A program made the position numbers and the translations under genes. Below the pieces are notes generated by a model, which did no database searches, was not told the DNA's origin, and was given only the letters and a program-made list of their open reading frames with translations. Shown here one piece after another: positions 1 to 64,000 of a stretch of DNA of 64,000 bases. The DNA is from a virus (taxonomy: Duplodnaviria; Heunggongvirae; Uroviricota; Caudoviricetes). Numbering within the stretch: position 1 is the stretch's first letter; every line of letters begins with the position of its first letter. The DNA is taken from IMG/VR virus record IMGVR_UViG_3300028908_000001, positions 1 through 64,000 of that record, one strand, 5' to 3'.

Positions 1-1083
1 TCCCTCCTCGCTTGTCCCCGCACGAATGCAAATGGCTGCCAAGCGCGACGGCATGACAGCATAGTGCGGCACCGAAGACGGCTCGGTTGGAATAGTCCAA
101 ACATCGCGCAAGGCCCGTTTGTGATACTCAACGTCGGCAGTTTTCACCAGCCCATGTTTGGTCTCGTGGCCCACCATCCCGTCATAGCGGTAGTTCCGTA
201 AACAGCTTGCACGGCCGGTGCCTCGCTCTTGTATCCCGTAATAGTCGTAGTAGTATTTGTGCGCCCGCCACAGGTTCACGCTGCGGCCATCGATCTCCAC
301 ATAATCCGGCTCCGGCCGCTTTCGTGTGCCTTGCTTCTCAGGATGCGTCCAAAACTGCGGCTTCGTGGCCTTCGACGCCAGAATGATGTATTCGTGTGCC
401 TTCGTCGGTCTGTCCTTCACGCTCTCTGGCAGCGGGTTCCCTTGGTACGGGTCGAGGTTATCGACGATAGCCCACGCTGTTTCTTCATCTACACCAGCGG
501 CAATACAAGCGTCGTAGACTTGGCCCCTCAGTTCTTTTTGCCCTGAAGTGCCTTTGGCCCAGACTATCATCGAGCGGATAATCCAGCCATCGGCCTGAAG
601 TGCTAAAGCAAGGCGCTGTGGCACGAGAGCAAGGTTGCACGACACATGACCTTCCGGCACAATCCGAAGCCTTGCCAGCGCCCCTTCGCCCTTGTGACCT
701 ACATATTCGCCGCCTTTAGGGCCTTGGCGGCTCCCAATATATGTGTCGCCGATATTCAGCCATAGCGTGCCATCGGACCTGAGAACCCGGCGGTACTCTC
801 TGAATATTTCGACCAAGTGCTCTATGTATAGCTCTACCGTGGGTTCTAACCCCAACTCACCACGCCAAGCGCCGCACTTGGCACAGAAATTCTCCGCCCA
901 TTCGTGTTCACAATCGGGGTCGCCGCCCCAGATGCGGGCTTGGTCTCCTGCGTACTTGCGAACTGCCCAGTACGGGGGTGACGTAAGTATCATGTGCACG
1001 CTCTCGTCTGGTAGCCCGCGCAGGACATCGAGAGCGTGGCCACAATAAAACGTATGATTGCCTACAGTTTCTTGCTTGACCAT
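1..1083 (-). CDS. DNA methyltransferase (beta-class N4-C/N6-A amino-MTase), 3' partial, runs off window edge
   Basis: Minus ORF starts ATGgtcaag at 1083 and stays open to position 1 (361 codons, no stop). N-terminal LTSPPYW (DPPY-type motif IV) with the SAM-binding region expected C-terminally gives a beta-class, PF01555-like architecture. Confidence 0.8.
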   Translation of the reverse strand, partial: MVKQETVGNHTFYCGHALDVLRGLPDESVHMILTSPPYWAVRKYAGDQARIWGGDPDCEHEWAENFCAKCGAWRGELGLEPTVELYIEHLVEIFREYRRVLRSDGTLWLNIGDTYIGSRQGPKGGEYVGHKGEGALARLRIVPEGHVSCNLALVPQRLALALQADGWIIRSMIVWAKGTSGQKELRGQVYDACIAAGVDEETAWAIVDNLDPYQGNPLPESVKDRPTKAHEYIILASKATKPQFWTHPEKQGTRKRPEPDYVEIDGRSVNLWRAHKYYYDYYGIQERGTGRASCLRNYRYDGMVGHETKHGLVKTADVEYHKRALRDVWTIPTEPSSVPHYAVMPSRLAAICIRAGTSEEG

Positions 1084-1104
1084 CGGTAGCTAATCACCGC
1101 AGAG

Positions 1105-1533
1105 CTAATTGTGACAATCCACAATAGCAATAAACTTGTCTTGATGTTCTCGCAATAACTCTATGATCTTCTCTCGCCACCGCGGCAGTATCCGTTCTGC
1201 CTCCTGATGGCCTCTCTCCCAATACTCTCTTGCCTCATCATCGCTTAACAAGTAACCGACGCGCCAAGGCACAAAATCCGATGCCCACGGGCGTCTATAC
1301 CACTCGCCATCGACGACTATAGCGCAGAACAAGTGCTCCTCGGCGGCTTCCTGCTTTTTCAGCACACACGCCACGGGTACAATGTCTCCATACCCGCATT
1401 CAGTGAACGAACCGCTGTAACGGCCGCCTATGATGTAATAATCCCATTCTTCATCCTTGAACGGAGCCAATGCTTCTTCAACTTCGGACTCCGCATATGG
1501 GGAGCTTACGATGACGCCGATTAAGTAATGCAA
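1105..1533 (-). CDS. hypothetical protein
   Basis: 142-aa ORF tightly packed in the leftward operon; no recognisable motif. Confidence 0.55.
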   Translation of the reverse strand: MHYLIGVIVSSPYAESEVEEALAPFKDEEWDYYIIGGRYSGSFTECGYGDIVPVACVLKKQEAAEEHLFCAIVVDGEWYRRPWASDFVPWRVGYLLSDDEAREYWERGHQEAERILPRWREKIIELLREHQDKFIAIVDCHN

Positions 1534-1539
1534 CAGCTC

Positions 1540-1857
1540 TCACTCCAAAGCTTGATCTTCGTCCCAGCATTCCCACGTGACGCCGCTGCAATCGTAGACA
1601 ATCGTGGCGTCCTCCAGCCCCGCCTCGTGGGCCTTCCGCATCCCTTCGCGCACCAGCGCGAGGGCATCGGCCAGCTTTATCACTCGCTCCGTATCGTTGG
1701 CCGCTGCCGCTCGCTTCAGTGCTTCAAGAATGCGCCGTTCATCATTCAGCGGCCAACCTTCAATTTGAATAGTACAGCCGTCCGCAGGATATTTGATATA
1801 CACCATTCCCGTGTAATCATGACCCATTACGCTTTTCATCCTTTGCCAACTCATCAC
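1540..1857 (-). CDS. hypothetical protein
   Basis: 105-aa minus ORF contiguous with its neighbours; preferred over the antisense plus ORF 1528..1986 by operon context. Confidence 0.5.
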   Translation of the reverse strand: MMSWQRMKSVMGHDYTGMVYIKYPADGCTIQIEGWPLNDERRILEALKRAAAANDTERVIKLADALALVREGMRKAHEAGLEDATIVYDCSGVTWECWDEDQALE

Positions 1858-2272
1858 ACAAATCGCGTATCCACTTGGCTATCTTCTCCAAATCGTCGGC
1901 CCGCCGCCGCAGCCATCCCAGCGAACGCTTGTGAATACACCCATCGCGCGGCGAATACCTTAGATTTGCTCGCACATGAACATTGATAGACTGCCATGCA
2001 TCCAGCAACTCCTCTGGGAAGACCAACTCCAACCCAAGGTACGGACCACTTCCGTCATCATAAGCAGGAGCAGCTTCACACAACCAATCATCTTGGCGTT
2101 TGGTCACCCCATACTTCTTGCGCCACGCCCGCACGCGACGCTCTTCCTCGCACCCACCCACGTCACCGGGTAGGTCATCATCCAAATAGTAGGCGATGCT
2201 TGCTTTCAGCAGCCGCGCGACCTCTTTCGGGTCATACGGCGGCAACAATCTCCTGCTACCCATTGTCGTCAA
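1817..2272 (-). CDS. hypothetical protein
   Basis: 151-aa minus ORF with a short overlap to the downstream gene. Confidence 0.5.
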   Translation of the reverse strand: MTTMGSRRLLPPYDPKEVARLLKASIAYYLDDDLPGDVGGCEEERRVRAWRKKYGVTKRQDDWLCEAAPAYDDGSGPYLGLELVFPEELLDAWQSINVHVRANLRYSPRDGCIHKRSLGWLRRRADDLEKIAKWIRDLCDELAKDEKRNGS

Positions 2273-2564
2273 CCCCTATATCAAAGAGAATTATGCCGCG
2301 GCCATCAGCAGTAGATGCATATTCATACTTGCCGCCCCGCGGCACTATCAATAATACCCGCCCGTCCTCCAGAATAATCTCGCCAAGGCACTCTCCGTGG
2401 CCGCAACAAGACAAGCGCATGTTGATACCCGCGTCTTGCAGGGCCTGTACTATATCGGCGATGCAGGCGTCTATCTTTGCCAGCTTCCAGCGGGCGCGGC
2501 CGGTATAACTCAAATCCGCGGGCACCCAAACCAAGACATCTTTCGTTGTTCCCCATTTACACAT
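2256..2564 (-). CDS. hypothetical protein (Cys/His-containing, SCCGHGEC)
   Basis: 102-aa ORF; operon context. Confidence 0.5.
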   Translation of the reverse strand: MCKWGTTKDVLVWVPADLSYTGRARWKLAKIDACIADIVQALQDAGINMRLSCCGHGECLGEIILEDGRVLLIVPRGGKYEYASTADGRGIILFDIGVDDNG

Positions 2565-2566
2565 GG

Positions 2567-3325
2567 TTACAATGGCAAATCTGCACCCCAGCAGTACTTG
2601 TCCAGCGCGGCTCTTACCACTTCCTGTTGAAGGGCACCGCCAATGACGCGAGCCGCGGCAGCTAGAACGGTCTCAGCCGAGATACCGTCCACACCCATCA
2701 TCATTGCATAAGCCGCCCCGCTATCGCCCCGCAACCCACTCTCCGCGTCCGAAATAGGCAATGGTTGCATCCATGAAATCTCCGGCAAGCCTCTCGCGGA
2801 TTGCGAAGACAACTGCGGCAGTCCTCGATATATTTCGTTCATAAGCCCCGCAGCGGCCAACGCAGGATCGAAGCGGTCATGGGCTCCCACAAAGAAAACA
2901 GCCTTACCCGCTTCACTAGGAGGAAATCCGAACCACAAGCAACGCGCCCACACGCTTGTCTTGGCGACAGCATAACCCAACGCCCACGAACGGGCCGCGG
3001 GCTGCCCGTTGACCAAATCGGCTAAAGTAACACCTCCCGCTTCAACGCGGACGCTTTCGCGGGCGATGCCCAAGGACTCTGCCACGATGTGCTGCCCGAT
3101 GCGCATATACGCCTCGTGCTCATAATCACACTCCCACGGTGCCTGCCACGCCTTGCCACACAGCAAGACATGGCTGTGGCGCATCCGGTCATCGGCACGC
3201 CAGCACAGATACCAGTAATTGTCGCCGTTGCCCACATCCATAACAATGTAGTTGCCCACGCGCCACGTGTTCACGGCGTATCCCTTCATTATCTCGGCAG
3301 GGTCATGCTCCCACGGTAGATACAC
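2567..3325 (-). CDS. hypothetical protein
   Basis: 252-aa ORF; its start abuts the stop of the upstream gene. Confidence 0.6.
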   Translation of the reverse strand: MYLPWEHDPAEIMKGYAVNTWRVGNYIVMDVGNGDNYWYLCWRADDRMRHSHVLLCGKAWQAPWECDYEHEAYMRIGQHIVAESLGIARESVRVEAGGVTLADLVNGQPAARSWALGYAVAKTSVWARCLWFGFPPSEAGKAVFFVGAHDRFDPALAAAGLMNEIYRGLPQLSSQSARGLPEISWMQPLPISDAESGLRGDSGAAYAMMMGVDGISAETVLAAAARVIGGALQQEVVRAALDKYCWGADLPL

Positions 3326-3951
3326 TATACTCTTCCCCCTTCATCGACAACGTGCTCCAATAAATCAATGCCCCACTTGACGCCATACCGCAACCACAGA
3401 ACATCTCCGCCCCGCAACAGAAACTCATCAAGCCATTGACGTATCCTCTGTGCAACAGCCTCTTGACCTTTCTCTTCCTGCCCACGACGCATATCCAAGC
3501 ACCGCAAAGTTCTTCTCACACCTACGTAAGGCCCCGCACTGCACCCAATATCGAACCACATATAGTCGCGCCTTGCACGATATTCGACTGTCTCTGGTGG
3601 CCACGCAGGGGGTGAAACATCAGCAAGCTGCCAATCGAAACCCAAGACATCCCCCTTCGCGGGCAACCAATTCACTTCCCCAAACACTATATCAATGCCC
3701 AACCGCACAGGATCGGGCGGCCGCCAAGCGGGGAACAATCGCGTCACGACACATTCAGCAAAGAAGCCCACCCCTTCGGGTACCGCAATGGCCACACGCA
3801 CACAAGAGTCAGCATCGGCGAACAACCCTCTTTTGAACCCCAGCTTCGCAGCCGCAACCCGCCAAGCATACTCCTGGAGACCTTCCACGTCCCAAGGATA
3901 TTCAATTTCCCACGCCCGCTCAGCGCCATCAGGCTTCTCGGTTGTTTCCAT
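3325..3951 (-). CDS. hypothetical protein
   Basis: 208-aa ORF in a gene-dense operon. Confidence 0.6.
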   Translation of the reverse strand: METTEKPDGAERAWEIEYPWDVEGLQEYAWRVAAAKLGFKRGLFADADSCVRVAIAVPEGVGFFAECVVTRLFPAWRPPDPVRLGIDIVFGEVNWLPAKGDVLGFDWQLADVSPPAWPPETVEYRARRDYMWFDIGCSAGPYVGVRRTLRCLDMRRGQEEKGQEAVAQRIRQWLDEFLLRGGDVLWLRYGVKWGIDLLEHVVDEGGRV

Positions 3952-4360
3952 CGCGGTTCAGCCTCTCCAGTGTGTACCACATTCCGCAGGCTACTTCTGT
4001 GAACGGTCGCGCGTCTGGCCGCCGCCGTGGCGACCTACAATAACGCCACCACTCGGAACCATCGTACTCCTCACGCTCCAACCATGTATCATCCGAGAAC
4101 ACAACCACCAAGTCGCAGGCCACCTCTTGAGCACCAAAGCCACTGTCGTAATCAACCTCGCGGGCTATCTCCTCAAACTCTTCCCACGAGATTGCGTATT
4201 TCCCGTCGGCACTACCAACCCACGATACGTCATCAACAGTGTGCCCACTCTTACGAATGGCCTCCAGCGTTTCTTCGAGGAGATTGACTTCATCCTCGCG
4301 CATCTTACTTGCCTCCAATGATGAGTGGTAGCCCCGCACCGTTCGGGCTGGTGGGCACAA
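3929..4360 (-). CDS. hypothetical acidic protein
   Basis: 143-aa ORF. Confidence 0.55.
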   Translation of the reverse strand: MCPPARTVRGYHSSLEASKMREDEVNLLEETLEAIRKSGHTVDDVSWVGSADGKYAISWEEFEEIAREVDYDSGFGAQEVACDLVVVFSDDTWLEREEYDGSEWWRYCRSPRRRPDARPFTEVACGMWYTLERLNRDGNNREA

Positions 4361-5201
4361 TCACAAACGTAGTGTTCTTGCTGTTCGCAAGCTCTTTCAG
4401 AGTCTCGATAGCCTTATATTGCACGTACATCGGAGTCAGTGTTGCATTGATGATGCGCTGTGCCTTGGCAAGCCCCTCTGCTTCCACAATGTTGACTTCT
4501 GCCTGCCGCCGCGTTTGCTCGAGTACGTACTGCATCCGCTCGGCATCTTGCTGTGCCTTCAACTTCTCCTCAATTGCTTGAGCCACGCGCTGCGGCAGCT
4601 TCACATTCCGCAGCATGAAGCGCTCCAAGATAATGCCCCTTGGCTTGAATGCCGCCGCGAGGGACTGAGTTACCTGGTCAACATAATGCTGTCGCGCTTC
4701 GCTGTAGATGTCCACGGCGGCATACTTCACAGCAGCATCACGAATAGCAGTCCTGACCGTTGGCCGCACGAAACGAGTAATATAGTATGGTCCGATGGTC
4801 TTGTGCAGCGCGGGGGCTTGCTGCGGATCGATGCGGAATAGCACGGTGCAGTCAAGCGACAACGTGAGACCGTCCTTGGTAAGCACGTCGATGCTGTCGT
4901 TGCCCCTGCGCTGGCCCTCGTGCGGGGCTATTGACATGGTATATTCCAGCACCCGCGTCGGGTATCTGAGTACAGTTGCCCACGGCACCACAAAATGCAA
5001 GCCTTCGTCCAAGGGGCGCTCAACCAGATGTCCCAAGACGACTTCCACGCCGACGTACCCCGGCGGGATGACGGTGGCACATCGCCAGAACAGGAGGACC
5101 GCCAGCACCACAACGGCGGCTATCGACGAAGCCTTCCAAGTTGGCCAGCCGTACTCATCAAACATGATAGACCCTCCTGTTTCGTACTGCGGTAGGACCA
5201 T
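4305..5201 (-). CDS. SPFH/band-7 (stomatin/prohibitin/HflC-like) membrane protein
   Basis: N-terminal TM segment (AAVVVLAVLLFW), then an SPFH core (VPWATVLRYPTRVLEY...DVLTKDGLTLSLDCTVLFRIDP) and a coiled-coil tail (AQQDAERMQYVLEQTRRQAEVNIVEAEGLAKAQ). Confidence 0.8.
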   Translation of the reverse strand: MVLPQYETGGSIMFDEYGWPTWKASSIAAVVVLAVLLFWRCATVIPPGYVGVEVVLGHLVERPLDEGLHFVVPWATVLRYPTRVLEYTMSIAPHEGQRRGNDSIDVLTKDGLTLSLDCTVLFRIDPQQAPALHKTIGPYYITRFVRPTVRTAIRDAAVKYAAVDIYSEARQHYVDQVTQSLAAAFKPRGIILERFMLRNVKLPQRVAQAIEEKLKAQQDAERMQYVLEQTRRQAEVNIVEAEGLAKAQRIINATLTPMYVQYKAIETLKELANSKNTTFVIVPTSPNGAGLPLIIGGK

Positions 5202-5203
5202 TC

Positions 5204-5575
5204 CTACTCGCAGCGAGCGACTTCAATGTTGCCTTCGTCAAACCAGCGATTGTCTAACTCGCATTCCGTGTGGCCCGTGCGCCGCAGTTCGCTTAAGCAG
5301 CCGCGGGCCTCCTGCTCGTCGCAGTATCGTTCCAATAGCTTGCGCACTGTTTCCATTCCTTCAACAGTTCCATGCACTGTCGCAGCTCCGCCGTATCCAT
5401 CGTCGTCCAGCCATAGACCATGTTCCTCCACATTCCCTGCATCCCCGATAATGAGCCGCGCACCGACATAAAGGTCTTCCATCGCCTCCGCGGCCATAGC
5501 GCGCTTCCACAAATCGGTGCCGTCGTAGTAGCCGTACCTTGCTTCGATGCACACACGATACTTCTGGCGGGCCAT
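5204..5575 (-). CDS. hypothetical protein
   Basis: ORF-track start is GTG at 5584; ATG at 5575 follows an AAAGGTGAGG SD and sits just downstream of the conserved promoter copy. Confidence 0.55.
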   Translation of the reverse strand: MARQKYRVCIEARYGYYDGTDLWKRAMAAEAMEDLYVGARLIIGDAGNVEEHGLWLDDDGYGGAATVHGTVEGMETVRKLLERYCDEQEARGCLSELRRTGHTECELDNRWFDEGNIEVARCE

Positions 5576-5590
5576 TATCCTCACCTTTAG

Positions 5591-5619
5591 TAATTATCCC
5601 CGCCCGCGGCGGCTATCAA
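5591..5619 (-). promoter_or_regulatory. sigma70-like promoter, family copy 1 (TTGATA-N17-TAATTA, GGGGATAATTA core)
   Basis: Minus-strand -35 at 5614-5619 and -10 at 5591-5596, about 15 nt upstream of the ATG at 5575. The motif overlaps the stop of the MTase gene. Confidence 0.5.
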
Positions 5620-6503
5620 ACCTCGTCGTTCAATAGCCGCGGCTGTTCGGGCTGCTCTTCTTGCTGCGAACCCTGCTCATGTGCCTTCCGCACTCGTTCG
5701 GCCATAATCTCGAAGTATTTCGATTCCTTCTCAATGTGGATGCCGCGGATACCGCGCAATTCGCAGGCGACAGCCAATGTACCAGAACCAGCAAAGGGAT
5801 CGAGAGCCGTGCCATCTGGCGGACAGATGTAGCGAAGCCACCAGTCGCACAACCTATGAGGTGTTGGAGCTCCGTGGGCCACAGCGCGACCACCCACAGA
5901 CAAGATAATATTGTATGGCGTAACACCCCCGCGTTCGCGGCAAGCCCCGTAAATGGTCTCATGAATTTTTTGATAACCAGAAGGAGAACGTTCATGTCGG
6001 GCAATCAATTTGGCAGCCAAAGTCGCATCCGCCGGTGACCACAACACAGCTTCTTGCTTCCGATAGCAGTTTGATGCCCCAAGCCACACGCAATGCTTGA
6101 CGCTTCCTCGCAATAAGCCAACGTCGCGAGCCGTATGTCTAGTGGGCATAGCATTGTAGTTCCACCAATAAACATCTTGGACAAGATTCCAGTAGCGGGC
6201 CGCCCATAGCACGAACTCCCAAAGCCACAACCGCATCTGGCCCCGATGCTTGAAATTGGGCTGCAGGACAAACACAGCGCTGCCTGTGGGCTTCGTCAAG
6301 CGTTTGACCTCTCGCACCACGTCATGCATTAGTTCGTGCCACTCGTCTTCTTCCCAGTAGCCGTACTCGCGCTTGATGCCCGGATAGGGTGGGTCTGTGA
6401 TAGTGGCATCTATAGATGCCGCGGGCAGCGTCGGCAGTACCTCGCGGCAGTCACCAAGTATAAGCCTCTGTTTGCCGATGGTGAGCTCTTGCATGTCAGT
6501 CAT
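5616..6503 (-). CDS. DNA methyltransferase (beta-class amino-MTase, PF01555-like)
   Basis: ITDPPYPG (motif IV) near the N-terminus and LDPFAGSGTLAVAC (motif I, FxGxG) near the C-terminus. Confidence 0.85.
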   Translation of the reverse strand: MTDMQELTIGKQRLILGDCREVLPTLPAASIDATITDPPYPGIKREYGYWEEDEWHELMHDVVREVKRLTKPTGSAVFVLQPNFKHRGQMRLWLWEFVLWAARYWNLVQDVYWWNYNAMPTRHTARDVGLLRGSVKHCVWLGASNCYRKQEAVLWSPADATLAAKLIARHERSPSGYQKIHETIYGACRERGGVTPYNIILSVGGRAVAHGAPTPHRLCDWWLRYICPPDGTALDPFAGSGTLAVACELRGIRGIHIEKESKYFEIMAERVRKAHEQGSQQEEQPEQPRLLNDEV

Positions 6504-6865
6504 TAGCCGCCGTGGCCATCCTCCACAGAAGACAAATACTCATAGAATTGCCGCACGAGTTCAGTAGGAGCCGCCCGAGCATGTGCAACATGCCATAGCT
6601 CATCTAATGCCATATTTATCTCGCCGCCCGTTCGCTTTATAGGCACGCTGCCCTCTGGTGCATGGATCCACAACCGGCGGCCCCACGACTCAAGCTCCAA
6701 CTTATATGGCCCCACCTGGCCCTCCACCCAATCATCGGACGGGCGGTTGCTGTGTTTTACTTCCCACTTCACAAGCCCGCGCCGCGTGACCTCTATCAAC
6801 TTCCTCAACACGGTCAACTTGTCCACGCCATAGAGAGAACCAACACTGTCATTGCTGTAAGACAT
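6503..6865 (-). CDS. hypothetical protein
   Basis: 120-aa ORF; ATGA start/stop overlap with the MTase gene. Confidence 0.55.
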   Translation of the reverse strand: MSYSNDSVGSLYGVDKLTVLRKLIEVTRRGLVKWEVKHSNRPSDDWVEGQVGPYKLELESWGRRLWIHAPEGSVPIKRTGGEINMALDELWHVAHARAAPTELVRQFYEYLSSVEDGHGG

Positions 6866-6880
6866 GGCTGTCCTCCTAGC

Positions 6881-7501
6881 TCAGTCCCTACTATCATCTG
6901 CATGTATTTCGCACCAGTAAGCCACTTCGATCCCTTTCACCTCATGAAAGCGGTCCGTATTCCGCGGGGTACGTGTTGTAGGCCGCGCGTGGCTATACGC
7001 TCGGATGAAACGATGCAACAGCCACGCCCAGCGAGCTATCTGACGCCGCTGCTCTTCATAGAGGTTGTCATGTATCTGTACCCATTCGTCTCCATACTTC
7101 CGCCATACAAGCCCTTCGCGGTGGCTAAGCATTTCGTTGAGCATCGACGTTACGTGCAGCAGCCAGCGAATGCCGTCAGAGAATAGAAGGGGCTGCGCCG
7201 CGCCGACCTTCCCACAGCGTATCCAGCCGATGGATGGCCGCACGTGGGGATACGCATCCCAATCCCAAGCAGCCGCACGGCCCGCCCAAATCAAAATCCG
7301 TGGCTCGTGGACCTCAAGAAATAACTGCTCATCCCGCGTGTACAACTCGCGGGCCAACTCTTGAGCCAAAAGACGCCACAGAACCCGCTCGCTGTTCTCT
7401 ATAACATTGTCTGCCACTTGCAGACAGTAAACAACGAGCACCCGCCCATCCAGCAGCGGCGCTTCCACGCCGTTGATCATTTGCTGCGGAACCCGAGTCA
7501 T
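6881..7501 (-). CDS. hypothetical protein
   Basis: 206-aa ORF. Confidence 0.55.
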   Translation of the reverse strand: MTRVPQQMINGVEAPLLDGRVLVVYCLQVADNVIENSERVLWRLLAQELARELYTRDEQLFLEVHEPRILIWAGRAAAWDWDAYPHVRPSIGWIRCGKVGAAQPLLFSDGIRWLLHVTSMLNEMLSHREGLVWRKYGDEWVQIHDNLYEEQRRQIARWAWLLHRFIRAYSHARPTTRTPRNTDRFHEVKGIEVAYWCEIHADDSRD

Positions 7502-8304
7502 AACTCATCACGAATGCCGCACTCGTCTGCAACGCAAAGGACTCCGCTGTTGTCGAAGACAATAGCACGGTGGTTCGGCCGACGGTACACAAGAACAATA
7601 GGCTCATATTGCAAAATCCGAACTATAGGCTGCCCACGTTCACCACGAGGAGGTATCCGCGAAGCGGCAAACAGCCTTTCGCGGCCTTCGTCCGTTTGGA
7701 GGAAGCGCACAATTTGCTCTTCGTCATCGAGTGAAGGGAAGCGCATTGACCGCCACCAACCGAGTCTTACCCGCTGGCCGCCCGGCCAGACTAACGGCGC
7801 GGTCGGTTCCAGTTCGCGTATGGGCAATTCAAGTGTGCGAAGTGCAACATCCAAAATCGGCGGCGGTGCCCATGCGAATGTTTCCGCCAGCGTGTGACCC
7901 CATTCCCTGTAAATCGCCTTTTCCACCAATTTAGGCCAAGCTTGGTCAATCCACCTGCGGATTTCGTACACAAGCCGCACTGTCGGTTCATGCTGCCACC
8001 CAATGCCACTTGAATGACCCCATTCGATATAGTCGCGTTCGGGGAAGTACTCGAACTCGCGGACCCAATTCACGAAATGTAGAGTATCGACAGTGATAGG
8101 CGCGGTATGATGGCTTATACCATCGCCGACATGAACTTCAAGAAAGCCGTTGTGTGCCACCAAATTGCCTGCCAAGTACTGACACATGGCTATTCTCCTC
8201 CTATCAATGTTGGTTGCGCCGCTAGTGTTTGTATGCGTTTCACTGTAGTTTCGACGGTCCGCTCTTGGATGGCACACACCAAGAAGCGGCTTCCTACTCT
8301 TCAT
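7498..8304 (-). CDS. hypothetical protein (start trimmed to an internal Met)
   Basis: The ORF is open to 8424, but the upstream gene ends at 8294, so the internal Met at about 8304 is the more likely start. Confidence 0.45.
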   Translation of the reverse strand: MKSRKPLLGVCHPRADRRNYSETHTNTSGATNIDRRRIAMCQYLAGNLVAHNGFLEVHVGDGISHHTAPITVDTLHFVNWVREFEYFPERDYIEWGHSSGIGWQHEPTVRLVYEIRRWIDQAWPKLVEKAIYREWGHTLAETFAWAPPPILDVALRTLELPIRELEPTAPLVWPGGQRVRLGWWRSMRFPSLDDEEQIVRFLQTDEGRERLFAASRIPPRGERGQPIVRILQYEPIVLVYRRPNHRAIVFDNSGVLCVADECGIRDEL

Positions 8305-9193
8305 CCAATACTCTACGCAAGCTACGCAAGACATCTCGGCGAGCCTCAAGCAGCTCTTGGGTCTTCTGCTCTGCGAGTTCGGTGGCCCGCGCCGTGGCAT
8401 CCTCGTACCATTCATTCCCATCATGCACCAGCCGCGGGCATACCTCGAAAACTTCCAAGTGATACTCAGGATGCTGCCATGTATCCTTCAAGTCTTTGTA
8501 ACTGAGAGCCGCCGCGATAATGGGCTTGTGCGGCAAGCCCCATACGCGCACCTGTACCCCAGTGAGATCGCGCGTTTCTTCAATAGTGGCCCGCCAGTAG
8601 ACCTTGGCGCTTTCGCGTATCCATTGCCAAGGGTTGTCTAGAGAACGGATGTATGCCGCCGCGCGGGCCGCTAAATCCTCCGTCTCGCCCTTGGTCAAGC
8701 CAAACATGTCAGGAGAACAACTGATAGCAATTGCCGCGGCCCACTCATCCGTTGCCTCTTCCCACGGCTTGTGCAGCATACACAGCTCCTCATAAAACTG
8801 CTCCTTCGGCCCCGGCGGCAATACACCCTTGACAGCAAACGCCCGCGGCCCCCACTTCTCTACATAACGTTCCATCAGGTCGCGCAGTGTAATGTCTTTA
8901 CCCTCAGGCAATGGGTGCCGCGCCAGTATGGACTGTGCTTCGTTATAGGTGATGATGCGTTCGCCACCGCGGCGGTACCGCGCAAACTTCGACATCCGAG
9001 TTATCATATCCCAGATGTGCTCCGCTACGTACTCTACAGTTTCCTTGTCCCCGCGCTTCACATGCATCCAAAGCAAATACTCATCCTTGGGATCGAGCGG
9101 GGTGAAGCAGCCATAGTAGTCGTTCTTAGCTTTCTGCCACGTGGCTACCAGTTCGGCGAACTGCTCTTCGCGAGCGCTCTTGGTTCTAGCCAT
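8294..9193 (-). CDS. hypothetical protein
   Basis: 299-aa ORF; its ATG at 9193 follows an AGGGTGA SD and the conserved promoter copy (9211-9239). Confidence 0.6.
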   Translation of the reverse strand: MARTKSAREEQFAELVATWQKAKNDYYGCFTPLDPKDEYLLWMHVKRGDKETVEYVAEHIWDMITRMSKFARYRRGGERIITYNEAQSILARHPLPEGKDITLRDLMERYVEKWGPRAFAVKGVLPPGPKEQFYEELCMLHKPWEEATDEWAAAIAISCSPDMFGLTKGETEDLAARAAAYIRSLDNPWQWIRESAKVYWRATIEETRDLTGVQVRVWGLPHKPIIAAALSYKDLKDTWQHPEYHLEVFEVCPRLVHDGNEWYEDATARATELAEQKTQELLEARRDVLRSLRRVLDEE

Positions 9194-9210
9194 CTGTATT
9201 CACCCTAGGC

Positions 9211-9239
9211 TAATTATTCCCCATAGCGGCGGCTATCAA
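9211..9239 (-). promoter_or_regulatory. sigma70-like promoter, family copy 2
   Basis: Same TTGATA-N17-TAATTA arrangement with a GGGGAATAATTA core, upstream of the ATG at 9193. Confidence 0.5.
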
Positions 9240-11521
9240 ACGTCTTCCTGCTCAGCCTCAAGCTCTGCTACTATTTCCTCTGCGATACGTGCCGCTTCGT
9301 CGTCCACGAATGCGTCTTCGTTTTCGATAGCCACGCCGACGTGATCTTCAACTAAGTTCTGGTCTGCTTCGCCAATGTTGAAACGCACTTCGCCGGCCTC
9401 TTGGTCCTCGGCGTCCTGCCGTCGCTTGGCACCAAACACAGCTTGCAGACGTGCCGCGAGCGGGGAAATTACTGGCTTGGGTGGAGCCGGGCGGCCTTCA
9501 ATAGCTTGCTCCATCTGCTCAAGCCACTCGCGGCTATCCTCTCGTGCCCTGCGGGCTATCTCATCAAACAAGTCCTTCGGCATGACATCACCACTCCTCT
9601 CCGCGCGGCTTTCAGGCCGCGCCAGCATCCGTGCCTTGGCCCCACGCTCCGCCTCCTCCCGCTCGACGCGCTTCCAATACTCCGCATTTTTGCGCCGCTC
9701 GGCACGTTCCTCAGTGCGCTGGCGCACCTCTTCCAGTTGCTGCAGGTAGCGCTCGTGCTCTGCTGCCGCTTCGCGTATGCCGCGCGGCACGTGGCTCAAT
9801 CCCAGCGATCGCCAGAAAGTAATGTCGTTATATTCATACCGTGAGATGTCACGGCTGACAAGCCAGCGGGTGTACTTTTTCGCTTCGCGGGACGTCCACG
9901 GATGGCGGGGCGAAGGGTCATAGTATGCCGTGTAACCTTCATGGTACAGTTTGTAGCCCTGGTCGAACCAGTCTTCGTTGGGTGACAGCCGCGCGGCTTT
10001 CACCTTTCGCTTGCGAAGCTCGAACAGCCTGCGGGCGCGGTAACACCATCGACAGTCACCACCGAACGCGCGGCAACTGAGCAGCCCCGCGCGGCCATAC
10101 CGTAATGGGCAATGTAGCGGAATATAACCGACCTTGCCATGCACCAACAACGAAGCAAACGGACAAGCGTAGTCTTCTTTTGGATGCTCAAGACGCCAGC
10201 GAGCGATGAATGCCGCCGCGGGGCTACTGACGGGGCCACGCTTGAACGTACACGTCACAGAGCGGGGATTACCCTTGACAGCCCCCCAGGGTATTGCTAT
10301 CCATCCCTTCTCGTGGAATAGTTTGCCTATTCCCTTGTCCAACACTTCTCGGTTTTTGTCCTGCCGTTCGGTTGTGTCGGCCGCGTCGCGGGTGATAACA
10401 GACGATGGCCCGTTATCTGCAAGAGAGCGGTGGAAAGTATTTGGTTTTGTTATCTCTCTCTTCCTAGAGAGAGATATAACAGGGAGCTGTGGGATAGCAG
10501 GAAGCTTTGGGGCAGGATAGCCGCACGAAAAAAATGGATGATGATGCCATTCGGCGTGGCCGGTTGCTTGGTCACAGAAGTACCGCCGCACCTCGGGGTC
10601 TTCGGCTATGCGCCGCAGGATGTGCCGTATGGCGTCCAGTTGTCGGGCGTTTACGGTGATGGCCGCGCTGCCAGCAAAGCCGAGGGCACGTGGATGGAGG
10701 TTGTAGACACTACTTGCGGGGTATTTGGCCGCGGGCGGATACTTCTTTCTACGCTTCATGGGGACACCGTAGGCTATTTTGGCTGTCTTTACGTGGTGGT
10801 TGGCCTTGTCGCGTGCTTTGGCTGCCGCGCGGCGGTTGCCGTCTTTGTATGCCCGCCGCATTTCGGAACGGTAATTGTTCGCCGCGCGGAACTGCTCGAT
10901 GACGAAGGCTTCCACTTCGACGGGGAAGTCATGTATCTTCTTGAGGTGCCGCTCGAACCAGCGCAGGTCGTATGCCTTGGGCTTCAGCGCGGGCTTATAG
11001 TAGTACCTGAGTTGCCCCGACGATGGACTGCGGTGCTGTTCCCTCCTCACGTGGCCTTTGTCTGATAGTTTCTTCAATGTCTGCGCGGCGTGTGTGTAGC
11101 TGATCTTGAGTGCCGCGCTGACGCCGTAGGCGGTGAGGCCCCAGGAGTTTGGGTGTAGCTGGTGATGTTTCTTGACGACGTAGTAGGCCGCCGCTTCGTA
11201 GTGGGAGAGCGTGTCGGGATGCTTTCTGGGCGGCTTGCGGCGGCTAACATTCCACTCGGGGTCTACAGGATCGCCGAGGGGATAGTCGTAGGTAACATCG
11301 CCGACGGCGACGTATCGATGCTTGGACGCGCGGCTATGGGGAATAACGGGGCCTTTGTCTTTGATTAGCCCGCGCTTGATGAGTCGTTGGATAGTATGCT
11401 TGACCCTATCGCGGCTTACACCAAGATAACGCCCCATTTCCACCGAGGACAGTGGCTCCGGGGCGTATATCCTGAGGAGTTGATGTACTTGTGCTTCAAG
11501 TTCGGTTAGATGTTCAGCCAT
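9236..11521 (-). CDS. large HTH-containing protein, putative replication initiator or organiser
   Basis: 761 aa with an N-terminal winged-helix-like segment (MGRYLGVSRDRVKHTIQRLIKRGLI) and a Cys cluster (CRAFGGDCRWC). It lies next to the helicase and carries an internal palindrome plus an AT-rich patch (see findings). Function not established. Confidence 0.6.
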   Translation of the reverse strand: MAEHLTELEAQVHQLLRIYAPEPLSSVEMGRYLGVSRDRVKHTIQRLIKRGLIKDKGPVIPHSRASKHRYVAVGDVTYDYPLGDPVDPEWNVSRRKPPRKHPDTLSHYEAAAYYVVKKHHQLHPNSWGLTAYGVSAALKISYTHAAQTLKKLSDKGHVRREQHRSPSSGQLRYYYKPALKPKAYDLRWFERHLKKIHDFPVEVEAFVIEQFRAANNYRSEMRRAYKDGNRRAAAKARDKANHHVKTAKIAYGVPMKRRKKYPPAAKYPASSVYNLHPRALGFAGSAAITVNARQLDAIRHILRRIAEDPEVRRYFCDQATGHAEWHHHPFFSCGYPAPKLPAIPQLPVISLSRKREITKPNTFHRSLADNGPSSVITRDAADTTERQDKNREVLDKGIGKLFHEKGWIAIPWGAVKGNPRSVTCTFKRGPVSSPAAAFIARWRLEHPKEDYACPFASLLVHGKVGYIPLHCPLRYGRAGLLSCRAFGGDCRWCYRARRLFELRKRKVKAARLSPNEDWFDQGYKLYHEGYTAYYDPSPRHPWTSREAKKYTRWLVSRDISRYEYNDITFWRSLGLSHVPRGIREAAAEHERYLQQLEEVRQRTEERAERRKNAEYWKRVEREEAERGAKARMLARPESRAERSGDVMPKDLFDEIARRAREDSREWLEQMEQAIEGRPAPPKPVISPLAARLQAVFGAKRRQDAEDQEAGEVRFNIGEADQNLVEDHVGVAIENEDAFVDDEAARIAEEIVAELEAEQEDV
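10450..10477. other. perfect 11-bp-arm inverted repeat (ttatctctctc-ttccta-gagagagataa) inside the 761-aa gene, next to an A-rich patch
   Basis: Read directly; candidate origin or binding site within the rep-like gene. Confidence 0.5.
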
Positions 11522-11559
11522 TCGATAGACCCACCGAGCATCTTGGGTTTATCCTATCG

Positions 11560-11631
11560 CCCCACGAGGCCCCTGGCCCCAAGGCCGTCGGGAGCGCGGC
11601 AGGGCTTTCGCCCACCAGGGGCCTCGTGGGG
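11560..11631 (-). promoter_or_regulatory. long hairpin in the 5' leader of the 761-aa gene
   Basis: 17-bp perfect stem (ccccacgaggcccctgg / ccaggggcctcgtgggg) with a 38-nt loop, about 30 nt upstream of the ATG. Confidence 0.5.
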
Positions 11632-11735
11632 AGGCTTCTATCGTGAGCGCCGAGGCGCTTTTGTTGTCAAGGTCGGCCCGTTGCATCGGGCTGTTAGCAC
11701 ATGCACTTGCAAACTCAAACGCCGAGTCGTGTTTA

Positions 11736-11764
11736 TGTATAGCACAAGCCGCGCGGCTTGTCAA
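11736..11764 (-). promoter_or_regulatory. promoter TTGACA-N17-TATACA (minus strand) with a perfect 16-bp palindrome operator in the spacer
   Basis: Minus-strand read: gcTTGACAagccgcgcggcttgtgcTATACA. The palindrome CAAGCCGCGCGGCTTG lies at 11745-11760, upstream of the 761-aa gene. Confidence 0.55.
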
Positions 11765-11821
11765 GCATCTTCTTCGTTTATCTCTTGCAAGCATTCTTCT
11801 GTCTTGCTCATTTTCTTGTCT

Positions 11822-11853
11822 GGGAGGGGCGGTTTTTGTTTGCCGCCCCTCCC
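11822..11853. terminator. GC-rich hairpin (11-bp stem gggaggggcgg/ccgcccctccc, T-rich loop), no U-tract
   Basis: Perfect inverted repeat; possible terminator or RNA-stability element. Confidence 0.3.
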
Positions 11854-11918
11854 TGCGGTCCGATAGGGGTGATGGAATGTCAAGGACCATGCCTCATTAT
11901 ACCCGCGCAGTCACCAAA

Positions 11919-12122
11919 CTAAACTAACCACCAGTATTTCCCTCCGAAGCCTCCCGTCCATTCTTTCCATAGCCGCGTGGCCGCTTGTATGGAGAACCGT
12001 GGCTGCTTGCTTATAGCATACCTCGCGAACATATATGCCCAATCCCAGCGGTTCTTTTCATCTTTGATCTTTCCTAGCTTCATGTATCCGAACCGGGCAT
12101 ATTGCTGATACGGCGTATCCAT
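11919..12122 (-). CDS. hypothetical small protein
   Basis: 67-aa ORF just downstream of the adenylyltransferase gene. Confidence 0.4.
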   Translation of the reverse strand: MDTPYQQYARFGYMKLGKIKDEKNRWDWAYMFARYAISKQPRFSIQAATRLWKEWTGGFGGKYWWLV

Positions 12123-12523
12123 CGCTTCCCTATCTCCTCTGCTATTTGGCCGCCGGAAGCCGTGATGTCTCCTGTCATGAACTCAATGGCCGCGCCGACC
12201 GCGCGGCAAGCCTCAGCCTCCGGCAGTTCCTTCCCCATCCAGTCGGTACCCTTCACAAATACGTCTGGCCGCACGCGATATATCAACTGCGTTGGCGTGT
12301 CTTCCTCGAATATCACTACTTCGTCTACCCATTTACATGCTGCGATTAAACGCTTTCTGTGCTCTACGGGGATTACTGCGTACCACTTTAGTTCCTTCGT
12401 GCGGCGGTCACCATTGATGCCTACAATGAGATGACAATCCGGCCACCGGCGCTTGATAGCTTCAAACAGAGCAAAGTGCCCCGCGTGCGGCAAGGCGAAA
12501 GTTCCTGTTGTGAGAACCCGCAT
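12080..12523 (-). CDS. D-glycero-beta-D-manno-heptose-1-phosphate adenylyltransferase-like (HldE domain II / RfaE-II family cytidylyltransferase fold)
   Basis: The 147-aa protein matches the HldE adenylyltransferase-domain pattern: TGTFALPHAGH (HxGH), INGDRRTKELKW, WVDEVVIFEEDTPTQLI, PDVFVKGTDW. Confidence 0.8.
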   Translation of the reverse strand: MRVLTTGTFALPHAGHFALFEAIKRRWPDCHLIVGINGDRRTKELKWYAVIPVEHRKRLIAACKWVDEVVIFEEDTPTQLIYRVRPDVFVKGTDWMGKELPEAEACRAVGAAIEFMTGDITASGGQIAEEIGKRWIRRISNMPGSDT

Positions 12524-12577
12524 GTCAAGTATTCCGTCGGCGCGGCAGTTGTTATCGTCTTATGTATGTGCATTTTA

Positions 12578-13486
12578 TCATATTTCTTGGTCGAGGGGTA
12601 ACTGGCGTGGCCATTTGTTGGCCGCGAGGGCCTCTCGGGCCGCGGGGTTGAGCCACAAACACTCAATGCGTGGCTGTTTTTCTTCAGCCGAACCAGTGCC
12701 TAGAATCCGAGTTTTCACCGTTCGAGCAGCCGCAAAGCATACTGTCTGGGCATCGATGCGGTGCCATCCGTGTTCCTCTAGCGGGTAATATATCTCGTTG
12801 CGGTAGCCACTCAGCACCACCATACCTTTTACCGCGCCAGAGAGCAAAAAATCGACGAGTTGGCGGTGCTGTTCCAAGGTCATTTCATAATGGTACACAT
12901 TGGTGCTACGGCGTGCGGAGGGTACATACGGAGGGTCAAGATAGTGTAAGCAGTCGGAAGTATCTGCGGCCCTCATGGCGTCCCTGTAATCGCGGCACAT
13001 TATTTGCGTCGTGCGGAGGCGCTGCACGATGTGTGGCAAGAGTTCTATCGCTGTGAGCCATCTGGCGACGGCCACGCTTCCCAGTTGTGTTGATGCGGTC
13101 TTGCTAAAACTCCAGCTTCTGTCCCAATACCCCGAGAAGGATTGCCTAGCCACTACCCACCATTTCCATGCGCGGCGGAGTTCGTCCTCTTCGTCGCGCC
13201 ATGTGTCCCTGCATTCGCGCCACAGTGCTTCACTGTATTCTGTTAGCTGCGCGAGGCGAATAAACTCTTCCCCTCTATCGCGCAGTACGCGGAAGAACGT
13301 CATGACAGCTTGGTCAATGTCGTTGATTGTCTCCACCTCGGTGGGTTCCTTTGCGAAGAAGACAGAGCCGCCGCCGAAGAAGGGCTCGCAGTATTGTTTG
13401 TGCGGTGGCAGATGCCGTAATATCCATCCCACTAAATTACCTTTGCCACCGTACCACCAGATGGGCGACCGTAATCGCTTAGGCAT
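12578..13486 (-). CDS. Dam-family N6-adenine DNA methyltransferase (alpha-class, D12)
   Basis: PIWWYGGKG, EPFFGGGSVFF (motif I) at the N-terminus and YLDPPYV (motif IV) later. Confidence 0.85.
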   Translation of the reverse strand: MPKRLRSPIWWYGGKGNLVGWILRHLPPHKQYCEPFFGGGSVFFAKEPTEVETINDIDQAVMTFFRVLRDRGEEFIRLAQLTEYSEALWRECRDTWRDEEDELRRAWKWWVVARQSFSGYWDRSWSFSKTASTQLGSVAVARWLTAIELLPHIVQRLRTTQIMCRDYRDAMRAADTSDCLHYLDPPYVPSARRSTNVYHYEMTLEQHRQLVDFLLSGAVKGMVVLSGYRNEIYYPLEEHGWHRIDAQTVCFAAARTVKTRILGTGSAEEKQPRIECLWLNPAAREALAANKWPRQLPLDQEI

Positions 13487-14930
13487 ATTCTATATGGCCT
13501 CCTTGCTTCTTATACATGGCTATTCTCGAATGAGAATGCCGCCGGAGATAACCTAACGGATCATCGTCAACGAAGTCGTGAATGCGAACCGTGTTCTCCC
13601 CTTCCTTCGGGCGCATTCCTCTGCCTATTCTTTGGATGGTCTTGATATGTGACTTGCCCGCGCAGGCTATTATCACTGACTCGAATGCGGGGACGTCTAC
13701 TCCCTCGTCCAACATGGGGCTGCCGATGACTATCATACGTTCACCGGCCCGCGCTTTGTCCAGAATAGCATACATGTGTTTGCTTTTTGTTTGTCCGAGA
13801 AGGAACTCACAAGGGTATCCAATGGCCCGCAGGGCGGTCTGTAGATACCATCCCTGCGGCAGTCGTTGCACGAGTATGAGTACGGTGCGCCCCTCATCGT
13901 ACTCGCGGCGGGCTATCTCCAGTATCTGTGCATTCCGGCGGCTATTATTTGTTATCCAGTATTCATAGCTCAATCGATACAGTTGGGCACTGCTCAGTTC
14001 CTTATCGGGGGAAGTATGTTCTTCAATGTATTCCTTCCAGGATTTAGCTGGTGGCCGCGCTTTGTGGATGATGAAGATAGGCTTGGCTATCTGCCCGCGT
14101 TCGACCAGCTCGGCGGCCGATATGCTACATAGCAATGGCCCCGTGGCTGCTTGCAAGCATATCGTGAATGCATCCGTCCTCTTGAGCGTGGCCGACTGTC
14201 CATATCTATAGTACGCGGGGCAATCCATAGCTATCTTGTACCACGTCAATGCTCCCAAGTGGTGCGTCTCGTCAATCCCCAAGAAGTCTATCGACTTGAT
14301 TAGCTCTTCGTATTCCGGTTTTTCGCGCCGTGCCCACAGCATTGCGGTGATAGCTATGGTCAATTCAGCGGGCTTCCATTTACCTTCGCCGACAAGCCCC
14401 GCGTCAATCCCGAAGACCCGCTTGGCGGTATCTATGAACTGCTTGGCGATGGCCCGCGAGGGCACCATGATAAGTCCGGGGACTCGGAGTTGATACCAGC
14501 GGGCCAAGAGGATGATGGTTTTGCCCGCCGACGGCGGCATTTCCCACATGCCGCGCGGCGCGGCCTCTATCAGTGGGAAAACCTCAGCTTGATGAGGGCG
14601 AAACTGGAAGTCTTCCGGCAGAGGATGTCTTTCGGCCACCGGCTCGCGGCGGCCATCGACAATTTCGATCTCCCACCCGTTGGCCTGCAGGGCCGTTTCT
14701 ACCTTAGACAGTAGCCCCGTGGGGAAGCGATTGTCTTCCGCTAAGTGGTAGCTTCCATCCCAGTTACACAACCAGCACCATGGCTTCGGCTTCGGATGCT
14801 TTTTCTTGTGTGCCTCGATCTTAAACTTGGACTTGGGGTCGAATACGGTACATTCCGCCGCGGCTATCGCGGCGGCCTCTACCGGTTCTACCATAGTCCA
14901 ATTGTTTTCAATGGTAAGCGTAGCCCGCAT
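13479..14930 (-). CDS. superfamily-2 DEAH-box helicase
   Basis: Walker A MPPSAGKT, DEAH box GIDETHH, motif III QSATL, motif VI QRIGRGMR. Confidence 0.85.
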   Translation of the reverse strand: MRATLTIENNWTMVEPVEAAAIAAAECTVFDPKSKFKIEAHKKKHPKPKPWCWLCNWDGSYHLAEDNRFPTGLLSKVETALQANGWEIEIVDGRREPVAERHPLPEDFQFRPHQAEVFPLIEAAPRGMWEMPPSAGKTIILLARWYQLRVPGLIMVPSRAIAKQFIDTAKRVFGIDAGLVGEGKWKPAELTIAITAMLWARREKPEYEELIKSIDFLGIDETHHLGALTWYKIAMDCPAYYRYGQSATLKRTDAFTICLQAATGPLLCSISAAELVERGQIAKPIFIIHKARPPAKSWKEYIEEHTSPDKELSSAQLYRLSYEYWITNNSRRNAQILEIARREYDEGRTVLILVQRLPQGWYLQTALRAIGYPCEFLLGQTKSKHMYAILDKARAGERMIVIGSPMLDEGVDVPAFESVIIACAGKSHIKTIQRIGRGMRPKEGENTVRIHDFVDDDPLGYLRRHSHSRIAMYKKQGGHIEYA

Positions 14931-15144
14931 ACAGCAGCCCCATGATGATAGCCGCGGCCATTACTATGTAGAAGACTTTGGTGGCCGAGCACTGCGCATA
15001 CAAATGCAACCACACCGGCGGCTCGTAGTCGCGGAACCGGAGTTGCTGCAGCCGCAGGTCGGCCTGCCAGACACGGTACGCACACCATAGGCCCAGCAAA
15101 CCGAGGCCCACTGCGGCGGCTACCTGCATGATACCCAGTTGCAT
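14908..15144 (-). CDS. small two-TM membrane protein (putative)
   Basis: Internal Met start (MQLGIMQVAAAVGLGLLGLW) chosen to avoid a 78-nt overlap; two hydrophobic helices. Confidence 0.35.
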   Translation of the reverse strand: MQLGIMQVAAAVGLGLLGLWCAYRVWQADLRLQQLRFRDYEPPVWLHLYAQCSATKVFYIVMAAAIIMGLLYAGYAYH

Positions 15145-15149
15145 GATTA

Positions 15150-15635
15150 TCACCCTCTGAAGAGGATAATGGCCGCCCGCGACGCCTTGTGGCGGTGCGG
15201 CAGCTTCACGGGCCAGTTCTGACCCCACAATTCCACACAGCGGGCGGCCAATACGTCCACAGGCTCACCATTCTTCAACGCTCTGCTGAAGCAGAGATAG
15301 CGCACTTCCGGTATCTCCGTTGCTATTTTTTCGGGTTGCCGCCCGAACGCGGCGGCTATGTAGAACGGATGCTCTTTCCTACTGGCGTATTCGTGCCATG
15401 CTGCGATTTCGCCGTCGGTTACTGGTTCGTCAGCCCGCCAAGGCAGTCGGAAATTGTATCGAAACGGCAGCGGCGGGTACAATTCTCCTCGGATTACTTC
15501 CGGTAGCACGATTTGCCACTTTCGTGGCACCAATATGTGAAAGATGGGTGCGCCCAATAGCCACAGCTTCCAAGCATCTATCGGGCGCACAGTTCGCAGG
15601 CGATACAAGTCGCCGCGCAGGAATTGTTTCAACAT
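15150..15635 (-). CDS. hypothetical protein (start uncertain)
   Basis: The ORF is open to 15815 but would overlap the integrase 3' end by 130 nt; the internal Met at 15635 is the alternative. Confidence 0.4.
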   Translation of the reverse strand: MLKQFLRGDLYRLRTVRPIDAWKLWLLGAPIFHILVPRKWQIVLPEVIRGELYPPLPFRYNFRLPWRADEPVTDGEIAAWHEYASRKEHPFYIAAAFGRQPEKIATEIPEVRYLCFSRALKNGEPVDVLAARCVELWGQNWPVKLPHRHKASRAAIILFRG

Positions 15636-15684
15636 CCAGCGCGGCCACTCGCATCTTTCTGCCCAATCTTTTAGCAGCAGCCTG

Positions 15685-16638
15685 TCAGCCAACGATAGCG
15701 ACAGGAATGTGCTTGGCTGGGTTGTTCTCTGCCGCATTGACGTAGTGTGCATAAATTTGGGTGGTCCTCGGATTACGGTGTCCAAGTTCCTCTTGGACGG
15801 CCCGCTCTTCGGCACCGTGCTTTAGCGCCAGAGTTGCGGCGGTATGTCGCAGGTCGTGGGGCCGGTGCTCATGCAAACCGGCGGCGTCCAAGTACTGCCG
15901 TATGACCCAGTTCAACCCGCGGCTGGTCAAGCCCTTGTACGCACCGTGGCCGCGGTCACGGATAAACATTGGGTCCGTGGGCTGGGGCTTACCGACTTCG
16001 GCTTCGCGGCGGGCAAGCCACTCCATCAATGCCAATTCCGTATCCTCCCGGAGAAACACAATGCGTTCCTGGCCCTTGCCCCTCGCGATCACATAGGGGG
16101 CTTCCGTGGGCCAATAATCTCTGACCTGCATATTTATCACTTCTATCTGTCGCAGGCCATGAATTGCCAGCAAGCCAAGAATGGCGCGGTCACGCCATGC
16201 CCACAGGTTGTCACCCTTCACGGCGGCAAATAGTCGCTGCAGTTCTTCTTCGGTGAGTGCCCGCGCGGGTGCGAGATAGCTTTGCTTGGAGAACGGTACC
16301 TTTACTGTGCGGGCAGGATTGTGCGCTACCAAGCCGTCGGCCATTAGCTGGCTATAGAAGATTTTTAGCACCGTAATCCGGTGATGGGCCGTCGTGGGCA
16401 ACAACCCTTCCTCGGCCAGCATGTGGTCGCGCCAGTCGATGACATCATCAACCGTGGCGGTCAAGGGGTTGATCCCGTTCTCGTTGCACCAATTCAACCA
16501 CTTGTTGACGACGGCCCAGTACGTCCTGATGGTATTGGCCGCCGTAAAGCCGCGGCGGCGCATATAGCTCCAGAAGGCTTCGCGCAGGTCACGATACGGT
16601 TCCATCATCGCTACGGGCATGATAGCCATGCTAATCAC
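15685..16638 (-). CDS. int: tyrosine integrase/recombinase (phage integrase family)
   Basis: C-terminal catalytic signature HDLRHTAATL...GHRNPRTTQIYAHY (R-H-R-Y with the Tyr nucleophile) and an N-terminal SAM-like core-binding domain. Confidence 0.9.
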   Translation of the reverse strand: MISMAIMPVAMMEPYRDLREAFWSYMRRRGFTAANTIRTYWAVVNKWLNWCNENGINPLTATVDDVIDWRDHMLAEEGLLPTTAHHRITVLKIFYSQLMADGLVAHNPARTVKVPFSKQSYLAPARALTEEELQRLFAAVKGDNLWAWRDRAILGLLAIHGLRQIEVINMQVRDYWPTEAPYVIARGKGQERIVFLREDTELALMEWLARREAEVGKPQPTDPMFIRDRGHGAYKGLTSRGLNWVIRQYLDAAGLHEHRPHDLRHTAATLALKHGAEERAVQEELGHRNPRTTQIYAHYVNAAENNPAKHIPVAIVG

Positions 16639-16894
16639 CCCTTTTCAACGTGATTTCTACACCGCAACCCAAAGCGGCTGCTATCTCCGCGAGGCGGCGC
16701 AGGGTCATAGGCCCCTCGCGCAGCCAGCGTTCAACACGCCACGTCGGAACGCCCAAGCGCATCGCCAGCTCGCGTATGCTACACTTCTGTTCCTTCATGG
16801 CCCGCGCCACCGCTTCCTGCGCGGCATGTTGCGCCAGTACGTAGGCCAGCTCGGGCGACCGCATCAACTTTGCCAGCTCTTCCTCAAACTTCAT
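16631..16894 (-). CDS. XRE-family helix-turn-helix transcriptional regulator
   Basis: HTH segment CSIRELAMRLGVPTWRVERWLREG; start taken at MKFEEE just after the AAA+ gene stop. Confidence 0.7.
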   Translation of the reverse strand: MKFEEELAKLMRSPELAYVLAQHAAQEAVARAMKEQKCSIRELAMRLGVPTWRVERWLREGPMTLRRLAEIAAALGCGVEITLKRGD

Positions 16895-18278
16895 TGCTAT
16901 CACTTCCCAGAATAAGTTCATTCATCTCGTCGATGACCTCACCCACGAAATCGGGTAGGTCACAGTATTCGGCGGCCTCGGCCACGTGGTCCGGCTCCAC
17001 GGTTTCGGAAGCCGCTAGGTCCGCTATTGTGCGGGCCACTGCCGCAAGCTGGTGGGCGCGGCGGCCCGACCACTGTCTATCTTCTACGATTTGAGCAGCC
17101 AATGCAGTTGCTTCTTCTGTCATGGCTATCCTATTAGTTAGTATATCCTCTGGTGTGAGCCATGCATTCCTTTTCCCACGGGATTTTTGCATTTCGTAAG
17201 CCCGCCAGACCCGCGCGGCTACCTGTTCTGTTGTTTCTTCTTCGGCGCTCCGCCGGAAGTACGCCAGTGCTGGCGCTCTCTCTACGCGGGCGTACAAGTC
17301 AATCCGATCCCGCAGGGCGTCGCTCAACTTTTCTAAGTCCTTCGGCACTGGGTTGGCCGTGGCGAATAGCTGAAACCGCGCGGGCCACACCTGCTGCCAT
17401 TGAGTCCGCGAGATAACGACTTTGCCTTCCTGCATGGCGGTTAGCAGCGCATTCATAACTGACCGACTCCAGCGCAGCAACTCTTCTGCTACTAGAACGC
17501 CCCCATGGGCTTTTGACACAAGGCCAGGATAGGGATTTTCGCTGCCACCGCCTATCAAAGCTTGTTTTGTTACGTTTTGGGTTGCGAATACTACCGGCCG
17601 CGCGGACACGGGTTCTTCGCCCGCGGCGAGTAGCACTTCCGCCAGCTCGGCGGCTTCTTCGTGCTCCATTGGCGGCAGTATCCCCTGCATTGCCTTGGCG
17701 AGCAGGCTCTTCCCAGTTCCTGGTTCGCCGAAGAGCATAATGTCATGCCCTCCGGCGGCGGCTATCTCCACAACCCTCTTAGCCTCTTCGCAGCCCACTA
17801 CGTGCTCCCATCGCACAGCAGCCAGCGCGGGTTCCGTTTCTTCTACTGCAACTGGGTTGAGTGGTTCTGCCTCGCCACGCACGGCGGCCACTAGCTGGTC
17901 GAACGTTTCGCAGGCGTATGCCACGATCCCCAGCTTGGCGGCCGCGCGTGCTATCTGGGACGGGGCTGCTATCGGTACTTCGCGGGGCCACTTCGTCAGC
18001 GTGAAGCCTTTCGGGGCCTCTATCGTCCCATCGGGTTGCCATATGCCGACGGCGATAGCCTTTGGAAGCTCACCGCGCCACCAATGGTCTGCGGCGGCCA
18101 TCGGCGCATACGGTGTCTTCCGAAGGTCAACTTCTGCGCGGCCCTCAGTCAATCCATATATCTCCAGTAGCCGCTCACCGTTGATAATGATACGCAACCA
18201 CAAGCGCTTGTTGCCCCAGGGCAACGCGGGGCTGCCGTAAATTGTGAAGGCCGCTTCGCGGTGACACACTTCCCACAT
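16884..18278 (-). CDS. ComM/YifB (Mg-chelatase-like) AAA+ ATPase
   Basis: Walker A GEPGTGKS; VLVAEEL Walker-B region; arginine-finger/sensor region SRTQW...ATANP. Start at MWEVC (18278) avoids overlap with the upstream gene. Confidence 0.7.
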   Translation of the reverse strand: MWEVCHREAAFTIYGSPALPWGNKRLWLRIIINGERLLEIYGLTEGRAEVDLRKTPYAPMAAADHWWRGELPKAIAVGIWQPDGTIEAPKGFTLTKWPREVPIAAPSQIARAAAKLGIVAYACETFDQLVAAVRGEAEPLNPVAVEETEPALAAVRWEHVVGCEEAKRVVEIAAAGGHDIMLFGEPGTGKSLLAKAMQGILPPMEHEEAAELAEVLLAAGEEPVSARPVVFATQNVTKQALIGGGSENPYPGLVSKAHGGVLVAEELLRWSRSVMNALLTAMQEGKVVISRTQWQQVWPARFQLFATANPVPKDLEKLSDALRDRIDLYARVERAPALAYFRRSAEEETTEQVAARVWRAYEMQKSRGKRNAWLTPEDILTNRIAMTEEATALAAQIVEDRQWSGRRAHQLAAVARTIADLAASETVEPDHVAEAAEYCDLPDFVGEVIDEMNELILGSDSNEV

Positions 18279-18283
18279 TCGTG

Positions 18284-18688
18284 TCACCTCCGAGCCGCAA
18301 TAGCGGCGGCTATTCTCATGCCGACAAGCCAAGCGAGGACCAACAGGCGCTGGTGTGCCTCATAGCGCGCGGCTATCACCCGCACTTGTTCAATCATTAA
18401 CGGATCATCCAAAGGCTTGCCGCCCGCGTCAATCCGGCGCTTCCAGCGCCTTAGATGGTGGGCCGCCTGCCATGCGGTCATCGCGTCGAAGCGCGACAAC
18501 CCGAAGCGCTCGTGGGCTTCATTCGCCCAAGCCTCGTAAGACTTCTTGGCGTCGGCCGCAAGGCTCGCGGCAGTCAATATCTCTTGCCCGCGGGCTGACA
18601 GCCAAGCATCAATCCTGCGAAGTTCGCTCCCTGTCGGCGGCTTGTAGGGCCTCACCATCATCCCCTCCTCCCAAAGCGCGGCAAGCAA
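18284..18688 (-). CDS. hypothetical protein
   Basis: 134-aa ORF. Confidence 0.5.
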   Translation of the reverse strand: MLAALWEEGMMVRPYKPPTGSELRRIDAWLSARGQEILTAASLAADAKKSYEAWANEAHERFGLSRFDAMTAWQAAHHLRRWKRRIDAGGKPLDDPLMIEQVRVIAARYEAHQRLLVLAWLVGMRIAAAIAARR

Positions 18689-18753
18689 TCGCCGCCGCGG
18701 CGGCCTACTTGGTCGGTAATAACAACTTTTGCGCTTGTCATGCTAATCACCTC

Positions 18754-19047
18754 CTACCCTATCTGTGCTGAGGGAAGCAGCGGCTCAATAGTCGCCAACT
18801 CTTCTTCAGTCTCGCAGTCCGCGGCCGCTGGCAGCGCATCGGCGGCCTTCAGCTTCCCCAACAGCAGGACCGCTGTGCCTACTCCGCACGCCGCCGCGAA
18901 ATCGCGATACTTGTAATCGTATCCTTGCTCCCTTACTTTGACGCCCGCCTCTTGGCATATTGCCTCAGCGCGGGCCACTTTCGCAGCCGCCTCGGTAAGC
19001 ACCGCCGGCGGCTCAGTTGTGTCAATAACCCACCAAAGCGTTACCAT
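18754..19047 (-). CDS. hypothetical protein
   Basis: 97-aa ORF. Confidence 0.45.
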   Translation of the reverse strand: MVTLWWVIDTTEPPAVLTEAAAKVARAEAICQEAGVKVREQGYDYKYRDFAAACGVGTAVLLLGKLKAADALPAAADCETEEELATIEPLLPSAQIG

Positions 19048-19309
19048 TGTTGTCCGCCTCCTTTAGGGCAGCTTCGTACCCCTCAAGCCACGCCGCGGCC
19101 TGGCGCGGCTTCAAGCGCCTAGATATTATGCGCAGCCCGCCGCGGGCTGTAGGGTCGGGCCTGCAAATCCAGTAGCGGACCTGCCCATTCGCGCAATCGG
19201 GCAACAGCCGCAAACCCAAGTGCCTTGCTTTTTCCTCTATTGCTTTCATCGCGTGCTCACCCCGTAGGCCGAGGTGCGGGCTTCCCGTTCGCGGCGGTCC
19301 CGGTCCCAT
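19022..19309 (-). CDS. hypothetical protein
   Basis: 95-aa ORF. Confidence 0.45.
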   Translation of the reverse strand: MGPGPPRTGSPHLGLRGEHAMKAIEEKARHLGLRLLPDCANGQVRYWICRPDPTARGGLRIISRRLKPRQAAAWLEGYEAALKEADNNGNALVGY

Positions 19310-19438
19310 TGCGATTCTTCCTATCGGCCTCGGCGGGCCAGATATTCGTCGGCGATAACGCCGATGATCAATTCCGCGCCGCAGATGAAAGCGTAGACAC
19401 CCGCGGCGGCCAACACGACCTTCATTAGTATCATCACA

Positions 19439-19630
19439 TCACCCCCAGCGGCTTATCCACTCAAGCAGGGCCGCAAACGCGGTCATTATCCCGATGAACG
19501 CCATAACGTCAGACACAGCGATAGCCTCCTCGGTCGGAGTCACTGCCTTCGTGCTATTCTCTCGGCTTGCCGCAGGGCCTGCCCGCTGCCAGCGCAGCGT
19601 TTTGACGTGAAGTCGTTCGGCTGTCCCCAA
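19439..19630 (-). CDS. small hydrophobic protein (doubtful)
   Basis: 63-aa ORF with a hydrophobic C-terminus (MAFIGIMTAFAALLEW). Confidence 0.25.
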   Translation of the reverse strand: MGTAERLHVKTLRWQRAGPAASRENSTKAVTPTEEAIAVSDVMAFIGIMTAFAALLEWISRWG

Positions 19631-19717
19631 ACAACTACGTAACCTTGGGGCTGCCGGTGTATCGACACAACGGGATACACCGGTTCGCCCAGACTGACCA
19701 CGTTACCGCGTTGCAAG

Positions 19718-19771
19718 GCCCGCCGTCGGCAGCGGCGTGGCGGGCGACCGGCCCACGCGGGCCGGTTTCGC
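19718..19771. repeat. structured intergenic repeat, family A copy 1
   Basis: About 52 bp, near-identical to 21318-21370; contains the hairpin ccggccc-acgc-gggccgg followed by tttcgc. Confidence 0.8.
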
Positions 19772-19803
19772 ACGTTATTCGTTGTTCATAGCATGACCTT
19801 TTG

Positions 19804-20550
19804 CTACCGAGGCTTAGGCCAATCCGACCGCCATAGCTGGCGGTCATCCTCCTTTGATGGGATGACCGTTACAGCGATGAGAAACATCCCGTCGCCCGTG
19901 ACGGCCACCCCCCAGAAGGGGGCTTGGCCCCGGTACCGGCTGATGGCAGCTCGCAGGCCGCGCCGCGAGCTGCCAGAGACATCTATGTGGCGGTTCCGTA
20001 GTCGCCACGCTCTTAATGGCAACTCAGCTAGGTGCTCCGGCAATACTACATCCGCTAGGAAATTCATCCTCCCGAGTGGTGTATGGGCATTGCTGCGAAA
20101 CTCGTGCCAAATTGGTTCCGCTAACACAGCGGCAGCAGTTAGTATGGGCGTCTGCCGCCAGTCGGCAGGATACGCGTCCCGCCAACGTGGCTCGAACCCG
20201 GATGGTTGTGGCGGATAGTTGCTGGCATAGAACAGCCCGCTCTCTGGCTCCCGCTGGATGGCGAGGAGCCTATCCGCGACTGCCGCTGCGAGTGTGGGAT
20301 GATCTACTAACAGCGGGCCGACTACGTCCCAAATCTCGAACAGCTCCAGGGCACGATTATAATCCCATGCCCATCCGTGCTCTGCCTTATGCAAGCCCAG
20401 AAACTCCCGGAGTCGGTCTGGGAGCTGCTTGAGGTCTGCCCCACAGTCGGGGCAGAGTCCTCGCTTGATTAGCTCCCATGCCTCATCCTGTTCGTACCCG
20501 CCGCGGCGTATTTCGCCGCAGCAGGGGAATGCAGCTAGTCGTGTCGCCAT
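19804..20550 (-). CDS. hypothetical protein
   Basis: Start moved to the internal ATG at 20550 (MATRLAAFPCCGEI), directly downstream of structured repeat B. The ORF-track extension to 20685 would read through the repeat. Confidence 0.5.
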   Translation of the reverse strand: MATRLAAFPCCGEIRRGGYEQDEAWELIKRGLCPDCGADLKQLPDRLREFLGLHKAEHGWAWDYNRALELFEIWDVVGPLLVDHPTLAAAVADRLLAIQREPESGLFYASNYPPQPSGFEPRWRDAYPADWRQTPILTAAAVLAEPIWHEFRSNAHTPLGRMNFLADVVLPEHLAELPLRAWRLRNRHIDVSGSSRRGLRAAISRYRGQAPFWGVAVTGDGMFLIAVTVIPSKEDDRQLWRSDWPKPR

Positions 20551-20559
20551 CTCAATCTT

Positions 20560-20612
20560 GGCCCCCCGCTCTTTCGAGCGCCGCCCGCTACTGGGGCCTG
20601 CGGGCGGTAGAA
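20560..20612 (-). repeat. structured leader repeat, family B copy 1
   Basis: Two hairpins, ccgcccgc-N11-gcgggcgg and cgctc-GAAA-gagcg (as RNA on the minus strand), immediately 5' of the ATG at 20550. Confidence 0.75.
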
Positions 20613-20721
20613 TTGGCACCGCCATTCTGATTATGCTTGTGCCACTGCTGCGTGTTTCCCGACGCGACTGTCGTCGGGGTGCCATGAGTTCTTCGGTGCT
20701 GTGTTCTCGATCTTCATGATC

Positions 20722-21219
20722 CTAGCCCCTTATTTCGGCCATGATGTCTTCAACCGTCTCCTCTAGCACTTTACGTATCCATCCTGTCCAATCATAAGAC
20801 CCGCACTGGTAGATCTTCAAGCGCCGCTTTTCAGTTAGGCTGCGGCCGCGCAGTTTTCCATCTACCTCCCAAAGGACGATATACTCGACGTCGCTACCGG
20901 ACAGCGTTGCTGGTTGCACTTGCGTACCAATCGTGGGGGCATCCTGTATGATTCTGCCATTTGTGATGCGACGCAGCCGCAGCCGCCATACATCGTCGTT
21001 TTCCACCACCCAGGCGAGTGATATGCCGCTCCAGTCCTTGTCGAACCACCCCCTCACGGTCTTGGTGTAGGTAGGCACGGTGTCCAGCAGCTCATCTGTG
21101 ACGTGGCCGAATATCACCTCGTCTTGTGCCACGGGACACAGCCCCACGCCGAGCCGGTCAATCCACGGATACTGCCTTCGCAGAAGCGCCAAACGTGCTG
21201 CTGTAATGATCATTCTCAT
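20722..21219 (-). CDS. hypothetical protein
   Basis: 165-aa ORF; its ATG is preceded by an AAGGGG SD and repeat B copy 2. Confidence 0.55.
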   Translation of the reverse strand: MRMIITAARLALLRRQYPWIDRLGVGLCPVAQDEVIFGHVTDELLDTVPTYTKTVRGWFDKDWSGISLAWVVENDDVWRLRLRRITNGRIIQDAPTIGTQVQPATLSGSDVEYIVLWEVDGKLRGRSLTEKRRLKIYQCGSYDWTGWIRKVLEETVEDIMAEIRG

Positions 21220-21222
21220 CCT

Positions 21223-21277
21223 GGCCCCTTCGCTCTTTCGAGCGCCGCCCGCTTCAGGGGCCTGCGGGCGGTTGGAT
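21223..21277 (-). repeat. structured leader repeat, family B copy 2
   Basis: Same two hairpins immediately 5' of the ATG at 21219. Confidence 0.75.
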
Positions 21278-21317
21278 TACCCGGCAACTGCCGGAGCCGC
21301 TGCCTTCGCTCGTCAGG

Positions 21318-21370
21318 TCCGCCGTCGGCAGCGGCGTGGCGGGCGACCGGCCCACGCGGGCCGGTTTCGC
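21318..21370. repeat. structured intergenic repeat, family A copy 2
   Basis: Identical core gccgtcggcagcggcgtggcgggcgaccggcccacgcgggccggtttcgc. Confidence 0.8.
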
Positions 21371-21383
21371 GCGTCAATCCCGC

Positions 21384-21935
21384 TCAGCTTTCAGCCTCCG
21401 CGGAGAAAAGCCCGAGCCACACACGCTCCCTCACGCGAATCTCATGCGGCTCTAGCTCGAAGACAGTGTACCAAGACGCGCGACATCGCTGTATCAGGAT
21501 GTATTCTGGTCTAACGCCAGCGGCACGCAGCCGCCGGAGAAAGTCGCCTATGTCTTCGCCCCACCAGCGCCAGTTATCAAGGACAGCTTCGTGGCCCCAT
21601 AGTCGGTGGCGGTCAACGATTTCGCCACCAGCTACTGCGTATACGTACAGGTGGCCGAAGCCACCCCTGTGAATCCCTTGGGCACTGAACCACGAACACG
21701 CGCCGCACTGGACATGGCGGATTTTCTGGATGTCGGCCTCTGCCCCCCTGTAAAAGAAAATCTGCCTGTTGATCTCCTCTGGTAAATCCTCTGGTGGCTC
21801 CCGCCGTTCGTGGAACGGCGGGAGGAATTTCTCCAAGAACGGGAAGGAACTGATTATTCTCCTGCGGTCTTTCTCCCCCAATTCACTAAATGGGAAGGCT
21901 TCCTCGAATGTTGGGAACTCTTCCTCGAATGTCAT
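21384..21935 (-). CDS. hypothetical protein
   Basis: Start at MTFEEEF, preceded by an AGGAGGG SD. Confidence 0.5.
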   Translation of the reverse strand: MTFEEEFPTFEEAFPFSELGEKDRRRIISSFPFLEKFLPPFHERREPPEDLPEEINRQIFFYRGAEADIQKIRHVQCGACSWFSAQGIHRGGFGHLYVYAVAGGEIVDRHRLWGHEAVLDNWRWWGEDIGDFLRRLRAAGVRPEYILIQRCRASWYTVFELEPHEIRVRERVWLGLFSAEAES

Positions 21936-22174
21936 GCTGATCCCTCCTATCTGTGTGGTCAGCGTCATTATACCCACCCCACCACCGCGATAAACCTCCC
22001 GCCGGAGATTTTTCTCCGACTACCTCAATGCCAGCGCCAGCAGCCAAACGCCAGCGCCAGCAAACGCCAAGGACCCCGCCCACCAGTACAAGCGGGCGAA
22101 GCCCCGGCGTTCTGCCCCCAGCCGCCAGCATATCGCGGCGGCGAACGGCGCGACTATCAATCCTGGGAGTGCGT

Positions 22175-22429
22175 TCATCGCAGCCACTCCTCGGCGGCAG
22201 CCAGCGCCTGCGAGCGCGGCTGCTCAAAATCCCGCCCGCCGTGCATGTCCCCGTGGTATACGCGGGCATAGCCTGGCCGCGACGGTTCAATAATGGCCCG
22301 TAGGGTTGCAGCATAGGCCGTCAATGGCCTCGCCCGCCGCAGTTCAACCGGCCGCCCGGCGGCCACCAATTCCTGCGCTTCTTCCCTATCAATCGGCCTG
22401 CGCGTGTAACGCTCATAATAGGCTATCAT
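22175..22429 (-). CDS. hypothetical protein
   Basis: Internal ATG with a GGAGGTG SD at 8-nt spacing. Confidence 0.45.
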   Translation of the reverse strand: MIAYYERYTRRPIDREEAQELVAAGRPVELRRARPLTAYAATLRAIIEPSRPGYARVYHGDMHGGRDFEQPRSQALAAAEEWLR

Positions 22430-22523
22430 CGTCATCACCTCCGTTTTTCTTGCACCGCTATCGCGGCGGCGGGAACCTACCCCACAGACAGGCTCCCGCC
22501 GCCCCAATAGGGGCGGTCAACGG

Positions 22524-22670
22524 CTAGACCCGCCAGCGGTTCAGCCAAGCCTCCACGTGGCTCGCGGCGTCGGCGGCGTGCCCCCAATGCCGCAGCAGCC
22601 GCCGCTCGCCGCCCCACTCAATCACAACGCCGTCGGCGGCCCGCTGAACCTGCTCAAGCGTCAATGCCAT
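22524..22670 (-). CDS. hypothetical small protein
   Basis: Trimmed to MALTLEQ; the N-terminal extension is an R/S-rich low-complexity stretch. Confidence 0.3.
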   Translation of the reverse strand: MALTLEQVQRAADGVVIEWGGERRLLRHWGHAADAASHVEAWLNRWRV

Positions 22671-22686
22671 TGCTGATCCCCTCCCG

Positions 22687-22935
22687 TTACTCAATCGCCT
22701 CGTGCCAGTGGCGTTCAATCCACCGGCGCAAGCTCTCCGCGGCCTCCCGCTCCGGTTCGCATTCAATGTCATTGAACCGCGGCCAATCGGTGACGACGAC
22801 CTCGACCTGGAGGCCGCGCCGCGCGGCCTCCCGTTCAATCATCGTCGCTAACCGTTCGGTCCACGCCGCGGCCTCCTCATGTGTCGCGTCTGGACCCCAA
22901 TATTCCGGCAGGCTGCATAGATAAACCTTGATCAT
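22687..22935 (-). CDS. hypothetical protein
   Basis: 82-aa ORF with an AGGAGGGGTA SD upstream. Confidence 0.5.
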   Translation of the reverse strand: MIKVYLCSLPEYWGPDATHEEAAAWTERLATMIEREAARRGLQVEVVVTDWPRFNDIECEPEREAAESLRRWIERHWHEAIE

Positions 22936-23100
22936 TGAGTACCCCTCCTATTTTGTATTGTGCCTAACGGCGCGGCGGGAACCCGTTCGCGATTGAGCGA
23001 GTTCCCGCCGGGCCATTAGGCCCGGCCTGCGGCGACTAAATCCGCGCTGCGACCTCCCGCGCGAGCGCCATTAGCGCCCGCTCGGCGGCGCGGCGGCTAT

Positions 23101-23388
23101 CTATCGGCAGCATGCCAGCAGCTCCACGGCGGCGGCCAGCGCCCGTGAGGCTATCTCCTCCGGCGTGCAATCGCCGTCGGGTGCCCAATGCCACCCGTCC
23201 ACGTCGCGCGACACTCGGTCCAGCGTCGCGTAGACGGCGACGCGCTGCAGCCCGCTGCCCCAGTCGCTACCGTTGCCGTCGGCGACTGCGACCACCTCCA
23301 CCGGCGCGCCGTCGATTAGGTGGTCCGCTATCTCTGCCGGCCGTATCTGCCGGCCGGCAGTCGTTATTGTGATACTGACCACTATCAT
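23101..23388 (-). CDS. hypothetical protein, first gene of the leftward arm
   Basis: Start at MIVVSIT with GGAGG upstream; the longer ORF-track form has a low-complexity R/G-rich N-terminus. Confidence 0.4.
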   Translation of the reverse strand: MIVVSITITTAGRQIRPAEIADHLIDGAPVEVVAVADGNGSDWGSGLQRVAVYATLDRVSRDVDGWHWAPDGDCTPEEIASRALAAAVELLACCR

Positions 23389-23417
23389 CACCTCCGTTGT
23401 GATTGACGCCGTACGGC

Positions 23418-23461
23418 GCCGCGCTAGGATACCCGAGGCAGATATCCTAGCGCCGCGCTGT
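23418..23461. promoter_or_regulatory. long imperfect palindrome (16-bp arms, 15/16 match; gcgccgcgctaggata-N10-tatcctagcgccgcgc)
   Basis: Just upstream of the first leftward gene (start 23388); operator candidate. Confidence 0.45.
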
Positions 23462-23997
23462 CCACGTCCACCACATTGCCCCCAGCGGCGCGTATGCGAT
23501 ATCCGCTGCCCATACAGGCGATATACGCGCGCGTGCCGCCGATAGATACCTCCACTCCTCCCGTCCGTCGCAAACAATCCTCCATTGCCGTTCACCTCCG
23601 TAGTCTATTCTACCACATTTATCGGCACCGAGCAATGCCGAGATAATTCCTGCGCTACCTAATTATCGCCCCGCGCGGCTACCGTTTACATTTATTTACA
23701 TCCTCCACTGACCATTATCCTACTATCCTCTATAGTATCGCGCCATTCTGCCCAATTCCCCCGCCGCGGCTGTTGCCCAAACCGTATCCTAATCGTGCCT
23801 AATCTGTGTCCACTATAATCCCCCAATCGCACCATATCACCCCCAACCCCTAACTCGCACCCTAACCCCAACTCATGCCCCACAGCGCGTTACGCGCCGC
23901 CCTAGCGCCAGCAACGACCATTCTCCCAGTAGCCTCTCCCTATGTGCTTCCTAATACCACCACCGCCAGCGACACAACGCTATTCGCCCCAGTAGCA

Positions 23998-24122
23998 CGA
24001 TGTTATCCCCGCCAGTGACACGATGTTACTTCATCGTGTTATCGGCAAAATTGGTAAAAATGCCGGTGTTTGCCCCACTGCCGATTAGGTTACCATTATC
24101 GGCATTGCTAGCCATATCGGCA
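23998..24122. promoter_or_regulatory. cluster of short repeats: (T)TATCGGCA direct x3 plus one inverted (tgccgatta), CACGATG inverted repeat, ACGATGTTA x2
   Basis: ttatcggca at 24039, 24097 and 24114; the inverted copy at 24079; cacgatg-ttactt-catcgtg at 24019-24038. A further ttatcggca copy lies at 23618. Confidence 0.5.
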
Positions 24123-24783
24123 TGCCGAGCGTGTACCGACAGGCCCGATCCCCTATGCGTACCCTACGGCAGACCGGCCCTGGCATAAATTAGTACCTAC
24201 AACACACACGTGCGCGCGTCTGCGAGGCGCGTGCTCTGTGGGGTTAGGTTTGTGCGCGTTTGCGGGTTTGGGGTGGGGTATGGTTGCGCGTGGGCTGTGG
24301 TTGGCGGCGGGCGGCGCGGCGGCTGCGCCGAGGCGCGTGGTTGGCGGGTGGTGTGGCGTGCGGTTAGAGGGGTATGTAGTATATATAGATATGGGATATG
24401 TAGTGGGTTGGGGATTTGTTCGCAGGTATGGTAGCCGCGCCGGGGTGAAATGTGGACGGGAATGAGAGATAGGGTGGGGTTAGACTGGGTGATGTTCAAT
24501 AGTATGGCAGATGTATGGATGATTGGTGGCCACCGCGGGTGGTGTTGTAGAGGGGGTTATGTGTTCATTTGCGTTAGTTTGCGTGTGTTTGTGTTATGTT
24601 GAGTGATGGTGCGTATGGATGTGTTGTATAGTGTGGTAGATGTGTTAATTTGTGATATGTTGTGGTGGGATATGTGAAGGTACGTGTGTATATGTATATA
24701 GGGGATGGTATGGGTTAGTAGCCGCCGCGGTGGTGGGTTGGTTATGGTATTTGGTGGGCGTGGGCTGATAGTAGGGATGGGGT

Positions 24784-24812
24784 TTAGGCGGCCGCCGGAT
24801 GGGGAATAATTA
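24784..24812 (+). promoter_or_regulatory. promoter, family copy 3 (GGGGAATAATTA; weak -35 TTAGGC)
   Basis: About 22 nt upstream of the ATG at 24835. Confidence 0.4.
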
Positions 24813-24834
24813 TGCAAAGTGTTATAGGAGGCAT

Positions 24835-25257
24835 ATGATGATGCGTGTGGGGTACAAGGTTGTACGGCGGGTAGATGGGCGGTATTTGTCGTTGAGTGTG
24901 GTGGGGGCTTGGGAAGTTGAGTACCGAGTGGGTGAGTGGGTATATGGGGTAGAGGTTGGTGGCCGCCGGACGGCGTTATTTGTGTGGGAAGATTGGGGCC
25001 GGGCGCTTGCGGATGTGCGATATGGCACGTGCTTATGGCGTTGTGAATATGAGCCGTGGGATATTAGGGTGCCGCTGGCTGGGGACAGGTTATGGTTACC
25101 GCCTACTCGCTGCCGCGAGATGGAAGAGTATTGGAAATATGTGTTAGCTGGTGATGTGGGGCAGGCATTGCTGCGGGCACCTGGGTTTGGGCCGCGGGGC
25201 GTGGTGATGGCCGCGCGGGTGCGGTTAGTGGAGCTAGTATGGATGCCGGAATGGTAA
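24835..25257 (+). CDS. hypothetical protein (Gly/Val/Trp/Arg-rich), first gene of the rightward arm
   Basis: ATGATGATG at 24835 follows a perfect AGGAGG and lies downstream of promoter copy 3. Composition reflects the GT-rich strand, but the sequence is not low-complexity. Confidence 0.45.
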   Translation: MMMRVGYKVVRRVDGRYLSLSVVGAWEVEYRVGEWVYGVEVGGRRTALFVWEDWGRALADVRYGTCLWRCEYEPWDIRVPLAGDRLWLPPTRCREMEEYWKYVLAGDVGQALLRAPGFGPRGVVMAARVRLVELVWMPEW

Positions 25258-25592
25258 AAAGGTGGGTGGTAGAGATGAGAGTAGAGGATATAGCGTGTGA
25301 GGTTAGTGGCCGCGGGCGGATGGTGGGTAGTGGGGCTGTAGTATTGGCGGATGGGAGTATAGTGAAGGCTTGGCGGTTGTGGGTTGGGGATCGTGGGGTT
25401 GTGTACTTGGGTAGTGAGGTTGATGGTTTTTGGCAGCAGGTGGGTGGTATGGTATTTGAGGAGGAGATAGCCGCCGGTGTGGTGTATATGCATCCGTGGG
25501 GTAGCATTGTTGGCGTGACGATAGCCACGGAAGGAACGGATGTTCGAGACGAGCAAGAGAAGGAGCGTGACAGCGATGGTGACGAAGGATAA
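25239..25592 (+). CDS. hypothetical protein
   Basis: 117-aa ORF; alternative internal starts at 25251 or 25275. Confidence 0.45.
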   Translation: MDAGMVKRWVVEMRVEDIACEVSGRGRMVGSGAVVLADGSIVKAWRLWVGDRGVVYLGSEVDGFWQQVGGMVFEEEIAAGVVYMHPWGSIVGVTIATEGTDVRDEQEKERDSDGDEG

Positions 25593-25893
25593 GTATCTAA
25601 CAAACCCGATGACTTTGGGTGAGCTGGCGAGAGAGTGCTATGAGAAGGTGGCCGAATGTCGTTGGGAAGCCTATGAGATTGCGCGGCTATTGGGATGGGA
25701 TGTTGCGGAGGTACGGATGGCCACGCCTGCGGATGGCGTTGAGCACGAGCTGGCGGCGGTCTATCACGAACTTCTGCATCTTCATGGCTTTCTAATGCAT
25801 TTGCGGGATGAACTGGGTCGCCAGTCAGTGTGTGATGAATGTGCCGCTGAGGGAACGGGTGTCCGACTGGGGGCGAACAACTCTGAGGAGTGA
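25576..25893 (+). CDS. hypothetical protein (HELLH and CDEC motifs)
   Basis: ORF open from 25540; the internal ATG at 25576 avoids overlap. Confidence 0.5.
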   Translation: MVTKDKYLTNPMTLGELARECYEKVAECRWEAYEIARLLGWDVAEVRMATPADGVEHELAAVYHELLHLHGFLMHLRDELGRQSVCDECAAEGTGVRLGANNSEE

Positions 25894-25896
25894 CGC

Positions 25897-26097
25897 ATGA
25901 TGTCGCTGTCTTGGGATGTGTTTGTGGGGTTATATGTGACCGTGGGGATACGGATATTATTTGCCGCGGCGGATCGGTGTATTGTTGAACGCGGCCTGTG
26001 GGATGGGTGGGGTTTGTTGTTTGACTTGTTGGGGGCCGCCGCGTTGTGGTGGCTCTGGCTACGGGCTGCTTGGTGTGAGCCGCGCGATGCGGAGTGA
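25897..26097 (+). CDS. small Cys/Trp-containing hydrophobic peptide A, paralog of B
   Basis: 66 aa with a GAGGAG SD. Shares the conserved motif RCIVERGLWDGWGLLFDLLG with peptide B; two hydrophobic segments. Confidence 0.5.
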   Translation: MMSLSWDVFVGLYVTVGIRILFAAADRCIVERGLWDGWGLLFDLLGAAALWWLWLRAAWCEPRDAE

Positions 26098-26107
26098 GGT
26101 ATGTGAG

Positions 26108-26293
26108 ATGACGCTTTTGGCCCTCGCAGTAGGATGTGTGGTATACGGCCTGATGCGGCTGATGTTTTACTGTGCGGGTGTATGTATTAGCCGCTGGGGG
26201 TTGTGTGATTGGCGCGGGCTATTGTTTGACTGCTTGGGCTTCGGGATATTCTGGCTGGTGTGGTTTGTTGTTTGGTGGCCGCGCCGTGGCTAA
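26108..26293 (+). CDS. small Cys/Trp-containing hydrophobic peptide B, paralog of A
   Basis: 61 aa with a GGAGTGAGG SD; motif VCISRWGLCDWRGLLFDCLG. The two units are about 70% identical at DNA level, consistent with a tandem duplication. Confidence 0.5.
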   Translation: MTLLALAVGCVVYGLMRLMFYCAGVCISRWGLCDWRGLLFDCLGFGIFWLVWFVVWWPRRG

Positions 26294-26297
26294 CGTC

Positions 26298-27266
26298 GTG
26301 GACCGCATCCGTCTGAGCAAGGCCGCAAAGGAGGTAACGCAGGGCGACGCCCCAGAGCTTCTGGATATAGCTATCACGAAGCGCTGCACGAGGCGATGTC
26401 CCTACTGCTATATGGATGCTGGGGACGCTGTTGATATGCCGCTGGTGGCGTTCGAGAAGCTAATGGAAGAAGCAGGCAGGATTGGGGTATTTCAGGTGGC
26501 CCTCGGCGGCGGTGAACCCACTATCCATCCGCAATTCATCGACATCTTGGCTTGTGCTCGCCAGCACAAAGTGGTTCCCAACTATACGACTAATGGCGAC
26601 AACTTGACCAATGAAGTGTTGGAAGCCACTGCGAAGTACGTCGGCGCGGCGGCTATCAGTTACCACGACGGCCACCGGTCCATTGAGCGCGGCAAGCCGC
26701 TAACAGAAGTCGTCCCTACCAACATACACTTTATTCTGGGCCATGAAACGGTAGACGAAGCTATTTGGCTGCTGCAGCACCGCGAAGCGTGGGCAGACTA
26801 CAATGCTGTCATATTCTTGCGATACAAGCCTGTTGGCCGCGCCGATGCTTCTGGGGCGTTGACAATCGAGGACGCTGCGCGGTTTCTTGCTGCTGTAGAG
26901 GAAACTGCTGGTGATCTTAGCGGGGCCATCGGCTTCGATGCTTGCTTGGTACCGTTGCTTTTCGGCGGGCCGTTTGCTGATTTCACCTACAGCGCCTGTG
27001 GTGCAGCGCGGTTCAGTATGTTTGTGGACGTTGATGGCCGCGCTGCTCCGTGTTCTTTCTTTCGCGACAAAGCGTGGCCGTCGGCATTCGAGCATGGTAT
27101 CAGGGGCTGCTGGCATAGCAAGCCATTCGAGGAGTTCCGGCAGTCGCAAGAACGAAACGGCGAATGCGCGGGCTGCCAGTTTAGTAAAGTGTGCCGCAAG
27201 TGTTTGCTACTGGATGATATTTGCGGCCCGCGCGTGCGCCAGTGTAGGGTGAGCAGCAATGCTTAG
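26298..27266 (+). CDS. radical SAM enzyme with C-terminal SPASM/twitch domain
   Basis: CTRRCPYC (CxxxCxxC), GGGEPT glycine-rich SAM motif, SPASM signature CGAARFSMFVDVDGRAAPC plus CAGCQFSKVCRKC. Start uncertain: the ORF is open from GTG 26172 and overlaps peptide B; GTG at 26298 lies 5 nt after peptide B's stop. Confidence 0.8.
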   Translation: MDRIRLSKAAKEVTQGDAPELLDIAITKRCTRRCPYCYMDAGDAVDMPLVAFEKLMEEAGRIGVFQVALGGGEPTIHPQFIDILACARQHKVVPNYTTNGDNLTNEVLEATAKYVGAAAISYHDGHRSIERGKPLTEVVPTNIHFILGHETVDEAIWLLQHREAWADYNAVIFLRYKPVGRADASGALTIEDAARFLAAVEETAGDLSGAIGFDACLVPLLFGGPFADFTYSACGAARFSMFVDVDGRAAPCSFFRDKAWPSAFEHGIRGCWHSKPFEEFRQSQERNGECAGCQFSKVCRKCLLLDDICGPRVRQCRVSSNA

Positions 27267-27678
27267 CTTAGGTTTTGTCACTAACAGCAGCAGCACTTCG
27301 TACTTGGTGTTCTATGACGCATCGGAAGAGGATGAACTGCGCGAAGCGGTTGAGCGCCGAGCTGAAGAAGAAGGTGGCTTCCGGCGGCCCCAGCAATGCT
27401 TGGTGACTTACGATACGTTCGAGCAACTGGTGGCCGCCGAGGGCTTCGATTTCAAGGATGATGGTTTCATGGACGTACTGCTGGAGTTTGCACAGCTATT
27501 ACGTCGCTCCACTTGGCATCCAGGAGATACAAAGCTCCCCGATGTCCCGCGCTACAAAGTGGGGTTTGTTATTGACCCAGAAGACTATTGCTTCGGTGTC
27601 TATGATGACGTGTTGGCGGGGCTGCACGAGAAGGGTGTTGTGCTGGCCTACGGCAAGATGTCGTTGTTGTGGTTTTGA
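27259..27678 (+). CDS. hypothetical acidic protein
   Basis: 139-aa ORF with an 8-nt overlap to the radical SAM gene. Confidence 0.55.
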   Translation: MLSLGFVTNSSSTSYLVFYDASEEDELREAVERRAEEEGGFRRPQQCLVTYDTFEQLVAAEGFDFKDDGFMDVLLEFAQLLRRSTWHPGDTKLPDVPRYKVGFVIDPEDYCFGVYDDVLAGLHEKGVVLAYGKMSLLWF

Positions 27679-27754
27679 ATACCCGCGGGAGAAAAATTGC
27701 GCATACAGGTTTCGCGGCGGCCCTCAGCGGGAATACTGTTACTGGTGACGGACG

Positions 27755-27964
27755 ATGTTGCAGTACCAGTACGGGCAAGGCGACAAGGTTGTGCATTTGC
27801 GGGTGCATGTCAGCCCACTGACGTTGTGCGGCCGCCGTGTGTTGTCTGCGGAGCTGTCGCATCAACAGCCAGAAGGAACGCATATCTGCGGCAACTGCTT
27901 GGCAGCCGCGCGGCGGCTAATGGAGCAGATCGGCCAATTGGAGGATATCCATCATGCGGATTGA
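27755..27964 (+). CDS. small zinc-ribbon protein (putative)
   Basis: CGRR...CGNC pairs; GGTGA SD. Preferred over the overlapping ORF 27697..28056. Confidence 0.45.
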   Translation: MLQYQYGQGDKVVHLRVHVSPLTLCGRRVLSAELSHQQPEGTHICGNCLAAARRLMEQIGQLEDIHHAD

Positions 27965-28226
27965 TGTCTTTAAGCGAGGAAGTGGCGAGTACATCGAGTC
28001 TACTGATTTCGTGGGGGCTTTATATCATCTTATGCTTGGTCATCGGGTGGAGGTAATGACACCCGCGGCGGTGCGGTTTGTAATCTCTGTTGTAGGCGAC
28101 AAGGTCATTGTTGAGGTTGCAGAGCGCGTCGTGGGAGAGTACCAATCGGCCCTAGAGGCGTTGCGGGCGGTTATAGACATCGTGCGGGCATACAAAGATC
28201 TTGATATGCGAGGTGATGCGCCGTGA
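27954..28226 (+). CDS. hypothetical protein
   Basis: GGAGG SD; 90 aa. Confidence 0.55.
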   Translation: MRIDVFKRGSGEYIESTDFVGALYHLMLGHRVEVMTPAAVRFVISVVGDKVIVEVAERVVGEYQSALEALRAVIDIVRAYKDLDMRGDAP

Positions 28227-28417
28227 AGTGTCCGAAGTGCGGGGAACAGATGATTTTGGAGTTCAGGCTGTCGCGGGTTCGTGGTTGGTCTTTGAGTGAT
28301 TGGTTGCCTGCGTGGCAGCCCCAGCCGCCCGAACAGCGATGGCATTGCCCAGAATGCGGGCACGTTGTGAACATCCCGAGTAGGGTCGCTGATTGGGTGG
28401 CGCACGGTCGCGCGTGA
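28223..28417 (+). CDS. small zinc-ribbon protein
   Basis: CPKC...CPEC. Confidence 0.55.
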   Translation: MKCPKCGEQMILEFRLSRVRGWSLSDWLPAWQPQPPEQRWHCPECGHVVNIPSRVADWVAHGRA

Positions 28418-28567
28418 TAACTATGTGGGACCCCGAGGTTGATATACGGCCCGTTATAGGTATCTGGGAGCGCTTGTACTTGTGGGCCGCGGGCTTTCTC
28501 TTCTGCGGTATCACAATCTATGTTACCATGTGGCTGATAGCATACATTCTTACACACGGAGGTTGCT

Positions 28568-28793
28568 GATGGATAAGGTTCAACGGGTACAAATAGCTTC
28601 ACAAGTCGATCCTTGGTGGGAACGCGAGACAATGCTGACTATTGCCGAAGCGGCACAGATATTGGGCGTATCATACGCCACGGCTTTGTGGCTTACACAG
28701 AAGGGGCGATTGCGCGAAGGCCCCGCGGGCAGTCATTTTGTTAGCCGCGCCAGCGTGCGCGGGCTGCTGAAAGAATGGAGGAGTGCCCAATGA
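28568..28793 (+). CDS. MerR/excisionase-like HTH DNA-binding protein
   Basis: HTH LTIAEAAQILGVSYATALWLTQKGRL; GGAGG SD before the ATG at 28568. Confidence 0.6.
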
Positions 28794-29344
28794 TGGCCTT
28801 CGCATTAGCATTGGCATCCCTCCCGCCTCGCCTCCCGCCCGTCTATGTGACGCCGCATGGTGGGGAGCTCGTGTCCATCCCCGATCCCTCCCGCGAGCTC
28901 CCCACCGACCCATTTCTTCGCTGTGCCACAAAAGCCTTGCGCGGTGACTATGGCAATTTGGAACGGTGGCAAGAGGAAGCCTACAAGAAAGGATTAGCCG
29001 CGCGGCTCAAGGCAGATAAGCCGCTGGTATTGACGCAGTATAATGCTCACGAGGGGCGTTCGGGGCGGGTTGACTGTCATGGCAAACCGTGTGGTTGGCA
29101 CACGGCGGCTTCCAACAAGATACCCCAGGGTTATGTCATCTGGACCAATCTGACGGGCTTGAGGATCATCTGTGATAGGGGTAGCCGCCGGAATGATAGG
29201 ATAGCCGCGCGACTCGGCGGCACTTGGGTGGATATTTGGTTCCCAAGTGCCAAAGTGGCGCGGCAACACGGGGTAGACGGGTGGGTGCGCGTTGTCGGGG
29301 CAGTCATACCGATGGATGGTGATCTGCTGTGGAATGGGCATTAG
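28790..29344 (+). CDS. hypothetical protein
   Basis: ATGA overlap with the upstream stop; GGAGGAG SD. Confidence 0.55.
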   Translation: MMAFALALASLPPRLPPVYVTPHGGELVSIPDPSRELPTDPFLRCATKALRGDYGNLERWQEEAYKKGLAARLKADKPLVLTQYNAHEGRSGRVDCHGKPCGWHTAASNKIPQGYVIWTNLTGLRIICDRGSRRNDRIAARLGGTWVDIWFPSAKVARQHGVDGWVRVVGAVIPMDGDLLWNGH

Positions 29345-29514
29345 CGGGTTTCATCGCGCTGCTGTGGGCAGGCGTAGGGTTCTTGGCGTATTGCGCGATT
29401 GTTGCCGCCAGCCGCGCGGACGCGGCGGCAATGAAGCACTGGAAGGAGGTAGGCCAAGATGACGGCTATAGAGACGAAGAGGGTCCAGTGGACGCCGCAG
29501 GAGACGGGGTGTAG
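29329..29514 (+). CDS. small membrane protein (doubtful)
   Basis: 61 aa with a hydrophobic N-terminus; overlaps the next gene by 56 nt. Confidence 0.3.
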   Translation: MEWALAGFIALLWAGVGFLAYCAIVAASRADAAAMKHWKEVGQDDGYRDEEGPVDAAGDGV

Positions 29515-30004
29515 GCACCGCAAGCAGCGGCCACCTGTCATTGTCCCCCGCGGCATCAAGCTGTATCATCTGCGCTTCTTTGTCAACGGAGAGGTCTCGC
29601 CGAAGGGCGGCGTGACGATAGCCATCGACCCGTTCCGTCGCGTTTGGGCGGCCAGTTGGTGTTCGCCAGAGGACAACTTCTGCGGATGGCGCGGCAGCTT
29701 GGCGGCGCTCGGGCGCTTGCGCAAGTACGGCGCACTCGCGTGGCAGCCGCTAAAAGCTGACAGAACGGGCGTGCGTGCCTATCGTCTGCCGCGGGGCGAG
29801 ACGGTAGCGGACGTGGTGGCCCACGTCGTGCAGCAGTTTGCACCGACTGCTTGGTTGCAGAGCGTCAATAGATGGCTGCAGCGGCGCAACCTAGCGGGCG
29901 TGGTATTGGCCACCAAGTCTGGCAGCGTACAGTTAGAAGCGTCTCCCAACGGAGAGTGGGCACTTTTTACGAGGAGGGTCGCAAATGAAGCGCAGCATGC
30001 TTGA
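29459..30004 (+). CDS. hypothetical protein
   Basis: GGAGG SD at 9-nt spacing. Confidence 0.6.
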   Translation: MTAIETKRVQWTPQETGCRHRKQRPPVIVPRGIKLYHLRFFVNGEVSPKGGVTIAIDPFRRVWAASWCSPEDNFCGWRGSLAALGRLRKYGALAWQPLKADRTGVRAYRLPRGETVADVVAHVVQQFAPTAWLQSVNRWLQRRNLAGVVLATKSGSVQLEASPNGEWALFTRRVANEAQHA

Positions 30005-30431
30005 AACTCAGCAGCTTTTGCGTGATTTGCTGCTCAAATATGGCTATGATGACCGCGCGGCGGCCTCCTTGGCGGTGCATTTGGCGGAGCTCCGCAGGTT
30101 ATGTGGCCATTATGTGCGTGTTCTGGAAAAGGGCGAGGCCATCGACGACCTAGTGAAGCAAGAGAAAATAAAGAGTTTGTCGCAGGTTATTGCGTATCAT
30201 GCTAGCCGCGCGGCTGTTATCTTTGATGAAGGCGTCGAGTACGTGGATAAGAGCGAACGGCCCGCGGGTGAAATGGCTGTAGTTGCCGACGAGGCCGATA
30301 CCAATTTGGAACGTGTGCTCAATGCTTTGCGACAAGAAGCAATCCGCCGTGGCATTCTACCGGAGGATGTTGAAGAGGCTGTCGAGGAAGCTAGGGGAGA
30401 GACATACGATGAGCAATATGGACAGCAATAA
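29985..30431 (+). CDS. hypothetical protein
   Basis: 148-aa ORF. Confidence 0.55.
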   Translation: MKRSMLETQQLLRDLLLKYGYDDRAAASLAVHLAELRRLCGHYVRVLEKGEAIDDLVKQEKIKSLSQVIAYHASRAAVIFDEGVEYVDKSERPAGEMAVVADEADTNLERVLNALRQEAIRRGILPEDVEEAVEEARGETYDEQYGQQ

Positions 30432-30837
30432 TGGCGATATGGGGCAATACGGCAGGGATTGGATATTGGACGAGTCGGGGCGGTCAGTGGCTCCCGAAAG
30501 AGCCGAACAGCAAGAACTTAGCCAAAGCGCTTTGTTGCGGGCCATCATCGAAGCAACGGAAGCGGGTAGGTTGGAATGGTACTACGCGCCGGGATGTACT
30601 GGCGCAGCAGACTTGGGGCCATGGCACTTTGTCATGCGTGAAAACGACGAGGGGCTTCCATACTTGGAGGCTTGGGCGGTTGCAGGTACAGCACAGGGTA
30701 TAAGTTGGGCGTGGTACTTTCATCTGGACGAATTGTTTGAGCTGGAGAGGTTGGTGAAAGCCGCCGTTGCGCGGGACAAGGAAAAGCAGCGGCGGGCTTA
30801 CGATGACTTGATGAGCCGCTTGAAGGGCGGTGCATAG
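30409..30837 (+). CDS. hypothetical protein
   Basis: Start at MSNMDS after the upstream stop. Confidence 0.5.
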   Translation: MSNMDSNNGDMGQYGRDWILDESGRSVAPERAEQQELSQSALLRAIIEATEAGRLEWYYAPGCTGAADLGPWHFVMRENDEGLPYLEAWAVAGTAQGISWAWYFHLDELFELERLVKAAVARDKEKQRRAYDDLMSRLKGGA

Positions 30838-30839
30838 CA

Positions 30840-31454
30840 ATGGCCGATGGACCTAGGGTTGTGCGGCTAAAGTTTGCGCCGGAGTTTGAAGCTGACCTGC
30901 GGGCGGGCATGAAGCGTACAACGTTGCGGCTGAATATGGTGCCCGTTGTGCAAGTGGGCGACGAATTGGTGGCAATCAATGCCGAGACGGGTGACGAGAT
31001 AATTCGCGGGCAAGTAGTTGAGGTCTGGTCGGGGCCGCTGATGATGTTGCCCATCAAATGGTATCAAGCTGAAGGAGTCGATAGTTACTTGGAGCTAAAG
31101 CGCTTGCTCGCTAGGTTCTACGACACTGTTCGGGATGACCGTCTCGTCGTGGCTATCGAGTGGAGCTTTGTTCAATGGCGAGATGACTGCGGGACAGTGA
31201 TGGTGCGGGGCGTCGGTCATTTGAGACAACTGCTGCAGGACATGCTGGATGAGGACTCGGCTACCGTAACTGGCCCAAGCGGTTCTTATCGCGTGCGCTG
31301 CCGCGAGATGTGGGAGGACGGCCCCGACTGGGAAGTGTGGCGCGTCGTGAACGGAGAATTGGTGGTGCATGTGGGGTCGTTTTCAGACGCTCTGGACGGC
31401 GCGTGGGCGCTTTGGCGGCGAGCGTGCTTGGGCTACGAGGAGGCGGCCGACTAA
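30840..31454 (+). CDS. hypothetical protein
   Basis: 204-aa ORF. Confidence 0.6.
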   Translation: MADGPRVVRLKFAPEFEADLRAGMKRTTLRLNMVPVVQVGDELVAINAETGDEIIRGQVVEVWSGPLMMLPIKWYQAEGVDSYLELKRLLARFYDTVRDDRLVVAIEWSFVQWRDDCGTVMVRGVGHLRQLLQDMLDEDSATVTGPSGSYRVRCREMWEDGPDWEVWRVVNGELVVHVGSFSDALDGAWALWRRACLGYEEAAD

Positions 31455-31837
31455 TGCGGGCAACAATAGACCAGAGCTTCGACGAAGAGCTGTACACCCG
31501 CGAACGCCAGCGATGGCACAATTGGTTTGTGCACCAGTATGGCAGTTCCTATGACAGGAACGACATGATAGCGCTTGTCTTCGTGACGTATATGCAAGAG
31601 CGCTACGGGCCATCTTGCCGGGATAGGGAGACGGGCAAGATTATGGATTGGGGCCAGGCCCTCGCGCGGGAATGTTATGGTGTGAATTGGAATGACGTGA
31701 TGCCCGATAGTGCACCGTCTGAGGACGATGCGCAACGGGCCGAGGCATGGATGCGGGGTAATTGGCCTGATTGGGTTGACGTTGAGTTTTTGGCCCGCCA
31801 AGCAATGCGTGCCGAGGAGGCCGTCAGCGATGAGTGA
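31454..31837 (+). CDS. hypothetical protein
   Basis: ATGcgggca at 31454 overlaps the upstream stop. Confidence 0.55.
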   Translation: MRATIDQSFDEELYTRERQRWHNWFVHQYGSSYDRNDMIALVFVTYMQERYGPSCRDRETGKIMDWGQALARECYGVNWNDVMPDSAPSEDDAQRAEAWMRGNWPDWVDVEFLARQAMRAEEAVSDE

Positions 31838-32081
31838 TTGGTTTCCTTGGGTTTGGTTCATGTTGGGTTACATGTCGGGTTTTTACGACGGCGCGGCCAC
31901 GGGGCATGAATTGGACGCCGAAGTGCTTGGACATCGGGCTGAGATTGCGTATCGGAAGATGGTCGCGGCGTTCGCGGAGTTGGGCGACTATAGCAAGTTT
32001 GTGTCGGTTTTGCTGGCCCGCGCGGCGCACAAGGTCTTGAGCGACGAGGAGGCGGCTGACCAATGCGAGAACAATCTATGA
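31830..32081 (+). CDS. hypothetical small protein (MSDWFPWVWFMLG)
   Basis: GAGGAGG SD; hydrophobic N-terminus. Confidence 0.5.
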   Translation: MSDWFPWVWFMLGYMSGFYDGAATGHELDAEVLGHRAEIAYRKMVAAFAELGDYSKFVSVLLARAAHKVLSDEEAADQCENNL

Positions 32082-32208
32082 AACGGAGTGATAACAGGCG
32101 AGTACCGACCGAGCGCAAGCGCCCAAGGACCGCGAAGCATCGCCATGGAAGCTCGGGAGGTGGCGTGTATCCTGCACCGCGCCCCTGTCGAATCATTGAG
32201 AATGGGGA

Positions 32209-32629
32209 GTGTTAGTAATGGGAAAGGTGCCTCCGAAGTTTATGGTTGCCGCGATATTGCGGGCTGCTGAGCGACAACATACGAACCTACTGCCTTCTGA
32301 CGCGGGCGCATTGGCGTATCTGGTGGCATTGCGCCACGGGGTCACCAACCTGACGTTTCGTTCCCCCCGACGGTGTGTGGTCGGGGGACATCAGTGCGGC
32401 CATTGCGGCCTTGCAAGGCTGGGGTGCGATAGACAGGAACTTGTGCATCACAGAACGCGAGCGCGAGGAATACAACCGCCTGCCCGATGATGTGCGGCGG
32501 CTGATAGACAAACTTTCTTCAACTGCTGCGTCCATCCTCTCTGAGGTCGAAGATCCACGGCTATTGGGTTGTATCTGCCGTGTCGTCCGCGAGGTCTGTG
32601 TCCGGCCTGATGTTGCGGGGGTGTGCTGA
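32209..32629 (+). CDS. hypothetical protein, apparently frameshifted at a C6 tract (about 32346-32351)
   Basis: ORF 32209..32490 and ORF 32375..32629 join into one plausible protein if one C is removed or added at ttcccccc. Confidence 0.4.
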
Positions 32630-32634
32630 TGTGC

Positions 32635-32661
32635 GAGTAATCTACCAGCCGCGAGGCAAAG
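32635..32661 (+). repeat. 27-nt direct repeat, copy 1 (duplicated 5' end of the radical SAM gene)
   Basis: gagtaatctaccagccgcgaggcaaag versus gagtaatctacgagccgcgaggcaaag at 33062-33088 (26/27 identical). Confidence 0.85.
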
Positions 32662-32677
32662 GGAGAGGGGGAGTCGT

Positions 32678-33061
32678 ATGCCGACAGCGAGAATAGATGT
32701 GAGTTCGGCCATACAACTAGCTGATATTGCTGCATGTGCTGAATTGACCGCAACCCACTTGCGTGAATTGTCTAGCGGTTCTGCTGCTGTGCCAGCAAAA
32801 CAGGGGCTTGTACTGCGCATGATTGAGATACTGCAAAGACTAAAAGCAAGCGCTTCCCCAGAGTGCCTGATCTACGGCAGATATGAGTATCGCTCGCCAG
32901 TAGCTGAAATCGCAACCAGTGCTTTGCCTTGTGATTTGGATGTGCTGATGCATAGTTTGCAGTCCATTGTGCGAAGCCAGCGGGCAGCCGCTTCCTTTGC
33001 CGCTCAAATGTTGGAACACTTATCTGACAACATCGTAACGGCCTTAGGAGGTGTGATATGA
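32678..33061 (+). CDS. hypothetical protein (moron flanked by 27-nt direct repeats)
   Basis: 127-aa ORF with a GGGGGAG SD; bounded by repeats at 32635-32661 and 33062-33088. Confidence 0.55.
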   Translation: MPTARIDVSSAIQLADIAACAELTATHLRELSSGSAAVPAKQGLVLRMIEILQRLKASASPECLIYGRYEYRSPVAEIATSALPCDLDVLMHSLQSIVRSQRAAASFAAQMLEHLSDNIVTALGGVI

Positions 33062-34011
33062 GAGTAATCTACGAGCCGCGAGGCAAAGCACGGGAATATG
33101 CGCCGTTGGCCGTCAACTTGTACACCGGCGGTTGGAACGGCGGCGGTTGCAACAACGGGTGCAAGTACTGTTATGTTCAGTGGATGCCCGGCTTCCGCGA
33201 TAGGCGCGGGCAGCCGCTTTGCCTGAGGGATGGCGTGCTTGAGCAGCTTGAGAAGGATGTGGAGGAACTGGCCGCGCGGGGCTGTCAAGACGAGATACTG
33301 CTGAGTTTTACGCATGATCCCTTCCTTCCCAGTGACACATCAATACAGACGGAGCAAGGTTTCGTGCCTATGCCTCCTATCATGCTTCACCCTGTTCAGC
33401 GCGCGCTGGACATCTTAGTTGAGACCGGCCTGAAGTGGACCACTCTGACCAAGAACCCATACATAGCCCTTACAGCCGGCGAGGATTTTTATCGCAAGGC
33501 GGGTGCGCGATGCCGCTTTGGTGTTTCGTTGTCTTGGGTGGCAGAAGCCACCGAGGAAGCCCGATGGTGGGAGCCAAATGCTGACATTCCGGCGCTACGT
33601 ATAAACTGCTTGGGCCAAGCCAAGGACTATTTGGGCCTTCGCACTTGGGTTTCATTGGAGCCTGTTCTTGACCCCGTGCAGGCCATCGAACTCATCTGCA
33701 GCTACAGCGACATCGTGGACGAGTGGCGGATCGGGTTGGCTAATTACGTGGAGAAGTGGCCCGCCGAAGCGCAAGAACAATACTGGGGATATTGGCGGGG
33801 TTTCTGGTTGCGGGTGCGGCAGCCGTGGCATGGCTTCGATTGGGCCGTCGCCGCTAAGGAGTTTGGCGAATGGCTCGCCAACACGCTGCAGAAGCACGCG
33901 CGGGCTTGGTATGTCAAGCACAGCTTGAGGCCCTATATGCCGAAGGGGTTTCCATACGAAATGGGGGATGTTTCCCATGCCAGCAAGAGTAACGTTTCGC
34001 GCGGCAACTGA
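33058..34011 (+). CDS. radical SAM protein, SplB/DNA-photolyase-like family (COG1533-type)
   Basis: N-terminal NLYTGGWNGGGCNNGCKYCY (CxxxCxYC). Confidence 0.75.
   Translation: MRVIYEPRGKAREYAPLAVNLYTGGWNGGGCNNGCKYCYVQWMPGFRDRRGQPLCLRDGVLEQLEKDVEELAARGCQDEILLSFTHDPFLPSDTSIQTEQGFVPMPPIMLHPVQRALDILVETGLKWTTLTKNPYIALTAGEDFYRKAGARCRFGVSLSWVAEATEEARWWEPNADIPALRINCLGQAKDYLGLRTWVSLEPVLDPVQAIELICSYSDIVDEWRIGLANYVEKWPAEAQEQYWGYWRGFWLRVRQPWHGFDWAVAAKEFGEWLANTLQKHARAWYVKHSLRPYMPKGFPYEMGDVSHASKSNVSRGN
33062..33088 (+). repeat. 27-nt direct repeat, copy 2 (codons 2-10 of the radical SAM gene)
   Basis: See copy 1. Confidence 0.85.
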
Positions 34012-34639
34012 AGCCGAATTGATAGGTGCGCTTCTAAAGGACGCACAGTATTGGCCCGCCGAAGTGCTTCTGAAGATATGGAAGACACCTGCGCAATTGG
34101 TGGCCACGGTCGAGTGTGGCTCTGTGCCAGATGGTTCGATAATCGAAGAATACATCGATGATGCGGCCCGCGACCGTGCTTGGGGCTTCGACGAAAGCGA
34201 ACTTGAAGAACTGGGGAATGCGGATGCTGCGGATTGTTTTGATGAAGACGAGTTGCGCGAGATGTATGAGGAAAGCACAAGCAGCTTGTTGGGGGCACTG
34301 AATGAAGGACTTCATATTGGCCACGACTTGGCAGAACTGCTGCGGCAGTGGCTCGCCAGCTTTGCTCGGGGTGTGCGCACGGTATGGATAGCCCGCCGCG
34401 CGGGCTACTATCAGCTCGGCGGCCTCCCCGACAACTTCTCCGATGACAAGGCATTTGAGTTGTGGCGTGAAGCGTTCATCGATGAACTCAACCGAAGGCT
34501 GGATGAGTATTGGGACTTGTCGGCTTATGACGATGCGGATGTGCTTCTGGATGAAGTCTACGAGCTTCGTGCGGAGAACGCGCGGTTGAAGCGCGAGGTT
34601 AAAGAATTGAAACAGCGCGAGAACGATGGCTCACAATAG
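33977..34639 (+). CDS. hypothetical acidic protein
   Basis: 220-aa ORF. Confidence 0.55.
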   Translation: MPARVTFRAATEAELIGALLKDAQYWPAEVLLKIWKTPAQLVATVECGSVPDGSIIEEYIDDAARDRAWGFDESELEELGNADAADCFDEDELREMYEESTSSLLGALNEGLHIGHDLAELLRQWLASFARGVRTVWIARRAGYYQLGGLPDNFSDDKAFELWREAFIDELNRRLDEYWDLSAYDDADVLLDEVYELRAENARLKREVKELKQRENDGSQ

Positions 34640-34656
34640 TTTGCCGCCGGTGGCAA

Positions 34657-34686
34657 TTGACACCACGTTCAGCAATACAATATAAT
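34657..34686 (+). promoter_or_regulatory. near-consensus sigma70 promoter TTGACA-N18-TATAAT
   Basis: Read directly: ttgacaccacgttcagcaatacaatataat, then a GGAGG SD and the ATG at 34713. Confidence 0.7.
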
Positions 34687-34712
34687 ACGAAAAACATCCT
34701 CGGAGGCACGCT

Positions 34713-36092
34713 ATGGAGTTACCACCTGATAAGGTTGAGTTGTTGCGGCGGCTTCTCCCGTATCGTGGAGCCACACTCCGAATAGCAGAAACACATCCTG
34801 AAGTGCTAACTGCGCTCTACGAACTTTTCGATGGTGTAGTTACCCGCGCGGCCCGTTTCTTGGGTTGTTGCAAAAAGCGCCTGCGGCGCGCTTGGCAGAC
34901 TGCGGGGCTAGAACCCAACAAGAACTACAATGTCAACCGCATTCCCGACCCCAATGATTATGTGGATGACATAGCCTATGCCAATGCTTATGATCGTGCG
35001 CAGCTAGCGGCGCAAATGGCCCCGCCCCAAGCGCTGGAAGAACTCGACCGTTTCATGCGGGAAAGTTCCGAGGTCAGCGATGGCGACGTGGCGGCCATCC
35101 TCGATCAGCTTGGCATCAGCATAGACGATGACTTCGACAGCATTTGGCGTGCTGTCACTGAGCTGCAGGATGCCCTGAAGCCCCTAAAGATTGAGCGCCG
35201 CACTACTACTTGGCACATCCCCGAGAATAAGCCCATCGGCATCGCGGCCCTCTCCGATATGCACATCGGTGCTGATGGTACCGATTATCGTGTCCTCGGG
35301 GCCGTTTTGAAACTCATCTACGATACCGATGGTATGTATATGGTCTGCCACGGCGACATCATCAACAACTATATCAGCCGCAGCCCCGACACCGAGAGGC
35401 ACAGCCAGGTGCTTTCACCTGCTGTTCAGAAAGAACTCGCCAAGCGCATCATGGAGCATTTCGGCATTAAGAAGAAGGTCATTGCTATCACGCGCGGCCA
35501 ACACGAAGCGTGGAGCATTCGCCAGGACGATTTCGACCCGGCGGCGTATTTCGCCAAACATGCAGACGCGGCCTATCTTGGCCCCGGCGGTGTTGTCCAT
35601 GCGGAATTCCCCGATGGTACTAAATACGTCTTTGGCATCTGGCACAAGTATCGGGGTTCTTCTATCTATGACGAGACGGCCCGCGCGAAACGTGCTTATA
35701 GAGAACACGGCGCGGGCCAATGGGATGTCACAATAGTCGGCGATAAGCACACTCCTGCGGTCAGCTACGAGATAGCCGTAGGCAAACTGTGTGCATTTGT
35801 CTGCTCGGGGGCCGCCAAGCTGGGCGACATGTATGCCGACGATTTGGGCTATATTGACCAGCGGCGCTTCATGGTTCCCGTTGTTATAATATGGCCCGAG
35901 AAGCGCAAGATGTGGCTGACTCTGGACTTCGTAGAAGGCGTACAATATCTAGAGTATGTGCGGCGGGCTTGGGATGAGCGCGCCAAAGAACAGATAAAAC
36001 AGGAAATTCACCAGGGGGCTACCAAAGACGGAAGGGCTACCGCTGGACGAAAGAGCCGAAAGAGCACCCGACGTCGAAAAGATAGTAAGTGA
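34713..36092 (+). CDS. calcineurin-like metallophosphoesterase
   Basis: SDMHIGADG (DxH), CHGDIIN (GD), TRGQHEAW (GNHE-like); a near-consensus promoter and GGAGG SD lie upstream. Confidence 0.75.
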   Translation: MELPPDKVELLRRLLPYRGATLRIAETHPEVLTALYELFDGVVTRAARFLGCCKKRLRRAWQTAGLEPNKNYNVNRIPDPNDYVDDIAYANAYDRAQLAAQMAPPQALEELDRFMRESSEVSDGDVAAILDQLGISIDDDFDSIWRAVTELQDALKPLKIERRTTTWHIPENKPIGIAALSDMHIGADGTDYRVLGAVLKLIYDTDGMYMVCHGDIINNYISRSPDTERHSQVLSPAVQKELAKRIMEHFGIKKKVIAITRGQHEAWSIRQDDFDPAAYFAKHADAAYLGPGGVVHAEFPDGTKYVFGIWHKYRGSSIYDETARAKRAYREHGAGQWDVTIVGDKHTPAVSYEIAVGKLCAFVCSGAAKLGDMYADDLGYIDQRRFMVPVVIIWPEKRKMWLTLDFVEGVQYLEYVRRAWDERAKEQIKQEIHQGATKDGRATAGRKSRKSTRRRKDSK

Positions 36093-36096
36093 TTTT

Positions 36097-36525
36097 GTGC
36101 GGGGGCACATGCCGGAAATTGCGCATGTTAAGATAGCGGTTTTCTTGAGCAGATGCAAGAGCGGGCCGAATGCTACGATATATACACTGGCAGGTAATAG
36201 CGAGCAACTCGGTGGCTATCATGTGGTGTTGGTGTTTCGCAAGAACTGGTGGGAGCGCACTGATGGGTACCAGCGGGCGTATGTTTTGCGCCACGAGCTG
36301 GAGCACATCGGGTGGCTGATAGACAGAGCGGTTATTGTTGATCACGACATTGACTTGGGCATCTTCTACAATGATCTGTTCTATCTGGATCAGGCCCCGC
36401 GTGGTACCCGCGCGGCAATCTATTACATGCTCAAGGCATTGGCAGATGCCTATGAGACAGATAGCCTGCGCGAGATCATGCGGCGCATAAGCCCACACAG
36501 GAGGCGTAAGAATGTATCTAACTGA
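36097..36525 (+). CDS. hypothetical protein with HExxH motif (HELEH), possible zincin-like
   Basis: 142 aa, GTG start. Confidence 0.5.
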   Translation: MRGHMPEIAHVKIAVFLSRCKSGPNATIYTLAGNSEQLGGYHVVLVFRKNWWERTDGYQRAYVLRHELEHIGWLIDRAVIVDHDIDLGIFYNDLFYLDQAPRGTRAAIYYMLKALADAYETDSLREIMRRISPHRRRKNVSN

Positions 36526-37174
36526 GGCATATATCCGCCAGCGGTTGCAAGAGTTGCGCATTCCCGAGTGTTTCCATGAGGCTATTGTAGCAAAGTGGCG
36601 CAAGGGCAATGCAGAACATGCCGACCAGGACGAGTCACAGCTGGACTACAGGGAGATGTTGTTACCCGAAGATGCAGATAGATTGTGTTATACTTTTATG
36701 GCCGAGGTGGCGGCGGATATGAGCGAGGACGAGTGGCGGATAGTATCAATGATACAACAGCAGGCCGCGGTGGTTTTCACGATGGCCGCCAGACTGGGCT
36801 GGACTTCGTTTCATGTGGGAGAGCCGCGGCGGCCAATAATCTACGTCGCGGGGCCATATAACGCTCCGACATGGGAAGAGAAACAACAAAACATCAAGCG
36901 GGCCGTCGAAGCAATGGCTGCTCTCTTGGAGAAGGGCTGGGCACCCATTGCTCCTCATGCTATGTATGGGGGTATGGAATATGAGTTCGATATTCCTGAA
37001 GAAGTCTTCGTAGACGCGGATTTAGCATTTCTTGACGCGGCGGCGGCTTTTCTGTATCTTGGCAGTAGCAAAGGTGCAGATCGCGAGCTTGCCATAGCGC
37101 GGGCCCGTGGTATACCCATATACTATGATGTAGAAAGCGTTCCTGAACGTGGTGAGATACATGTCGGCGAATGA
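36512..37174 (+). CDS. nucleoside 2-deoxyribosyltransferase-like/DUF4406-type protein (C-terminal domain)
   Basis: PIIYVAGPYNAPTWEEKQQNIKRAVEAMAALLEKGWAPIAPH and LYLGSSKGADRELAIARARGIPIY. Confidence 0.55.
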   Translation: MYLTEAYIRQRLQELRIPECFHEAIVAKWRKGNAEHADQDESQLDYREMLLPEDADRLCYTFMAEVAADMSEDEWRIVSMIQQQAAVVFTMAARLGWTSFHVGEPRRPIIYVAGPYNAPTWEEKQQNIKRAVEAMAALLEKGWAPIAPHAMYGGMEYEFDIPEEVFVDADLAFLDAAAAFLYLGSSKGADRELAIARARGIPIYYDVESVPERGEIHVGE

Positions 37175-37427
37175 GGCACTACTGGCTCTGCAGCGGCAAT
37201 TGGCAGAGGCCCAGAAGGTGGATATTGATAACCGCAAGCGGGCGTTGTTGCAGGAGATCGCCCGCATTGCAGAGCGCATACCAACTATCGAGGGCCAACT
37301 GCGCGGGCTAGCAGATGAATACAAAGCGTTAGGCGACAAACAGACGGCCGCCGACCTGGCGGCTATTGCTGATGAAATCCGCAAACGCGCGGCTGGTGTC
37401 ATTGAATTCGGCGCGGCTACACAGTAG
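37161..37427 (+). CDS. hypothetical coiled-coil protein
   Basis: 88-aa ORF. Confidence 0.45.
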   Translation: MSANEALLALQRQLAEAQKVDIDNRKRALLQEIARIAERIPTIEGQLRGLADEYKALGDKQTAADLAAIADEIRKRAAGVIEFGAATQ

Positions 37428-37429
37428 CG

Positions 37430-38608
37430 ATGTCTGTCACAATAATCTGGGGCGCCGATAGCGGCGCCGACATCAAACTCCCGTTTGCCGGGAACTGCGC
37501 CCTCGTCGGTACCCGCATAGTCGGTACCGGCAGCGGGGATGTGGCGCTCGCCTTCAATGAGTTCATACCCGATGAACATACTGTGGCGTTGTACCACATG
37601 AATGAAGCCGCATGGACGGGGGCGGAGGGGGAAGTGGTTGATAGCAGCGGGAATGGGTATCACGGGGCGGCTCGCAATGGGGCTACCACAACAAGTGGAT
37701 GGTTTGATCGTTGCGGAGAATTCGGTGACAGCCAGTACTGTAACGTACCTGCACTAGACGTTCTCATAGAGCCGCCGCTGACCACGGAGGTGTGGATATA
37801 TTGGCGCAGTCGAGGCCTCTATCTCCATCATGACATCGTGCGCAAACTATACAATATTCAGTGGGGCGTGCAAGATGTAGGGGAGGAGAATGGCAAGGTC
37901 TACTTGGATTTCTACAGCGATGTCGCACGGTACTCGTACCGTACGTCTGAGGCTATTATATCGCCAGAAACTTGGGGACATCTTGCAGTCGTAATAGCAG
38001 ATTACGAAGATGTCAGTTTGTATCTTAACGGTAATTCAGTGGACTTTGCCTTCCTTGGTGTTGCCTCTAATACATTTTATTATTCTCCACTGCGCATCAG
38101 CAGCGGTGAGTCTTGGGGAGGGTACTTGGATGAGTTGCGCATCAGCTCCACTGTCCGCTACACCTCCGACTTCAGCCCCCACCGCTACGAACCCGGAACA
38201 GTCACGGCGCGCTATCAGGTTGGTTCGCCCCAACGCATTACCGCCGTTGACTGGGGTGGCCTCCTGGGAGCGGACTACGGGGTGGTAACCAAAGTGGAGG
38301 TCAACACCACCAGTGGGTGGCGGGTTGTGGCCGAGGACCCAGCAGGTCTGACGCCGCCACTAACAAATCTCAGTTACATTACTGCCGGGCCGGATATTGT
38401 GAGAGTTACATTGGCACCAAGGGCTGATACACTGCAGAGTGAAACACCGGTGCTGGATTGGCTCAAAGTGGCATTCGAGCCTGTTGGACTGCCCCCGGCT
38501 CTGAGGGCTAGTTTGTTGCCACGGCGCTTGACAGCTTCTCTACAGCCCCGTAGACTAAAGGCAGAGCAAATAGGCAAACGCTTTATTGTCACATCGGCTG
38601 ACGAATAA
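37430..38608 (+). CDS. LamG/concanavalin-A-like lectin domain protein
   Basis: LamG-like pattern VALYHMNEAAWTGAEGEVVDSSGNGYHGAARNGATTTSGWFDRCGEFGDSQY...LYLNGNSV. Confidence 0.55.
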   Translation: MSVTIIWGADSGADIKLPFAGNCALVGTRIVGTGSGDVALAFNEFIPDEHTVALYHMNEAAWTGAEGEVVDSSGNGYHGAARNGATTTSGWFDRCGEFGDSQYCNVPALDVLIEPPLTTEVWIYWRSRGLYLHHDIVRKLYNIQWGVQDVGEENGKVYLDFYSDVARYSYRTSEAIISPETWGHLAVVIADYEDVSLYLNGNSVDFAFLGVASNTFYYSPLRISSGESWGGYLDELRISSTVRYTSDFSPHRYEPGTVTARYQVGSPQRITAVDWGGLLGADYGVVTKVEVNTTSGWRVVAEDPAGLTPPLTNLSYITAGPDIVRVTLAPRADTLQSETPVLDWLKVAFEPVGLPPALRASLLPRRLTASLQPRRLKAEQIGKRFIVTSADE

Positions 38609-38946
38609 TGCCAACAAAGGAACCCGAGACCTATACCATAGGCGAGAACTGCCCGATCCGTATCAAGATAACCGAAACGAGTGGTGCTTCTTTTGGCCTT
38701 GCTGCGTACTCCATCAAGATATATGACTCCGAAGGCACCCTCAAAGAGTCGGCGGATAGCACGAATGACCCTGACTTGTTTTTCTACTCCGGCGGCATTC
38801 TCTCTTACTACTGGGATGTGGACTCTGCCACCTATTCGGCGGGCACTTACTATGCCGTCTTTACCTTCACGACAGATAGTACGCCCGCCGAAACATATAA
38901 GAAACAGGTAAAACTCGAAGTGCGGGACGAACCCGACCTGTCGTAG
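38608..38946 (+). CDS. hypothetical protein (possibly beta-sandwich)
   Basis: 112-aa ORF. Confidence 0.5.
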   Translation: MPTKEPETYTIGENCPIRIKITETSGASFGLAAYSIKIYDSEGTLKESADSTNDPDLFFYSGGILSYYWDVDSATYSAGTYYAVFTFTTDSTPAETYKKQVKLEVRDEPDLS

Positions 38947-39354
38947 GTGTCTATCATGTGGGAAGCATTGCAGAGCTTTGCGCAGCAGGTTGTGGTACAA
39001 GTTTTGATCCCTTTGGCGACATTGCTGCTTCTTATGCTCGCCAGCATTTTGGTTAGTTGGCTATCGAAGCATTTGAACTTGGCGTGGGCTGAGAAGGCAT
39101 GGAACCGCCATGTGGGGCTGGTGGAACTTTTGGTGGCCGCCGCCGAGCAGCATCCTTCACTGCGGGGCAAGTCTGGGCACAGCAAACGCATGTGGGTTGC
39201 TAAGAAGCTCATGGAGTTCTTGGGTGAAGGGCAGTTCGACCCCGCGTTGTTCGATGTGCTGGTCGAAGCGGCGGTGCACAAACTGAAGGAGGGCGAGAGT
39301 GATGGGGTTGTTCGGGAGTCTGAGGAAGAAGTTGGAGAGGAAGTTGCTAAGTAA
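38947..39354 (+). CDS. membrane protein (single TM, possible holin-like)
   Basis: TM segment VVVQVLIPLATLLLLMLASILVSWL. Confidence 0.45.
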   Translation: MSIMWEALQSFAQQVVVQVLIPLATLLLLMLASILVSWLSKHLNLAWAEKAWNRHVGLVELLVAAAEQHPSLRGKSGHSKRMWVAKKLMEFLGEGQFDPALFDVLVEAAVHKLKEGESDGVVRESEEEVGEEVAK

Positions 39355-39505
39355 GCTGCGCGAGAAGGTAGCTCATGAAGTTTTGGAACGCGAAGGACCC
39401 AAGGTGGCTGCGCGTTTACAGCGTGAGCGCGGGCCACTTTCTGATAAGGAGTTGGAACTAATCTGGGCATGCATGGAATACTATACGGAGGAATTGTTGC
39501 GGTGA
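39299..39505 (+). CDS. hypothetical small protein (doubtful)
   Basis: 68-aa ORF overlapping the previous gene by 56 nt. Confidence 0.3.
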   Translation: MMGLFGSLRKKLERKLLSKLREKVAHEVLEREGPKVAARLQRERGPLSDKELELIWACMEYYTEELLR

Positions 39506-39518
39506 GCCGGGGGGACTA

Positions 39519-39773
39519 TTGTTGTCTGCGGAGTGGCTTGATGCATTGCGAAGGCTTTGCACGGAGCTACATTTGGGATATGCCGAGTTGGTGTCGTTTG
39601 GCTTGGCGGCATACATTGTATTATTGACGCGGCATTTCCGGCGGCTGTTGGATGATTACCAACAAGACCGCGAGATTATAAATCGGCTTGCGAATGCAGT
39701 GGACAACTGCACGCGGGCTATTGAGCGGTTGACAGATGAAGTGCGCTGGAAAATACGAGGAGGTGGCGAGTAG
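39519..39773 (+). CDS. small membrane protein
   Basis: TM segment LVSFGLAAYIVLLT. Confidence 0.45.
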   Translation: MLSAEWLDALRRLCTELHLGYAELVSFGLAAYIVLLTRHFRRLLDDYQQDREIINRLANAVDNCTRAIERLTDEVRWKIRGGGE

Positions 39774-39977
39774 GTGTATATCGCCCAGATAGCGCTGTTG
39801 ATGGTGGCCGCCGCCGCGATTGTTTGGTCTTTGTGGCTGGCCCGTGCCCACTGTCGGGGCCACCAGTGTCCGCCCAAATTACTTGAGCGCCAGGTGAATG
39901 GCATTGAGGAGCGCCTACGCCGAATGGCCCCTGACGATTGCGCTGAACCGGCCGATACCTTGCGGCACATTGCGTGA
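39774..39977 (+). CDS. small membrane protein
   Basis: GTG start; TM segment IAQIALLMVAAAAIVWSLWLA. Confidence 0.4.
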   Translation: MYIAQIALLMVAAAAIVWSLWLARAHCRGHQCPPKLLERQVNGIEERLRRMAPDDCAEPADTLRHIA

Positions 39978-39996
39978 CCTGCCCATAGAGCACCGC

Positions 39997-40470
39997 ATGT
40001 CTGCTTGGGTTGACGTTCCGCCCCAAGCGGACTTAATTGTTTGTGCAGAGCCTTTAGTAGCTGCACCACAGGTAGAGACGGCGCGGCCATTTATTGAGAC
40101 ACTTCTTTTGCAGACGCGCTGGCTTGTTGTCAACGTCCTCGCGAAGGAGCTTTTGCCCAGCATCCCTGAGCATTGCATTCTCCTGTACCGTCCCAGCATC
40201 TGGGCAGCCAACATTCCGTTGCAATTTTTACGGGGCCGCCCTGTTTGGATAGCCCGTGGGCATCCCAAAGACCAGTGGCGTGCGTTTCTTGATCTGCTTG
40301 TGGCGGGGGTTTACCCTGTAGGGGTGACATTAAATGTCACGCGAAAGGTATGGTCATATTCGTTCACGCCCATTAGCAACGATGGTACAATATGCACAGG
40401 CACGCAGAGCTTGGTACAAGCGTGGCGCAGGCGTGTGGCAGAAATATGCGCTCCTTATGTGGGCACATAA
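39997..40470 (+). CDS. hypothetical protein
   Basis: Internal Met start after the upstream stop. Confidence 0.4.
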   Translation: MSAWVDVPPQADLIVCAEPLVAAPQVETARPFIETLLLQTRWLVVNVLAKELLPSIPEHCILLYRPSIWAANIPLQFLRGRPVWIARGHPKDQWRAFLDLLVAGVYPVGVTLNVTRKVWSYSFTPISNDGTICTGTQSLVQAWRRRVAEICAPYVGT

Positions 40471-40573
40471 GCGACGGGTGATTAGTAAGCCGCCGTTTCG
40501 CCTGAAGGTACCACAGAGCAACATAGAGGAGCGTGTGCTCAGATGGATGAAGAGCGTGCTGAGCAAAAAGTAG
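40334..40573 (+). CDS. hypothetical basic small protein (doubtful)
   Basis: Overlaps both neighbours in other frames. Confidence 0.25.
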   Translation: MSRERYGHIRSRPLATMVQYAQARRAWYKRGAGVWQKYALLMWAHKRRVISKPPFRLKVPQSNIEERVLRWMKSVLSKK

Positions 40574-41097
40574 AAGAAACCATGTTGGCGCGGGCTGTTG
40601 ACGTATTCAGGGAAGAGCTATTGCCCGCGCGGCTATATGATATTGCAGATGAGAAACTTGTGGCAGCCTACATGCTATCGTGTGGCCAACCCACGACAGT
40701 TATAGCGGAGACACTTGGTGTGCCCTTGGGGGCACTCCATGCATGGCTTGCCTATGACGAAGAAGTCCGCGAGGCCATTGATAGGTTTAATGAGGTCCGC
40801 GAACAGGAGATATACAGCCGCGTCCTTGACATACTGGCTTCCTTGCTGCAGCGCGATGATCTCACGCCGGAACAGCTTATGTCTGTGCTTGGTCTTGGCT
40901 TGCGTATGAAGCATGGCAGCGACACACGTTCGCAGACGCGGCGGCGCATCGAACTCAAAGAACAAGAGCTTGATTTGAGGATGGCTGCGCTGCAGAGTCA
41001 GCACAAGCCGAGTTTCGATTGGGTGATAGAATTGAAAGAACAATCCGACGGCGTATTTAGCGCAGATGTACCGCAGCAAGACACAGATGAGAATTGA
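40543..41097 (+). CDS. putative terminase small subunit
   Basis: 184 aa immediately upstream of and overlapping TerL; HTH-like TTVIAETLGVPLGALHAWL. Confidence 0.45.
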   Translation: MDEERAEQKVEETMLARAVDVFREELLPARLYDIADEKLVAAYMLSCGQPTTVIAETLGVPLGALHAWLAYDEEVREAIDRFNEVREQEIYSRVLDILASLLQRDDLTPEQLMSVLGLGLRMKHGSDTRSQTRRRIELKEQELDLRMAALQSQHKPSFDWVIELKEQSDGVFSADVPQQDTDEN

Positions 41098-42907
41098 AGG
41101 CCCACGCGGGCCTTTACTGCTTCCTCCAGTTTGGACCCCCGATAACTGGAAGGCACTAAATCCTCAACTGCAACGCTTCATTTACGACGCTTGCACGGAC
41201 TTCAAGTTCTTCCTCCACAACGTTTTTCTGCCGTTTCATAGTGAAGTAGAGGGAGAGCCGTGGCCCACGAAACTACCGTGGCACATAGAGCAGTTGTGTA
41301 ATGACCTGCAGGCCGCGATCCCCGATGCATTGGTGCCATTCAAGAAGAGCGATCCTTCGCGGCCCATAATGGTTTGGATACTCCCCACGGGGCATTTCAA
41401 ATCCTCTACAGCTTATGCCCTGTCTTTGTGGCTCATAGGTATCAACCGCAGCGTCTCCATCCTTTCTATCTCGGCTTCGGGTGAGACAGCGGAGCGCATG
41501 GTGTCGGCTGTCAAGTTGCATCTTACCCAAAATCAGCGGTTCATAGATATTTTTGGCCCCGCGCGGCTGGATGACACGGAAGGTCCGTGGCAGGCGCGCA
41601 AGTTCACAGTAGAGCGCCCCATCAGGCGACAATCTCCCACGATGTTCGCCGCCGGTGTTGAGACCGAGATTGAGGGCCATCGCTATGACATTGCGATAGC
41701 CGACGATGTTACTACTGGGCGCAACAGTAGCACGCCGGGCAACCGCACGGCAGTCAAAGAAACCATGACGAAGGTTGTCTGGCAGCGTCTGCATCCGTCG
41801 CGGCGCATACTTCTCGTCATCGGCACGATGCATCATTCCGATGATTACCTGGCGTGGCTGAAGCGGCGGGCCGAAAGCGGCGATTCGATGGTACAACTGC
41901 GGTTGTTTCCTGCTGTATTGAGGGGTAAGTGGCCGCCCGATAAGAAGGACAGGTCGAAGCCATATCGTTTGCCCAATGGCACATGGAATGTCGAATGGGA
42001 CCCCGAACTAGAGGTGTTGTGGCCCGAATTCTGGACGCCCGAGCGGCTGTTAGAGGATTGGCTACAGGACCCTGGGGCTTTTGCATTGACACGCTTGCAT
42101 ATCATACAAGCCCCCGAAGGGCAGTTGTTCCCATTGGAAGTGCTCCAACATAACTGCCGCGCCGATGGAAAGGTCAACAATATGGGAGTTGAGAAACCCG
42201 CGATTACTGCTTGGCATCCCGAATGGGGGCGGGCACGCAACGAAGCAATGACTGCGCAGCAGGGACTGCGACTGAAGCGCATTGTTTTGGCTATTGATCC
42301 GGCGGCCACCGCGCCCAGGCCAGGCAAGGACCCAGACTACACAGCAATAGAGTTGTGGGGACTTACAGAGGACAACCTGCGCGTGTTACTGTGGCTTGAC
42401 CGTTTTCGCACGGGCAACCCGACGGCGGCCCGCGAACGTATTGCAGAACCCATCCGCGCATTTGAACCTGACGAAGTAGTATACGAAGCTCTTTCGATGG
42501 ACCGCTACTTTGCGATTGATTTGGCCAAGGAGATCGGTATGCCCATCAAGACGCGGCCGCTGACTAAGACGAAGGCCGAGGAGTTGAATGCGCTGGCGGG
42601 CTTCGCTGGTTCGGGCATGATGTTGTATGCGTGGGGCGACGAGCGCAGCGCGACGATGATGTCTGTGTTTGAGGATGAGCTGGCTTCCTATCCAGGTGCA
42701 CACGATGATACGGTGACAGCCGCGCTTCATGCATTTGCGCTGTTTAAGCAGAAGCGCGGGCCAGAAGGTGGAGAAGCCAAAATCTTGACAAGCGATGATG
42801 AAACAGTTGAAAATGGTGAAAAGAAAACACCGCGGCGACCGGAAGATGCTCCGCGGCCGTTTAATCTACCGCCGCGGCCGCTCGCCGTACCGGGACGGTT
42901 CTGGTAA
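41066..42907 (+). CDS. terL: terminase large subunit
   Basis: ATPase Walker-A-like ILPTGHFKSS, Walker B IAIADD, C-terminal RNase-H-like nuclease region (LAIDPAATAP...). Confidence 0.85.
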   Translation: MYRSKTQMRIEGPRGPLLLPPVWTPDNWKALNPQLQRFIYDACTDFKFFLHNVFLPFHSEVEGEPWPTKLPWHIEQLCNDLQAAIPDALVPFKKSDPSRPIMVWILPTGHFKSSTAYALSLWLIGINRSVSILSISASGETAERMVSAVKLHLTQNQRFIDIFGPARLDDTEGPWQARKFTVERPIRRQSPTMFAAGVETEIEGHRYDIAIADDVTTGRNSSTPGNRTAVKETMTKVVWQRLHPSRRILLVIGTMHHSDDYLAWLKRRAESGDSMVQLRLFPAVLRGKWPPDKKDRSKPYRLPNGTWNVEWDPELEVLWPEFWTPERLLEDWLQDPGAFALTRLHIIQAPEGQLFPLEVLQHNCRADGKVNNMGVEKPAITAWHPEWGRARNEAMTAQQGLRLKRIVLAIDPAATAPRPGKDPDYTAIELWGLTEDNLRVLLWLDRFRTGNPTAARERIAEPIRAFEPDEVVYEALSMDRYFAIDLAKEIGMPIKTRPLTKTKAEELNALAGFAGSGMMLYAWGDERSATMMSVFEDELASYPGAHDDTVTAALHAFALFKQKRGPEGGEAKILTSDDETVENGEKKTPRRPEDAPRPFNLPPRPLAVPGRFW

Positions 42908-44731
42908 ATGGAACGCATTCTAAAGTTGCGGACTAAGGATGGCCAAGAGATCGAAGCCGTGGTCATTGAAGACCCGCGGCCAGAAGTAGATGCACGCCTC
43001 ATCAAGGGTGTAGACGATCCCCTCGCGCCTCATTTTGTCCTTGAGCGCTCTGCCTTCCGGAACAAAGAACGCTACATTGCGCTAGAAAGCCCACAGGTCA
43101 TTGCCAAGCAATACGATCCGTTCTTCCGTTCGTACAACATCACTGATGTTGCGGAGCCGCCGGTGCCGCCGGGCTATTATGTCGAGATATATCGCCGCTG
43201 TCCTACTACTCGCGCGGTGATAGACGCTCGCGTGGCGGCTGTCGTGGGCCTCGGATATGATATTCGCTATAAGCCAGAAGTGGCGTGGCAGGGTCAACAC
43301 ACCACTCTCAAGGAACCCGATACTGCCGCGCTGAACCGTCGCGAGAAAATTTTGCGGGCAATCGAGAATTGCGGGGCACTCCTGTCCTTCCAGGAACTGC
43401 TGGAAGCCGTTTGGCTTGATGTGGAGCTTACAGGCAATGGCTATATTGAGCTGACCCGCGATGGCGAAGGTGAAGTAGATGGTTTCCGACACTTGCGCAG
43501 TGTAGAGGCGCGCATATCGAAGGACTACCGCGTTATCTATCAGATCAAGAACTATCAACCAGTGCAGGCATTCGCCATCTATGGTACGGAAGCCACGCAT
43601 CTATTGGTAGAGCCTATTCGCCAGAAGGTTGGCCGCGGCCATCGAGAACTTTGGAAGGTCGTGGGCCTCCACAAGACTGTTTCTCCGGATGAAGTGGAGA
43701 AATGGGGCGAGGAAGGTAGGGAGATACGTCCCACGCACGAGATGTTACATTTGAAACATTATTCGCCCGCGGACAGCATTTATGGCGAGCCGCCCATTTT
43801 GTCGGCCGTCGAAGATTACCTTGGTGGTCTTTATGCGCGGCTGTTTAATATAAGCTACTTCAATGCTGCTACAGTTCCGCGCATGATGATCATCGTCAAG
43901 GGCGGCGAACTGAACCCCAATGTCGAGGCGGCCATCAAGAACTTCTTGCGCGAGCAGGAAGCAATGGAAGCTCTCAACCAGTGCCTGCTTGTCACGGTGC
44001 AAGAGGGCATGGACGTACAGATAGAGAAGCTCAGCAGCGAGCAGCTACGCGACGCTGGCTTCATTGAATATCGCGAACAGTGTGACGCTGGTATTCGCCG
44101 GGCTTACAGAGTGCCGCGAAGCTGGGTTGGCGAAGTCGAAGGCGGCGGCCGCCAACAGGTTACAGAAGTCAATCAAAAGTTCCTGCAGGCCGTTGTGCGC
44201 CCACACCAGGTTCGCCTCGAGTCGGCGTTCAACCGTGTTTTCCGTGAGCGCCTCGGCGTGGACGATTGGGTACTTGTTCTGCATCAGCACCAGGTCATGG
44301 ACCGCGAAGTCTTCGCGCGATGGGCGGAGACTCTGCGGCGCAATGGTATAGCTACCATCAACGAACTCCGTGCGGAGATAGGCTTGGCACCGATACCCGG
44401 TGGCGATATTGCACACATTATGCCGATGGGCATGGGTGTTGTACCTGTCCAGTACTTGGCGGCATTAGCACGGGCGCTGCAAGAAGGCCGCGGCGATACA
44501 TTGCAAATAGAGAATCCAGCCGAGGGCTTGAAGCCCATGGGACTTGCGTTCTTGGCTGAGCCGAGGTTCGAGAAGCAGGCGGCGGCTGCCAAGAATGAGT
44601 GGATTAGGTTCTTGGGTTGGTTGCAGGCCGCGGCCGACAGCGGCACACTCGATAACATAGTTTCGTTGGTATCACCAGAACCAACACGGGTGGATGTTTC
44701 CGATGAAGACGAACCATCCGATGCAGACTGA
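42908..44731 (+). CDS. portal protein
   Basis: 607 aa directly after TerL; position and size are canonical. Confidence 0.75.
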   Translation: MERILKLRTKDGQEIEAVVIEDPRPEVDARLIKGVDDPLAPHFVLERSAFRNKERYIALESPQVIAKQYDPFFRSYNITDVAEPPVPPGYYVEIYRRCPTTRAVIDARVAAVVGLGYDIRYKPEVAWQGQHTTLKEPDTAALNRREKILRAIENCGALLSFQELLEAVWLDVELTGNGYIELTRDGEGEVDGFRHLRSVEARISKDYRVIYQIKNYQPVQAFAIYGTEATHLLVEPIRQKVGRGHRELWKVVGLHKTVSPDEVEKWGEEGREIRPTHEMLHLKHYSPADSIYGEPPILSAVEDYLGGLYARLFNISYFNAATVPRMMIIVKGGELNPNVEAAIKNFLREQEAMEALNQCLLVTVQEGMDVQIEKLSSEQLRDAGFIEYREQCDAGIRRAYRVPRSWVGEVEGGGRQQVTEVNQKFLQAVVRPHQVRLESAFNRVFRERLGVDDWVLVLHQHQVMDREVFARWAETLRRNGIATINELRAEIGLAPIPGGDIAHIMPMGMGVVPVQYLAALARALQEGRGDTLQIENPAEGLKPMGLAFLAEPRFEKQAAAAKNEWIRFLGWLQAAADSGTLDNIVSLVSPEPTRVDVSDEDEPSDAD

Positions 44732-44948
44732 TTATGATTATCCTGGTTGTCCGATTTGTGGCGCACTATTGAGCGACTTGCTTGATAAGAAGGACTTGGC
44801 AGAGGAGGAAGGTCGCGTAACTGTAACATGCACCGTATGCGGCAATGTCATAGAAGCGCGGCTGCCGTACAAAGGCAGATATTGGCTGGTGTATCCGTTC
44901 GTTAGCCGCCGCGGGCGCAAAAATACAAAAAGGAGGAAAAGGACTTGA
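44721..44948 (+). CDS. small zinc-ribbon protein
   Basis: CPIC...CTVC; basic tail. Confidence 0.45.
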   Translation: MQTDYDYPGCPICGALLSDLLDKKDLAEEEGRVTVTCTVCGNVIEARLPYKGRYWLVYPFVSRRGRKNTKRRKRT

Positions 44949-44974
44949 CAGCTTTCGCGGCGGCTATCTAAGAT
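44945..44974 (+). promoter_or_regulatory. promoter-like TTGACA-N17/18-TAAGAT
   Basis: Its spacer contains GCGGCGGCTATC. Confidence 0.4.
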
Positions 44975-44983
44975 AACACCGAA

Positions 44984-45193
44984 ATGCCATATCGTAGCAT
45001 CGCCGAGTTGCCACCGGCGTTTAAAAACTTTACGAAGAAACAGAAGCGGTGGGTCTTGCCCGTATTGAATGCGCTGCTGCGCATTTACGACGAAGGGAAG
45101 GCCATCAGGATCGCCATAGGATTGCTTAAGAAACACTTCGGGTTGAAGAAGGCCCGGCCGAAGGCCAAGCAGGCGACTGATGGCAATAAGTGA
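44984..45193 (+). CDS. hypothetical small basic protein
   Basis: Preceded by a TTGACA-N17/18-TAAGAT promoter-like element. Confidence 0.45.
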   Translation: MPYRSIAELPPAFKNFTKKQKRWVLPVLNALLRIYDEGKAIRIAIGLLKKHFGLKKARPKAKQATDGNK

Positions 45194-47297
45194 AAACTCG
45201 GTTCCACTGTTCTATGCGACAATTGACAAGGTTGCGGAAGAAGAGGACAAACTTGAGTTTGATGTTGTAGCTTCCACAGATGCGCTGGACAAGGATGGCG
45301 AGATAATCGACCCCGCGGCCATCCGCAAGATGAAATCTGTCCAGCGCGTTCCCTACTGCGTGGCTTCTGACCATCGCGAAGCGCGCATTAATCCTCTCAC
45401 ACAGGTCGGTTGGGCATATCCCATCCCTGATACTCCCGACAATGTTTTCAAGGCTCATGTTGAGTTATGGGCCGACTATCCTCGCGCCAAGGAATACTGG
45501 CTGGTACTTCGCAAAACGTGGCAAGAGCAGAAGGTAAGCATCGGCGGCGAACTTGCGAAGCCGAAGACGGTTGAGTGGAAAGATGGTCGCCGCGTGCGGC
45601 GTATTCATGACATCGATCTTGACCACATTTTGGCTGTGCGTGGCTCGGCGGCTGCCAATCCGGAGACCGCCGTCGAGCTTGACATGCGGAAGGCCCTTTT
45701 CAAGACAGCAGACGAGCTTTATGGCGAGGATGAAGCCGATAAAGAGTGGCACGGTATGAGTGCTGAGACTATCCGTGACAAGATAATAGAACAGATGCTT
45801 CAGAAGTTCCCAGCGGCCAAGAACGCTTGGATCGAAGAGTTATACGAGAATGGCGCTGTCGTGGAAGTGAATACAGGTGATGGAGCTTACTCGTACTACT
45901 GGGTGTCGTATAGCGTCAGTGCTGATGGCGAGGCAAACATTTCGGAACCCGTTCAGGTTCGAAGGGCTTGGCGAGATGAGCATGGCAATTTGATAGCGGG
46001 CGAGAAGACGGTGGCATTAATCGACCGTGCGCGTGGCGAGGGCCAAGGCGTTGGTGGCCCGCGCCAAGGTGACGGCGGCACCGATACATGTGTCTGCCCC
46101 AATTGTGGCTACGAGATGCCGCACGAGCGCGGCACCCCATGTAACGAACTAACATGTCCAGAATGTGGTACAGCAATGGTCGGCAAATCGGAGGCCGAGG
46201 ACATGTGGGACGAATTGGACGAAGCACAAGAGCTTCTTGATGAAGGCAAGGAGTTTGTACCGTTCGATGACGAACTTGAAAAGGCAGCGGCTAATGTTTC
46301 GCTGAAGCCGTGGCGGAAGACTGGCTATGCCAAGAAGCTACCCGCTTCGTGCTTCCTGTACGTGCCCGATCCGAAGAAGCGTTCGACGTGGAAGTTTCCT
46401 GTGTTTGAGGGCGAGGATATGGACCCGAAGACAGGCCGCTATCGCAAGCGCGGCAAGTTGAACTGGAATGCGCTAAGGAATGCGGCCGCGCGGCTGGCGG
46501 CCATCATCAACCGCATCAAGCAGGGCCGCGGCTTTAAGAGTATGAGCCTCGCTGAGGCCCGCAAGATGGTAGCAGTCGTCAAGAAAAAGATAGCAGCCTT
46601 GTACAGGCGCATAGGGAAACCATTACCGGATGTGCTAAAAAAGACCACCGAAGTGGGTGACGAACGCATGAGCGTTGTCCAGCAACTTCTCAAAGTTGTA
46701 AGCGATCTCTTGGGCAAGGATGGCGTCGAAGCAGAGGACGCCATCGAGGAAGCCGCCGAGGCTATTGAAGAAGAGGCCGCGACCACCGAAGAGGCCGAGA
46801 ATACCGAGGCGGCTGCCGAAGAGGAAGTCCAAGAAGAGAAGACCGAAGACAAGGCGTCTGACGACATTGACGCCCGTTTCAAGGCTCTGGAGGAACAGAT
46901 TGCCGCGCTGCGCCAGGTTGTCGAGCAGATGGCTTCGGAAGAGAAGACCGAAGACGCTGCCGAGGAAGACAAGACCGAAGAGGCCGTTGAAGAGGCTTCC
47001 GAGGAAACCGCGGACGAGGCCGAAAGTGAGACTAGTGACGAGCCAGCGGCCGATGATGAGGCCGAGAAGGCTGATGACACGGCGGCCATCGCTGCGGCTC
47101 TTCGCGAAGCGCTGCAGCCGATTGTCGAGCGCATCGAAGGCTTGGAAGAGTCGGTCAAGAAGGTGGCCAAGGCGCGCGGCATTTCTCTCCAGGTCGATAA
47201 GGCCGAGCCGCAGGCTGACGATGCCGAAGAGGAAGATGGTTCACTGATGGCATTCGAGCTGGCCCTACGGCAGTTTACCGGCCGCGATAGCAGCTAG
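45180..47297 (+). CDS. prohead protease (HK97-gp4-like) fused to an acidic coiled-coil scaffold-like region
   Basis: The N-terminal ~180 aa fit the prohead-protease fold. An embedded zinc ribbon CVCPNCGYEMPHERGTPCNELTCPECG is followed by an E/A/K-rich repetitive tail. Confidence 0.7.
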   Translation: MAISENSVPLFYATIDKVAEEEDKLEFDVVASTDALDKDGEIIDPAAIRKMKSVQRVPYCVASDHREARINPLTQVGWAYPIPDTPDNVFKAHVELWADYPRAKEYWLVLRKTWQEQKVSIGGELAKPKTVEWKDGRRVRRIHDIDLDHILAVRGSAAANPETAVELDMRKALFKTADELYGEDEADKEWHGMSAETIRDKIIEQMLQKFPAAKNAWIEELYENGAVVEVNTGDGAYSYYWVSYSVSADGEANISEPVQVRRAWRDEHGNLIAGEKTVALIDRARGEGQGVGGPRQGDGGTDTCVCPNCGYEMPHERGTPCNELTCPECGTAMVGKSEAEDMWDELDEAQELLDEGKEFVPFDDELEKAAANVSLKPWRKTGYAKKLPASCFLYVPDPKKRSTWKFPVFEGEDMDPKTGRYRKRGKLNWNALRNAAARLAAIINRIKQGRGFKSMSLAEARKMVAVVKKKIAALYRRIGKPLPDVLKKTTEVGDERMSVVQQLLKVVSDLLGKDGVEAEDAIEEAAEAIEEEAATTEEAENTEAAAEEEVQEEKTEDKASDDIDARFKALEEQIAALRQVVEQMASEEKTEDAAEEDKTEEAVEEASEETADEAESETSDEPAADDEAEKADDTAAIAAALREALQPIVERIEGLEESVKKVAKARGISLQVDKAEPQADDAEEEDGSLMAFELALRQFTGRDSS

Positions 47298-47321
47298 TAT
47301 AGCTTTTCAATTTACAGGTGA

Positions 47322-48338
47322 ATGATAATGCCGAGTGTTGACAAGGCCACCACTGGCATCACCAATGTTGGCACGCAGGGCAGGCTGAACCCTGCACAAA
47401 TGCGGGAGTTTATCCGCAAGGCGCGTGACCAGCAAGTTATGATTAAGATCGCCCAAGCGCTTCGCGCTGAGGGCGGCAAAGTAATGTGGTCCACCATCGA
47501 CTATGACGAGCCGGTTACCGTCTGGGACAAGTACGGAAGCTCTTGGCCCAGCTACGGTACCACCAGCCCGTCGTTCAGCGGCCAGACGCTTTCCACGCAT
47601 AGCGTCGAGGCTAAGGTCGAGCTGGACAAGGTGGTTCTGCCGCATTGGAATATTGAGCGCGAGGGCATCGAGACCACCATTGTTGACCAGCTTGCCAAGG
47701 CTTTCGGCAATGACCTTGAGCGCGCAGCCATCCTCGCCGATAGCGATGGCACTGACCCGTACAGCGGTGACACTGGCGAAGGTATGCTGACGGCGTTCGA
47801 TGGTTGGTATGAGACCATCCGCACCAGCGGTACAACCTATGACCATGCTGGCGAGAAGGTCAATGCCACGCTGTTCTATGAGATGTGGGAAGCCCTGCCG
47901 CTGAAGTACCGCACGAACCGCAAGGACTATCGGTTCTTTGTGGCACCGGATGTGGCTTCGGCTTGGACTCGCTATCTGGCTTCTGTTGGCCACGCGGCTA
48001 CTTCCGAAGGCTGGGTGGCGAACACGGAGGACGGGCTGGTTCAGTATGCCGCGGGCATTCAGCTTGTTGAAGTGCCCAAGATACCGGTGAATCGCCCTGG
48101 CGTGCTGAGCCAATCTGCTGTGACGACCGGCCAGTATAGCTTCGTTATCCTCACTCGCCCCGAGAACCTTGTGGTTGCATTCGACCCTGAGCTGCAGTGG
48201 GAAGTTGGCGTCGAGTCGGACATCCGCCGCAAGGTTGTGTGGGTGAAGTGTGGGTTTGTGGCTGGCTTGCTGAACCCCGAGGATGCGGTTGTTGGCGTGA
48301 ACGTCTTGCCGCAGCCTGACACCAGCGTGTCTGCCTAG
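47322..48338 (+). CDS. major capsid protein (HK97-fold)
   Basis: 338 aa directly after the protease-scaffold gene, followed by a strong GC hairpin. Confidence 0.8.
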   Translation: MIMPSVDKATTGITNVGTQGRLNPAQMREFIRKARDQQVMIKIAQALRAEGGKVMWSTIDYDEPVTVWDKYGSSWPSYGTTSPSFSGQTLSTHSVEAKVELDKVVLPHWNIEREGIETTIVDQLAKAFGNDLERAAILADSDGTDPYSGDTGEGMLTAFDGWYETIRTSGTTYDHAGEKVNATLFYEMWEALPLKYRTNRKDYRFFVAPDVASAWTRYLASVGHAATSEGWVANTEDGLVQYAAGIQLVEVPKIPVNRPGVLSQSAVTTGQYSFVILTRPENLVVAFDPELQWEVGVESDIRRKVVWVKCGFVAGLLNPEDAVVGVNVLPQPDTSVSA

Positions 48339-48358
48339 TAGTGCAGGTTCGGGCACTG

Positions 48359-48391
48359 GGGAGGCGGGGGCCATAAGGCACCCCGCCTCCC
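48359..48391 (+). terminator. GC-rich hairpin after the major capsid gene (up to 14-bp stem, ATAA loop), no U-tract
   Basis: gggaggcgggggcc-ataa-ggcaccccgcctccc; U-tract-less terminator candidate. Confidence 0.4.
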
Positions 48392-48419
48392 AAACAATCT
48401 AATATAGGAGGACAGAAGA

Positions 48420-48893
48420 ATGCCGTGGTTTATTATCAACAAGCAGGTAGTAGATAGCAAGGTTGGTAGCCGCCGGTTGCGCTTGAAGGGACCTTCGGGG
48501 CAGGCTTATATCTTCGAGGTTGGCAAACCCCTAGAAGTTACCGATCCGCAAGACGCTGCCTATTTTGCTGACCCTGCCAATATTTCCATCCCCACGCCGT
48601 ATGGGGTGTCAATCCCGCAGATTATCGAGTGGGAACCGGAAGGTCCCGAAGGCGAAGCGGTAGCGGCGGCTGTCAATGAGTCAGAACGCTTGCGTGAAGA
48701 GGTTGACTCGCTCAAGTCGGAACTTGCGGAGTTGAAGCAGCTTTTAGTGCAAGCTCTTTCGCAAGATGGCCCCGCGAAGAAGTCGAGTTCCAGCCGCTCA
48801 CGGCGCGGCGGTACTCGCTCGGCAAAGGACACCGGCTCCGCCTCGAAAAAGGAATCTGGACAAGAGTCGGATACCGCGACGCAATCTACTTGA
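48420..48893 (+). CDS. head-associated protein with a Ser/Thr-rich C-terminal tail
   Basis: AGGAGG SD; coiled-coil segment followed by KKSSSSRSRRGGTRSAKDTGSASKKESGQESDTATQST. Confidence 0.6.
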   Translation: MPWFIINKQVVDSKVGSRRLRLKGPSGQAYIFEVGKPLEVTDPQDAAYFADPANISIPTPYGVSIPQIIEWEPEGPEGEAVAAAVNESERLREEVDSLKSELAELKQLLVQALSQDGPAKKSSSSRSRRGGTRSAKDTGSASKKESGQESDTATQST

Positions 48894-49825
48894 TGCAGCA
48901 GGGGCACTTGCTTCTGAAGATGCGGCCCGCCGCGCGTTTCGTTAGTGGCCGCGGCGGGCTGCTATCCCTTGCTGAGTTCCAAGAACAACGGGCTGCGTTC
49001 CTCTGGTGGCCGCTTCCAGCCGAAGACTTGCCACACGTATTGACTATAATACGCAGCGGCGGCTTGGGTGACATCTTGCTCATGCGCCCAGCCATTAGAG
49101 CACTTAAGAAAGCGCGGCCCGATATGACCATCCGCGTCGTCACGGATTGGCCCGAGCTTGCCAATGGCGATGTGAATGACAGCCGCGCGGCTTTCTTTGA
49201 AGGAGAACCGGTGTTGTTTCTCAATGAATGGGTGGAATGGGCACCGCGGCGCTTCGATTTGCACCGCTCGGATATTTTCGCCCGCGGCATGGGACTAATG
49301 GAGTGCCAAGATTATTCCTTCGATGGTGAAGTGCAGATAGACGCCCCGCGGCTGATAGAAGAAGATTACATTGCTCTGCAATATATGGGGTCGAACAAGT
49401 TCCGCTGTCCTTCGGTGGCATGGATGAATGAATTGGCCCTGCGGTTGCCGCTGCCGACGGTGGCTATCGGGGACCGGCCTGTGGCTGCCGAGACTACATA
49501 TAACTTTATCCCATGTGACAAGGAGCGGTTGTTTTCCATTGTGCGCCACGCGCGGCTCGTGATAGCTGGCGACAGCGGCCCGTTTCATCTGGCCCGCGCG
49601 ATGGGCGTACCCTGCATTGGGTTGTACGGCCCGTATCCTGCCGACCTGCGCGTTCGTGACACGTGGCCGACGTGTCGTGTTATCGAGAGCAGATACCCGA
49701 AAGAGAACGCCTGTGGCCCTTGCCAAGAAGCGGGCTATTGTGATAGGCTTGAGAAGGCAGAATGTTTGGATGCCATAGATATTGACGAGGTGCTATCTAT
49801 AGCCCACGAATTGCTTGGTGAATGA
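48893..49825 (+). CDS. glycosyltransferase family 9 (ADP-heptose heptosyltransferase-like)
   Basis: IIRSGGLGDILLMRPAIRALKKARPDMTI and VIAGDSGPFHLARAMGVPCIGLYGP (GT9 hallmark). A TTG at 48890 is an alternative start. Confidence 0.8.
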   Translation: MQQGHLLLKMRPAARFVSGRGGLLSLAEFQEQRAAFLWWPLPAEDLPHVLTIIRSGGLGDILLMRPAIRALKKARPDMTIRVVTDWPELANGDVNDSRAAFFEGEPVLFLNEWVEWAPRRFDLHRSDIFARGMGLMECQDYSFDGEVQIDAPRLIEEDYIALQYMGSNKFRCPSVAWMNELALRLPLPTVAIGDRPVAAETTYNFIPCDKERLFSIVRHARLVIAGDSGPFHLARAMGVPCIGLYGPYPADLRVRDTWPTCRVIESRYPKENACGPCQEAGYCDRLEKAECLDAIDIDEVLSIAHELLGE

Positions 49826-50579
49826 CATGCCGACGGCTGTTATCGAAAAAGCGTGGGATGACTTAATAGAAGAGAACTACGCGACGGCCTCCGACGTGGA
49901 AACGCTGCTCACGGGCATACTGACGGACATCACGGATAGCGATCCCCTTTCGCAGGTGCTTTCCTCGACTGAGCGCACTACATTGATAGCGAGTTATTTG
50001 GATGCCGCGGGCGACGAAGTGCGGAGGCTTGCTGGCCGCGATTTTGGTTACCACGAAGACAAATGGGTGTATGTGGACAGCAGCGGCGTCAACTATATTG
50101 ACTTGGGCAACCGGGGCTTCTGGCCGCTCGTCGAAGTTTCTGATGCTTACTACGTCGATATTTATTCCTCGACGCGCATTACCGATCTTGACGAGTTGCT
50201 TGTCTTCCCCAGCGGGCTAATAGCATGGAAGGGAACAGCAAACTTTGCCAAGGCGGTACATGGCATTAAGCTGAAGATAACATGGGGTTGGGAAGACCCA
50301 CCGGATGAGATTGTGCGGGCGCAGGCGATGTTGGCCGCCGCGCGGCTACTCGAATACATCACTTCCACCAAGAACGTAGACGGCATCGGCGGCGTCCAGG
50401 TCATACAATATGGCGAGATGCAGATACGTCAGTACCAGCAGGGGCGCTTTTGGCAAACCATCAAGTCGTGGCGCGAGCAAGCCGAGAAGATTTGCAAGTC
50501 GTATCGTGGTGTCAAGCTACAGGCCATGCGCGTCTACGATAAGAAAAACTATGGCGAGAGGATACAAGCGTTGCGATGA
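49815..50579 (+). CDS. putative head-tail connector/adaptor protein
   Basis: Position in the head-neck module; 254 aa. Confidence 0.5.
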   Translation: MVNDMPTAVIEKAWDDLIEENYATASDVETLLTGILTDITDSDPLSQVLSSTERTTLIASYLDAAGDEVRRLAGRDFGYHEDKWVYVDSSGVNYIDLGNRGFWPLVEVSDAYYVDIYSSTRITDLDELLVFPSGLIAWKGTANFAKAVHGIKLKITWGWEDPPDEIVRAQAMLAAARLLEYITSTKNVDGIGGVQVIQYGEMQIRQYQQGRFWQTIKSWREQAEKICKSYRGVKLQAMRVYDKKNYGERIQALR

Positions 50580-51151
50580 GCATTCTGATACCGAAGCACC
50601 CGTGTCGCATCTATCGCACCTATGGTGAGCGCAAGCACGACCTGTCGGTGGTGCTGCAAGAGCTTGATATTTATGGTGAAGACAAATGGGGGCGAATGAC
50701 GGCCGACACCACAGAACTGATTCTGCAACCCGAATTGATGACGGATGCACCGATGACGATATTCTTTGAACCAGATGTGGATGTCGAGGCGGGTTATATC
50801 ATAGAGGTCAAGAAAACGATGTACTATGATGGCCGCTTGGTGACGGTAGAGACCACGTTGTCGGCCGCGGCTTTTGCTGGCGATACAACATTGACGGTCG
50901 CCCGCGCTTGGGGCTTTTCCAGCGGCGACATCATCTTGTTATCTTCTGGCGGCAACTACGAACGCACCAAATTACGGAGTGTGGATACGACGACAAAGAC
51001 GCTCACTTTGTACGAGGATTTGGCATTGGAGAACGACTGGGACGTGGGCGCGGCTGTCCGTGCTTCACAGTGGTTTGAAGTTCTGACGGTCAGACATAGC
51101 AGCAGAGTAATTGCCGCGACGTGTCAGCGGATACAGCCGAGGGCGCTATGA
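50576..51151 (+). CDS. putative neck/head-closure protein
   Basis: Operon position. Confidence 0.45.
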   Translation: MSILIPKHPCRIYRTYGERKHDLSVVLQELDIYGEDKWGRMTADTTELILQPELMTDAPMTIFFEPDVDVEAGYIIEVKKTMYYDGRLVTVETTLSAAAFAGDTTLTVARAWGFSSGDIILLSSGGNYERTKLRSVDTTTKTLTLYEDLALENDWDVGAAVRASQWFEVLTVRHSSRVIAATCQRIQPRAL

Positions 51152-51873
51152 GTACGGTATTTGATTATAGTTCTGAGATTGCCAATGGGATACGCAACCT
51201 GCTTCTTGGTCGCGTGCTGTTGAAGGAAGACTACACGGCGGGCGACAACATTGTGAAGGTGGGGCAAGAAGATGTTTACGAAATGCCCGGCGGCTATCTG
51301 TTTCGCAATCGCACCAACGAAGCAAAACTTGTGGAACCCGCTTCGAGCAACAAACCGGGGGCTATCGATCACCAAGAGAATGTAACGATTACGAGCACCA
51401 ATGCGCTGCATGTTATCATACAGCCCGCAACGCAGGATTATACTGTGGCCGCGGGCGCATATCTTGCTCTGCGTACACCACCCATTCCCAATATCAAGGT
51501 CATTTATACAGACCCCCTCGGTGTTACCATCGACGAGATACACGAGAAGCGCTTCCCTGCGGTGGCGATACTGCGCCCGCGGGTGAACTTCCGCCAGGGG
51601 CCGAGCGGCTTTGTCATAGGCAACTACAACTTCATCATACGTTATGCTCGCCTTCATGAAGCGGGGACTGACACGGGCGCGGCCGTCTTGGAAGACACAG
51701 AAGCAATAGTGAACCTATTGGCAGAAGACTGCCATCTGGGTGGTACTGTCGAGGACTCGTCTGTGGTAGGCGTCTCCGAAGTGCGGAATGCCCGCGTGCA
51801 GAGGGGCGTTGTGGTTCATTTTGTGGATATTCACTTGACCGCGCAGCGGTCAGGTATTTATGATAAGTTCTAA
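51148..51873 (+). CDS. putative neck/tail-completion protein
   Basis: ATGA overlap start; operon position. Confidence 0.45.
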   Translation: MSTVFDYSSEIANGIRNLLLGRVLLKEDYTAGDNIVKVGQEDVYEMPGGYLFRNRTNEAKLVEPASSNKPGAIDHQENVTITSTNALHVIIQPATQDYTVAAGAYLALRTPPIPNIKVIYTDPLGVTIDEIHEKRFPAVAILRPRVNFRQGPSGFVIGNYNFIIRYARLHEAGTDTGAAVLEDTEAIVNLLAEDCHLGGTVEDSSVVGVSEVRNARVQRGVVVHFVDIHLTAQRSGIYDKF

Positions 51874-51900
51874 AGAAACGTAACACGGAGGGGACTAATA

Positions 51901-52206
51901 GTGCCAAAGAAGATAGAAGTCCCGTACCATCAGACGACTGATTTAGTGGAGGCCGCCGCGCTGTTGACGCAGCGGGGCTGTCAAATTCTCGATGTGCAGT
52001 GGGCCGATGACAAGAAGGAGATAGTAGCGTGGTTTATATCTCTACGGTCATCGGCGGGCACAAAAGTGGAAGATTTGAATGCATTCTTGGAAGAATTGCA
52101 CGAGCGCAAGGCTTTGGTAGAGCCTTATGCTTTTGCCGCGGCCCTCAGAAAGGCGAAAGCAGCAATGTACGAGCTTATGGATACTAAGAAAGGAGATGGT
52201 TCTTGA
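51901..52206 (+). CDS. hypothetical protein
   Basis: 101-aa ORF. Confidence 0.5.
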   Translation: MPKKIEVPYHQTTDLVEAAALLTQRGCQILDVQWADDKKEIVAWFISLRSSAGTKVEDLNAFLEELHERKALVEPYAFAAALRKAKAAMYELMDTKKGDGS

Positions 52207-52216
52207 GGTGACGTAG

Positions 52217-53182
52217 ATGGGCCTGCAACCAGGTCTGGCGAAACACGCCGCGGTAGGCATCGGCATACAGTCGGACTTTGACACTCCCAATACTTCGGTA
52301 ACGTGGTTGCCGTTCACAGACACATTCGACTTCAACCGCGAAGAGAACGTTGAGGTTCTCGAAGTCGGGGGCGAACTCTCCGATTGGCAGTATCTTACAT
52401 GGTCACCTGGTACACACTTCACTGGCACCATCGCGTTTGCATTGCAGCCCGGTGTTGTCGGGACGCTCTTCCAGTGGGTTCTCGACCGTGACAGTTATAA
52501 TCAGCCCACGTTTGCCACGATTGCAAAGTATGACCCCAAGGAAGGCGTTATCACGGTACAGGATGTGTTGGCGGCCACGGCGGCTCTCACCCTTGACAAG
52601 GGAGCTATAGTCACAATGTCCGTGACGGCCCACGGCCGCAAGGAAGCTGCCACGTCCGCGGCGGCTCCCACATCCAGTGATGTCGTGCGCGGGCTACCAT
52701 ATCTTGTCAAGGAATGCGTACTGCAGGTAGATACTGGCAGCGGTTATACCACCAACGAGACGTTCGAGAACTTAACCATCAACATCGACAACTTGGCAGA
52801 AGACCCTGCTGAGGGCCGCCGGATTGCCGAGGCGGATTACCCGCTGACTATGTACACCACCGGCGGCATGCGTGTAACTGGCACTATCACGCGCGACTAT
52901 ATAGACGACACGTTTGCATCCATTGTAGAAGATCAGCGCAATAACTGGACAGAGAGCACGCCATACAGTTCGCGGATTGCGATTAAGGTGACGGCCACGC
53001 GCGGCAGCAATTCATTGGTAATTGAATTGCCGTATGTGCAATTCACGAGCCGCCGAGTGGATTTGCCTGCTAACACTAATGATCGCTTGCAAGAGGTGTT
53101 GGAGTTCTCGGCCATGACAGACAGCACCGGCACCACGGCCCCGCTGTCGGTGACCATTGACGGCACAACGGTGTATCCGTAG
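52217..53182 (+). CDS. major tail (tube) protein
   Basis: 321 aa, T/S/G-rich beta-type sequence upstream of the chaperones and tape-measure protein. Confidence 0.65.
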   Translation: MGLQPGLAKHAAVGIGIQSDFDTPNTSVTWLPFTDTFDFNREENVEVLEVGGELSDWQYLTWSPGTHFTGTIAFALQPGVVGTLFQWVLDRDSYNQPTFATIAKYDPKEGVITVQDVLAATAALTLDKGAIVTMSVTAHGRKEAATSAAAPTSSDVVRGLPYLVKECVLQVDTGSGYTTNETFENLTINIDNLAEDPAEGRRIAEADYPLTMYTTGGMRVTGTITRDYIDDTFASIVEDQRNNWTESTPYSSRIAIKVTATRGSNSLVIELPYVQFTSRRVDLPANTNDRLQEVLEFSAMTDSTGTTAPLSVTIDGTTVYP

Positions 53183-53186
53183 AACA

Positions 53187-53510
53187 ATGAGCGGACAACC
53201 GAGAATTAGCCTATACAGCACTAAAGACATAACACTTGCCACCGTTTTGGTGTATCGAGGCAGTTGGCTGGTGGCAGTACAAGTCGAGGTGAAATCATTG
53301 CAGCCGCTCCGCACGGAAGCCACGTTTGTGGTGGGGGTGCCGACAACTGAAGATTTGGGGCGGCTGCTTGCTTTATATAATGCTGGTAAGCTCGCGGTGG
53401 AGCCGCGGGCATACGACAGGGCAAAGGCGGAAGTAGTGACGAGGATGCGGATAGCCCGCCGGAATGTCATAAAGGAGGCTAAGGAACGTGAGCAAGGAAG
53501 AACTGATTAA
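53187..53510 (+). CDS. hypothetical tail-module protein
   Basis: 107-aa ORF. Confidence 0.45.
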   Translation: MSGQPRISLYSTKDITLATVLVYRGSWLVAVQVEVKSLQPLRTEATFVVGVPTTEDLGRLLALYNAGKLAVEPRAYDRAKAEVVTRMRIARRNVIKEAKEREQGRTD

Positions 53511-54000
53511 GAAGTATGCGATGCGCCGCGGCGCACAAAAGAAGCGCATAGAATTATATGCCATAGAAGTGGAGACGCGCACTGACGCGGAGGGCAAGAT
53601 ACAGGTAATCACAAGGCGCGAGGACATTTCGCTGGACGGGCGTTTCTACGTTGTTTTTAAGGATGCCACAGCGAGTGAGCGTCGTGCGTTGGAAGCCGCG
53701 GCTGGCAGGAAGCGTTGGGTACGCGAGGGCGACAGGGACATCATAGAGTTTCATGCTTGGGATTTGATAGAAGCCGCGCTGGCGCAGCAACTCATTGTGG
53801 AAATGAAATTGCCGCAGCTCGACGAGGAAGGTAACTTGACGGAGTACCACTTGCCGGAAGGGTATTCGCCCACGCGGGCCATCAACGAAGTCAATAATCG
53901 CTTAACGGGGGCATTAGAAGACGTCTTGGCCCGCATGATACAGGATTACTATTTCGGTGAGGAAGAAGAGGAGATTGTCGAGGAAGCAAAAAACTCCTAG
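53488..54000 (+). CDS. hypothetical tail-module protein
   Basis: GTG start with an AAGGAGG SD. Confidence 0.5.
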   Translation: MSKEELIKKYAMRRGAQKKRIELYAIEVETRTDAEGKIQVITRREDISLDGRFYVVFKDATASERRALEAAAGRKRWVREGDRDIIEFHAWDLIEAALAQQLIVEMKLPQLDEEGNLTEYHLPEGYSPTRAINEVNNRLTGALEDVLARMIQDYYFGEEEEEIVEEAKNS

Positions 54001-54023
54001 AGCGGCTCCTGCCGCAGGGGCGG

Positions 54024-54458
54024 TTGGGGGCCGACGAAATAGCTAAGACTCGTAGGATAATCCTCGCGGAGGAAGAGTTGCCCGCGGGGATTTTGCCTAA
54101 TGAGGCCGACCCATGGGTACGAAAGACGTTTGTGCGAGGAGACGGCTCATTCAACGCGGCGGCCTTTGCCAAGTGGTTCGAGGAACAAGAATTAAAGTTA
54201 CTTGAGGAGAAATATGGCCCGTTGCAAGTGACGGAATATGACAAGTGGATGTCGGTTTGGTTGATGCGGCTTGTAGAGGAAGCGGACATGTTCATGGGCA
54301 ACATGGTGCCGATGTTGCCGAGTTATTATGAAGGATATGACAAAGTTCCGTGGCAGGATTGGTACCTGTGGGCTATAATATCGGAGGTACGGCAGAAAGA
54401 AATAAAGCGCAGGCAGGAGATGCAGAGTGGGCAAGCCGGTCTACAGCCTAACTATTGA
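54024..54458 (+). CDS. putative tail assembly chaperone
   Basis: Position immediately upstream of the tape-measure protein; acidic. Confidence 0.45.
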   Translation: MGADEIAKTRRIILAEEELPAGILPNEADPWVRKTFVRGDGSFNAAAFAKWFEEQELKLLEEKYGPLQVTEYDKWMSVWLMRLVEEADMFMGNMVPMLPSYYEGYDKVPWQDWYLWAIISEVRQKEIKRRQEMQSGQAGLQPNY

Positions 54459-55020
54459 ACCGACTGCTGGGACGCGGACATTGATGCAGCAGATAGCCCG
54501 CGGGCCGCAAGAGAATATTGCGACGATTATTGCGCGGGCCATTATGGAAGAGATGGCCAACGATCCGACCATTCCGCATTGGGAAGATGATAGCTTGCGG
54601 ACTGGGTGGAAGGTGATAGCAGAAAGCGTCATGCCGGGGGCGGAATATGACATCCATTGGTGCTTGGTGGCCAACACGGAGACAATGGTTCCCGAAAAAG
54701 AGAGTTTGGAAGGCCCGCGGCCATATGACATCGGTCTGGGTATTGAGTTCGGCCACCGCGAGCATTGGGTGGCGTTCGCACCGAAGCGCTTGGGTGGGGA
54801 GACGCCGCACCGGCGCAAGCTTATGCGCTGGATAAGGGCACGAGGTACTCGGAAGCAGAAAGAGGCCTTGGCGCGGCATTTGGCTGGCGAAGAGAACGTG
54901 GCTGTGCTGATGTACGAGTATGAGCCGCGGCCATTTGTTGGCCCCAAGATAGCAGAATATATGAACAGCATCGAAGAAAAGGTTGGCGCGGCGCTACGCC
55001 GCTGGCTTGGTGCTGGGTAG
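54427..55020 (+). CDS. putative tail assembly chaperone (second)
   Basis: GTG start with an AGGAGA SD; overlaps the previous gene in the +1 frame. No slippery heptamer seen. Confidence 0.45.
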   Translation: MGKPVYSLTIEPTAGTRTLMQQIARGPQENIATIIARAIMEEMANDPTIPHWEDDSLRTGWKVIAESVMPGAEYDIHWCLVANTETMVPEKESLEGPRPYDIGLGIEFGHREHWVAFAPKRLGGETPHRRKLMRWIRARGTRKQKEALARHLAGEENVAVLMYEYEPRPFVGPKIAEYMNSIEEKVGAALRRWLGAG

Positions 55021-58000
55021 ATGCGACATCAATTTGAGTGGGAAGTCAAAGCCCATATTGATGCGCAGACAAAGAAGTTATTTGAGTTGCTGGCTGCCCC
55101 GCGGAAGCGAGCTGTGGCATTGCGTGGCGAGAGACTTGGTGTTGGTGCTGAAGATGTAACGCGCTGGGCGAAGCGGGCTGAAGAGTTCCGCAAGCGCATG
55201 GAAGCCGCGAATGCGCAAGCCGCCAAGATGCAGAAGGAAATGGAGCGGCTGGCGGGTAAAAGCGATGAGGTGGCGAAGGCGCAGCGCAAGATATTGGAAG
55301 AGGAGATGGCGGCCGCGCGGGCTTCCGCCGAGCATTGGCGGCGGCGCATGAAACAAGCGCGTGATGTCACGCGCATGTACGAACAGCAGTATCGCTTGGT
55401 GCAGCAGCAACGGCGCGAAGAAGCGCGACTTCAGCGCGCGCAAGCCCGCCGCGCGGCCGAAGAGCAGAAGGCACAAGCGCAGCGAATGCGACAGATAGAG
55501 CAACAAGCCCGCGCTGAGGCGCGTTGGCGACGGCAGCAAATGCGCTACGCCCAGATGTGGGAGCGCCATGCGGAACGGGTCCGCCGCCAAGAGGAACGTG
55601 CCGAGCGGGAGCGCCTGCGGCGTCAGCGCGAGACAGCACGTGCTGCCGTCTACGTGCGGCCGCTGGCTGGGGCAGTGTTGGGTGAGCGGCTAACAGCCCG
55701 CGCTGAAGCTGCTTATCAGGGCCGCATATCTCTCTTGCGTCACTTGTACGGCAGGGCACGGGCCGACAGGGAAGGGGCGGCATATTGGATGAGGCAAGCT
55801 GCCGCGGTCCGAGGCAGCCTGTGGCGCTATCGCGGGGCAATCGCTATCGGCCGCGGTGTGACAGCAGCGCAAGAATTGTTGGGCATCGGGCCTTCGGCCG
55901 CAGCTTATGCCGCAGCCCAGCGCGCGTTGGCCGATGTAACGAAGCGGCGCGTAGCTTGGGAGAAGACATTGACACAGGCTCAGCGTGAAGGCAACCGTGA
56001 GCAGATGCGTGCCGCCGCGGCCACCGTGCGCTTCTATCGTGCCCGCGAACGTGTGCTGCGGCAGATCGTCAGGGAAACTCGCGCATTGCGTAACGCGCGC
56101 ACGCTATGGGGACACATGTCGCGGGCATGGATGTGGGCCACGCGGCAATTATTGCGTGTCAATAACGTATTCGGCCGCACAATAGCCATCTGGAATACGC
56201 TCACCTTGCCAATGCAGCGGTTCTATTGGACGCTGACTTCTATCTTTTATATGATCAACAACTTAGTGCGCCCCATCCGACAACTCGAATATGCCCTATG
56301 GAATTTAGCCCGCCGGATGATGGGAGAAGTTCGCCGCGGCTTCGCGGCACTCATCAACGAGATAGCTGAACTACAAGAAAAGTCAATGCAGTTGTATGCG
56401 ATGTATGGTGCCCGCGGTTTGGGAATGTTCGGTCAAGCCCTGCGCTTCACCATCGGGCGGCCATACACCACCCAAGAGATCATGGGTGCGTATAGGATGA
56501 TATACGCCCAGAACCTACAGCGTTTGATGGCCCCCGAACAGATTATCTCGATGGCCGCGCCGTTAGCCGCCGTTTACCGCGACAAACTCCAAGGGGGCGT
56601 GGAAAGCGTCGTTTACGGTATTGGTCGCGCCGTTCATGGCGACTGGCGCATTCTGCGTCGCCTCGGCATCACTCGTCAAGGCGTTGAAGAGCGCTATGGC
56701 ATTAAAACCCGCGGCCTCAAGACCGAAGAGGAGCGCAATAAACTCTTGCAGGCTATTCTCACGGAGATCAAGCTCCGCTTCGGCGGCGTTGAAAAAATGA
56801 TGAGCAACACATGGAACCAAGTCCTACGCGATTTCTCGGACATCAAGACATTGTTCGCTTGGGTGTATGGTCACACTCCAGGAAATGTCTTCGGTATGTT
56901 GCTGGGAGCATTAACAAAAATACGAGACGTATTGCTCACTTGGTCTAAGGAAGGCTGGTTCGCATACTTTGCACAGAAGTTGAGTGAGTTGACTGTGTGG
57001 CTACAGCCGCTGCTGGACTGGGTGGCGGGGCACATGGATGAGCTACGTACGATAGCCGCGGCCATACTCGATTGGGTCAAAAGTGGTATCAATGCTTTAC
57101 TTAAAGCATTCACTGGATTTGACATGGAGGACATAAAACGTTTGCAGGCAGAATACATTAAGCGCGGGCTACCAAAACAACTAGCCAATCAGATGATAGC
57201 CAACCAGATTTTGCAGAGTTTGCTTGACAAGATATACGAATGGGCACCGCGTGTGCTGGAACTACTTGGTGCAATGCTTAAGCTGCAGAGAGCCGCCGTG
57301 GCTGTTGCATTGTTCGTGGCCAAGGCTGTGGCTGGGTTGGTAGATTTCTTCACGCACCAAAAACCTGGGACCACAGCTCGGACGAAGACAATGGGGCAGA
57401 CCCTAGGTGATTGGGCAGCCTATGCCGAGCAGGCTTTCACGGCGGCACAGCAGTTCTTGGAAGCTTGGAAGAAGCAATTTGAAGCGAGTCCTTATGCTGG
57501 CCCGCGCGGTCATACCTACTCGCCAGCGCAGCGCATTAAGGGACTAATGCCGCCGCGGCCATACTACGATCCAAATACAAAACAAACCTATTGGTACTAT
57601 TATGATGCCAATGGCCGCGTGCGATGGTATCCACATCCGCCCAAGATGCGCCACTATCAGAGCGGTGGCTATGTCGAACAGACTGGCCCAGCCGTCGTAC
57701 ACCGCGGCGAAATGGTGCTGCCAGCAGACAAAGTGAAGAAGCTGTGGAACTTACTGACGGCCGCCGATGCCTGGGGGCACTTCTCAAGGGTGTTCCGCGC
57801 TGGCGGCGGCCTCGTTTCGGCGTTTGCGCCTATGGTTGGGTTGCCTGCATATGGTCTCGGTCTGGTGGGTTCTGCGGCTTCTTGGTGGCGCGGCCGACAG
57901 GCAGCACATTATGCGAAGAGCACAGGTCTCGAAGCGGTCATGCGCTATTATAGTCGCGGCGCTGCTCTGATGAATATGCGCGCCCCGTGGTATAAGAAGC

Positions 58001-58614
58001 GCGGTTTCTGGACTGCGCTGTCTCTGCTGGGTGACTTTTTTGCCACGCGCGGCGGCCTGCTTCTGGGCGGCAGTCTATTACGTGGTGGCACACTTGCGGA
58101 GCGCTTGCTTGCTTGGGGGGGCCAAGGAGAACACATATATACGACGATCCGCGATGTAGCAACGGGTGAAGAGATATTGGCTGCCATTCCGCGGACGGCC
58201 CCAGCATGGCTGCGTGGTTTGCGCTGGGCAGCCCGCGGCGCTGGTGCTGCCTTGGGGCGCATGGGTGGTTTGGGTGGCGCGATGCAGTGGGCGGGCAGGT
58301 TTATGATGCCGTCGTGGAAGTCTTGGTTGTCGCAGTGGCAGTGGCTAAAGTTGTTGGGCTACACAGCGGTGAGGACCAATGCACCCACGCGATTGTATGA
58401 GTGGTGGACCGACTTGCAGCGTCGCCGCGCGGCACTTCGTGAGTACATGCAGAAACCACTTGCGCCCACATCTAACCGCTATGGTGCTGCCCCTATCATC
58501 AATGTGGGGCCTATCTATGTGAGTGCCGACGTGGCCACTAACCCCGAACAGGTACGTAAGATATGGCTTGCTATTGTGTCGCAGTCGAGGATGCAGGCAG
58601 CCGCACGTGTTTAG
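55021..58614 (+). CDS. tape measure protein
   Basis: 1197 aa, highly alpha-helical, R/Q/A/W-rich, in the canonical position. Confidence 0.85.
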   Translation: MRHQFEWEVKAHIDAQTKKLFELLAAPRKRAVALRGERLGVGAEDVTRWAKRAEEFRKRMEAANAQAAKMQKEMERLAGKSDEVAKAQRKILEEEMAAARASAEHWRRRMKQARDVTRMYEQQYRLVQQQRREEARLQRAQARRAAEEQKAQAQRMRQIEQQARAEARWRRQQMRYAQMWERHAERVRRQEERAERERLRRQRETARAAVYVRPLAGAVLGERLTARAEAAYQGRISLLRHLYGRARADREGAAYWMRQAAAVRGSLWRYRGAIAIGRGVTAAQELLGIGPSAAAYAAAQRALADVTKRRVAWEKTLTQAQREGNREQMRAAAATVRFYRARERVLRQIVRETRALRNARTLWGHMSRAWMWATRQLLRVNNVFGRTIAIWNTLTLPMQRFYWTLTSIFYMINNLVRPIRQLEYALWNLARRMMGEVRRGFAALINEIAELQEKSMQLYAMYGARGLGMFGQALRFTIGRPYTTQEIMGAYRMIYAQNLQRLMAPEQIISMAAPLAAVYRDKLQGGVESVVYGIGRAVHGDWRILRRLGITRQGVEERYGIKTRGLKTEEERNKLLQAILTEIKLRFGGVEKMMSNTWNQVLRDFSDIKTLFAWVYGHTPGNVFGMLLGALTKIRDVLLTWSKEGWFAYFAQKLSELTVWLQPLLDWVAGHMDELRTIAAAILDWVKSGINALLKAFTGFDMEDIKRLQAEYIKRGLPKQLANQMIANQILQSLLDKIYEWAPRVLELLGAMLKLQRAAVAVALFVAKAVAGLVDFFTHQKPGTTARTKTMGQTLGDWAAYAEQAFTAAQQFLEAWKKQFEASPYAGPRGHTYSPAQRIKGLMPPRPYYDPNTKQTYWYYYDANGRVRWYPHPPKMRHYQSGGYVEQTGPAVVHRGEMVLPADKVKKLWNLLTAADAWGHFSRVFRAGGGLVSAFAPMVGLPAYGLGLVGSAASWWRGRQAAHYAKSTGLEAVMRYYSRGAALMNMRAPWYKKRGFWTALSLLGDFFATRGGLLLGGSLLRGGTLAERLLAWGGQGEHIYTTIRDVATGEEILAAIPRTAPAWLRGLRWAARGAGAALGRMGGLGGAMQWAGRFMMPSWKSWLSQWQWLKLLGYTAVRTNAPTRLYEWWTDLQRRRAALREYMQKPLAPTSNRYGAAPIINVGPIYVSADVATNPEQVRKIWLAIVSQSRMQAAARV

Positions 58615-58640
58615 ATAAGTGACCGCGCGGGGAATAATTG
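58612..58640 (+). promoter_or_regulatory. promoter, family copy 4 (TAGATA-N17-TAATTG, GGGGAATAATTG)
   Basis: Between the tape-measure stop and the membrane protein ATG at 58656. Confidence 0.45.
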
Positions 58641-58655
58641 CACTGGTGATAACCG

Positions 58656-59921
58656 ATGAGGAGCCTAAAAACACTTTTGAGCCGGAGGGATGTAATGTTT
58701 GCGCTGGCGATGGCGGCGGCCGTCTACAGCGCGTGGCCAACATTTCGTGAAGCATTTACTGCCCCCGACTTCTCCAGGAACTGGCGTCAGGACTGTGACC
58801 TTGTGCTGATACACAAGGGGTTGGTGACACATCCGCGCTTTCGGGATACGTTGGACTGGTGGACGGGCACCTGGGTGGGGCAGGTGCCGTTCTGGCGGCC
58901 GCTGACATCGCTGCTATTCTGGCTGGAGTGGAAGGCGTTTGGCTGGGAGAACCAAGATGCTTGGATGCTGGTGCACTTGCTGGCTTTCATTGGAAGCATC
59001 ACGGCGTTCTTTTGCTTCGTTGAGCTTTTATCGCGGTCGAGCATCACTGCATGGGTGGCAGTTTTATTGTTGTTGTTTGCCCCGCCGTCTTTCTTGCGAT
59101 GGCTCTGGTCGCCAGACCGCAGCCTCATGGTTTGGGATGCCATTCAGTCATGGAAAAATACTCCCGATCTGGTGCTGGCTGTATTGACGTTCACCGCACT
59201 ACTGCTCTGTTTGCGGCGACATTATAGGGCGGCAGCATTCCTTGCTATCATTGCGCCCGCAGTCAAGGAAACGGGTTTCGCTTTGTGCGCAATTGTGGCT
59301 GTCTGGTGCTTCGTGCGCCGCCGGTTGTTCATTGGTGCCGTCCTAGGTGTAGTCATCTTTGTTATGGTTGCAATCAAGCTGCTGGGCCCCGGAGTTGGTT
59401 ATCGTGTGCCGACAGTCAGCCCCTGGCATTTGCGCATGTTTCGCTACGTTATCCCAGCCCAAGTGGCGTTGCAGCGAGATGCAGTTGCTCCCGTTGGTAT
59501 TCTGCTCATAGCTTTGTCGCTCTGTGCTTGCTGGCCACGACGCTGGCGCTACTTGCTGGCAGCGCTTGGTATGGGATTGCTGGTATACGGCTTTGCCATC
59601 GGTCTTACGCCGTTGCTAATAGCGGGGGCGCTGGCCGATCCCTACGTGTGGTTCCGCGTCCTCGCGACGGCCTTGTGGTCGGCGGGTGCACTGTGGGGCA
59701 TGAGCCGAGCTACGTTGTTGGCGGCAGCCGGGGCTGTTGCTTTCGCGGTCCCCTGCACAATAGCTGTGCAAGTTTGGCCACATGCCTACTATGTGTCAGC
59801 AGCGCTACAAGCAGCAGCAGTAGCAATTGCCTGGTGGTGTACATGGCGAAAGCTCGTACACAAGTTCAATTCCCAAGTAGCGCTTGGACGCTCACCCTCG
59901 TTGTGCCCAATTCGGACATGA
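58656..59921 (+). CDS. polytopic (about 11 TM) membrane protein, possibly a GT-C-fold (ArnT/PMT-like) glycosyltransferase
   Basis: 421 aa with many hydrophobic helices. The first loop region, DLVLIHKGLV...FWRPLTSLLFWLEWKAFGW, resembles the GT-C (PMT_2) pattern. Confidence 0.4.
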   Translation: MRSLKTLLSRRDVMFALAMAAAVYSAWPTFREAFTAPDFSRNWRQDCDLVLIHKGLVTHPRFRDTLDWWTGTWVGQVPFWRPLTSLLFWLEWKAFGWENQDAWMLVHLLAFIGSITAFFCFVELLSRSSITAWVAVLLLLFAPPSFLRWLWSPDRSLMVWDAIQSWKNTPDLVLAVLTFTALLLCLRRHYRAAAFLAIIAPAVKETGFALCAIVAVWCFVRRRLFIGAVLGVVIFVMVAIKLLGPGVGYRVPTVSPWHLRMFRYVIPAQVALQRDAVAPVGILLIALSLCACWPRRWRYLLAALGMGLLVYGFAIGLTPLLIAGALADPYVWFRVLATALWSAGALWGMSRATLLAAAGAVAFAVPCTIAVQVWPHAYYVSAALQAAAVAIAWWCTWRKLVHKFNSQVALGRSPSLCPIRT

Positions 59922-62815
59922 CGCTGGGAGTCGGCGCTCCGTGCTCTTCGATTAGTGCGTCGGCAATTGATGCTGGCGTCGAAGCGGCCTACGTTGATGT
60001 CATAATCGGCGGCCCGCCAGTAGAGCACGGTAGATGGGACCCACCACCTCCTGGCGAACCCGCTGGGCTTATGTGGTCGGGCATATATTACGCATACGAC
60101 ATTACTGCCACAGCTCCGTCTAGCTCCAACACGATGAGAGTATGGCTGTGGGCCAAAGACGACTATGGGATTGCGGCACTGCCCGAAGATTTGCCCCCGG
60201 GTGCTATTGTTGTGTATCAGACGCTGCAAATATCTGTCGCCTTTGCAGTATCGGGCATCTACATGAAAGCGGAAACAGAGGAAACCCCAGCATACAGCAC
60301 CAGCATTCTTGCGTTTACCGAGCGGGTGTTGAAGCAAACATGGTTTGCGGATGAAGCAGCGACAGTTTCGGCGACGGCCACTGTCGGGGCCAACAGCGTG
60401 TCGGCATCCGGTACGCTCACAGAGGCTGGTCAAGAGATTGAACTGGGTACCAATTTTGCGCTTTCTTTTGGTTGGACGATACACGAATATGACTACAGCG
60501 ACGTGGTATACGCCCGTGTTTCCGATATCAAGTGGAATGGCAAAGCAGTAGACCTGAGCCACTTGGACCTTTACAGCCCGGGCGACGATGCTCCCGATAG
60601 CAGTTACCCCGACTGGGGGCGCACCCAGACGCAGGAAAATTGCTTCCGCATCGGCCACGCCAACGGCGCCGAAACATGGAGCCACAACTATCAACTCGGC
60701 AGCGTGGTCAACAAAAGTTGGCAGGGCAGGGTTTGGGCACCGCTGTGGGTGGTCTTCACACCGCGCACTGGCAAGTTTGCCGATGATGTGGCTTACTCTG
60801 ACATCTTGGTCAAGGGTACGCCCATAGAGTGGTACCAAGACAGCGGCGGCAACTGGCTTTCGCGGCAGTTAACATTCAGCGGCCAACGCGAGTTCATCTC
60901 CCAGCGCAAGTCGTGGGAGTTCGAGCACGAATACAAGACACTCTCCAGCAACATCTTCTACTTGGACTGGGATCGCGATGACATGAAGACCAAAGGGGAG
61001 GATGTGGGTGAGGACGATAGCCCCGATACGAACAATCAGGCGTGTGCGCTGGAGATACATCCCATCAATGTAGAGAACCTTGAGGGTAATCCTTATGATG
61101 AGTGGCCTGCCGGGTTGTTGATAGCCCACGAAGAGCCGATACGGGTTGTGAAACCTCCGGGAATTAGCCGCCCCGCCAATTGGGTCGGTAGCAACGGCCT
61201 CACTCCGGATAGCACAAACAACGACCTGTGGCGCGTGGCCGCCGGTAGCACAAATGCAACAGCAACGCTCACACTGGCTACGCGCAAGTGGAATAGACTC
61301 AATCGCATTGTGCAGCAGGATCCCGCACTGGGGAACTTGATGAAGCACCGCGACTTGCTAATTATCAACCGGCCCAACTTGGACCAGATCGGCGGCGAAT
61401 ATCTCGATCCCGAAAGCGAGCGCATTCCAGAGAACGAATGGCACTGGAAGAACTTTGCGTATGGGGAGTTGAGGATAAAAGCCCCGCGGCAGGCGCAAAT
61501 CGAAATCATAGTTGATTACTCAACAGTAACAGCCACCGACCCGTGCTATCCAACGCTCGAACAGGGAGAGTTCGAGTATACACGTTCGACACATCAAGTA
61601 AAATACAAGGTTACTGTGGAGGCCACGCCAGCGGGGCAAGATTATTCGAGCGTCGTCTTCGATCTTGCTGTGCCAATTGAGGGCGACATCGCGCCCAACC
61701 TGTGGCATGTAGACAAGATAACATTGCGCATCCTGGGGACGGCCGTCGAAGACGAAGAGTGGATATTCGACGACATTTACCTCAGCGGTTCCTACTGGCA
61801 GGCTTCTTGGGGGGACGAACCTGACAGTCACTTCGAGTGTCGGTTGTATGATCCTTGGGACTTCCTTGCGGACTACACGGGCTTCGCGGGCGTAGTCAGC
61901 GGCATCAAATGTTTTGACATCCCTTATGGCTATGAGGAATATGAGCGCGTCGAGCGCAGCTTGAAACAGCGACAGAAGGCCCGCTCGCGGTCCACAGGCC
62001 AGATTATGGACTATGCGAAACCGCTGCGGCGGCTTAAAGATGAAATCTATTGGCAACGTGGCTGGGCGGCCACCTATTACAACCCTGAAGACAGCGCGGC
62101 CAACAAGGATAGCGAAGGCAATAAGCTCATTGGCACGTTCCGCTGGTGGGATTTGTATCGATTCCACGAGTGGAAGTTTGATAGCCCGCCGCGAAGCACG
62201 AGCCAAGAGCTAAAAGTGGTGCCCATTGTACGACAGATACACGCCGTGGCGGGTATCAAGCACGTCATCTATTACGAGAAGTTTGCGCAGGGTCGTGCCC
62301 ACGGCTTGGCATTCGCAACGGACAGGAGTGGGCGTCTGCGATACGAAGGCAGCGTTAAGCTATATAGAAGGCCCGCGGGTGGCGGCACTTGGGTGGAAGT
62401 AGACGAAGATACCCCGGATGGCCACGGGCGTTTCCGTTTGGGGCCGGGGCTTGAGAAGGGCTACGAATACAAGGTTGATGATTATGCTACGGTGTACACT
62501 TTCGCCAACACGCGCTACGTATGGGCGCGATATACGGCCGCCGTTTCGCGCGGCGATGTCTGTCGCAACTATGCGGGTTGTTTCTTCTTGTTGATAGCCG
62601 ACGGCAGCACATTGAAACTGTACTTCCGCCAAGGCATCAATTGCCCGTGGCACGGGCCGTACACCGTTGCAGAACTATCGAGCGGAGCGGCGGCCCTCGA
62701 TGTTGTTGAGGGCGGCGGTGGCATGCCGGTGTTGATAGTGGAAACAAATGATGGGAAAGTTGCTATAATACGTGTAGAAAAGCTCGGCGAAGGCCGCCAA
62801 CTGTACTTCGGCTGA
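59918..62815 (+). CDS. large tail protein (distal tail/tip or fibre-like)
   Basis: ATGA overlap start at 59918; about 965 aa; beta-rich. Confidence 0.6.
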   Translation: MTLGVGAPCSSISASAIDAGVEAAYVDVIIGGPPVEHGRWDPPPPGEPAGLMWSGIYYAYDITATAPSSSNTMRVWLWAKDDYGIAALPEDLPPGAIVVYQTLQISVAFAVSGIYMKAETEETPAYSTSILAFTERVLKQTWFADEAATVSATATVGANSVSASGTLTEAGQEIELGTNFALSFGWTIHEYDYSDVVYARVSDIKWNGKAVDLSHLDLYSPGDDAPDSSYPDWGRTQTQENCFRIGHANGAETWSHNYQLGSVVNKSWQGRVWAPLWVVFTPRTGKFADDVAYSDILVKGTPIEWYQDSGGNWLSRQLTFSGQREFISQRKSWEFEHEYKTLSSNIFYLDWDRDDMKTKGEDVGEDDSPDTNNQACALEIHPINVENLEGNPYDEWPAGLLIAHEEPIRVVKPPGISRPANWVGSNGLTPDSTNNDLWRVAAGSTNATATLTLATRKWNRLNRIVQQDPALGNLMKHRDLLIINRPNLDQIGGEYLDPESERIPENEWHWKNFAYGELRIKAPRQAQIEIIVDYSTVTATDPCYPTLEQGEFEYTRSTHQVKYKVTVEATPAGQDYSSVVFDLAVPIEGDIAPNLWHVDKITLRILGTAVEDEEWIFDDIYLSGSYWQASWGDEPDSHFECRLYDPWDFLADYTGFAGVVSGIKCFDIPYGYEEYERVERSLKQRQKARSRSTGQIMDYAKPLRRLKDEIYWQRGWAATYYNPEDSAANKDSEGNKLIGTFRWWDLYRFHEWKFDSPPRSTSQELKVVPIVRQIHAVAGIKHVIYYEKFAQGRAHGLAFATDRSGRLRYEGSVKLYRRPAGGGTWVEVDEDTPDGHGRFRLGPGLEKGYEYKVDDYATVYTFANTRYVWARYTAAVSRGDVCRNYAGCFFLLIADGSTLKLYFRQGINCPWHGPYTVAELSSGAAALDVVEGGGGMPVLIVETNDGKVAIIRVEKLGEGRQLYFG

Positions 62816-63084
62816 TGGCAACGTTTGATGGTGCCCGCGCGGGCGACTTATATGTCGTCCTACAAAAGAAAGATGATGGGATATATAGCCGCCGGTTCAG
62901 CTTGGAGACCGGCCAAGCCGTGGCATTCTCCGACGGCAGCACAGAAAAGAAAGTCATAGACACATCCGACGAGTTCGCGCTGGTGGAGCTGGACCAAGGA
63001 ATGCTGGAATTGATACTGCTGTCCGATAGAAGCCTATGGATAAGCCGCGATGCTGGCGAAAGCTTTGAACAAGTAAATGGCTAA
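62815..63084 (+). CDS. hypothetical small tail-module protein
   Basis: 89-aa ORF. Confidence 0.45.
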   Translation: MATFDGARAGDLYVVLQKKDDGIYSRRFSLETGQAVAFSDGSTEKKVIDTSDEFALVELDQGMLELILLSDRSLWISRDAGESFEQVNG

Positions 63085-64000
63085 GCGTGCACGCTTGTGG
63101 AATGAAACTATACTATATGATGAGCCGGCCCCGCCGTATAGTGTACAGGCCGAAGCTGTTACATTTACCGAGTTCCCCAAGAACTTTTGGAAACGCAGCC
63201 GCGGCAAGGCACGCAGCTCGGAGGCCAAGGTTGATTGGATAGATGTCACCAACATCTTCCCGCACATGCCGGGCAGCATCCAATCCGAGGACGGAAAGGT
63301 ATTGGTGCCGTCTGTTATTTATGTGCCACAAGTGGGTTGTCTCATAGCGAACCCCATACCGGATGGGCGTTACCAGATAGATTTGGATTATTTTACACCC
63401 TTTGGAGAACACACAGATGCGTGGATTGACGAAGCGCCAGCAGCCACGGGCGCACAGGAACGCATGTTATATATGACCAACGGCGAAGAATTGGCCGCGG
63501 GCCAGTGGACTGGCATTGAAAGTAATTTCCACCTACCGAGCAACTCCCATTTTGCATTCATGTTATGGATGTCTCGCCCGCCACGCGAGGAAAGCAGCGG
63601 CCAACCCACACGCAAAAAGTTTCAGGGGGTTGTCGTCCGCTTTGCTTATGATGCGCAATCCGAAATACGCTTGTGGTTCCCTATTGAGGGAGATATGGTG
63701 GTGTATTACCGCCATAATGAACTGACTGGAGGGCAATGGGTTGCAGCACAGACAGGGACGGCAGCGGCCCGCTTCGGACAACGTAGTTCCAGCCTCGATA
63801 CAGAAAAGGCCCGCGGCAGTGTCTTGGGCACCGTGAAGATGATACAGGTAGCGTTCTTGGGTCTGGGGCTTGCTATTACATCAGACTATTGGCAATCGTG
63901 TGTCGTTGTGAATTTGCCGTTGCAATCGGCCGAGTCTCAACCACCATACTATTGGGGCATTCCTTGGCAGGCACCCTCTTCTCCGATACAATTCATGGGC
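63077..64000 (+). CDS. tail protein, 3' partial (runs off window)
   Basis: ATG at 63077, open for more than 300 codons to the window end. Confidence 0.6.
   Translation, partial: MAKRARLWNETILYDEPAPPYSVQAEAVTFTEFPKNFWKRSRGKARSSEAKVDWIDVTNIFPHMPGSIQSEDGKVLVPSVIYVPQVGCLIANPIPDGRYQIDLDYFTPFGEHTDAWIDEAPAATGAQERMLYMTNGEELAAGQWTGIESNFHLPSNSHFAFMLWMSRPPREESSGQPTRKKFQGVVVRFAYDAQSEIRLWFPIEGDMVVYYRHNELTGGQWVAAQTGTAAARFGQRSSSLDTEKARGSVLGTVKMIQVAFLGLGLAITSDYWQSCVVVNLPLQSAESQPPYYWGIPWQAPSSPIQFMG

Follow-up and report, generated by a model that had tools for sequence, protein, structure and literature searches.

Type II hammerhead ribozymes mostly carry a pseudoknot of at least 4 bp between loop I and the 3' tail, and hammerheads in prophages flank single genes or short gene blocks, often near integrases (PMC3088659). 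Published prophage clusters combine several hammerheads of types I, II or III, their proposed role is the processing of polycistronic mRNA, and a triple hammerhead arrangement is found around ardA in A. tumefaciens (PMC3088659, Fig. 3). Repeated elements placed before phage start codons are also on record. The PeSL elements of T4-type phages lie in plastic regions, where direct repeats can recombine and thereby delete or circularise the intervening genes (PMC2839356, PMC4122927). The SAS elements of cluster K mycobacteriophages have the 13-bp consensus GGGATAGGAGCCC, lie 3-7 bp before start codons and number 11-19 copies; the inverted repeats of the related ESAS elements do not support RNA pairing and are proposed to be DNA-binding sites (PMC3203893).

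The window analysed here is a stretch of 64,000 nucleotides (positions 1 to 64,000 of IMG/VR record IMGVR_UViG_3300028908_000001) that is best explained as belonging to a novel tailed phage, whose early, minus-strand arm it represents. A first-pass annotation proposed that it holds two families of structured intergenic elements in the order A..B-gene-B-gene..A, and both families are real. The repeat finder places family A as 65 nt at 19716-19780 and 21315-21379 (94% identity) and family B as 65 nt at 20550-20614 and 21214-21278 (85% identity); each has two copies in the window at up to 3 mismatches, where shuffled sequences are expected to give 0.00. The annotated identity of the family A copies over about 52 bp holds, the run being 52 bp, with coordinates corrected by 1-2 nt at one end (19720-19771 = 21319-21370). 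The two copies with this identical core form direct repeats that enclose two orphan genes at a spacing of 1,599 bp. Along the minus strand the order is geneX (21977-21384), the complete A copy (A2), 36 nt, the first B copy (B2), gene1 (21219-20722), 108 nt, the second B copy (B1), gene2 (20550-19804), 24 nt, and a truncated A copy (A1). Thermodynamic fold z-scores for these elements range from -0.1 to -2.2 and are not significant. An unrelated hairpin, CCCGACG-ACAGUCG-CGUCGGG, read from the sequence at 20658-20678 (minus strand), lies in the 108-nt gene1-B1 spacer and fills the position before B1 that A2 holds before B2.

A fuzzy search of the flanks, with coverage of about 81 kb of the genome of about 94 kb, found no further copy of A or B. 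Exact and gapped DNA patterns of both families had no matches in IMG/VR or in 185,579 reference genomes, and a 20-mer of B gave seven matches in JGI metagenomes, all of them unrelated terminators or coding sequence. BLAST against phage genomes left the 6-kb region without a match and returned noise only for the A2-B2 intergenic region. Relatives of the Mg-chelatase-like neighbour carry neither A nor B, and the repeats found there are coding fragments. A 1,607-bp Logan contig was considered as a possible circle and rejected: its ends lie within the A copies, where the 52-bp repeat breaks the de Bruijn graph.

Family A had been described as a hairpin, ccggccc-acgc-gggccgg, that follows stop codons. 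The hairpin is present, but the element is more than this, and A2 (21296-21372, minus strand; delimited by the Rfam RF02276 alignment, a descriptor and homologues) is predicted from its sequence to be a complete type II hammerhead self-cleaving ribozyme. Read 5' to 3' on the minus strand, it comprises the 3' strand of stem II, CGC (21371-21369), G12A13A14 (21368-21366), an 8-bp stem III, ACCGGCCC-GCGU-GGGCCGGU (21365-21346), and C17 of the GUC triplet (21345). Stem I follows, GCCCGCC/GGCGGAC (21344-21338/21323-21317; 7 bp including one C.A mismatch), with a 14-nt loop I (21337-21324), and then CUGACGA (21316-21310), the 5' strand of the 3-bp stem II, GCG (21309-21307), and a tail, GGCAGCGGC (21304-21296), that faces GCCGCUGCC in loop I (21335-21327). 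The catalytic core is made up of CUGACGA (C3-U4-G5-A6-N7-G8-A9) and GAA (G12-A13-A14), the NUH triplet is GUC, and the core pairs A15.1-U16.1, G10.1-C11.1 and G1.1-C2.1 are all in place. [quoted passage not shown] The Rfam alignment and the descriptor both put the predicted self-cleavage site in GUC-G between C21345 (H17) and G21344 (1.1) of the minus strand (21344-21345), and the position of the NUH triplet suggests that cleavage would occur after C21345. The mRNA strand of family A has no U-tract.

Over the whole window no Rfam family matches better than RF02276, although its scores for A2 (25.7 bits) and A1 (16.8 bits) both lie below the 37-bit gathering threshold and the match has an E-value of 0.62 (whole window, all Rfam families). 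A strict hammerhead descriptor, which follows the criteria by which Perreault et al. 2011 (PMC3088659) accepted hammerheads and was written after A2 had been seen, matches A2 alone on both strands of the window and gave 9 matches in 3,697 dinucleotide-shuffled windows (0.0024 per window). When the IMG/VR collection was scanned with stem III of A2 alone, seven phage loci were retrieved and all seven proved to be complete type II hammerheads. The low descriptor background and these homologues together offset the sub-threshold RF02276 score. In A2 and the seven homologues stem I shows covariation, with both sides changed in four of the five pairs while 97.6% of cells pair, and A1 is the sole row that breaks stem II in the pair counts of the joint alignment. 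The homologous hammerheads lie 1-6 nt 3' of a stop codon at every one of the seven loci, and at six an ATG that opens an ORF lies 17-19 nt 3' of the ribozyme. In this phage about 90 nt, with B among them, separate A2 from the next start codon, as against about 17-19 nt in the homologues; an ATG follows the homologues' ribozymes within about 20 nt, which leaves the insertion of B into that layout unexplained.

A2 thus resembles RF02276 in its full core, type II topology, GUC triplet, short stem II and loop-I/tail pseudoknot, and in its intergenic position in a phage, on the sense strand and immediately 3' of a stop codon. It differs in a loop I of 14 nt rather than about 8 nt, a pseudoknot of 9 bp rather than about 4-6 bp, and the single C.A mismatch in stem I; the mismatch at 1.2-2.2, the longer loop I and the unusually long pseudoknot are the oddities of this copy. 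As in the clustered prophage hammerheads, a short accessory block of variable genes is bracketed and a recombinase lies nearby (PMC3088659); unlike them, the second copy here is truncated and the copies share an identical 52-bp core. Family A is a further case of the known type II hammerheads.

The truncated copy, A1 (19716-19780, minus strand; placed by the repeat finder, the Rfam alignment and pair counts), retains the stem II 3' strand (UGC), GAAA, stem III and GUC, together with stem I, which is perfectly paired, and the loop of stem I. G5-A9 of CUGANGA, the stem II 5' strand and the pseudoknot tail are absent, and after stem I the sequence reads CUUGCAAC in place of CUGACGA-GCG-tail. A1 therefore has the GAA half of the catalytic core but not the CUGANGA box, and no downstream CUGANGA box able to complete it was seen when the sequence was read by eye. 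As judged from these missing parts, A1 cannot cleave in cis. Because it is not a functional ribozyme, the A pair is not a symmetric ribozyme bracket, and the likeliest origin of A1 is as a remnant of recombination or duplication.

Family B is an uncharacterised leader. B2 (21214-21278) leads into gene1 and B1 (20550-20614) into gene2, both on the minus strand and both located by the repeat finder, a descriptor and the sequence. The first-pass annotation described two hairpins, CCGCCCGC-N11-GCGGGCGG and CGCUC-GAAA-GAGCG, and these are present just as it gave them; on the mRNA strand, each copy of B immediately precedes a start codon. In B2, hairpin 1 is formed by 21271-21264 and 21252-21245 (loop 21263-21253) and hairpin 2, CGCUC-GAAA-GAGCG, by 21244-21231; the linker AA, GGGGCC (21228-21223), AGG, ATG 21219 and ATG 21213 follow. 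In B1, hairpin 1 is formed by 20607-20600 and 20588-20581 (loop 20599-20589) and hairpin 2 by 20580-20567, and then come the linker G, GGGGCC (20565-20560), AAG, ATT 20556, GAG and ATG 20550. GGGGCC, assigned by eye as Shine-Dalgarno-like, stands 3 nt before ATG 21219 in B2 or the aligned ATT 20556 in B1 and 9 nt before ATG 21213 or 20550, and its spacing to the start codon is equal in the two copies. The loop of hairpin 1 contains GGCCCC (21257-21262 in B2, read from the sequence; 20598-20593 in B1), which could pair with GGGGCC in a proposed pseudoknot; the duplex amounts to -12.5 kcal/mol.

The two copies differ in a manner that follows this structure. GGCCCC and GGGGCC are invariant while the adjacent unpaired bases differ, and across the 49-nt core all four differences fall within the seven unpaired positions (hypergeometric P=1.7e-4), with none among the 42 positions of the stems, the GAAA loop or GGCCCC/GGGGCC. 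This conservation, next to two start codons on the mRNA strand, points to a function in cis at the RNA level; a protein-binding RNA or a DNA site would account for the pattern equally well. We infer from the sequence that B is probably a pseudoknot leader that acts on translation. The annotation's second suggestion, that B may be a translational operator or serve post-transcriptional control, is plausible. B is non-coding, since the ORFs that cross B1 and B2 use different reading frames; the annotation had already set aside the 293-aa ORF running through B1 as an artefact, rightly so, as an independent gene call gives 248 aa from 20550. The copies precede unrelated proteins, and a generic descriptor of a hairpin directly followed by a GNRA hairpin matches B1 and B2 only. 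On the mRNA strand B has no Rfam match at E<=10, either in the 2.1-kb region or in the whole window. Pistol, HDV-like, twister and preQ1-type assignments were considered and rejected, given the lack of an Rfam match and the unpaired bases that are not conserved. The search for further B-like copies that the annotation had proposed gave none in about 81 kb of the genome of about 94 kb, and no relatives carry B (IMG/VR, 185,579 reference genomes and JGI metagenomes).

Among described start-codon repeats, A and B resemble the T4-type PeSL in being repeated composite cassettes upstream of ORFans, with a Shine-Dalgarno sequence and start codon at the 3' end (PMC2839356, PMC4122927). PeSL carry a sigma-70 promoter and number about 50 per genome, whereas in A and B no promoter could be recognised and each occurs twice. 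Like B, the SAS and ESAS are conserved repeats at a fixed distance of a few nt from the starts of unrelated non-structural genes and overlap the position of the ribosome-binding site, and some have upstream inverted repeats (PMC3203893). Unlike those elements, B shares none of their sequence, has two copies and maintains its helices perfectly. Leaders in which a pseudoknot with an embedded hairpin sequesters the Shine-Dalgarno sequence are known from the preQ1-II-type topology, S15/rpsO and T4 gene 32, and the synthetic RiboJ insulator consists of a hammerhead, a hairpin and a ribosome-binding site. The proposed fold of B has the topology of these leaders, with a stem 1, a loop that pairs with the Shine-Dalgarno region and a hairpin in the third loop, and A2 with B2 resembles a ribozyme-plus-hairpin insulator before a ribosome-binding site; both likenesses concern the working principle only and do not imply membership.

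The three genes around the repeats are orphans on the minus strand: geneX (21384-21977, 197 aa), whose stop codon precedes the ribozyme's GCGAAAC by 12 nt, gene1 (20722-21219, 165 aa, or 163 aa from ATG 21213) and gene2 (19804-20550, 248 aa, start 20550 by the independent gene call). None has a family match in Pfam, PHROGs, NCBIfam or PADLOC, and no homologues of gene1 or gene2 were found in 5.8 billion proteins. The N-terminus of gene2 has a zinc-ribbon-like motif, CCG...CPDC, to which both of its two marginal matches in 1.84 billion cluster representatives fall; its predicted structure is uninformative (pLDDT 40). The genes are not paralogues, and the repeats are therefore not leftovers of gene duplication, an origin that was rejected. 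A Xer-like tyrosine recombinase is encoded at 15685-16638, about 3 kb from the repeats, and the phage also encodes a RecA-like protein. No sigma-70-type promoter overlapping A or B could be recognised. The repeat region is loosely packed and atypical, and small arginine-rich ORFs are uninformative in this GC-rich region.

Taken as a whole, the locus is probably a ribozyme-delimited cassette of two orphan genes, with A2 as the hammerhead, A1 as its remnant and the B copies as pseudoknot leaders. In the polycistronic early transcript A2 would fold directly after the geneX stop codon and cleave after C21345, so that geneX and gene1-gene2 would come to lie on separate mRNAs. The geneX mRNA would end 3' in the 8-bp stem III hairpin with a 2',3'-cyclic phosphate, and the gene1-gene2 mRNA would carry a 5'-OH ahead of the stem I hairpin; after gene2, the A1 remnant would still supply two stable 3' hairpins. 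B would serve as a portable 5' leader or translation-initiation cassette on two unrelated orphan genes. In it, the hairpin 1 loop GGCCCC would pair with GGGGCC, the GAAA hairpin being embedded between the pairing strands, and the resulting H-type pseudoknot would occlude or position the ribosome-binding site and so set or regulate the translation of gene1 and gene2.

A bolder reading of the same parts, which we regard as very unlikely, is that the catalytic half of A2 serves both GUC sites and yields a circular phage mRNA of 1,599 nt, with the B copies as internal ribosome landing sites. After the cut between 21345 and 21344, the 3' strand of stem I, CUGACGA, the stem II strand and the tail would all remain at the 5' end of the downstream RNA. 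A1 and A2 do not differ in stem I or loop I, and the stem II 3' strand has a single change, C to U, that still pairs with G10.3; through this identity and tolerated change, a strand swap could rebuild a hammerhead at A1. An exact two-gene RNA of 1,599 nt would then be released with its ends in a ligation-competent fold, and the circular phage mRNA would arise in a retrozyme-like or viroid-like manner. In a milder version, B would be a new class of cis-regulatory pseudoknot RNA.

Other explanations of B appeal to a protein acting in trans. The boxB reading offered by the first-pass annotation, here extended to a lambdoid nut site at which an N-like antiterminator would bind and give read-through of terminators such as A, draws on hairpin 2, which like the lambda and P22 nut sites has a 5-bp stem with a GNRA-type loop, here GAAA, on the mRNA strand of an early operon. 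The lambda boxB adopts a GNRA-like fold. The loop in B is nevertheless a true tetraloop, not a pentaloop, and hairpin 2 makes up only 14 nt of the conserved core of about 49 nt. Between 19600 and 21500 the minus strand has no boxA (CGCUCUUA-like), with neither GCTCTT, CGCTCTTA nor CTCTTTA and nothing like CGCUCUU(U)A on the mRNA, and hairpin 1 abuts hairpin 2. Placement and copy number also differ from lambda and P22, as two copies lie 664 nt apart in one operon, each ending at a start codon, where a nut site would be expected once per early operon between promoter and terminators; A is a predicted ribozyme rather than a terminator, with no U-tract on the mRNA strand, and family searches identified no N-like protein. 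The boxB reading is not supported and is extremely improbable. An operator for a phage or host RNA-binding protein that co-represses or co-activates gene1 and gene2, with the complementarity of loop and Shine-Dalgarno sequence incidental, would account for the same leader on two unrelated genes, for strictly conserved stems and GAAA loop beside variable linkers, and for the overlap with the ribosome-binding region. A review of phage translational operators reportedly provides precedents. Protein binding alone does not require the 6-7 nt of loop/Shine-Dalgarno complementarity kept in both copies, however, and no RNA-binding protein was identified, all neighbouring proteins being orphans; we consider such an operator unlikely.

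The repeats may also be viewed at the level of DNA. If A and B were substrates or scars of recombination that shuffles orphan cassettes, with no RNA function and an A2 hammerhead that is inactive or incidental, this would fit the direct repeats, which share a 52-bp identical core and enclose two orphan genes at a spacing of 1,599 bp in a loosely packed, atypical region of a phage with a RecA-like protein, and it would fit the truncation of A1 exactly within the ribozyme core. T4-type PeSL cassettes upstream of ORFans do recombine and form mini-circles (PMC2839356), but A and B have no sigma-70-type promoter. A2, moreover, keeps every catalytic nucleotide and a 9-bp tertiary pseudoknot, and the neutral positions of B are near saturation while its 42 structured positions are intact, a pattern of purifying selection rather than of a recent scar. 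Recombination without RNA function thus appears a minor possibility; a recombination role of A and B is compatible with RNA functions and does not exclude them. The Xer-like tyrosine recombinase about 3 kb away, together with hairpin-rich direct repeats that bracket a gene cassette, could instead suggest that A and B are DNA sites of that enzyme, att-like or integron attC-like. Against integron-integrase cut-offs of 265 and 435 bits the recombinase scores 71.9 and 34.5 bits, and A has no R''/R' GTTRRRY core and forms two separate hairpins, not one imperfect palindrome. No A copy occurs in the 185,579 reference genomes and therefore no attB was found, and A is fully explained as a hammerhead homologue, which makes recombinase sites highly improbable here.

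As an example the proposed ribozyme-delimited cassette has limited value: phage genes flanked by hammerheads were already known in 2011, and B comes from a single metagenomic phage, in two copies and with no relatives. What bacterial and phage hammerheads do biologically has yet to be settled (PMC6765202), and the locus provides a compact case, with complete and truncated hammerhead copies around two orphan genes. The 52-bp direct repeat predicts deletion variants, whose junction would read geneX...A...CCUUGCAAC (geneX-A-UUGCAAC), and mini-circle variants, whose junction would read gene2...A...CCUGACGAGCG (gene2-A-CUGACGAG). What were anonymous hairpin repeats become testable, as the predicted hammerhead should cut the early transcript at a defined base, and a ribozyme followed by a structured leader before the ribosome-binding site would be a natural analogue of engineered ribozyme insulators.

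The window comes from a novel tailed phage (source contig, 93,880 bp), with a minus-strand early/replication arm from 1 to ~24 kb followed by a plus-strand structural arm; its terminase shares only ~25% identity with known phage terminases. Family A occurs at 19716-19780 and 21315-21379 (65 nt, 94% identity in the repeat finder), with an identical 52-bp core (19720-19771 and 21319-21370), and family B at 20550-20614 and 21214-21278 (65 nt, 85% identity). Searching the 64-kb window at ≤3 mismatches gives two copies of each and no more, against 0.00 expected from shuffles, which bears out the two repeat families described in the first-pass annotation. The further B-like copies that it suggested seeking were not found beyond B1 and B2 in the window and ~17 kb of flanking genome (L014 and L016), and those flanks held no extra A copies. 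The minus-strand order is geneX (21977..21384), A2, 36 nt, B2, gene1 (21219..20722), 108 nt, B1, gene2 (20550..19804), 24 nt and A1. Spacers in this block are 165-171 nt, and genes are tightly packed elsewhere in the window.

The proteins of geneX, gene1 and gene2 are mutually unrelated and have no family match in Pfam, PHROGs, NCBIfam or PADLOC. Neither gene1 nor gene2 has homologues in a collection of 5.8 billion proteins, and a library of 1.84 billion representatives gave just two marginal matches to gene2. The gene2 N-terminus (window 20430-20550) contains a CCG-x18-CPDC zinc-ribbon-like motif; its only database similarity is a marginal one to a 112-aa protein, P0124 (E about 1e-3, 41% identity over ~70 aa), with the same PCCG...CPNC motif. 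Elsewhere on this phage's contig, ~9.6 kb past the window's right end, a 102-aa gene (L016 19619-19927) has a precomputed Pfam match to Cas_VVA1548 (PF09652) and adjoins a block of glycosyltransferase, methyltransferase and phosphodiesterase genes.

When the region was scanned permissively against Rfam, both A copies matched Hammerhead_II (RF02276) on the mRNA strand, scoring 25.7 bits (A2) and 16.8 bits (A1), below the gathering score of 37. This is the best match of any Rfam family in the whole window, with an E value (0.62) that alone is not significant. The identification of A2 as a type II hammerhead is nevertheless convincing, as it rests on four independent lines: core and stems, descriptor, pseudoknot and homologues. 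Every invariant hammerhead feature is present in A2, on the minus strand: the stem II 3' strand CGC (21371-21369), GAA (21368-21366), stem III (ACCGGCCC-GCGU-GGGCCGGU, 21365-21346, including the A15.1-U16.1 pair), C17 at 21345 with predicted cleavage after GUC, stem I (GCCCGCC / GGCGGAC, one C.A mismatch, 14-nt loop), CUGACGA (21316-21310) and the stem II 5' strand GCG, including the G10.1-C11.1 pair. A descriptor that applies the acceptance criteria from Perreault et al. 2011 (PMC3088659), written after the hit was seen, matched A2 only on both strands of the window, compared with 9 matches in 3,697 dinucleotide-preserving window shuffles (0.0024 per window). Pseudoknots are not scored by the covariance model; loop I of A2 (GCCGCUGCC, 21335-21327) can form 9 bp with GGCAGCGGC (21304-21296), a stretch two nt past stem II, and this is exactly the loop I/3'-tail tertiary contact described in most type II hammerheads (PMC3088659).

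Scanning IMG/VR with a pattern of only GCGAAAC, outer stem III and GUC returned seven phage loci (L017-L023) that have stem III in common with A2. All seven contain complete type II hammerheads with a correctly spaced CUGAYGAG. In the joint alignment stem I shows covariation: both sides change in 4 of 5 pairs, and 97.6% of cells pair. The homologous ribozymes lie 1-6 nt past a stop codon (7/7), and an ORF-opening ATG follows 17-19 nt past the ribozyme in six loci. The upstream gene is HU/IHF-like in five of the seven, from translations read by eye; at one locus the downstream gene, read in the same way, looks GemA/Mu gp16-like. With A2, the type II hammerhead family gains a new member that is somewhat atypical. 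The first-pass annotation had the repeat right; what it mainly missed was the ribozyme identity.

A1 equals A2 through stem I, where the repeat stops at C3-U4 and continues as CUUGCAAC. Since G5-A9, the stem II 5' strand and the pseudoknot tail are missing, A1 is a truncated copy that, by its sequence, cannot cleave in cis. In prophages, single genes or short gene blocks of variable identity are found flanked by several hammerheads, often near integrases, and some clustered copies are possibly non-functional (PMC3088659). The A locus fits this picture, together with a Xer-like tyrosine recombinase at 15685-16638, and the known clustered arrangement recurs in the A2...A1 bracket as a variant with one dead copy. 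In the unitigs assembled from short reads of this phage (Logan SRR8542060), the break falls precisely at the 52-bp A repeat, with one contig (L001) equal to window 19742-21348 and another (L006) starting at 19749. For this reason the 1,607-bp contig L001 was rejected as evidence of a circle and is taken as a repeat-bounded unitig. Downstream of A1 on the minus strand are a hairpin with a 10-bp stem (19659-19690, CCGGUGUAUC...GAUACACCGG), then ~230 nt without a convincing gene, and a possible small hydrophobic peptide (..MAFIGIMTAFAALLEWISRWG) after a GAGGAGG Shine-Dalgarno at 19439-19520.

Family B is non-coding, because the ORFs crossing B1 and B2 are in different reading frames and 20550 is the gene2 start given by an independent gene caller. 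On the mRNA strand B2 reads CCGCCCGC A GGCCCC UGAA GCGGGCGG CGCUC GAAA GAGCG AA GGGGCC AGG AUG AGA AUG, and B1 reads CCGCCCGC A GGCCCC AGUA GCGGGCGG CGCUC GAAA GAGCG G GGGGCC AAG AUU GAG AUG. The two copies show four differences in their 49-nt core, all of them among the 7 positions outside the helices and tetraloop and none among the other 42 (hypergeometric P = 1.7e-4), and 5 of the 9 positions downstream of GGGGCC differ; neutral positions are therefore close to saturated and the helices under selection. GGCCCC, the hexamer in the loop, is perfectly complementary to GGGGCC (duplex, -12.5 kcal/mol), resulting in a predicted H-type pseudoknot with the order stem 1 5' strand, 1 nt, pseudoknot-helix 5' strand, 4 nt, stem 1 3' strand, GAAA hairpin and pseudoknot-helix 3' strand. 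By the usual loop-length rules this fold is sterically ordinary. GGGGCC is G-rich and Shine-Dalgarno-like, and lies 3 nt upstream of the first in-frame start (ATG 21219 in B2, the aligned ATT 20556 in B1) and 9 nt upstream of the conserved ATG in both copies (21213 and 20550).

The three interleaved inverted repeats of B could form an RNA pseudoknot or a protein-binding DNA palindrome, and they are more typical of the former. Fold z-scores are weak (-1.4 to -1.6), and two copies with zero relatives mean that B has no covariation. The proposal that B is a lambdoid boxB/nut site fails on four counts, namely boxA, placement, copy number and loop size. B has no Rfam family match even at E≤10, and it is not a genome-wide leader type, since a generic descriptor (a hairpin with a GNRA hairpin immediately 3' of it) matches B1 and B2 alone in the window. 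It resembles SAS/ESAS elements (PMC3203893) in its fixed position upstream of the starts of unrelated genes, and PeSLs (PMC2839356) in being a portable cassette upstream of ORFans that ends in a Shine-Dalgarno and start codon, but is a member of neither. The weaker first-pass claim, a post-transcriptional operator common to two genes, is kept as a hypothesis.

The phage has other repeats. A third intergenic family on the minus strand (5585-5627, 9205-9247 and ~23650-23690) has the sequence (T)TTGA-TAGCCGCCGC..GGGG-(A/G)ATAAT-TA, with a Shine-Dalgarno and ATG 15-25 nt on. This resembles a sigma-70-type promoter whose two boxes (TTGATA / GATAAT) enclose a GC-rich stem-loop, a PeSL-like architecture that is absent from A and B. 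Two long imperfect intergenic hairpins on the minus strand (22455-22513 and 22962-23021; arms of 24 and 27 nt) have a common core, GGCGGGA(A/G)C...GUUCCCGCC, and downstream of each come an A-rich spacer, a strong Shine-Dalgarno (AGGAGGGG / GGAGGUGA) and ATG; a partial copy lies at 7791-7825. In the plus-strand arm, direct-repeat pairs at gene boundaries (31427-31458 / 32036-32067 and 32627-32661 / 33054-33088; 32-35 nt, 88-91% identity), one including GAGGAGG...TAATG stop/start overlaps, may represent either the ends of paralogous genes or a further set of boundary cassettes. The CCGCGG palindrome occurs 100 times in the window against 37.6 +/- 6.3 expected (0/100 dinucleotide shuffles reach 100) and is absent from 30268-36764 and 36830-42829; several DNA methyltransferases (N6_N4_Mtase, MethyltransfD12) are encoded. 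Three ~108-nt repeats in a distant relative (L005, chelatase 41% identical; 16177-16284, 18494-18601 and 19390-19497) were rejected as structured intergenic elements, being D12-class methyltransferase coding fragments or paralogues, some in unannotated gaps.

We propose that the early polycistronic RNA would self-cleave after C21345, leaving the geneX message with the stem III hairpin and a cyclic phosphate as its 3' end, and the gene1-gene2 message with a 5'-OH start followed by the stem I hairpin. Both orphan genes would then be translated from the same B leader, whose pseudoknot may occlude or position the ribosome-binding site, autonomously or as a protein target, and A1 would supply two stable 3' hairpins after gene2. 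Since a start codon comes directly after the ribozyme in the seven homologues, B is an insertion into the usual stop-ribozyme-start layout. The A2 and B2 pair is reminiscent of engineered ribozyme-plus-hairpin insulators. As a 52-bp direct repeat, A1 and A2 could also bring about deletion or circularisation of the 1.6-kb block, in the way that PeSL repeats act on intervening genes in T4-type phages (PMC2839356). The B leader is uncharacterised and of uncertain generality, coming from a single genome that does not allow generalising. That hammerheads flank phage genes is established knowledge, and the re-identification of family A as a ribozyme is solid and testable.

Follow-up and report, generated by a model that had tools for sequence, protein, structure and literature searches.

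RESULTS

Organization of the divergent hub

The DNA analysed here is a 64-kb stretch of a tailed-phage record (IMGVR_UViG_3300028908_000001), referred to as the window, in which two gene arms diverge from a hub at about 24 kb. According to gene calls on the contig portion identical to window positions 16172-37266, all genes up to 23585 lie on the minus strand and all genes from 24238 on the plus strand, and the strands of the Pfam- or PHROG-supported genes in the remaining window agree with this divergent-arm layout. The gene polarity given in the first-pass annotation (left arm minus, right arm plus) was thus borne out. An assembly artefact was ruled out, as the contig had been assembled independently twice (93,866 and 93,880 bp). 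The hub and its surroundings contain the following features:

23413-23461, minus strand: hairpin/palindrome with 19-nt arms and an 11-nt loop, directly upstream of the ribosome-binding site (RBS) of gene 23101-23382
23549-24000, minus strand: left domain, C-poor in its sense strand, leader of the leftward arm; plus strand 14% G and 40% C, GC skew -0.47
23822-23870, minus strand: left copy of a G-rich element of ~50 nt; carries the CCCTAA string and is sense-oriented for the leftward transcript
24001-24237, no strand: neutral core of ~240 bp, skew -0.11, GC 0.55; presumed promoter/operator or origin region
24039-24130, no strand: cluster of TTATCGGCA sites of putative protein-binding type, at 24039(+), 24079(-), 24096(+) and 24114(+)
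24202-24219, no strand: perfect alternating purine-pyrimidine tract ACACACACGTGCGCGCGT of 18 nt, Z-DNA-prone by sequence, at the skew switch and including CACGTG
24238-24834, plus strand: right untranslated leader; 9% C, 44% G, 31% T, skew +0.65
24239-24294, plus strand: right copy of the G-rich ~50-nt element; contains GGGTTTGGGGTGGGGTATGG and opens the right domain
24835-25257, plus strand: ORF1, 140 aa, ORFan; RBS AGGAGG; Trp/Val/Gly-rich; C at codon position 3 = 0.09
25239-25592, plus strand: ORF2, 117 aa, ORFan; supported by codon statistics and score
25576-25893, plus strand: ORF3, 105 aa, ORFan; RBS AAGGAG; gene call
25897-26097, plus strand: ORF4, 66 aa; small, hydrophobic, Trp-rich
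26108-26293, plus strand: ORF5, 61 aa; paralogue of ORF4 (BLASTP 41% identity, E 2e-8)
26298-27266, plus strand: radical SAM/SPASM gene (Pfam); normal composition resumes with this gene

The first convincing leftward gene is the one at 23101-23382. The right leader gave no coding signal and matched no Rfam family; the only match in the Rfam scan was a chance, miRNA-like one outside the hub. That the leaders hold no credible ORF, as had been stated before, was upheld: the scores of the called ORFs at 24238-24465 and 24462-24602 are those of non-coding sequence, and an ORF of 75 codons appears in 34% of block shuffles. RNA folding was unexceptional as well (z-scores of -0.5 for the right leader and -1.3 in the other leader fold test). 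ORF1 had a positive in-frame codon score in a leave-one-out test; it had no match in Pfam or PHROG, and AlphaFold run on it without an alignment was uninformative (pLDDT 32). ORF5 had been masked by a mis-called N-terminus of the radical-SAM gene, whose true start is likely the GTG at 26298; the homologues of this gene span only ~80% of the longer gene call. The ORFs adjoining the hub have no family matches, and a helicase, an AAA+ protein and a 761-aa winged helix-turn-helix (wHTH) protein are encoded 5-14 kb away. When the 761-aa protein was compared with PDB, NCBIfam and PHROG, only its N-terminal wHTH domains were matched.

In the core, the TTATCGGCA site at 24114(+) continues into the palindrome TCGGCATGCCGA, and outlying copies of TTATCGGCA lie at 23619(+) and 23101(+). 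The first-pass annotation had listed four nearby repeats. Their presence and clustering held, the number did not: TATCGGCA has five exact copies in the window, all within 23101-24122, and 6 of the window's 16 matches with at most one mismatch fall within the same interval. The clustering of TTATCGGCA is significant; its spacing is irregular (57 and 18 bp) and its orientation mixed, with one site inverted and another palindromic. The three longest alternating purine-pyrimidine tracts of the window are all in the hub; one tract as long as this lacks significance when taken alone. The only AT-rich patch of the core measures ~19 bp (24044-24062), and no DnaA box (at most one mismatch) was found in 23000-26500. 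Scans of the hub for σ70 promoter consensus sequences and terminators stayed at the level of chance, and start sites were therefore not assigned.

A mirrored strand-composition switch where the gene arms diverge

In bins of 200 nt, the GC skew of the window has a mean of +0.04 (sd 0.18). It lies between -0.40 and -0.55 over 23601-24000, reaching -0.55 in 23.7-24.0 kb, and between +0.47 and +0.74 over 24201-25600, with the peak of +0.74 at 24.5-24.7 kb. All 15 most positive bins of the window fall within 24201-26200 and the two lowest both within 23701-24000. Likelihood change-points were placed at ~23549 (left edge), ~24224 (central switch) and ~26279 (right edge), giving skewed spans of ~0.45 kb to the left and ~2 kb to the right of the hub, and the cumulative skew of the window has its minimum at 24 kb. 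ORF1-5 have skews of +0.30 to +0.63, the radical-SAM gene about 0 to +0.2. GC content inside the skewed zone does not differ from that of the genome at large. The mirrored skew where the gene arms diverge, already proposed in the first-pass annotation, is thus confirmed as real and extreme, and several details of that description changed. The left side had been called almost free of G and the right side almost free of C; they are G-poor (14% G) and C-poor (9-15% C, mostly gathered in G/C-only islands), respectively, and the near-absence does not hold. The leftward bias stops at ~24000, leaving 24001-24237 neutral. The right domain, said to end at 25500, runs to about 26279-26290 and stops at the stop codon of ORF5. 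The CACGTG motif on which the switch was said to centre is present (24207-24212) but lies ~15 nt off the fitted switch.

The best 1-kb skew at the hub is 0.62, at 54% GC. The corresponding maxima were 0.51 in 1.12 Mb of arbitrary IMG/VR phage loci and 0.52 in 0.96 Mb of metagenome loci, both in low-GC DNA, and no 1-kb stretch in this ~2.1 Mb of comparison DNA equals the hub. Weaker, one-sided C-poor leaders are present in two unrelated phage contigs (L088 and L138). In the single informative relative, the hub is ordinary and AT-rich, indicating that the skew feature is lineage-specific; the hub-proximal genes are not common to the phage and this relative, which encodes a bacterial β-clamp and a peptidoglycan amidase. 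The listed owner of the relative's sample is presumably associated with hot-spring work. For the owner, PMC9599585 gives the name only.

Further searches for relatives covered several collections. Megablast of the hub against GenBank phages gave no match, scanning IMG/VR separately for the ORF1, portal and radical-SAM proteins returned nothing, and a portal alignment found no prophage relatives in GTDB genomes. Homologues of the radical-SAM protein were cellular and showed no synteny, one of them (L002) standing in a bacterial context resembling a defence island, and a metagenome scan with a three-sequence Mg-chelatase alignment matched mostly bacterial ComM/YifB genes and did not recover the relatives. 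IMG/VR scans with a pattern for the G-rich element and for paired TTATCGGCA sites yielded only four contigs, all unrelated, and only noise, respectively.

G takes the place of C at constant GC content

The bias acts on nucleotides. At the four-fold degenerate sites of ORF1-4, C falls from.354 to.145 and G rises from.289 to.491, with T changing by +.05 and A by -.04 (chi-square p = 3e-12); GC at these sites (GC3) is constant and the purine fraction goes from.46 to.62. Two-fold degenerate codons ending in a pyrimidine have a T:C ratio of 57:18 compared to 504:703 in the reference genes (p = 6e-9), and NTC codons account for 3 of 112. The observed/expected ratio of the TC dinucleotide is 0.21-0.24 in the zone and 0.75 elsewhere, and 83% of the leader C outside G/C islands is preceded by a purine. 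The remaining C is concentrated in islands of the GCCGC(C/G)G type, which are over-represented genome-wide and have normal density in the skewed zone. Outside islands, the density of C is 0.054 in the untranslated leader, 0.097 in the translated ORFs and 0.21 in controls. The first-pass annotation had passed over both the swap of G for C at constant GC and the residence of the residual C in a genome-wide motif class. It had noted the Gly/Val/Trp-rich composition of the first rightward ORFs, and these ORFs indeed have 11.0% Gly, 12.6% Val and 5.6% Trp compared to 6.6, 6.5 and 2.7%. A recent burst of hypermutation was ruled out, as intact ORFs and an adapted amino-acid composition speak against it. 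Triplex-forming DNA was likewise ruled out, there being no purine/pyrimidine asymmetry.

G-runs stay at the level set by base composition

Runs of at least three or four G are at or below the shuffle mean, and there is one run of at least five G where 5.5-6.6 are expected; G is thus not clustered beyond base composition. GGGTTA/TTAGGG units number two or three and are dispersed, TRF found no tandem array at the hub, and the candidate G-quadruplexes need loops of up to 9-12 nt. Of the CCCTAA and G-run strings described as telomere-like, the strings themselves are there and the array is not. They are two copies of one ~50-nt inverted element, whose left and right copies align locally with a score of 42 (maximum of 35 in 200 shuffles); nhmmer with this element found these two copies only. 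GGA motifs, proposed earlier to make up a protein sponge, number 12 compared to 16.9 expected.

R-loop propensity was scored with our own implementation of a QmRLFS-type rule (a G-cluster start zone followed by a zone of at least 40% G). Such zones are found in the hub flanks, which hold 17 of 25 plus-strand and 7 of 9 minus-strand matches, with extension zones up to 2 kb.

Outward strands are poor and inward strands rich in rut-like features

Described rut sites combine C>G bubbles with spaced 5'-YC dimers, and G-rich motifs are anticorrelated with termination (PMC6144790). The sense strand of the hub domains contains 5-12 5'-YC dimers per 300 nt (5-11 in the left domain), the minimum of the window, where the median is 28. 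The antisense strand contains 58-82 per 300 nt, the maximum of the window. On the inward-reading strands, C exceeds G by 0.2 to 0.37 per base over 23500-24000 and 24200-26300, far longer than the 60-80 nt sought as a minimum, and the 5'-YC dimers, spaced 9-13 nt apart, form (YC)N9-13 chains of 6-18 dimers. Known rut sites are ~60-80 nt long and one-directional. The inward strands of both domains resemble them in being long, C-rich, G-poor and YC-dense, with chains that reach 16-18 dimers, and differ from them in forming a mirror pair of 0.45 kb and 2 kb. Equally striking is the sense strand of the hub, which is nearly devoid of rut features. The Rho-dependent termination of antisense RNA proposed in the first-pass annotation is compatible with these counts and indirectly supported by them.

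DISCUSSION

The region is best explained as the divergent early-control hub of an uncultivated temperate tailed phage. Its bias looks selected rather than mutational, since G is exchanged for C at synonymous sites while GC stays constant. As for what was selected, we tentatively favour a polarity towards the termination factor Rho that is encoded in base composition. From the ~240-bp neutral core with its clustered TTATCGGCA putative binding sites, two long untranslated leaders would lead outward, the right one being followed by five small ORFan genes. On the outward sense strand G would have been put in place of C wherever the sequence is free, through selection at the level of nascent RNA. 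The outward early RNAs, with almost no 5'-YC dimers and no stretch of C>G, would not allow Rho to load on their ribosome-free 5' regions, and RNA directed at the core would be one continuous C>G, YC-dense rut site and would be stopped before crossing it. Together, the two effects may act as a sequence-encoded polarity gate or insulator. Three premises of this reading are inferred: outward transcription of the leaders from the core, a canonical Rho in the host, and Rho as the agent of selection. Such a 'transcription diode' would be purely compositional and bidirectional, its outward RNAs Rho-blind (and R-loop-prone) and its inward RNAs Rho-terminated, with the operator/origin core insulated in the absence of dedicated antiterminator proteins or RNA structures; we regard this as conceivable, if somewhat doubtful.

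The polarity of the skew tracks the gene arms exactly, and the inward strands fit the published rut descriptors (PMC6144790). Untranslated and antisense transcripts are normally removed by Rho (PMC11551753), and the depletion of C is stronger in the untranslated leaders than in the translated ORFs, as would be predicted for a mechanism aimed at ribosome-free RNA. Nevertheless, the translated ORFs should need no protection and yet are C-depleted for 1.4 kb, and avoiding C alone would not demand more G. The right edge is a gene junction and could be that of a cassette with its own history, the ordinary hub of the informative relative means that the lineage does not need the device, the σ70 scans gave chance results, and about one third of Rho proteins are divergent (PMC6144790).

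The main rival of Rho polarity is a transcription-activated, possibly bidirectional, R-loop-prone replication origin, in which G-rich outward RNAs would hybridise persistently to the C-rich template flanking an initiator-bound core and thereby open or prime the origin. We consider it rather unlikely. R-loop origins have precedents in ColE1, T4 oriF/oriG and the mitochondrial CSBs, and GC skew and R-loops are linked at CpG-island promoters (Ginno et al., as reviewed in PMC4412123). The hub shares with these systems a positive non-template skew that extends 1-2 kb from the presumed transcription start, is mirrored at a bidirectional hub and has G-rich elements near the start, here inverted copies, of which one opens the right domain and the other lies ~130-180 nt into the left domain. 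It differs in belonging to a bacterial virus, in its much stronger skew and in G-clusters that stay at composition level (the longest runs being depleted). The R-loop matches of the flanks, the clustered repeated sites and the alternating purine-pyrimidine tract of the core, the negative-to-positive switch and the cumulative skew minimum all suit an origin, but the skew is inseparable from transcription direction, and the left side is far shorter than the right (0.45 kb versus 2 kb). Replication skews, moreover, are genome-wide and weak (about 0.05-0.2), whereas that of the hub is 3-5 times stronger and confined to a sharply delimited local stretch. Compared with iteron/DnaA origins, the repeated sites of the hub are clustered but irregularly spaced and of mixed orientation, not regular direct repeats, and the hub has no DnaA box, no substantial AT-rich unwinding element (the core being 55% GC) and no recognisable initiator gene among the adjoining ORFs. 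The two explanations also overlap: an untranslated G-rich RNA blind to Rho would be R-loop-prone too, so that the R-loop reading would in part describe one and the same mechanism at the DNA level.

Selection by something other than Rho (escape from a C-dependent endoribonuclease or an RNA-targeting defence, CTP economy, a GU-rich-binding protein) or a separately evolved cassette of leader and ORF1-5 is, in our estimate, also unlikely. The match of the right edge to the ORF5/radical-SAM junction, the ORFan nature of ORF1-5, the relative without the hub-proximal genes and the weaker one-sided leaders of L088 and L138 speak for it; no specific factor can be named, however, GGA is not enriched and RNA folding is unexceptional, and the genome-like GC of the zone, with GCCGCSG islands inside it, argues against recent import. 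Improbable, in our view, is a mutational footprint, in which a displaced or non-template strand, often left single-stranded beside a very active promoter or origin and perhaps in a hot environment, would gain C-to-T and A-to-G deaminations. The heavy strand of vertebrate mitochondria has such a deamination asymmetry. As in mitochondria and in transcription-associated mutagenesis, the exposed strand is G+T-rich (73% in the right noncoding leader) and C-poor, the effect is greatest beside the hub, and the owner of the relative's sample is presumably linked with hot-spring work. But deamination should turn lost C into T and lost A into G and leave the purine fraction unchanged, whereas four-fold sites lost.21 of C and gained.20 of G. 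Transition-only models misfit: when the C>T and A>G rates of an HKY model were increased, neither the four-fold (rmsd.08) nor the leader composition (.065) was reproduced. Furthermore, the ORFs are intact and have good ribosome-binding sites, the G/C islands are kept at normal density, and the left domain has no A/T asymmetry. That the hub is a structural element of G-quadruplex or telomere-like type, or encodes a long structured non-coding RNA, is very improbable. Thirteen of the 30 G4Hunter matches of at least 1.5 do lie within 23818-25411, all on the sense strand, and the G-rich element exists in two copies, but most candidates require loops >7 nt, tandem arrays are absent, and the counts of G-runs and GGA at or below composition make the quadruplex/telomere and CsrB-like sponge readings fail, the latter also for the fold z-score of -0.5 and the lack of a relevant Rfam match.

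A partial parallel exists among phages. Minakhin et al. in 2008 reportedly described triplex-forming R.Y tracts in the largest intergenic regions of the Thermus phages P23-45 and P74-26. There, as in the hub, an extreme strand-asymmetric, non-B-DNA-prone sequence would occupy the main intergenic control region of a hot-environment phage. Those tracts are purine/pyrimidine mirror repeats (G+A versus C+T), whereas the hub is G(+T) versus C(+A), non-repetitive and extends into genes, and the phages are unrelated.

If the Rho reading is true, base composition alone would set the permitted direction of transcription through the hub over a kilobase range. The hub would then allow two questions to be studied in an extreme case provided by nature, namely which sequence features govern Rho loading (C>G, YC dimers) and how untranslated RNA that is blind to Rho relates to R-loops, and it would offer a design principle for insulating synthetic operons. 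If it is an R-loop origin instead, it would give bacterial viruses an equivalent of the GC-skewed promoters and origins of eukaryotes. As the hub shows, intense GC skew over a short stretch of a phage genome is not necessarily a sign of replication or mutation bias.

A tailed phage with two divergent gene arms

The plus strand of the window carries terminase, portal and tail genes, and the minus strand carries a helicase, two adenine methyltransferases, a YifB/ComM-like AAA+ ATPase, an integrase and a 761-aa winged-helix protein; from this gene content, the virus is probably a temperate tailed phage. The minus-strand genes considered below are:

5616-6503, 12578-13486 and 15685-16638 (-): two adenine DNA methyltransferases (one CcrM/ParB-type-like, one Dam-like) and a tyrosine integrase, which is adjoined by a small HTH_3 gene
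9236-11521 (-): 761-aa protein with two N-terminal winged-helix domains

No close relative was present among GenBank phages. ENA contig ERZ27262694 k141_140543 (93,880 bp) includes the window sequence unchanged, and a fetched part of this contig (L085) matches window positions 16172-37266 base for base. As JGI holds an independent second assembly of 93,866 bp, an assembly artefact is an unlikely source of the skew described here.

Strand composition switches where the arms diverge

All genes called to the left of the hub, the divergence point of the arms at ~24 kb, lie on the minus strand and all those to the right on the plus strand. In 200-nt bins, the GC skew of the window averages +0.04 (sd 0.18), while it ranges from -0.40 to -0.55 in the bins from 23601 to 24000 and from +0.47 to +0.74 in those from 24201 to 25600; the 15 most positive bins of the entire window all fall inside 24201-26200. 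Two-segment likelihood fits placed the left boundary at ~23549, the central switch at ~24224 and the right boundary at ~26279. As an outside yardstick we used loci fetched for other purposes (1.12 Mb from IMG/VR and 0.96 Mb of metagenome), in which the maximum 1-kb |skew| was 0.51 and 0.52, respectively, both in low-GC DNA, compared to 0.62 at 54% GC for the window's own peak. The first-pass annotation had proposed such a switch from the sequence, and all these measures bear it out, with different limits: the left side, described as almost free of G up to ~24195, is G-poor (14% G) rather than G-free and ends at ~24000, and the C-poor right side does not stop at 25500 but continues to ~26290. 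The bias at this control hub is thus real and statistically extreme.

Features of the hub and examples of G/C islands (with GC skew for segments and genes)
23549-24000 (-): left leader, -0.47
24001-24237: neutral core, -0.11
24238-24834 (+): right leader, +0.65
24835-25257 (+): ORF1, +0.50
25239-25592 (+): ORF2, +0.63
25576-25893 (+): ORF3, +0.30
25897-26097 (+): ORF4, +0.45
26108-26293 (+): ORF5, +0.37
26172/26298-27266: radical SAM/SPASM gene, ~0 to +0.2
24039 (+), 24079 (-), 24096 (+), 24114 (+): TTATCGGCA sites in the neutral core, a putative binding cluster
24202-24219: perfect 18-nt alternating purine-pyrimidine tract ACACACACGTGCGCGCGT, directly before the switch
23822-23870 (-) and 24239-24294 (+): inverted pair of a ~50-nt element, each copy in the sense orientation of its own arm
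23413-23461: inverted repeat, 19-nt arms (89% complementary), 11-nt loop
14949-14960, 24719-24727, 43630-43641, 57053-57064: G/C islands

The leaders appear non-coding; five small genes follow the right one

The leaders appear to be non-coding, as had been suspected: the ORFs called within 24238-24602 have no in-frame codon signal, and a 75-codon ORF arises by chance in 34% of block shuffles. ORF1 to ORF4, on the other hand, each have a ribosome-binding site and score positive in the leave-one-out codon test. A fifth small gene, ORF5, was concealed because the start of the radical SAM/SPASM gene had been mis-called; it overlaps the annotated N-terminus of that gene, whose true start is probably the GTG at 26298. 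ORF5 and ORF4 are paralogues (41% identity, E 2e-8) with small, hydrophobic, Trp-rich products, and the ORF5 stop codon marks the end of the skewed domain. The top NCBIfam matches of the radical SAM/SPASM enzyme, all sub-threshold, are peptide maturases, and the position of the Trp-rich small ORFs upstream of its gene hints at a pair of precursor and maturase. A cellular homologue of the enzyme is encoded on JGI contig Ga0335074_10000260 (L002) in a defence-island-like neighbourhood, next to a SMEK_N-domain protein, an SNF2 helicase, an MmeI-like enzyme and GmrSD.

The bias operates on nucleotides

Four-fold degenerate sites in the zone genes have a C fraction of.145 instead of.354 and a G fraction of.491 instead of.289 (chi-square p = 3e-12); T changes by just +.05 and A by -.04, and GC3 stays the same. 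Two-fold pyrimidine-ending codons have a T:C ratio of 57:18 in the zone versus 504:703 in reference genes (p = 6e-9), and NTC codons are nearly gone (3/112). The bias operates on nucleotides, down to synonymous sites. The zone proteins have moved towards Gly, Val and Trp, as the first-pass annotation had noted for the first ORFs; the pressure is thus old, and the genes remain intact. A deamination model limited to transitions, with C>T and A>G raised above an HKY background, reproduced neither the four-fold-site nor the leader composition (rmsd.08 and.065, respectively), and the purine fraction at four-fold sites of the zone rises from.46 to.62. Given this misfit and the C-to-G exchange at constant GC3, a simple mutational footprint is unlikely and selection on strand composition is likely.

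The C that persists is not evenly spread. G/C-only islands of the GCCGC(C/G)G type make up 13% of the right leader and contain 52% of its C; outside them the C density is 0.054 versus 0.21 in control regions. Island coverage (9-13%) equals that of the rest of the genome even in the C-depleted zone, so the islands look independently constrained. They are over-represented throughout the genome: across the window, TRGCCGCSG occurs 63 times (5.3 expected), CCGCGCGG 76 times (9.4 expected) and G/C-only runs of at least 7 nt 747 times (514 in shuffles). GAT/GGT often borders the islands, some of which are palindromic (ATAGCCGCGGCCAT); could the islands be a modification or recognition motif? The base before a non-island C is a purine in 83% of cases, and TC stands at 0.21-0.24 of expectation in the zone versus 0.75 elsewhere.

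Sequence elements of the core

The TTATCGGCA cluster is a real cluster of putative binding sites: all five exact copies of TATCGGCA in the 64 kb scanned fall within 23101-24122, and when up to one mismatch is allowed there are 16 matches, of which 6 lie in this interval. The copy at 24114(+) continues into the palindrome TCGGCATGCCGA, and outlying TTATCGGCA copies lie at 23619 and 23101. Spaced 57 and 18 bp apart and not all in one orientation, the sites look more like operators than the classical iterons first proposed. The 761-aa protein is a candidate TTATCGGCA-binding or initiator protein; the top matches of its winged-helix domains are families typical of archaea (TrmB, Lrs14, Sta1), and for ~580 of its residues neither a family nor a solved relative was detectable.

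The window's three longest perfectly alternating, Z-DNA-prone purine-pyrimidine tracts (24680-24700, 24202-24219 and 23521-23536) all fall in the 1.2-kb hub, and that at 24202-24219 coincides with the skew switch. Two strings taken for telomere-like are present but are actually the inverted copies of the ~50-nt element, which align with a score of 42 (maximum 35 in 200 shuffles); nhmmer found no third copy. The inverted repeat at 23413-23461 sits directly upstream of the ribosome-binding site of the first convincing leftward gene (23101-23382). Lacking a U-tract, it is no intrinsic terminator and could be an operator or RNA processing site.

Possible explanations: transcriptional polarity or an R-loop origin

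Sense 5'-YC dimers at the hub number 5-12 per 300 nt, the window minimum (median 28), and antisense YC dimers 58-82, the window maximum, in chains of up to 18 dimers with 9-13-nt spacing. As the genome-wide medians also differ (sense 28, antisense 48), the hub exaggerates a genome-wide tendency. The property maximised is scarcity of C, above all in 5'-YC, on the sense strand, mirrored by an antisense strand that forms a continuous C>G, YC-dense tract. Rho loading sites are defined by C>G and spaced YC descriptors, and G-rich motifs anticorrelate with termination (PMC6144790); untranslated and antisense RNA is normally removed by Rho (PMC11551753). We tentatively favour polarity encoded in composition, the best-supported reading: outward early RNAs would carry ribosome-free leaders of ~0.4-0.6 kb invisible to Rho, and inward RNAs would be halted before the operator core. 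The stronger C depletion in leaders than in translated ORFs fits such polarity; against it count that promoter scans of the hub stayed at chance level, that coding sequence is depleted as well, that the skew ends on the right at a gene junction and that the relative Ga0123519_10000348 does without the device.

The main rival, an R-loop-prone, transcription-activated origin, seems to us rather unlikely. When a QmRLFS-type rule is applied to the window, most of the predicted R-loop-forming sites fall in the hub flanks (17 of 25 on the plus strand, 7 of 9 on the minus strand), with predicted extension zones of up to 2 kb, and the hub shares the mirrored GC skew that is a hallmark of R-loop-forming bidirectional promoters (PMC4412123). 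However, G-runs at the hub are no commoner than composition predicts and those of the G5+ class are rarer, no DnaA box was found there, and the hub has neither a real unwinding element nor an adjacent initiator. The two readings overlap, since a Rho-blind, untranslated, G-rich RNA should form R-loops. The suggested function of G4/telomere-like motifs fails on the same G-run counts, on the absence of tandem arrays from a TRF scan and on the loops of more than 7 nt that most candidate G4 sites would require; a GGA-rich sponge RNA is contradicted by the GGA count (12 observed, 16.9 expected), and a structured ncRNA in the leaders does not hold either, as Rfam gave no match in the hub and the fold z-scores of the leaders (-0.5 and -1.3) are not unusual.

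The hub in other phages

The single distant relative found, JGI contig Ga0123519_10000348 (L084; portal 51% identical, Mg-chelatase 45%), shares synteny with the window in the chelatase-integrase-helicase-Dam block and among the structural genes, although the hub-flanking genes on both sides are not common to the two. Its divergent intergenic region (L084 7426 to ~7860-8372; the true start of the plus-strand gene called at 8372 may be ~7860) is AT-rich and ordinary, and no 200-nt bin of the locus has a skew beyond |0.31|. Judged from this one informative relative, the skewed hub would thus be lineage-specific. Weaker, one-sided C-poor sense leaders were met by chance in unrelated IMG/VR phage contigs (L088 8300-9300, L138 7380-7880 and L116 10836-11335); they are shorter, reach a skew of 0.62-0.70 in 200-250-nt bins and lie at or slightly upstream of an operon start, so milder forms may be widespread. 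The composition of the hub is probably a selected strand-composition device with a putative function, a variant of the known skew/rut/R-loop logic rather than a new category.

Follow-up and report, generated by a model that had tools for sequence, protein, structure and literature searches.

Why does a tailed phage carry a glycosyltransferase gene in the middle of its head operon, and what would the enzyme act on? The window analyzed here, a 64,000-nucleotide stretch of a Caudoviricetes genome (IMG/VR record IMGVR_UViG_3300028908_000001), encodes a GT9-fold protein among its head genes (Table 1). The initial annotation took this protein for an ADP-heptose-dependent heptosyltransferase and a candidate for virion glycosylation, with the tail of the preceding head protein as a plausible acceptor. 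The reading that we favor, with about even confidence, is that the GT9 of this uncultured phage clade acts late as a glycosyltransferase that is directed to head assembly and has a virion protein as its substrate. Its observed part comprises the fold, the conservation of catalytic-type residues, the layout of the operon, the synteny, and a module shared with a head protein; from these we infer the activity, the sugar, the protein acceptor, and the timing.

Table 1. Coordinates of the features discussed, given as positions in the window
Feature	Position	Strand	Description
HldC/RfaE-domain-II-like nucleotidyltransferase, 147 aa	12080..12523	-	PF01467 59.6 bits; cytidylyltransferase fold
Major capsid protein (MCP), 338 aa	47322..48338	+	PF05065 30.9 bits; phrog_1623 E 2.5e-42
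GC-rich stem-loop, no T-run	48359..48391	+	Gap between MCP and small-protein genes
Small head-module protein, 157 aa	48420..48893	+	N-terminal beta-type module, coiled-coil segment, basic tail
GT9-fold glycosyltransferase gene	48893..49825	+	310 aa from ATG 48893; alternative TTG at 48890
Head-tail adaptor, 254 aa	49815..50579	+	phrog_442 E 1.6e-10

A conserved slot in the head operon

The location of a GT9-like gene within the capsid module was confirmed. The MCP gene and the gene for the 157-aa S/T-tailed protein lie upstream, the head-tail adaptor gene lies downstream, and both immediate neighbors are overlapped: the GT9 start codon shares one base with the TGA of the small-protein gene (TGATG), and the adaptor start codon is 11 bases ahead of the GT9 stop codon. 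The translated ORF (48890/48893 to 49825) contains the motifs GGLGDILLMRPAIRAL and AGDSGPFHLARAMGVPCIGLYGP. In such an arrangement, the gene would be transcribed late together with the head genes, and its translation would be coupled to that of the small head protein. RNA folding of the stretch between the MCP and small-protein genes (48339 to 48419) gave −40.6 kcal/mol (z = −5.3), and none of 200 shuffled sequences was as stable. Intrinsic-terminator prediction did not call the hairpin, and ahead of the ATG at 48420 lies AGGAGG, a strong ribosome-binding site. As modeled, the hairpin is probably an attenuator or mRNA stabilizer that sets high MCP expression apart from that of the downstream genes.

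The gene order MCP, small protein, GT9, and adaptor was found in approximately 10 phage lineages, whose GT9 proteins share 23 to 46% identity. When the count was limited to loci with the flanking genes on the contig, GT9 lay between the MCP/small protein and the adaptor in the window and in L001, L004, L008, L009, L012, L013, L016, and L034/L035. MCP orthologues occur upstream of GT9 in all related loci. Small-protein orthologues (HMM scores of 110 to 151 bits) are immediately 5′ of GT9 in L001, L004, L008, L009, L012, and L013, and in L016 this slot gave only a weak match (16 bits). Adaptor orthologues scoring 110 to 359 bits were identified directly 3′ of GT9 in L033, L035, and L036, and genes for proteins of 251 to 265 aa come after it in L001 and L004. 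In L031, GT9 is directly 3′ of the MCP gene, with neither a small protein nor an adaptor detected. All family members above 250 bits with enough sequence context adjoin head-module genes. Because the slot has been kept across approximately 10 diverged lineages, GT9 is supported as a fixed gene of the head operon and not a moron.

This conservation bears on a rival explanation, which we consider unlikely, that the enzyme works on the host envelope, either the LPS core or a different surface glycan. A receptor change late in infection would then limit superinfection or the re-adsorption of progeny to debris, and in a lysogen would amount to lysogenic conversion, the alternative named in the initial annotation. 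The window genome carries an integrase gene, so lysogeny is possible, and late expression would be compatible with a cellular target. Conversion is normally encoded by morons that sit at module borders and have a patchy distribution, whereas this gene appears translationally coupled inside the head operon in a slot retained at the identities given above, which argues against lysogenic conversion. It is a further point against an envelope target that no member of the GT9 family was identified when 185,579 representative genomes of bacteria and archaea were scanned twice; the scans returned only distant GT9s (21 to 43% identity over the best segment) in MAGs of Omnitrophota, Planctomycetota, Melainabacteria, and Oligoflexia.

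A tblastn search of 50,697 sequenced phages using the GT9 also gave no match, and a metagenome scan added a single new lineage (L034/L035), the remaining loci being generic GT9s of 48 to 221 bits. The phages that carry the gene form an uncultured clade with siphovirus-type tail genes, and its two long contigs are 81 and 94 kb. No tRNA genes were found in the 64-kb window, and the window phage is unlikely to be an actinophage. A separate lineage (L029/L030) carries, between MCP-like and SU10-type adaptor genes, a cluster of tandem GT9, a 257-aa protein, a GT2/GT7C-like transferase, and an NAD-dependent sugar epimerase, and constitutes an independent analogue of the window arrangement.

Fold and catalytic-type residues of the GT9 product

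The assignment to GT9, with its hallmark motifs, was upheld. PF01075 matched the product at 35.2 bits (cutoff, 22), a match confined to residues 215 to 249, and an AlphaFold2 model (pLDDT, 87) backs the full GT9 fold, a two-lobed GT-B architecture whose nearest solved structures are GT9 proteins. The family profile aligned across both lobes with 3TOV, WaaF, and WaaC, all among its best matches (81 bits each for 3TOV and WaaF). The key positions of the window protein are D60, G166/S167, R171, the D227-S-G-P-F-H232 motif, and the cysteines C261, C274, C277, and C291. An alignment of 23 family members, 20 to 47% identical to the window protein, revealed as invariant R54, G57, G59, D60, E115, R125, F129, R171, D227, G229, H232, G246, R253, C277, and C291, with C261 and C274 nearly so. 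Profile alignment to WaaC paired D60 with D13, R171 with K192, and D227/H232 with D261/H266, and WaaC T187/T188 were also matched by conserved positions; in all 23 sequences, the K192 position is occupied by Arg. WaaC D13 is the equivalent of the catalytic base D110 of TibC (PMC4358343). Judged from these residues, the window GT9 is apparently a catalytically competent, inverting GT-B enzyme.

A GT9 fold could also have been recruited for a head role other than sugar transfer, serving to decorate or cement the head or acting like a chaperone, with a sugar nucleotide or no ligand bound, in the way that the chloroplast NDH complex uses the GT9-like subunit PnsB1 structurally. We regard this as quite improbable. 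The catalytic-base Asp, the phosphate-binding position, and the D-S-G-x-x-H motif are all invariant in the alignment; catalytic-type residues that persist at such divergence are expected of an enzyme and not of a purely structural protein, and without catalysis, or nucleotide-sugar binding at the least, they would be difficult to account for. Additionally, the coupling of the gene behind the small protein and the post-MCP hairpin suggest low rather than stoichiometric expression.

Transfer of a sugar by the GT9 product is the preferred reading. As to which sugar, the annotated heptosyltransferase function agrees with the fold and the catalytic-type residues, and on the fold and conserved motifs only, ADP-heptose is most likely the donor. 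GT9 enzymes of known substrate are mostly LPS core heptosyltransferases, a point that, together with the best profile matches to 3TOV, WaaF, and WaaC, counts for an envelope target. The window protein shares Pfam family and fold with WaaC, WaaF, WaaQ, and the uncharacterized Veillonella GT9 3TOV. However, it scored 35.9, 27.8, and 35.7 bits against the NCBIfam equivalogs for LPS heptosyltransferases I, II, and III (WaaC, WaaF, and WaaQ), approximately 5-fold under the respective cutoffs of 185.3, 134.6, and 170.2, and this counts against the envelope. It also differs from these enzymes in the Arg in place of Lys192 and in its Cys4 cluster, and lies in a phage head operon, whereas theirs is the cellular LPS core operon.

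Candidate acceptors and a shared N-terminal module

The 157-aa protein ends in PAKKSSSSRSRRGGTRSAKDTGSASKKESGQESDTATQST, within a 42-residue basic tail rich in S, T, K, and R (pI 10.2). This tail holds the most S/T-rich 40-residue stretch (16/40) among 68 window proteins, and the initial annotation saw in it a plausible O-glycosylation acceptor. Comparison with relatives spoke against that role. The tail is not conserved, as the orthologues have short acidic tails, one long acidic tail, or a zinc-finger-like end; L019 encodes the small protein without any GT9; and similar basic S/T/K/R tails are found on positional analogues in the cultured phages Agrobacterium JP1 and Pseudomonas FBPa45, both devoid of GT9. 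The JP1 protein was compared as a possible homologue of the small protein, and at an E value of 0.06 to 0.12 the match was not significant, leaving it a positional analogue only. An "AG-x-S/T-x-D/E" pattern considered as an acceptor site in small-protein tails was dropped, since the window, L013, and L016 do not have it. Searches of the small-protein family against solved structures and Pfam returned nothing significant, only weak coiled-coil noise. A candidate alternative acceptor, on composition, is the S/T-rich stretch of MCP residues 57 to 96 (S+T, 15/40).

The small protein is connected with the enzyme in another way. In most GT9 relatives, the N-terminal domain has a 28-residue module in common with the small head protein. 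Hhalign comparison of the small-protein N terminus with the GT9 N-domains gave a probability of 91.8% (E value, 7e−7) and a score of 43, against a maximum of 14.2 over 100 column shuffles, and cross-HMM matches agreed. The N-domain of the relatives is approximately 110 residues long and predicted to be beta-rich, with low pLDDT (30 to 60) in the P0006 model; the window GT9 has lost the module and retains an N-terminal remainder of 48 residues, which counts against the favored explanation. Judging from its sequence, the module would dock GT9 to the partner of the small protein, or to the small protein itself. Homology to a head protein is a further point against an envelope target.

Under the favored explanation, the N-terminal module of the relatives would dock the enzyme to its head partner, and, while the capsid assembles or shortly thereafter, a sugar would be moved from an NDP-sugar to Ser/Thr on a head protein. 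The candidate acceptors would be the adjacent 157-aa coiled-coil protein and exposed S/T-rich loops of the MCP, and the outcome would be a glycosylated virion surface. The donor, most likely ADP-heptose, could come from the host and perhaps be topped up by the phage HldC-like nucleotidyltransferase.

Sugar donor, known systems, and significance

The initial annotation also credited the phage with an ADP-heptose-forming enzyme, of which the HldC-like fold was retained and the product became less certain. The best NCBIfam model for the nucleotidyltransferase was rfaE_dom_II (TIGR02199), at 91.6 bits below its cutoff of 181.5, followed by TagD (41.6 bits). Its nearest solved structure was 5x9q (E value, 1e−12), deposited as a "putative cytidylyltransferase," which we take to be Burkholderia HldC. 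The protein carries the HxGH motif as PHAGH, and at the site of the RSTT motif it has GDITA, reading FMTGDITAS, a segment that is not conserved in homologues P0181 to P0184. The motif (F/L)xxGRSTT is characteristic of those heptose nucleotidyltransferases whose products include CDP- and UDP-heptose besides ADP-heptose (PMC11573728). The gene lies 36 kb from GT9, in an arm whose other genes include those for DNA methylase, helicase, and integrase. In favor of a link, one homologue, P0182 (52% identical), lies two genes away from a different GT9, in L026-L028. An exact-8-mer scan of viral contigs for close relatives of the nucleotidyltransferase, a weak test, failed to bring up the related phage contigs with GT9. 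A Pfam scan of 56 window proteins identified no GmhA, GmhB, or HldA-type gene and no second glycosyltransferase. From sequence, it is possible that the nucleotidyltransferase supplies an NDP-sugar donor to GT9, and within the window genome the link between the two is weak. The fuller version of the favored explanation, in which a phage-only GT9 clade, targeted to the capsid by a module copied from its head neighbor, O-heptosylates the virion with ADP-heptose made partly by the phage HldC-like enzyme, is put forward as tentative.

The same enzyme pair could instead glycosylate phage DNA, with GT9 adding NDP-heptose from the nucleotidyltransferase to a hypermodified base near packaging; this we hold to be very unlikely. 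Phage clusters that pair a cytidylyltransferase with a GT-B enzyme add mono- or di-heptose to 5-hydroxymethylcytosine (bioRxiv 10.1101/2023.12.21.572611), and nucleotidyltransferase, GT-B fold, and heptose chemistry would be common to both systems. The genomic surroundings also fit. The nucleotidyltransferase gene adjoins a Dam-type methylase gene, with the helicase and a second DNA methylase in the same arm, and the 10 kb past the left end of the window holds only another DNA methylase and replication genes; the L026-L028 homologue is found among methyltransferases, a PAPS-reductase-family gene, and the GT9; and the C termini of the small protein are basic or zinc-finger-like in some lineages. 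However, the DNA glycosyltransferases of that work are similar to T4 beta-GT, BshA, and MshA and not to GT9, belong to DNA-modification clusters, and depend on an enzyme that forms 5hmC. No thymidylate-synthase-like hydroxymethylase and no TET/5mYOX-type domain were detected in the Pfam scan of 56 window proteins, which, with many ORFs still lacking an assignment, is not exhaustive. GT9 is acidic by composition (pI 5.2), and a role in DNA glycosylation leaves its head-operon location unexplained.

For modification of a virion protein, a precedent in chemistry is the heptosyltransferase TibC, which O-heptosylates proteins (PMC4358343). TibC grouped with GT9 enzymes in our structural comparison. 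By sequence, the window family falls outside the BAHT group (TibC, AAH): its profile matched TibC chains at E values of 0.16 to 0.24 and is nearer to WaaF and 3TOV. The four cysteines of the window GT9 lie at a place comparable to the C-lobe iron finger of TibC (C339, C342, C358, and C370; PMC4358343), although the spacing, compared by sequence alone, differs (C-x12-C-x2-C-x13-C versus C-x2-C-x15-C-x11-C). [quoted passage not shown]

To our knowledge, virion glycosylation by phage enzymes has so far been documented for a few actinophages, where it alters antibody recognition. In mycobacteriophages Che8 and Rita, phage glycosyltransferases are proposed or shown to glycosylate the capsid, forming a glycan shield (Freeman et al. 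2023, in PMC11256854). Their genes, in the account given there, are near the 3′ end of the genome (PMC11256854), whereas the window enzyme is a GT9, known here from genes alone, and its gene is inside the head operon. A conserved head-operon glycosyltransferase in an unrelated, uncultured clade would make capsid glycosylation more widespread and would extend it to GT9/heptose chemistry, otherwise a matter of LPS cores and the TibC/AAH autotransporter modifiers. If true, capsid heptosylation would be seen here for the first time, as would a GT9 with a virus particle as its target. The system is small, with one enzyme and two or three candidates for its acceptor. The presence of NDP-heptose biosynthetic enzymes in viruses still awaits an explanation (PMC11573728). 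The pair of GT9 and nucleotidyltransferase would offer a concrete role for them, a physiological one for the heptose nucleotidyltransferases recently noted in viruses, and phage particles may receive a sugar coat by a so far undescribed route.

Fold, motifs, and family membership of the GT9-like protein

The initial annotation described a GT9 glycosyltransferase gene directly after a head protein with a Ser/Thr-rich tail, and the sequence does contain the tail and the two GT9 motifs that it quoted. The Pfam match of the 310-amino-acid GT9-like product passes the threshold yet covers only 35 residues, and NCBIfam heptosyltransferase models scored 28 to 36 bits against cut-offs of 135 to 185. 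Much firmer evidence came from the fold: an AlphaFold2 model generated from 25 homologues (pLDDT, 87.3) returned only GT9 structures as top Foldseek matches (Veillonella 3TOV, TibC, WaaC, and WaaF), with non-GT9 GT-B folds all scoring ≤11.1. When 1.84 billion representative proteins were searched with a profile, a tight GT9 family emerged. Across an alignment of 23 sequences, 20 to 47% identical to the window protein, R54, G57, G59, D60, E115, R125, F129, R171, D227, G229, H232, G246, R253, C277, and C291 were invariant, and C261 and C274 nearly so. Profile alignment paired D60 with D13 of the lipopolysaccharide (LPS) core heptosyltransferase WaaC, G166/S167 with T187/T188, R171 with K192, and D227/H232 with D261/H266; WaaC D13 is treated as the equivalent of the catalytic base D110 of TibC (PMC4358343). 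Since conserved columns align with catalytic-type positions of WaaC, the protein, judged by sequence, carries the residues that an active GT9 enzyme would be expected to have.

By fold and motifs the window protein is a GT9 member; its donor sugar we infer. It is not an equivalog of WaaC, WaaF, or WaaQ, nor by sequence a member of the bacterial autotransporter heptosyltransferases, although TibC, from that group, is its best structural match. Also recalling TibC are a conserved Cys4 cluster in the region of its iron finger, though with a different spacing, and, in relatives of the window GT9, an extra N-terminal domain.

Coordinates of features in the window
Feature	Coordinates	Strand	Family match
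SPFH/Band-7 protein, left arm	4305-5201		SPFH/Band-7
DNA methyltransferase, left arm	5616-6503	-	
761-aa protein with N-terminal HTH domains, left arm	9236-11521		MarR/TrmB
Nucleotidyltransferase, 147 aa	12080-12523	-	HldC/RfaE domain II-like
DNA methyltransferase, left arm	12578-13486	-	
AAA+ protein, left arm	16884-18332		ChlI/ComM-like
Radical-SAM protein, early/middle region	26172-27266		
ASCH-domain protein	30840-31454		ASCH
Radical-SAM protein, early/middle region	33058-34011		
Concanavalin-like lectin domain protein	37430-38608		Laminin_G_3
Large terminase	41066-42907	+	
Portal	42908-44731	+	PF04860
705-aa head protein, zinc ribbon and long acidic tail	45180-47297	+	
Major capsid protein (MCP)	47322-48338	+	PF05065, phrog_1623
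Small protein, 157 aa	48420-48893	+	
GT9-like gene	48893-49825	+	
Head-tail adaptor	49815-50579	+	phrog_442
Tail-tube-like protein	52217-53182	+	phrog_290
1197-aa ORF, putative tape-measure gene by position	55021-58614	+	

A conserved slot in the head operon

The window belongs to a phage genome on a 93.9-kb contig, and its tailed-phage structural module spans ∼41 to ∼63 kb of the + strand. The GT9 ATG overlaps the TGA of the small-protein gene (TGATG), and the adaptor gene starts 11 bases upstream of the GT9 stop. Downstream of the MCP gene is a strong GC-rich hairpin lacking a T-run (−40.6 kcal/mol; z, −5.3), and a good AGGAGG site precedes the small-protein gene. Given these overlaps, the hairpin, and the AGGAGG site, the small-protein, GT9, and adaptor genes were read as a single translationally coupled late unit after the MCP. 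A purely structural role for the GT9 protein, conceivable from the PnsB1 precedent, is quite improbable, as its catalytic-type residues are conserved and its coupled expression is probably low.

The 705-aa protein, from its position probably a protease/scaffold fusion, matched no family in Pfam or PHROG; its central part carries a double C-x2-C zinc ribbon (CPNCGYEMPHERGTPCNELTCPECG), and its C-terminal region is long, acidic, and rich in E, A, and T. Its orthologue in contig L016 has additional C-x2-C pairs. A Laminin_G_3 protein is encoded ∼2.5 kb upstream of the terminase, and in contig L031 a 1092-aa Laminin_G_3/Ig protein lies directly downstream of GT9; both are possibly carbohydrate-binding virion proteins.

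Relatives of the GT9 protein at 23 to 46% identity occupy the same head module. The order MCP, small protein, GT9, and adaptor was present wherever those flanks fell on the contig, namely, in L001 to L003, L004 to L007, L008, L009 (GT9 split into two ORFs), L012, L013, L016, and L034/L035; in L031, GT9 directly follows the MCP, and the small protein and adaptor were not detected. All family members scoring >250 bits with sufficient flanking DNA were in this slot, and the family was not found among 50,697 sequenced phages or in 185,579 species represented by one genome apiece. This context, the decisive new observation of the analysis, is the pattern expected of a product acting on or with the assembling head and not that expected of a lysogenic-conversion moron.

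In a different phage lineage, L029 and L030 (L029:648-9620; L030:4393-11388) carry a larger head-module sugar cassette, bounded by an MCP-like gene on one side and an SU10-type adaptor gene on the other. It encodes a 599-aa tandem GT9, a protein of 257 aa, a GT2/GT7C-like transferase, and an NAD-dependent sugar epimerase; the MCP-like gene is followed by an inserted HNH gene. The gene right after the distantly related MCP of myovirus-like contig L018 (6894-7661) encodes a 255-aa protein in which, read by eye, a zinc ribbon seems to precede a class I SAM-methyltransferase domain; the post-MCP slot may thus hold a modifying enzyme here too. In the representative library, the GT9 relatives that come next in closeness include tandem-GT9 and GT9-GT2 fusions of 650 to 1300 aa, and 4 of 10 scanned (P0047, P0049, P0053, and P0058) are interrupted by inteins that carry LAGLIDADG or HNH homing endonucleases. 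Inteins are unusual in glycosyltransferases, and a viral or otherwise mobile origin of these relatives is suspected.

Most GT9 family members have 355 to 430 aa, including an ∼110-residue N-terminal domain, predicted with low confidence to be beta-rich, that is largely lost from the window GT9. Within this domain, a 28-residue module (Y.F..GeW..V.n..Dl.yL) shares homology with the module at the N terminus of the small protein (Y.F..GeP..V.d.eD.e.L). Alignment of the two by hhalign gave a probability of 91.8% (E value, 7e−7; score, 43), compared with a top score of 14.2 from 100 column shuffles and 8.6 for a reversed control, and reciprocal HMM matches support the shared module. Because the module is common to both, the GT9 protein may dock to the small protein's partner or to the small protein itself. 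Modification of the envelope or LPS, for which GT9 enzymes provide precedent, is unlikely: the position in the operon is conserved, equivalog scores are very low, the N-terminal module resembles a head protein, and the family is absent from the cellular genomes searched.

Candidate acceptor and donor

The small-protein tail proposed initially is a plausible acceptor. This tail (residues 116 to 157; pI 10.2; 38% S+T) contains the most S/T-rich 40-residue stretch among 68 window proteins (16/40), closely followed by an MCP segment (15/40). However, small-protein orthologues share the N-terminal module and coiled coil and not the tail: those of L008 and L012 end in a short acidic tail, that of L013 in a long one, and those of L004 (7375-7992) and L034 (459-1076) in a C-x2-C...H-x3-H zinc-finger-like motif, with only the L001 orthologue having a shorter S/G/R-rich segment. 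In L019, a distant relative by MCP, the adaptor comes directly after a weak small-protein match (16.6 bits), and GT9 is absent. Among cultured phages, those whose MCPs are nearest (∼25% identity), Agrobacterium JP1 and Pseudomonas FBPa45, also lack GT9 and encode in the same slot a small protein whose acidic stretch precedes a basic S/T/K/R tail; homology of these proteins to the window small protein was not significant. Basic tails in the post-MCP slot therefore require no glycosyltransferase, and the acceptor proposal is not supported. The zinc-finger-like end of the L004/L034 subclade and the basic tail in the window hint at nucleic acid binding by the small-protein C terminus.

The nucleotidyltransferase, proposed to supply the donor sugar, has a cytidylyltransferase fold. 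Its closest NCBIfam model is rfaE domain II (91.6 bits; cut-off, 181.5), and its best solved relative is chain 5x9q (E value, 1e−12), which we take to be Burkholderia HldC. The HxGH motif is present, and (F/L)xxGRSTT, a hallmark of heptose nucleotidyltransferases also making CDP- and UDP-heptose (PMC11573728), is missing. The gene lies 36 kb from GT9, adjoining a Dam-type methylase, and no other heptose-pathway genes were found in the window or 10 kb past its left end. A protein 52% identical to it (P0182) is encoded two genes away from a distant GT9 with an N-terminal zinc ribbon, in a cluster (L026:17-6546; also L027 and L028) of GT2, two Methyltransf_24 genes, the HldC-like nucleotidyltransferase, an unknown gene, a PAPS-reductase-family gene, GT9, and an N6/N4 DNA methylase, which could be a glycan or DNA modification cluster. 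This proximity counts in favor of a functional link between nucleotidyltransferase and GT9; within the window genome, with a subthreshold score and a 36-kb separation, the link is weak. Viruses do encode NDP-heptose enzymes of unknown role (PMC11573728). Heptosylation of DNA has a real precedent, in which a cytidylyltransferase and a GT-B enzyme make heptosyl-5hmC (bioRxiv 10.1101/2023.12.21.572611), but those enzymes are T4 beta-GT-like, the window GT9 is acidic (pI 5.2), and no 5hmC-forming enzyme was seen, though many ORFs lack an assignment; we regard it as highly unlikely.

The left arm, on the minus strand, carries DNA methylases, a helicase, an integrase, and the nucleotidyltransferase; another DNA methylase, a sliding clamp, a primase-helicase, and RecA lie just past the window's left end. 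The three left-arm methyltransferases (the third at L114:12243-13703) comprise two of N6_N4 and one of Dam/D12 type. An abrupt GC-skew switch (−0.22 to +0.46) at ∼24000 marks the divergent junction between minus- and plus-strand gene arms. Of the two radical-SAM proteins, one has a SPASM domain and the other is a weak match under the Pfam threshold.

Relation to known glycosylation systems

The closest functional precedent is mycobacteriophage virion glycosylation, in which the glycosyltransferase genes lie near the genome 3′ end, unlike the window GT9 in its head operon (PMC11256854). Literature searches turned up no account of a phage GT9 encoded in a head operon, nor of heptosylated capsids. 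Phage GT9 genes as such are already in databases, since BFVD holds uncharacterized uncultured-phage proteins labeled "RfaF" and "Aah/TibC." The initial observation is confirmed, and its interpretation is partly supported: which protein accepts the sugar, which sugar it is, and what the nucleotidyltransferase does are hypotheses. What is solid and new is that a GT9 family restricted to phages is fixed in the head assembly operon and has a module in common with the neighboring head protein, a finding that relates to two known kinds of system, glycosylation of phage virions and protein glycosylation by GT9 enzymes.
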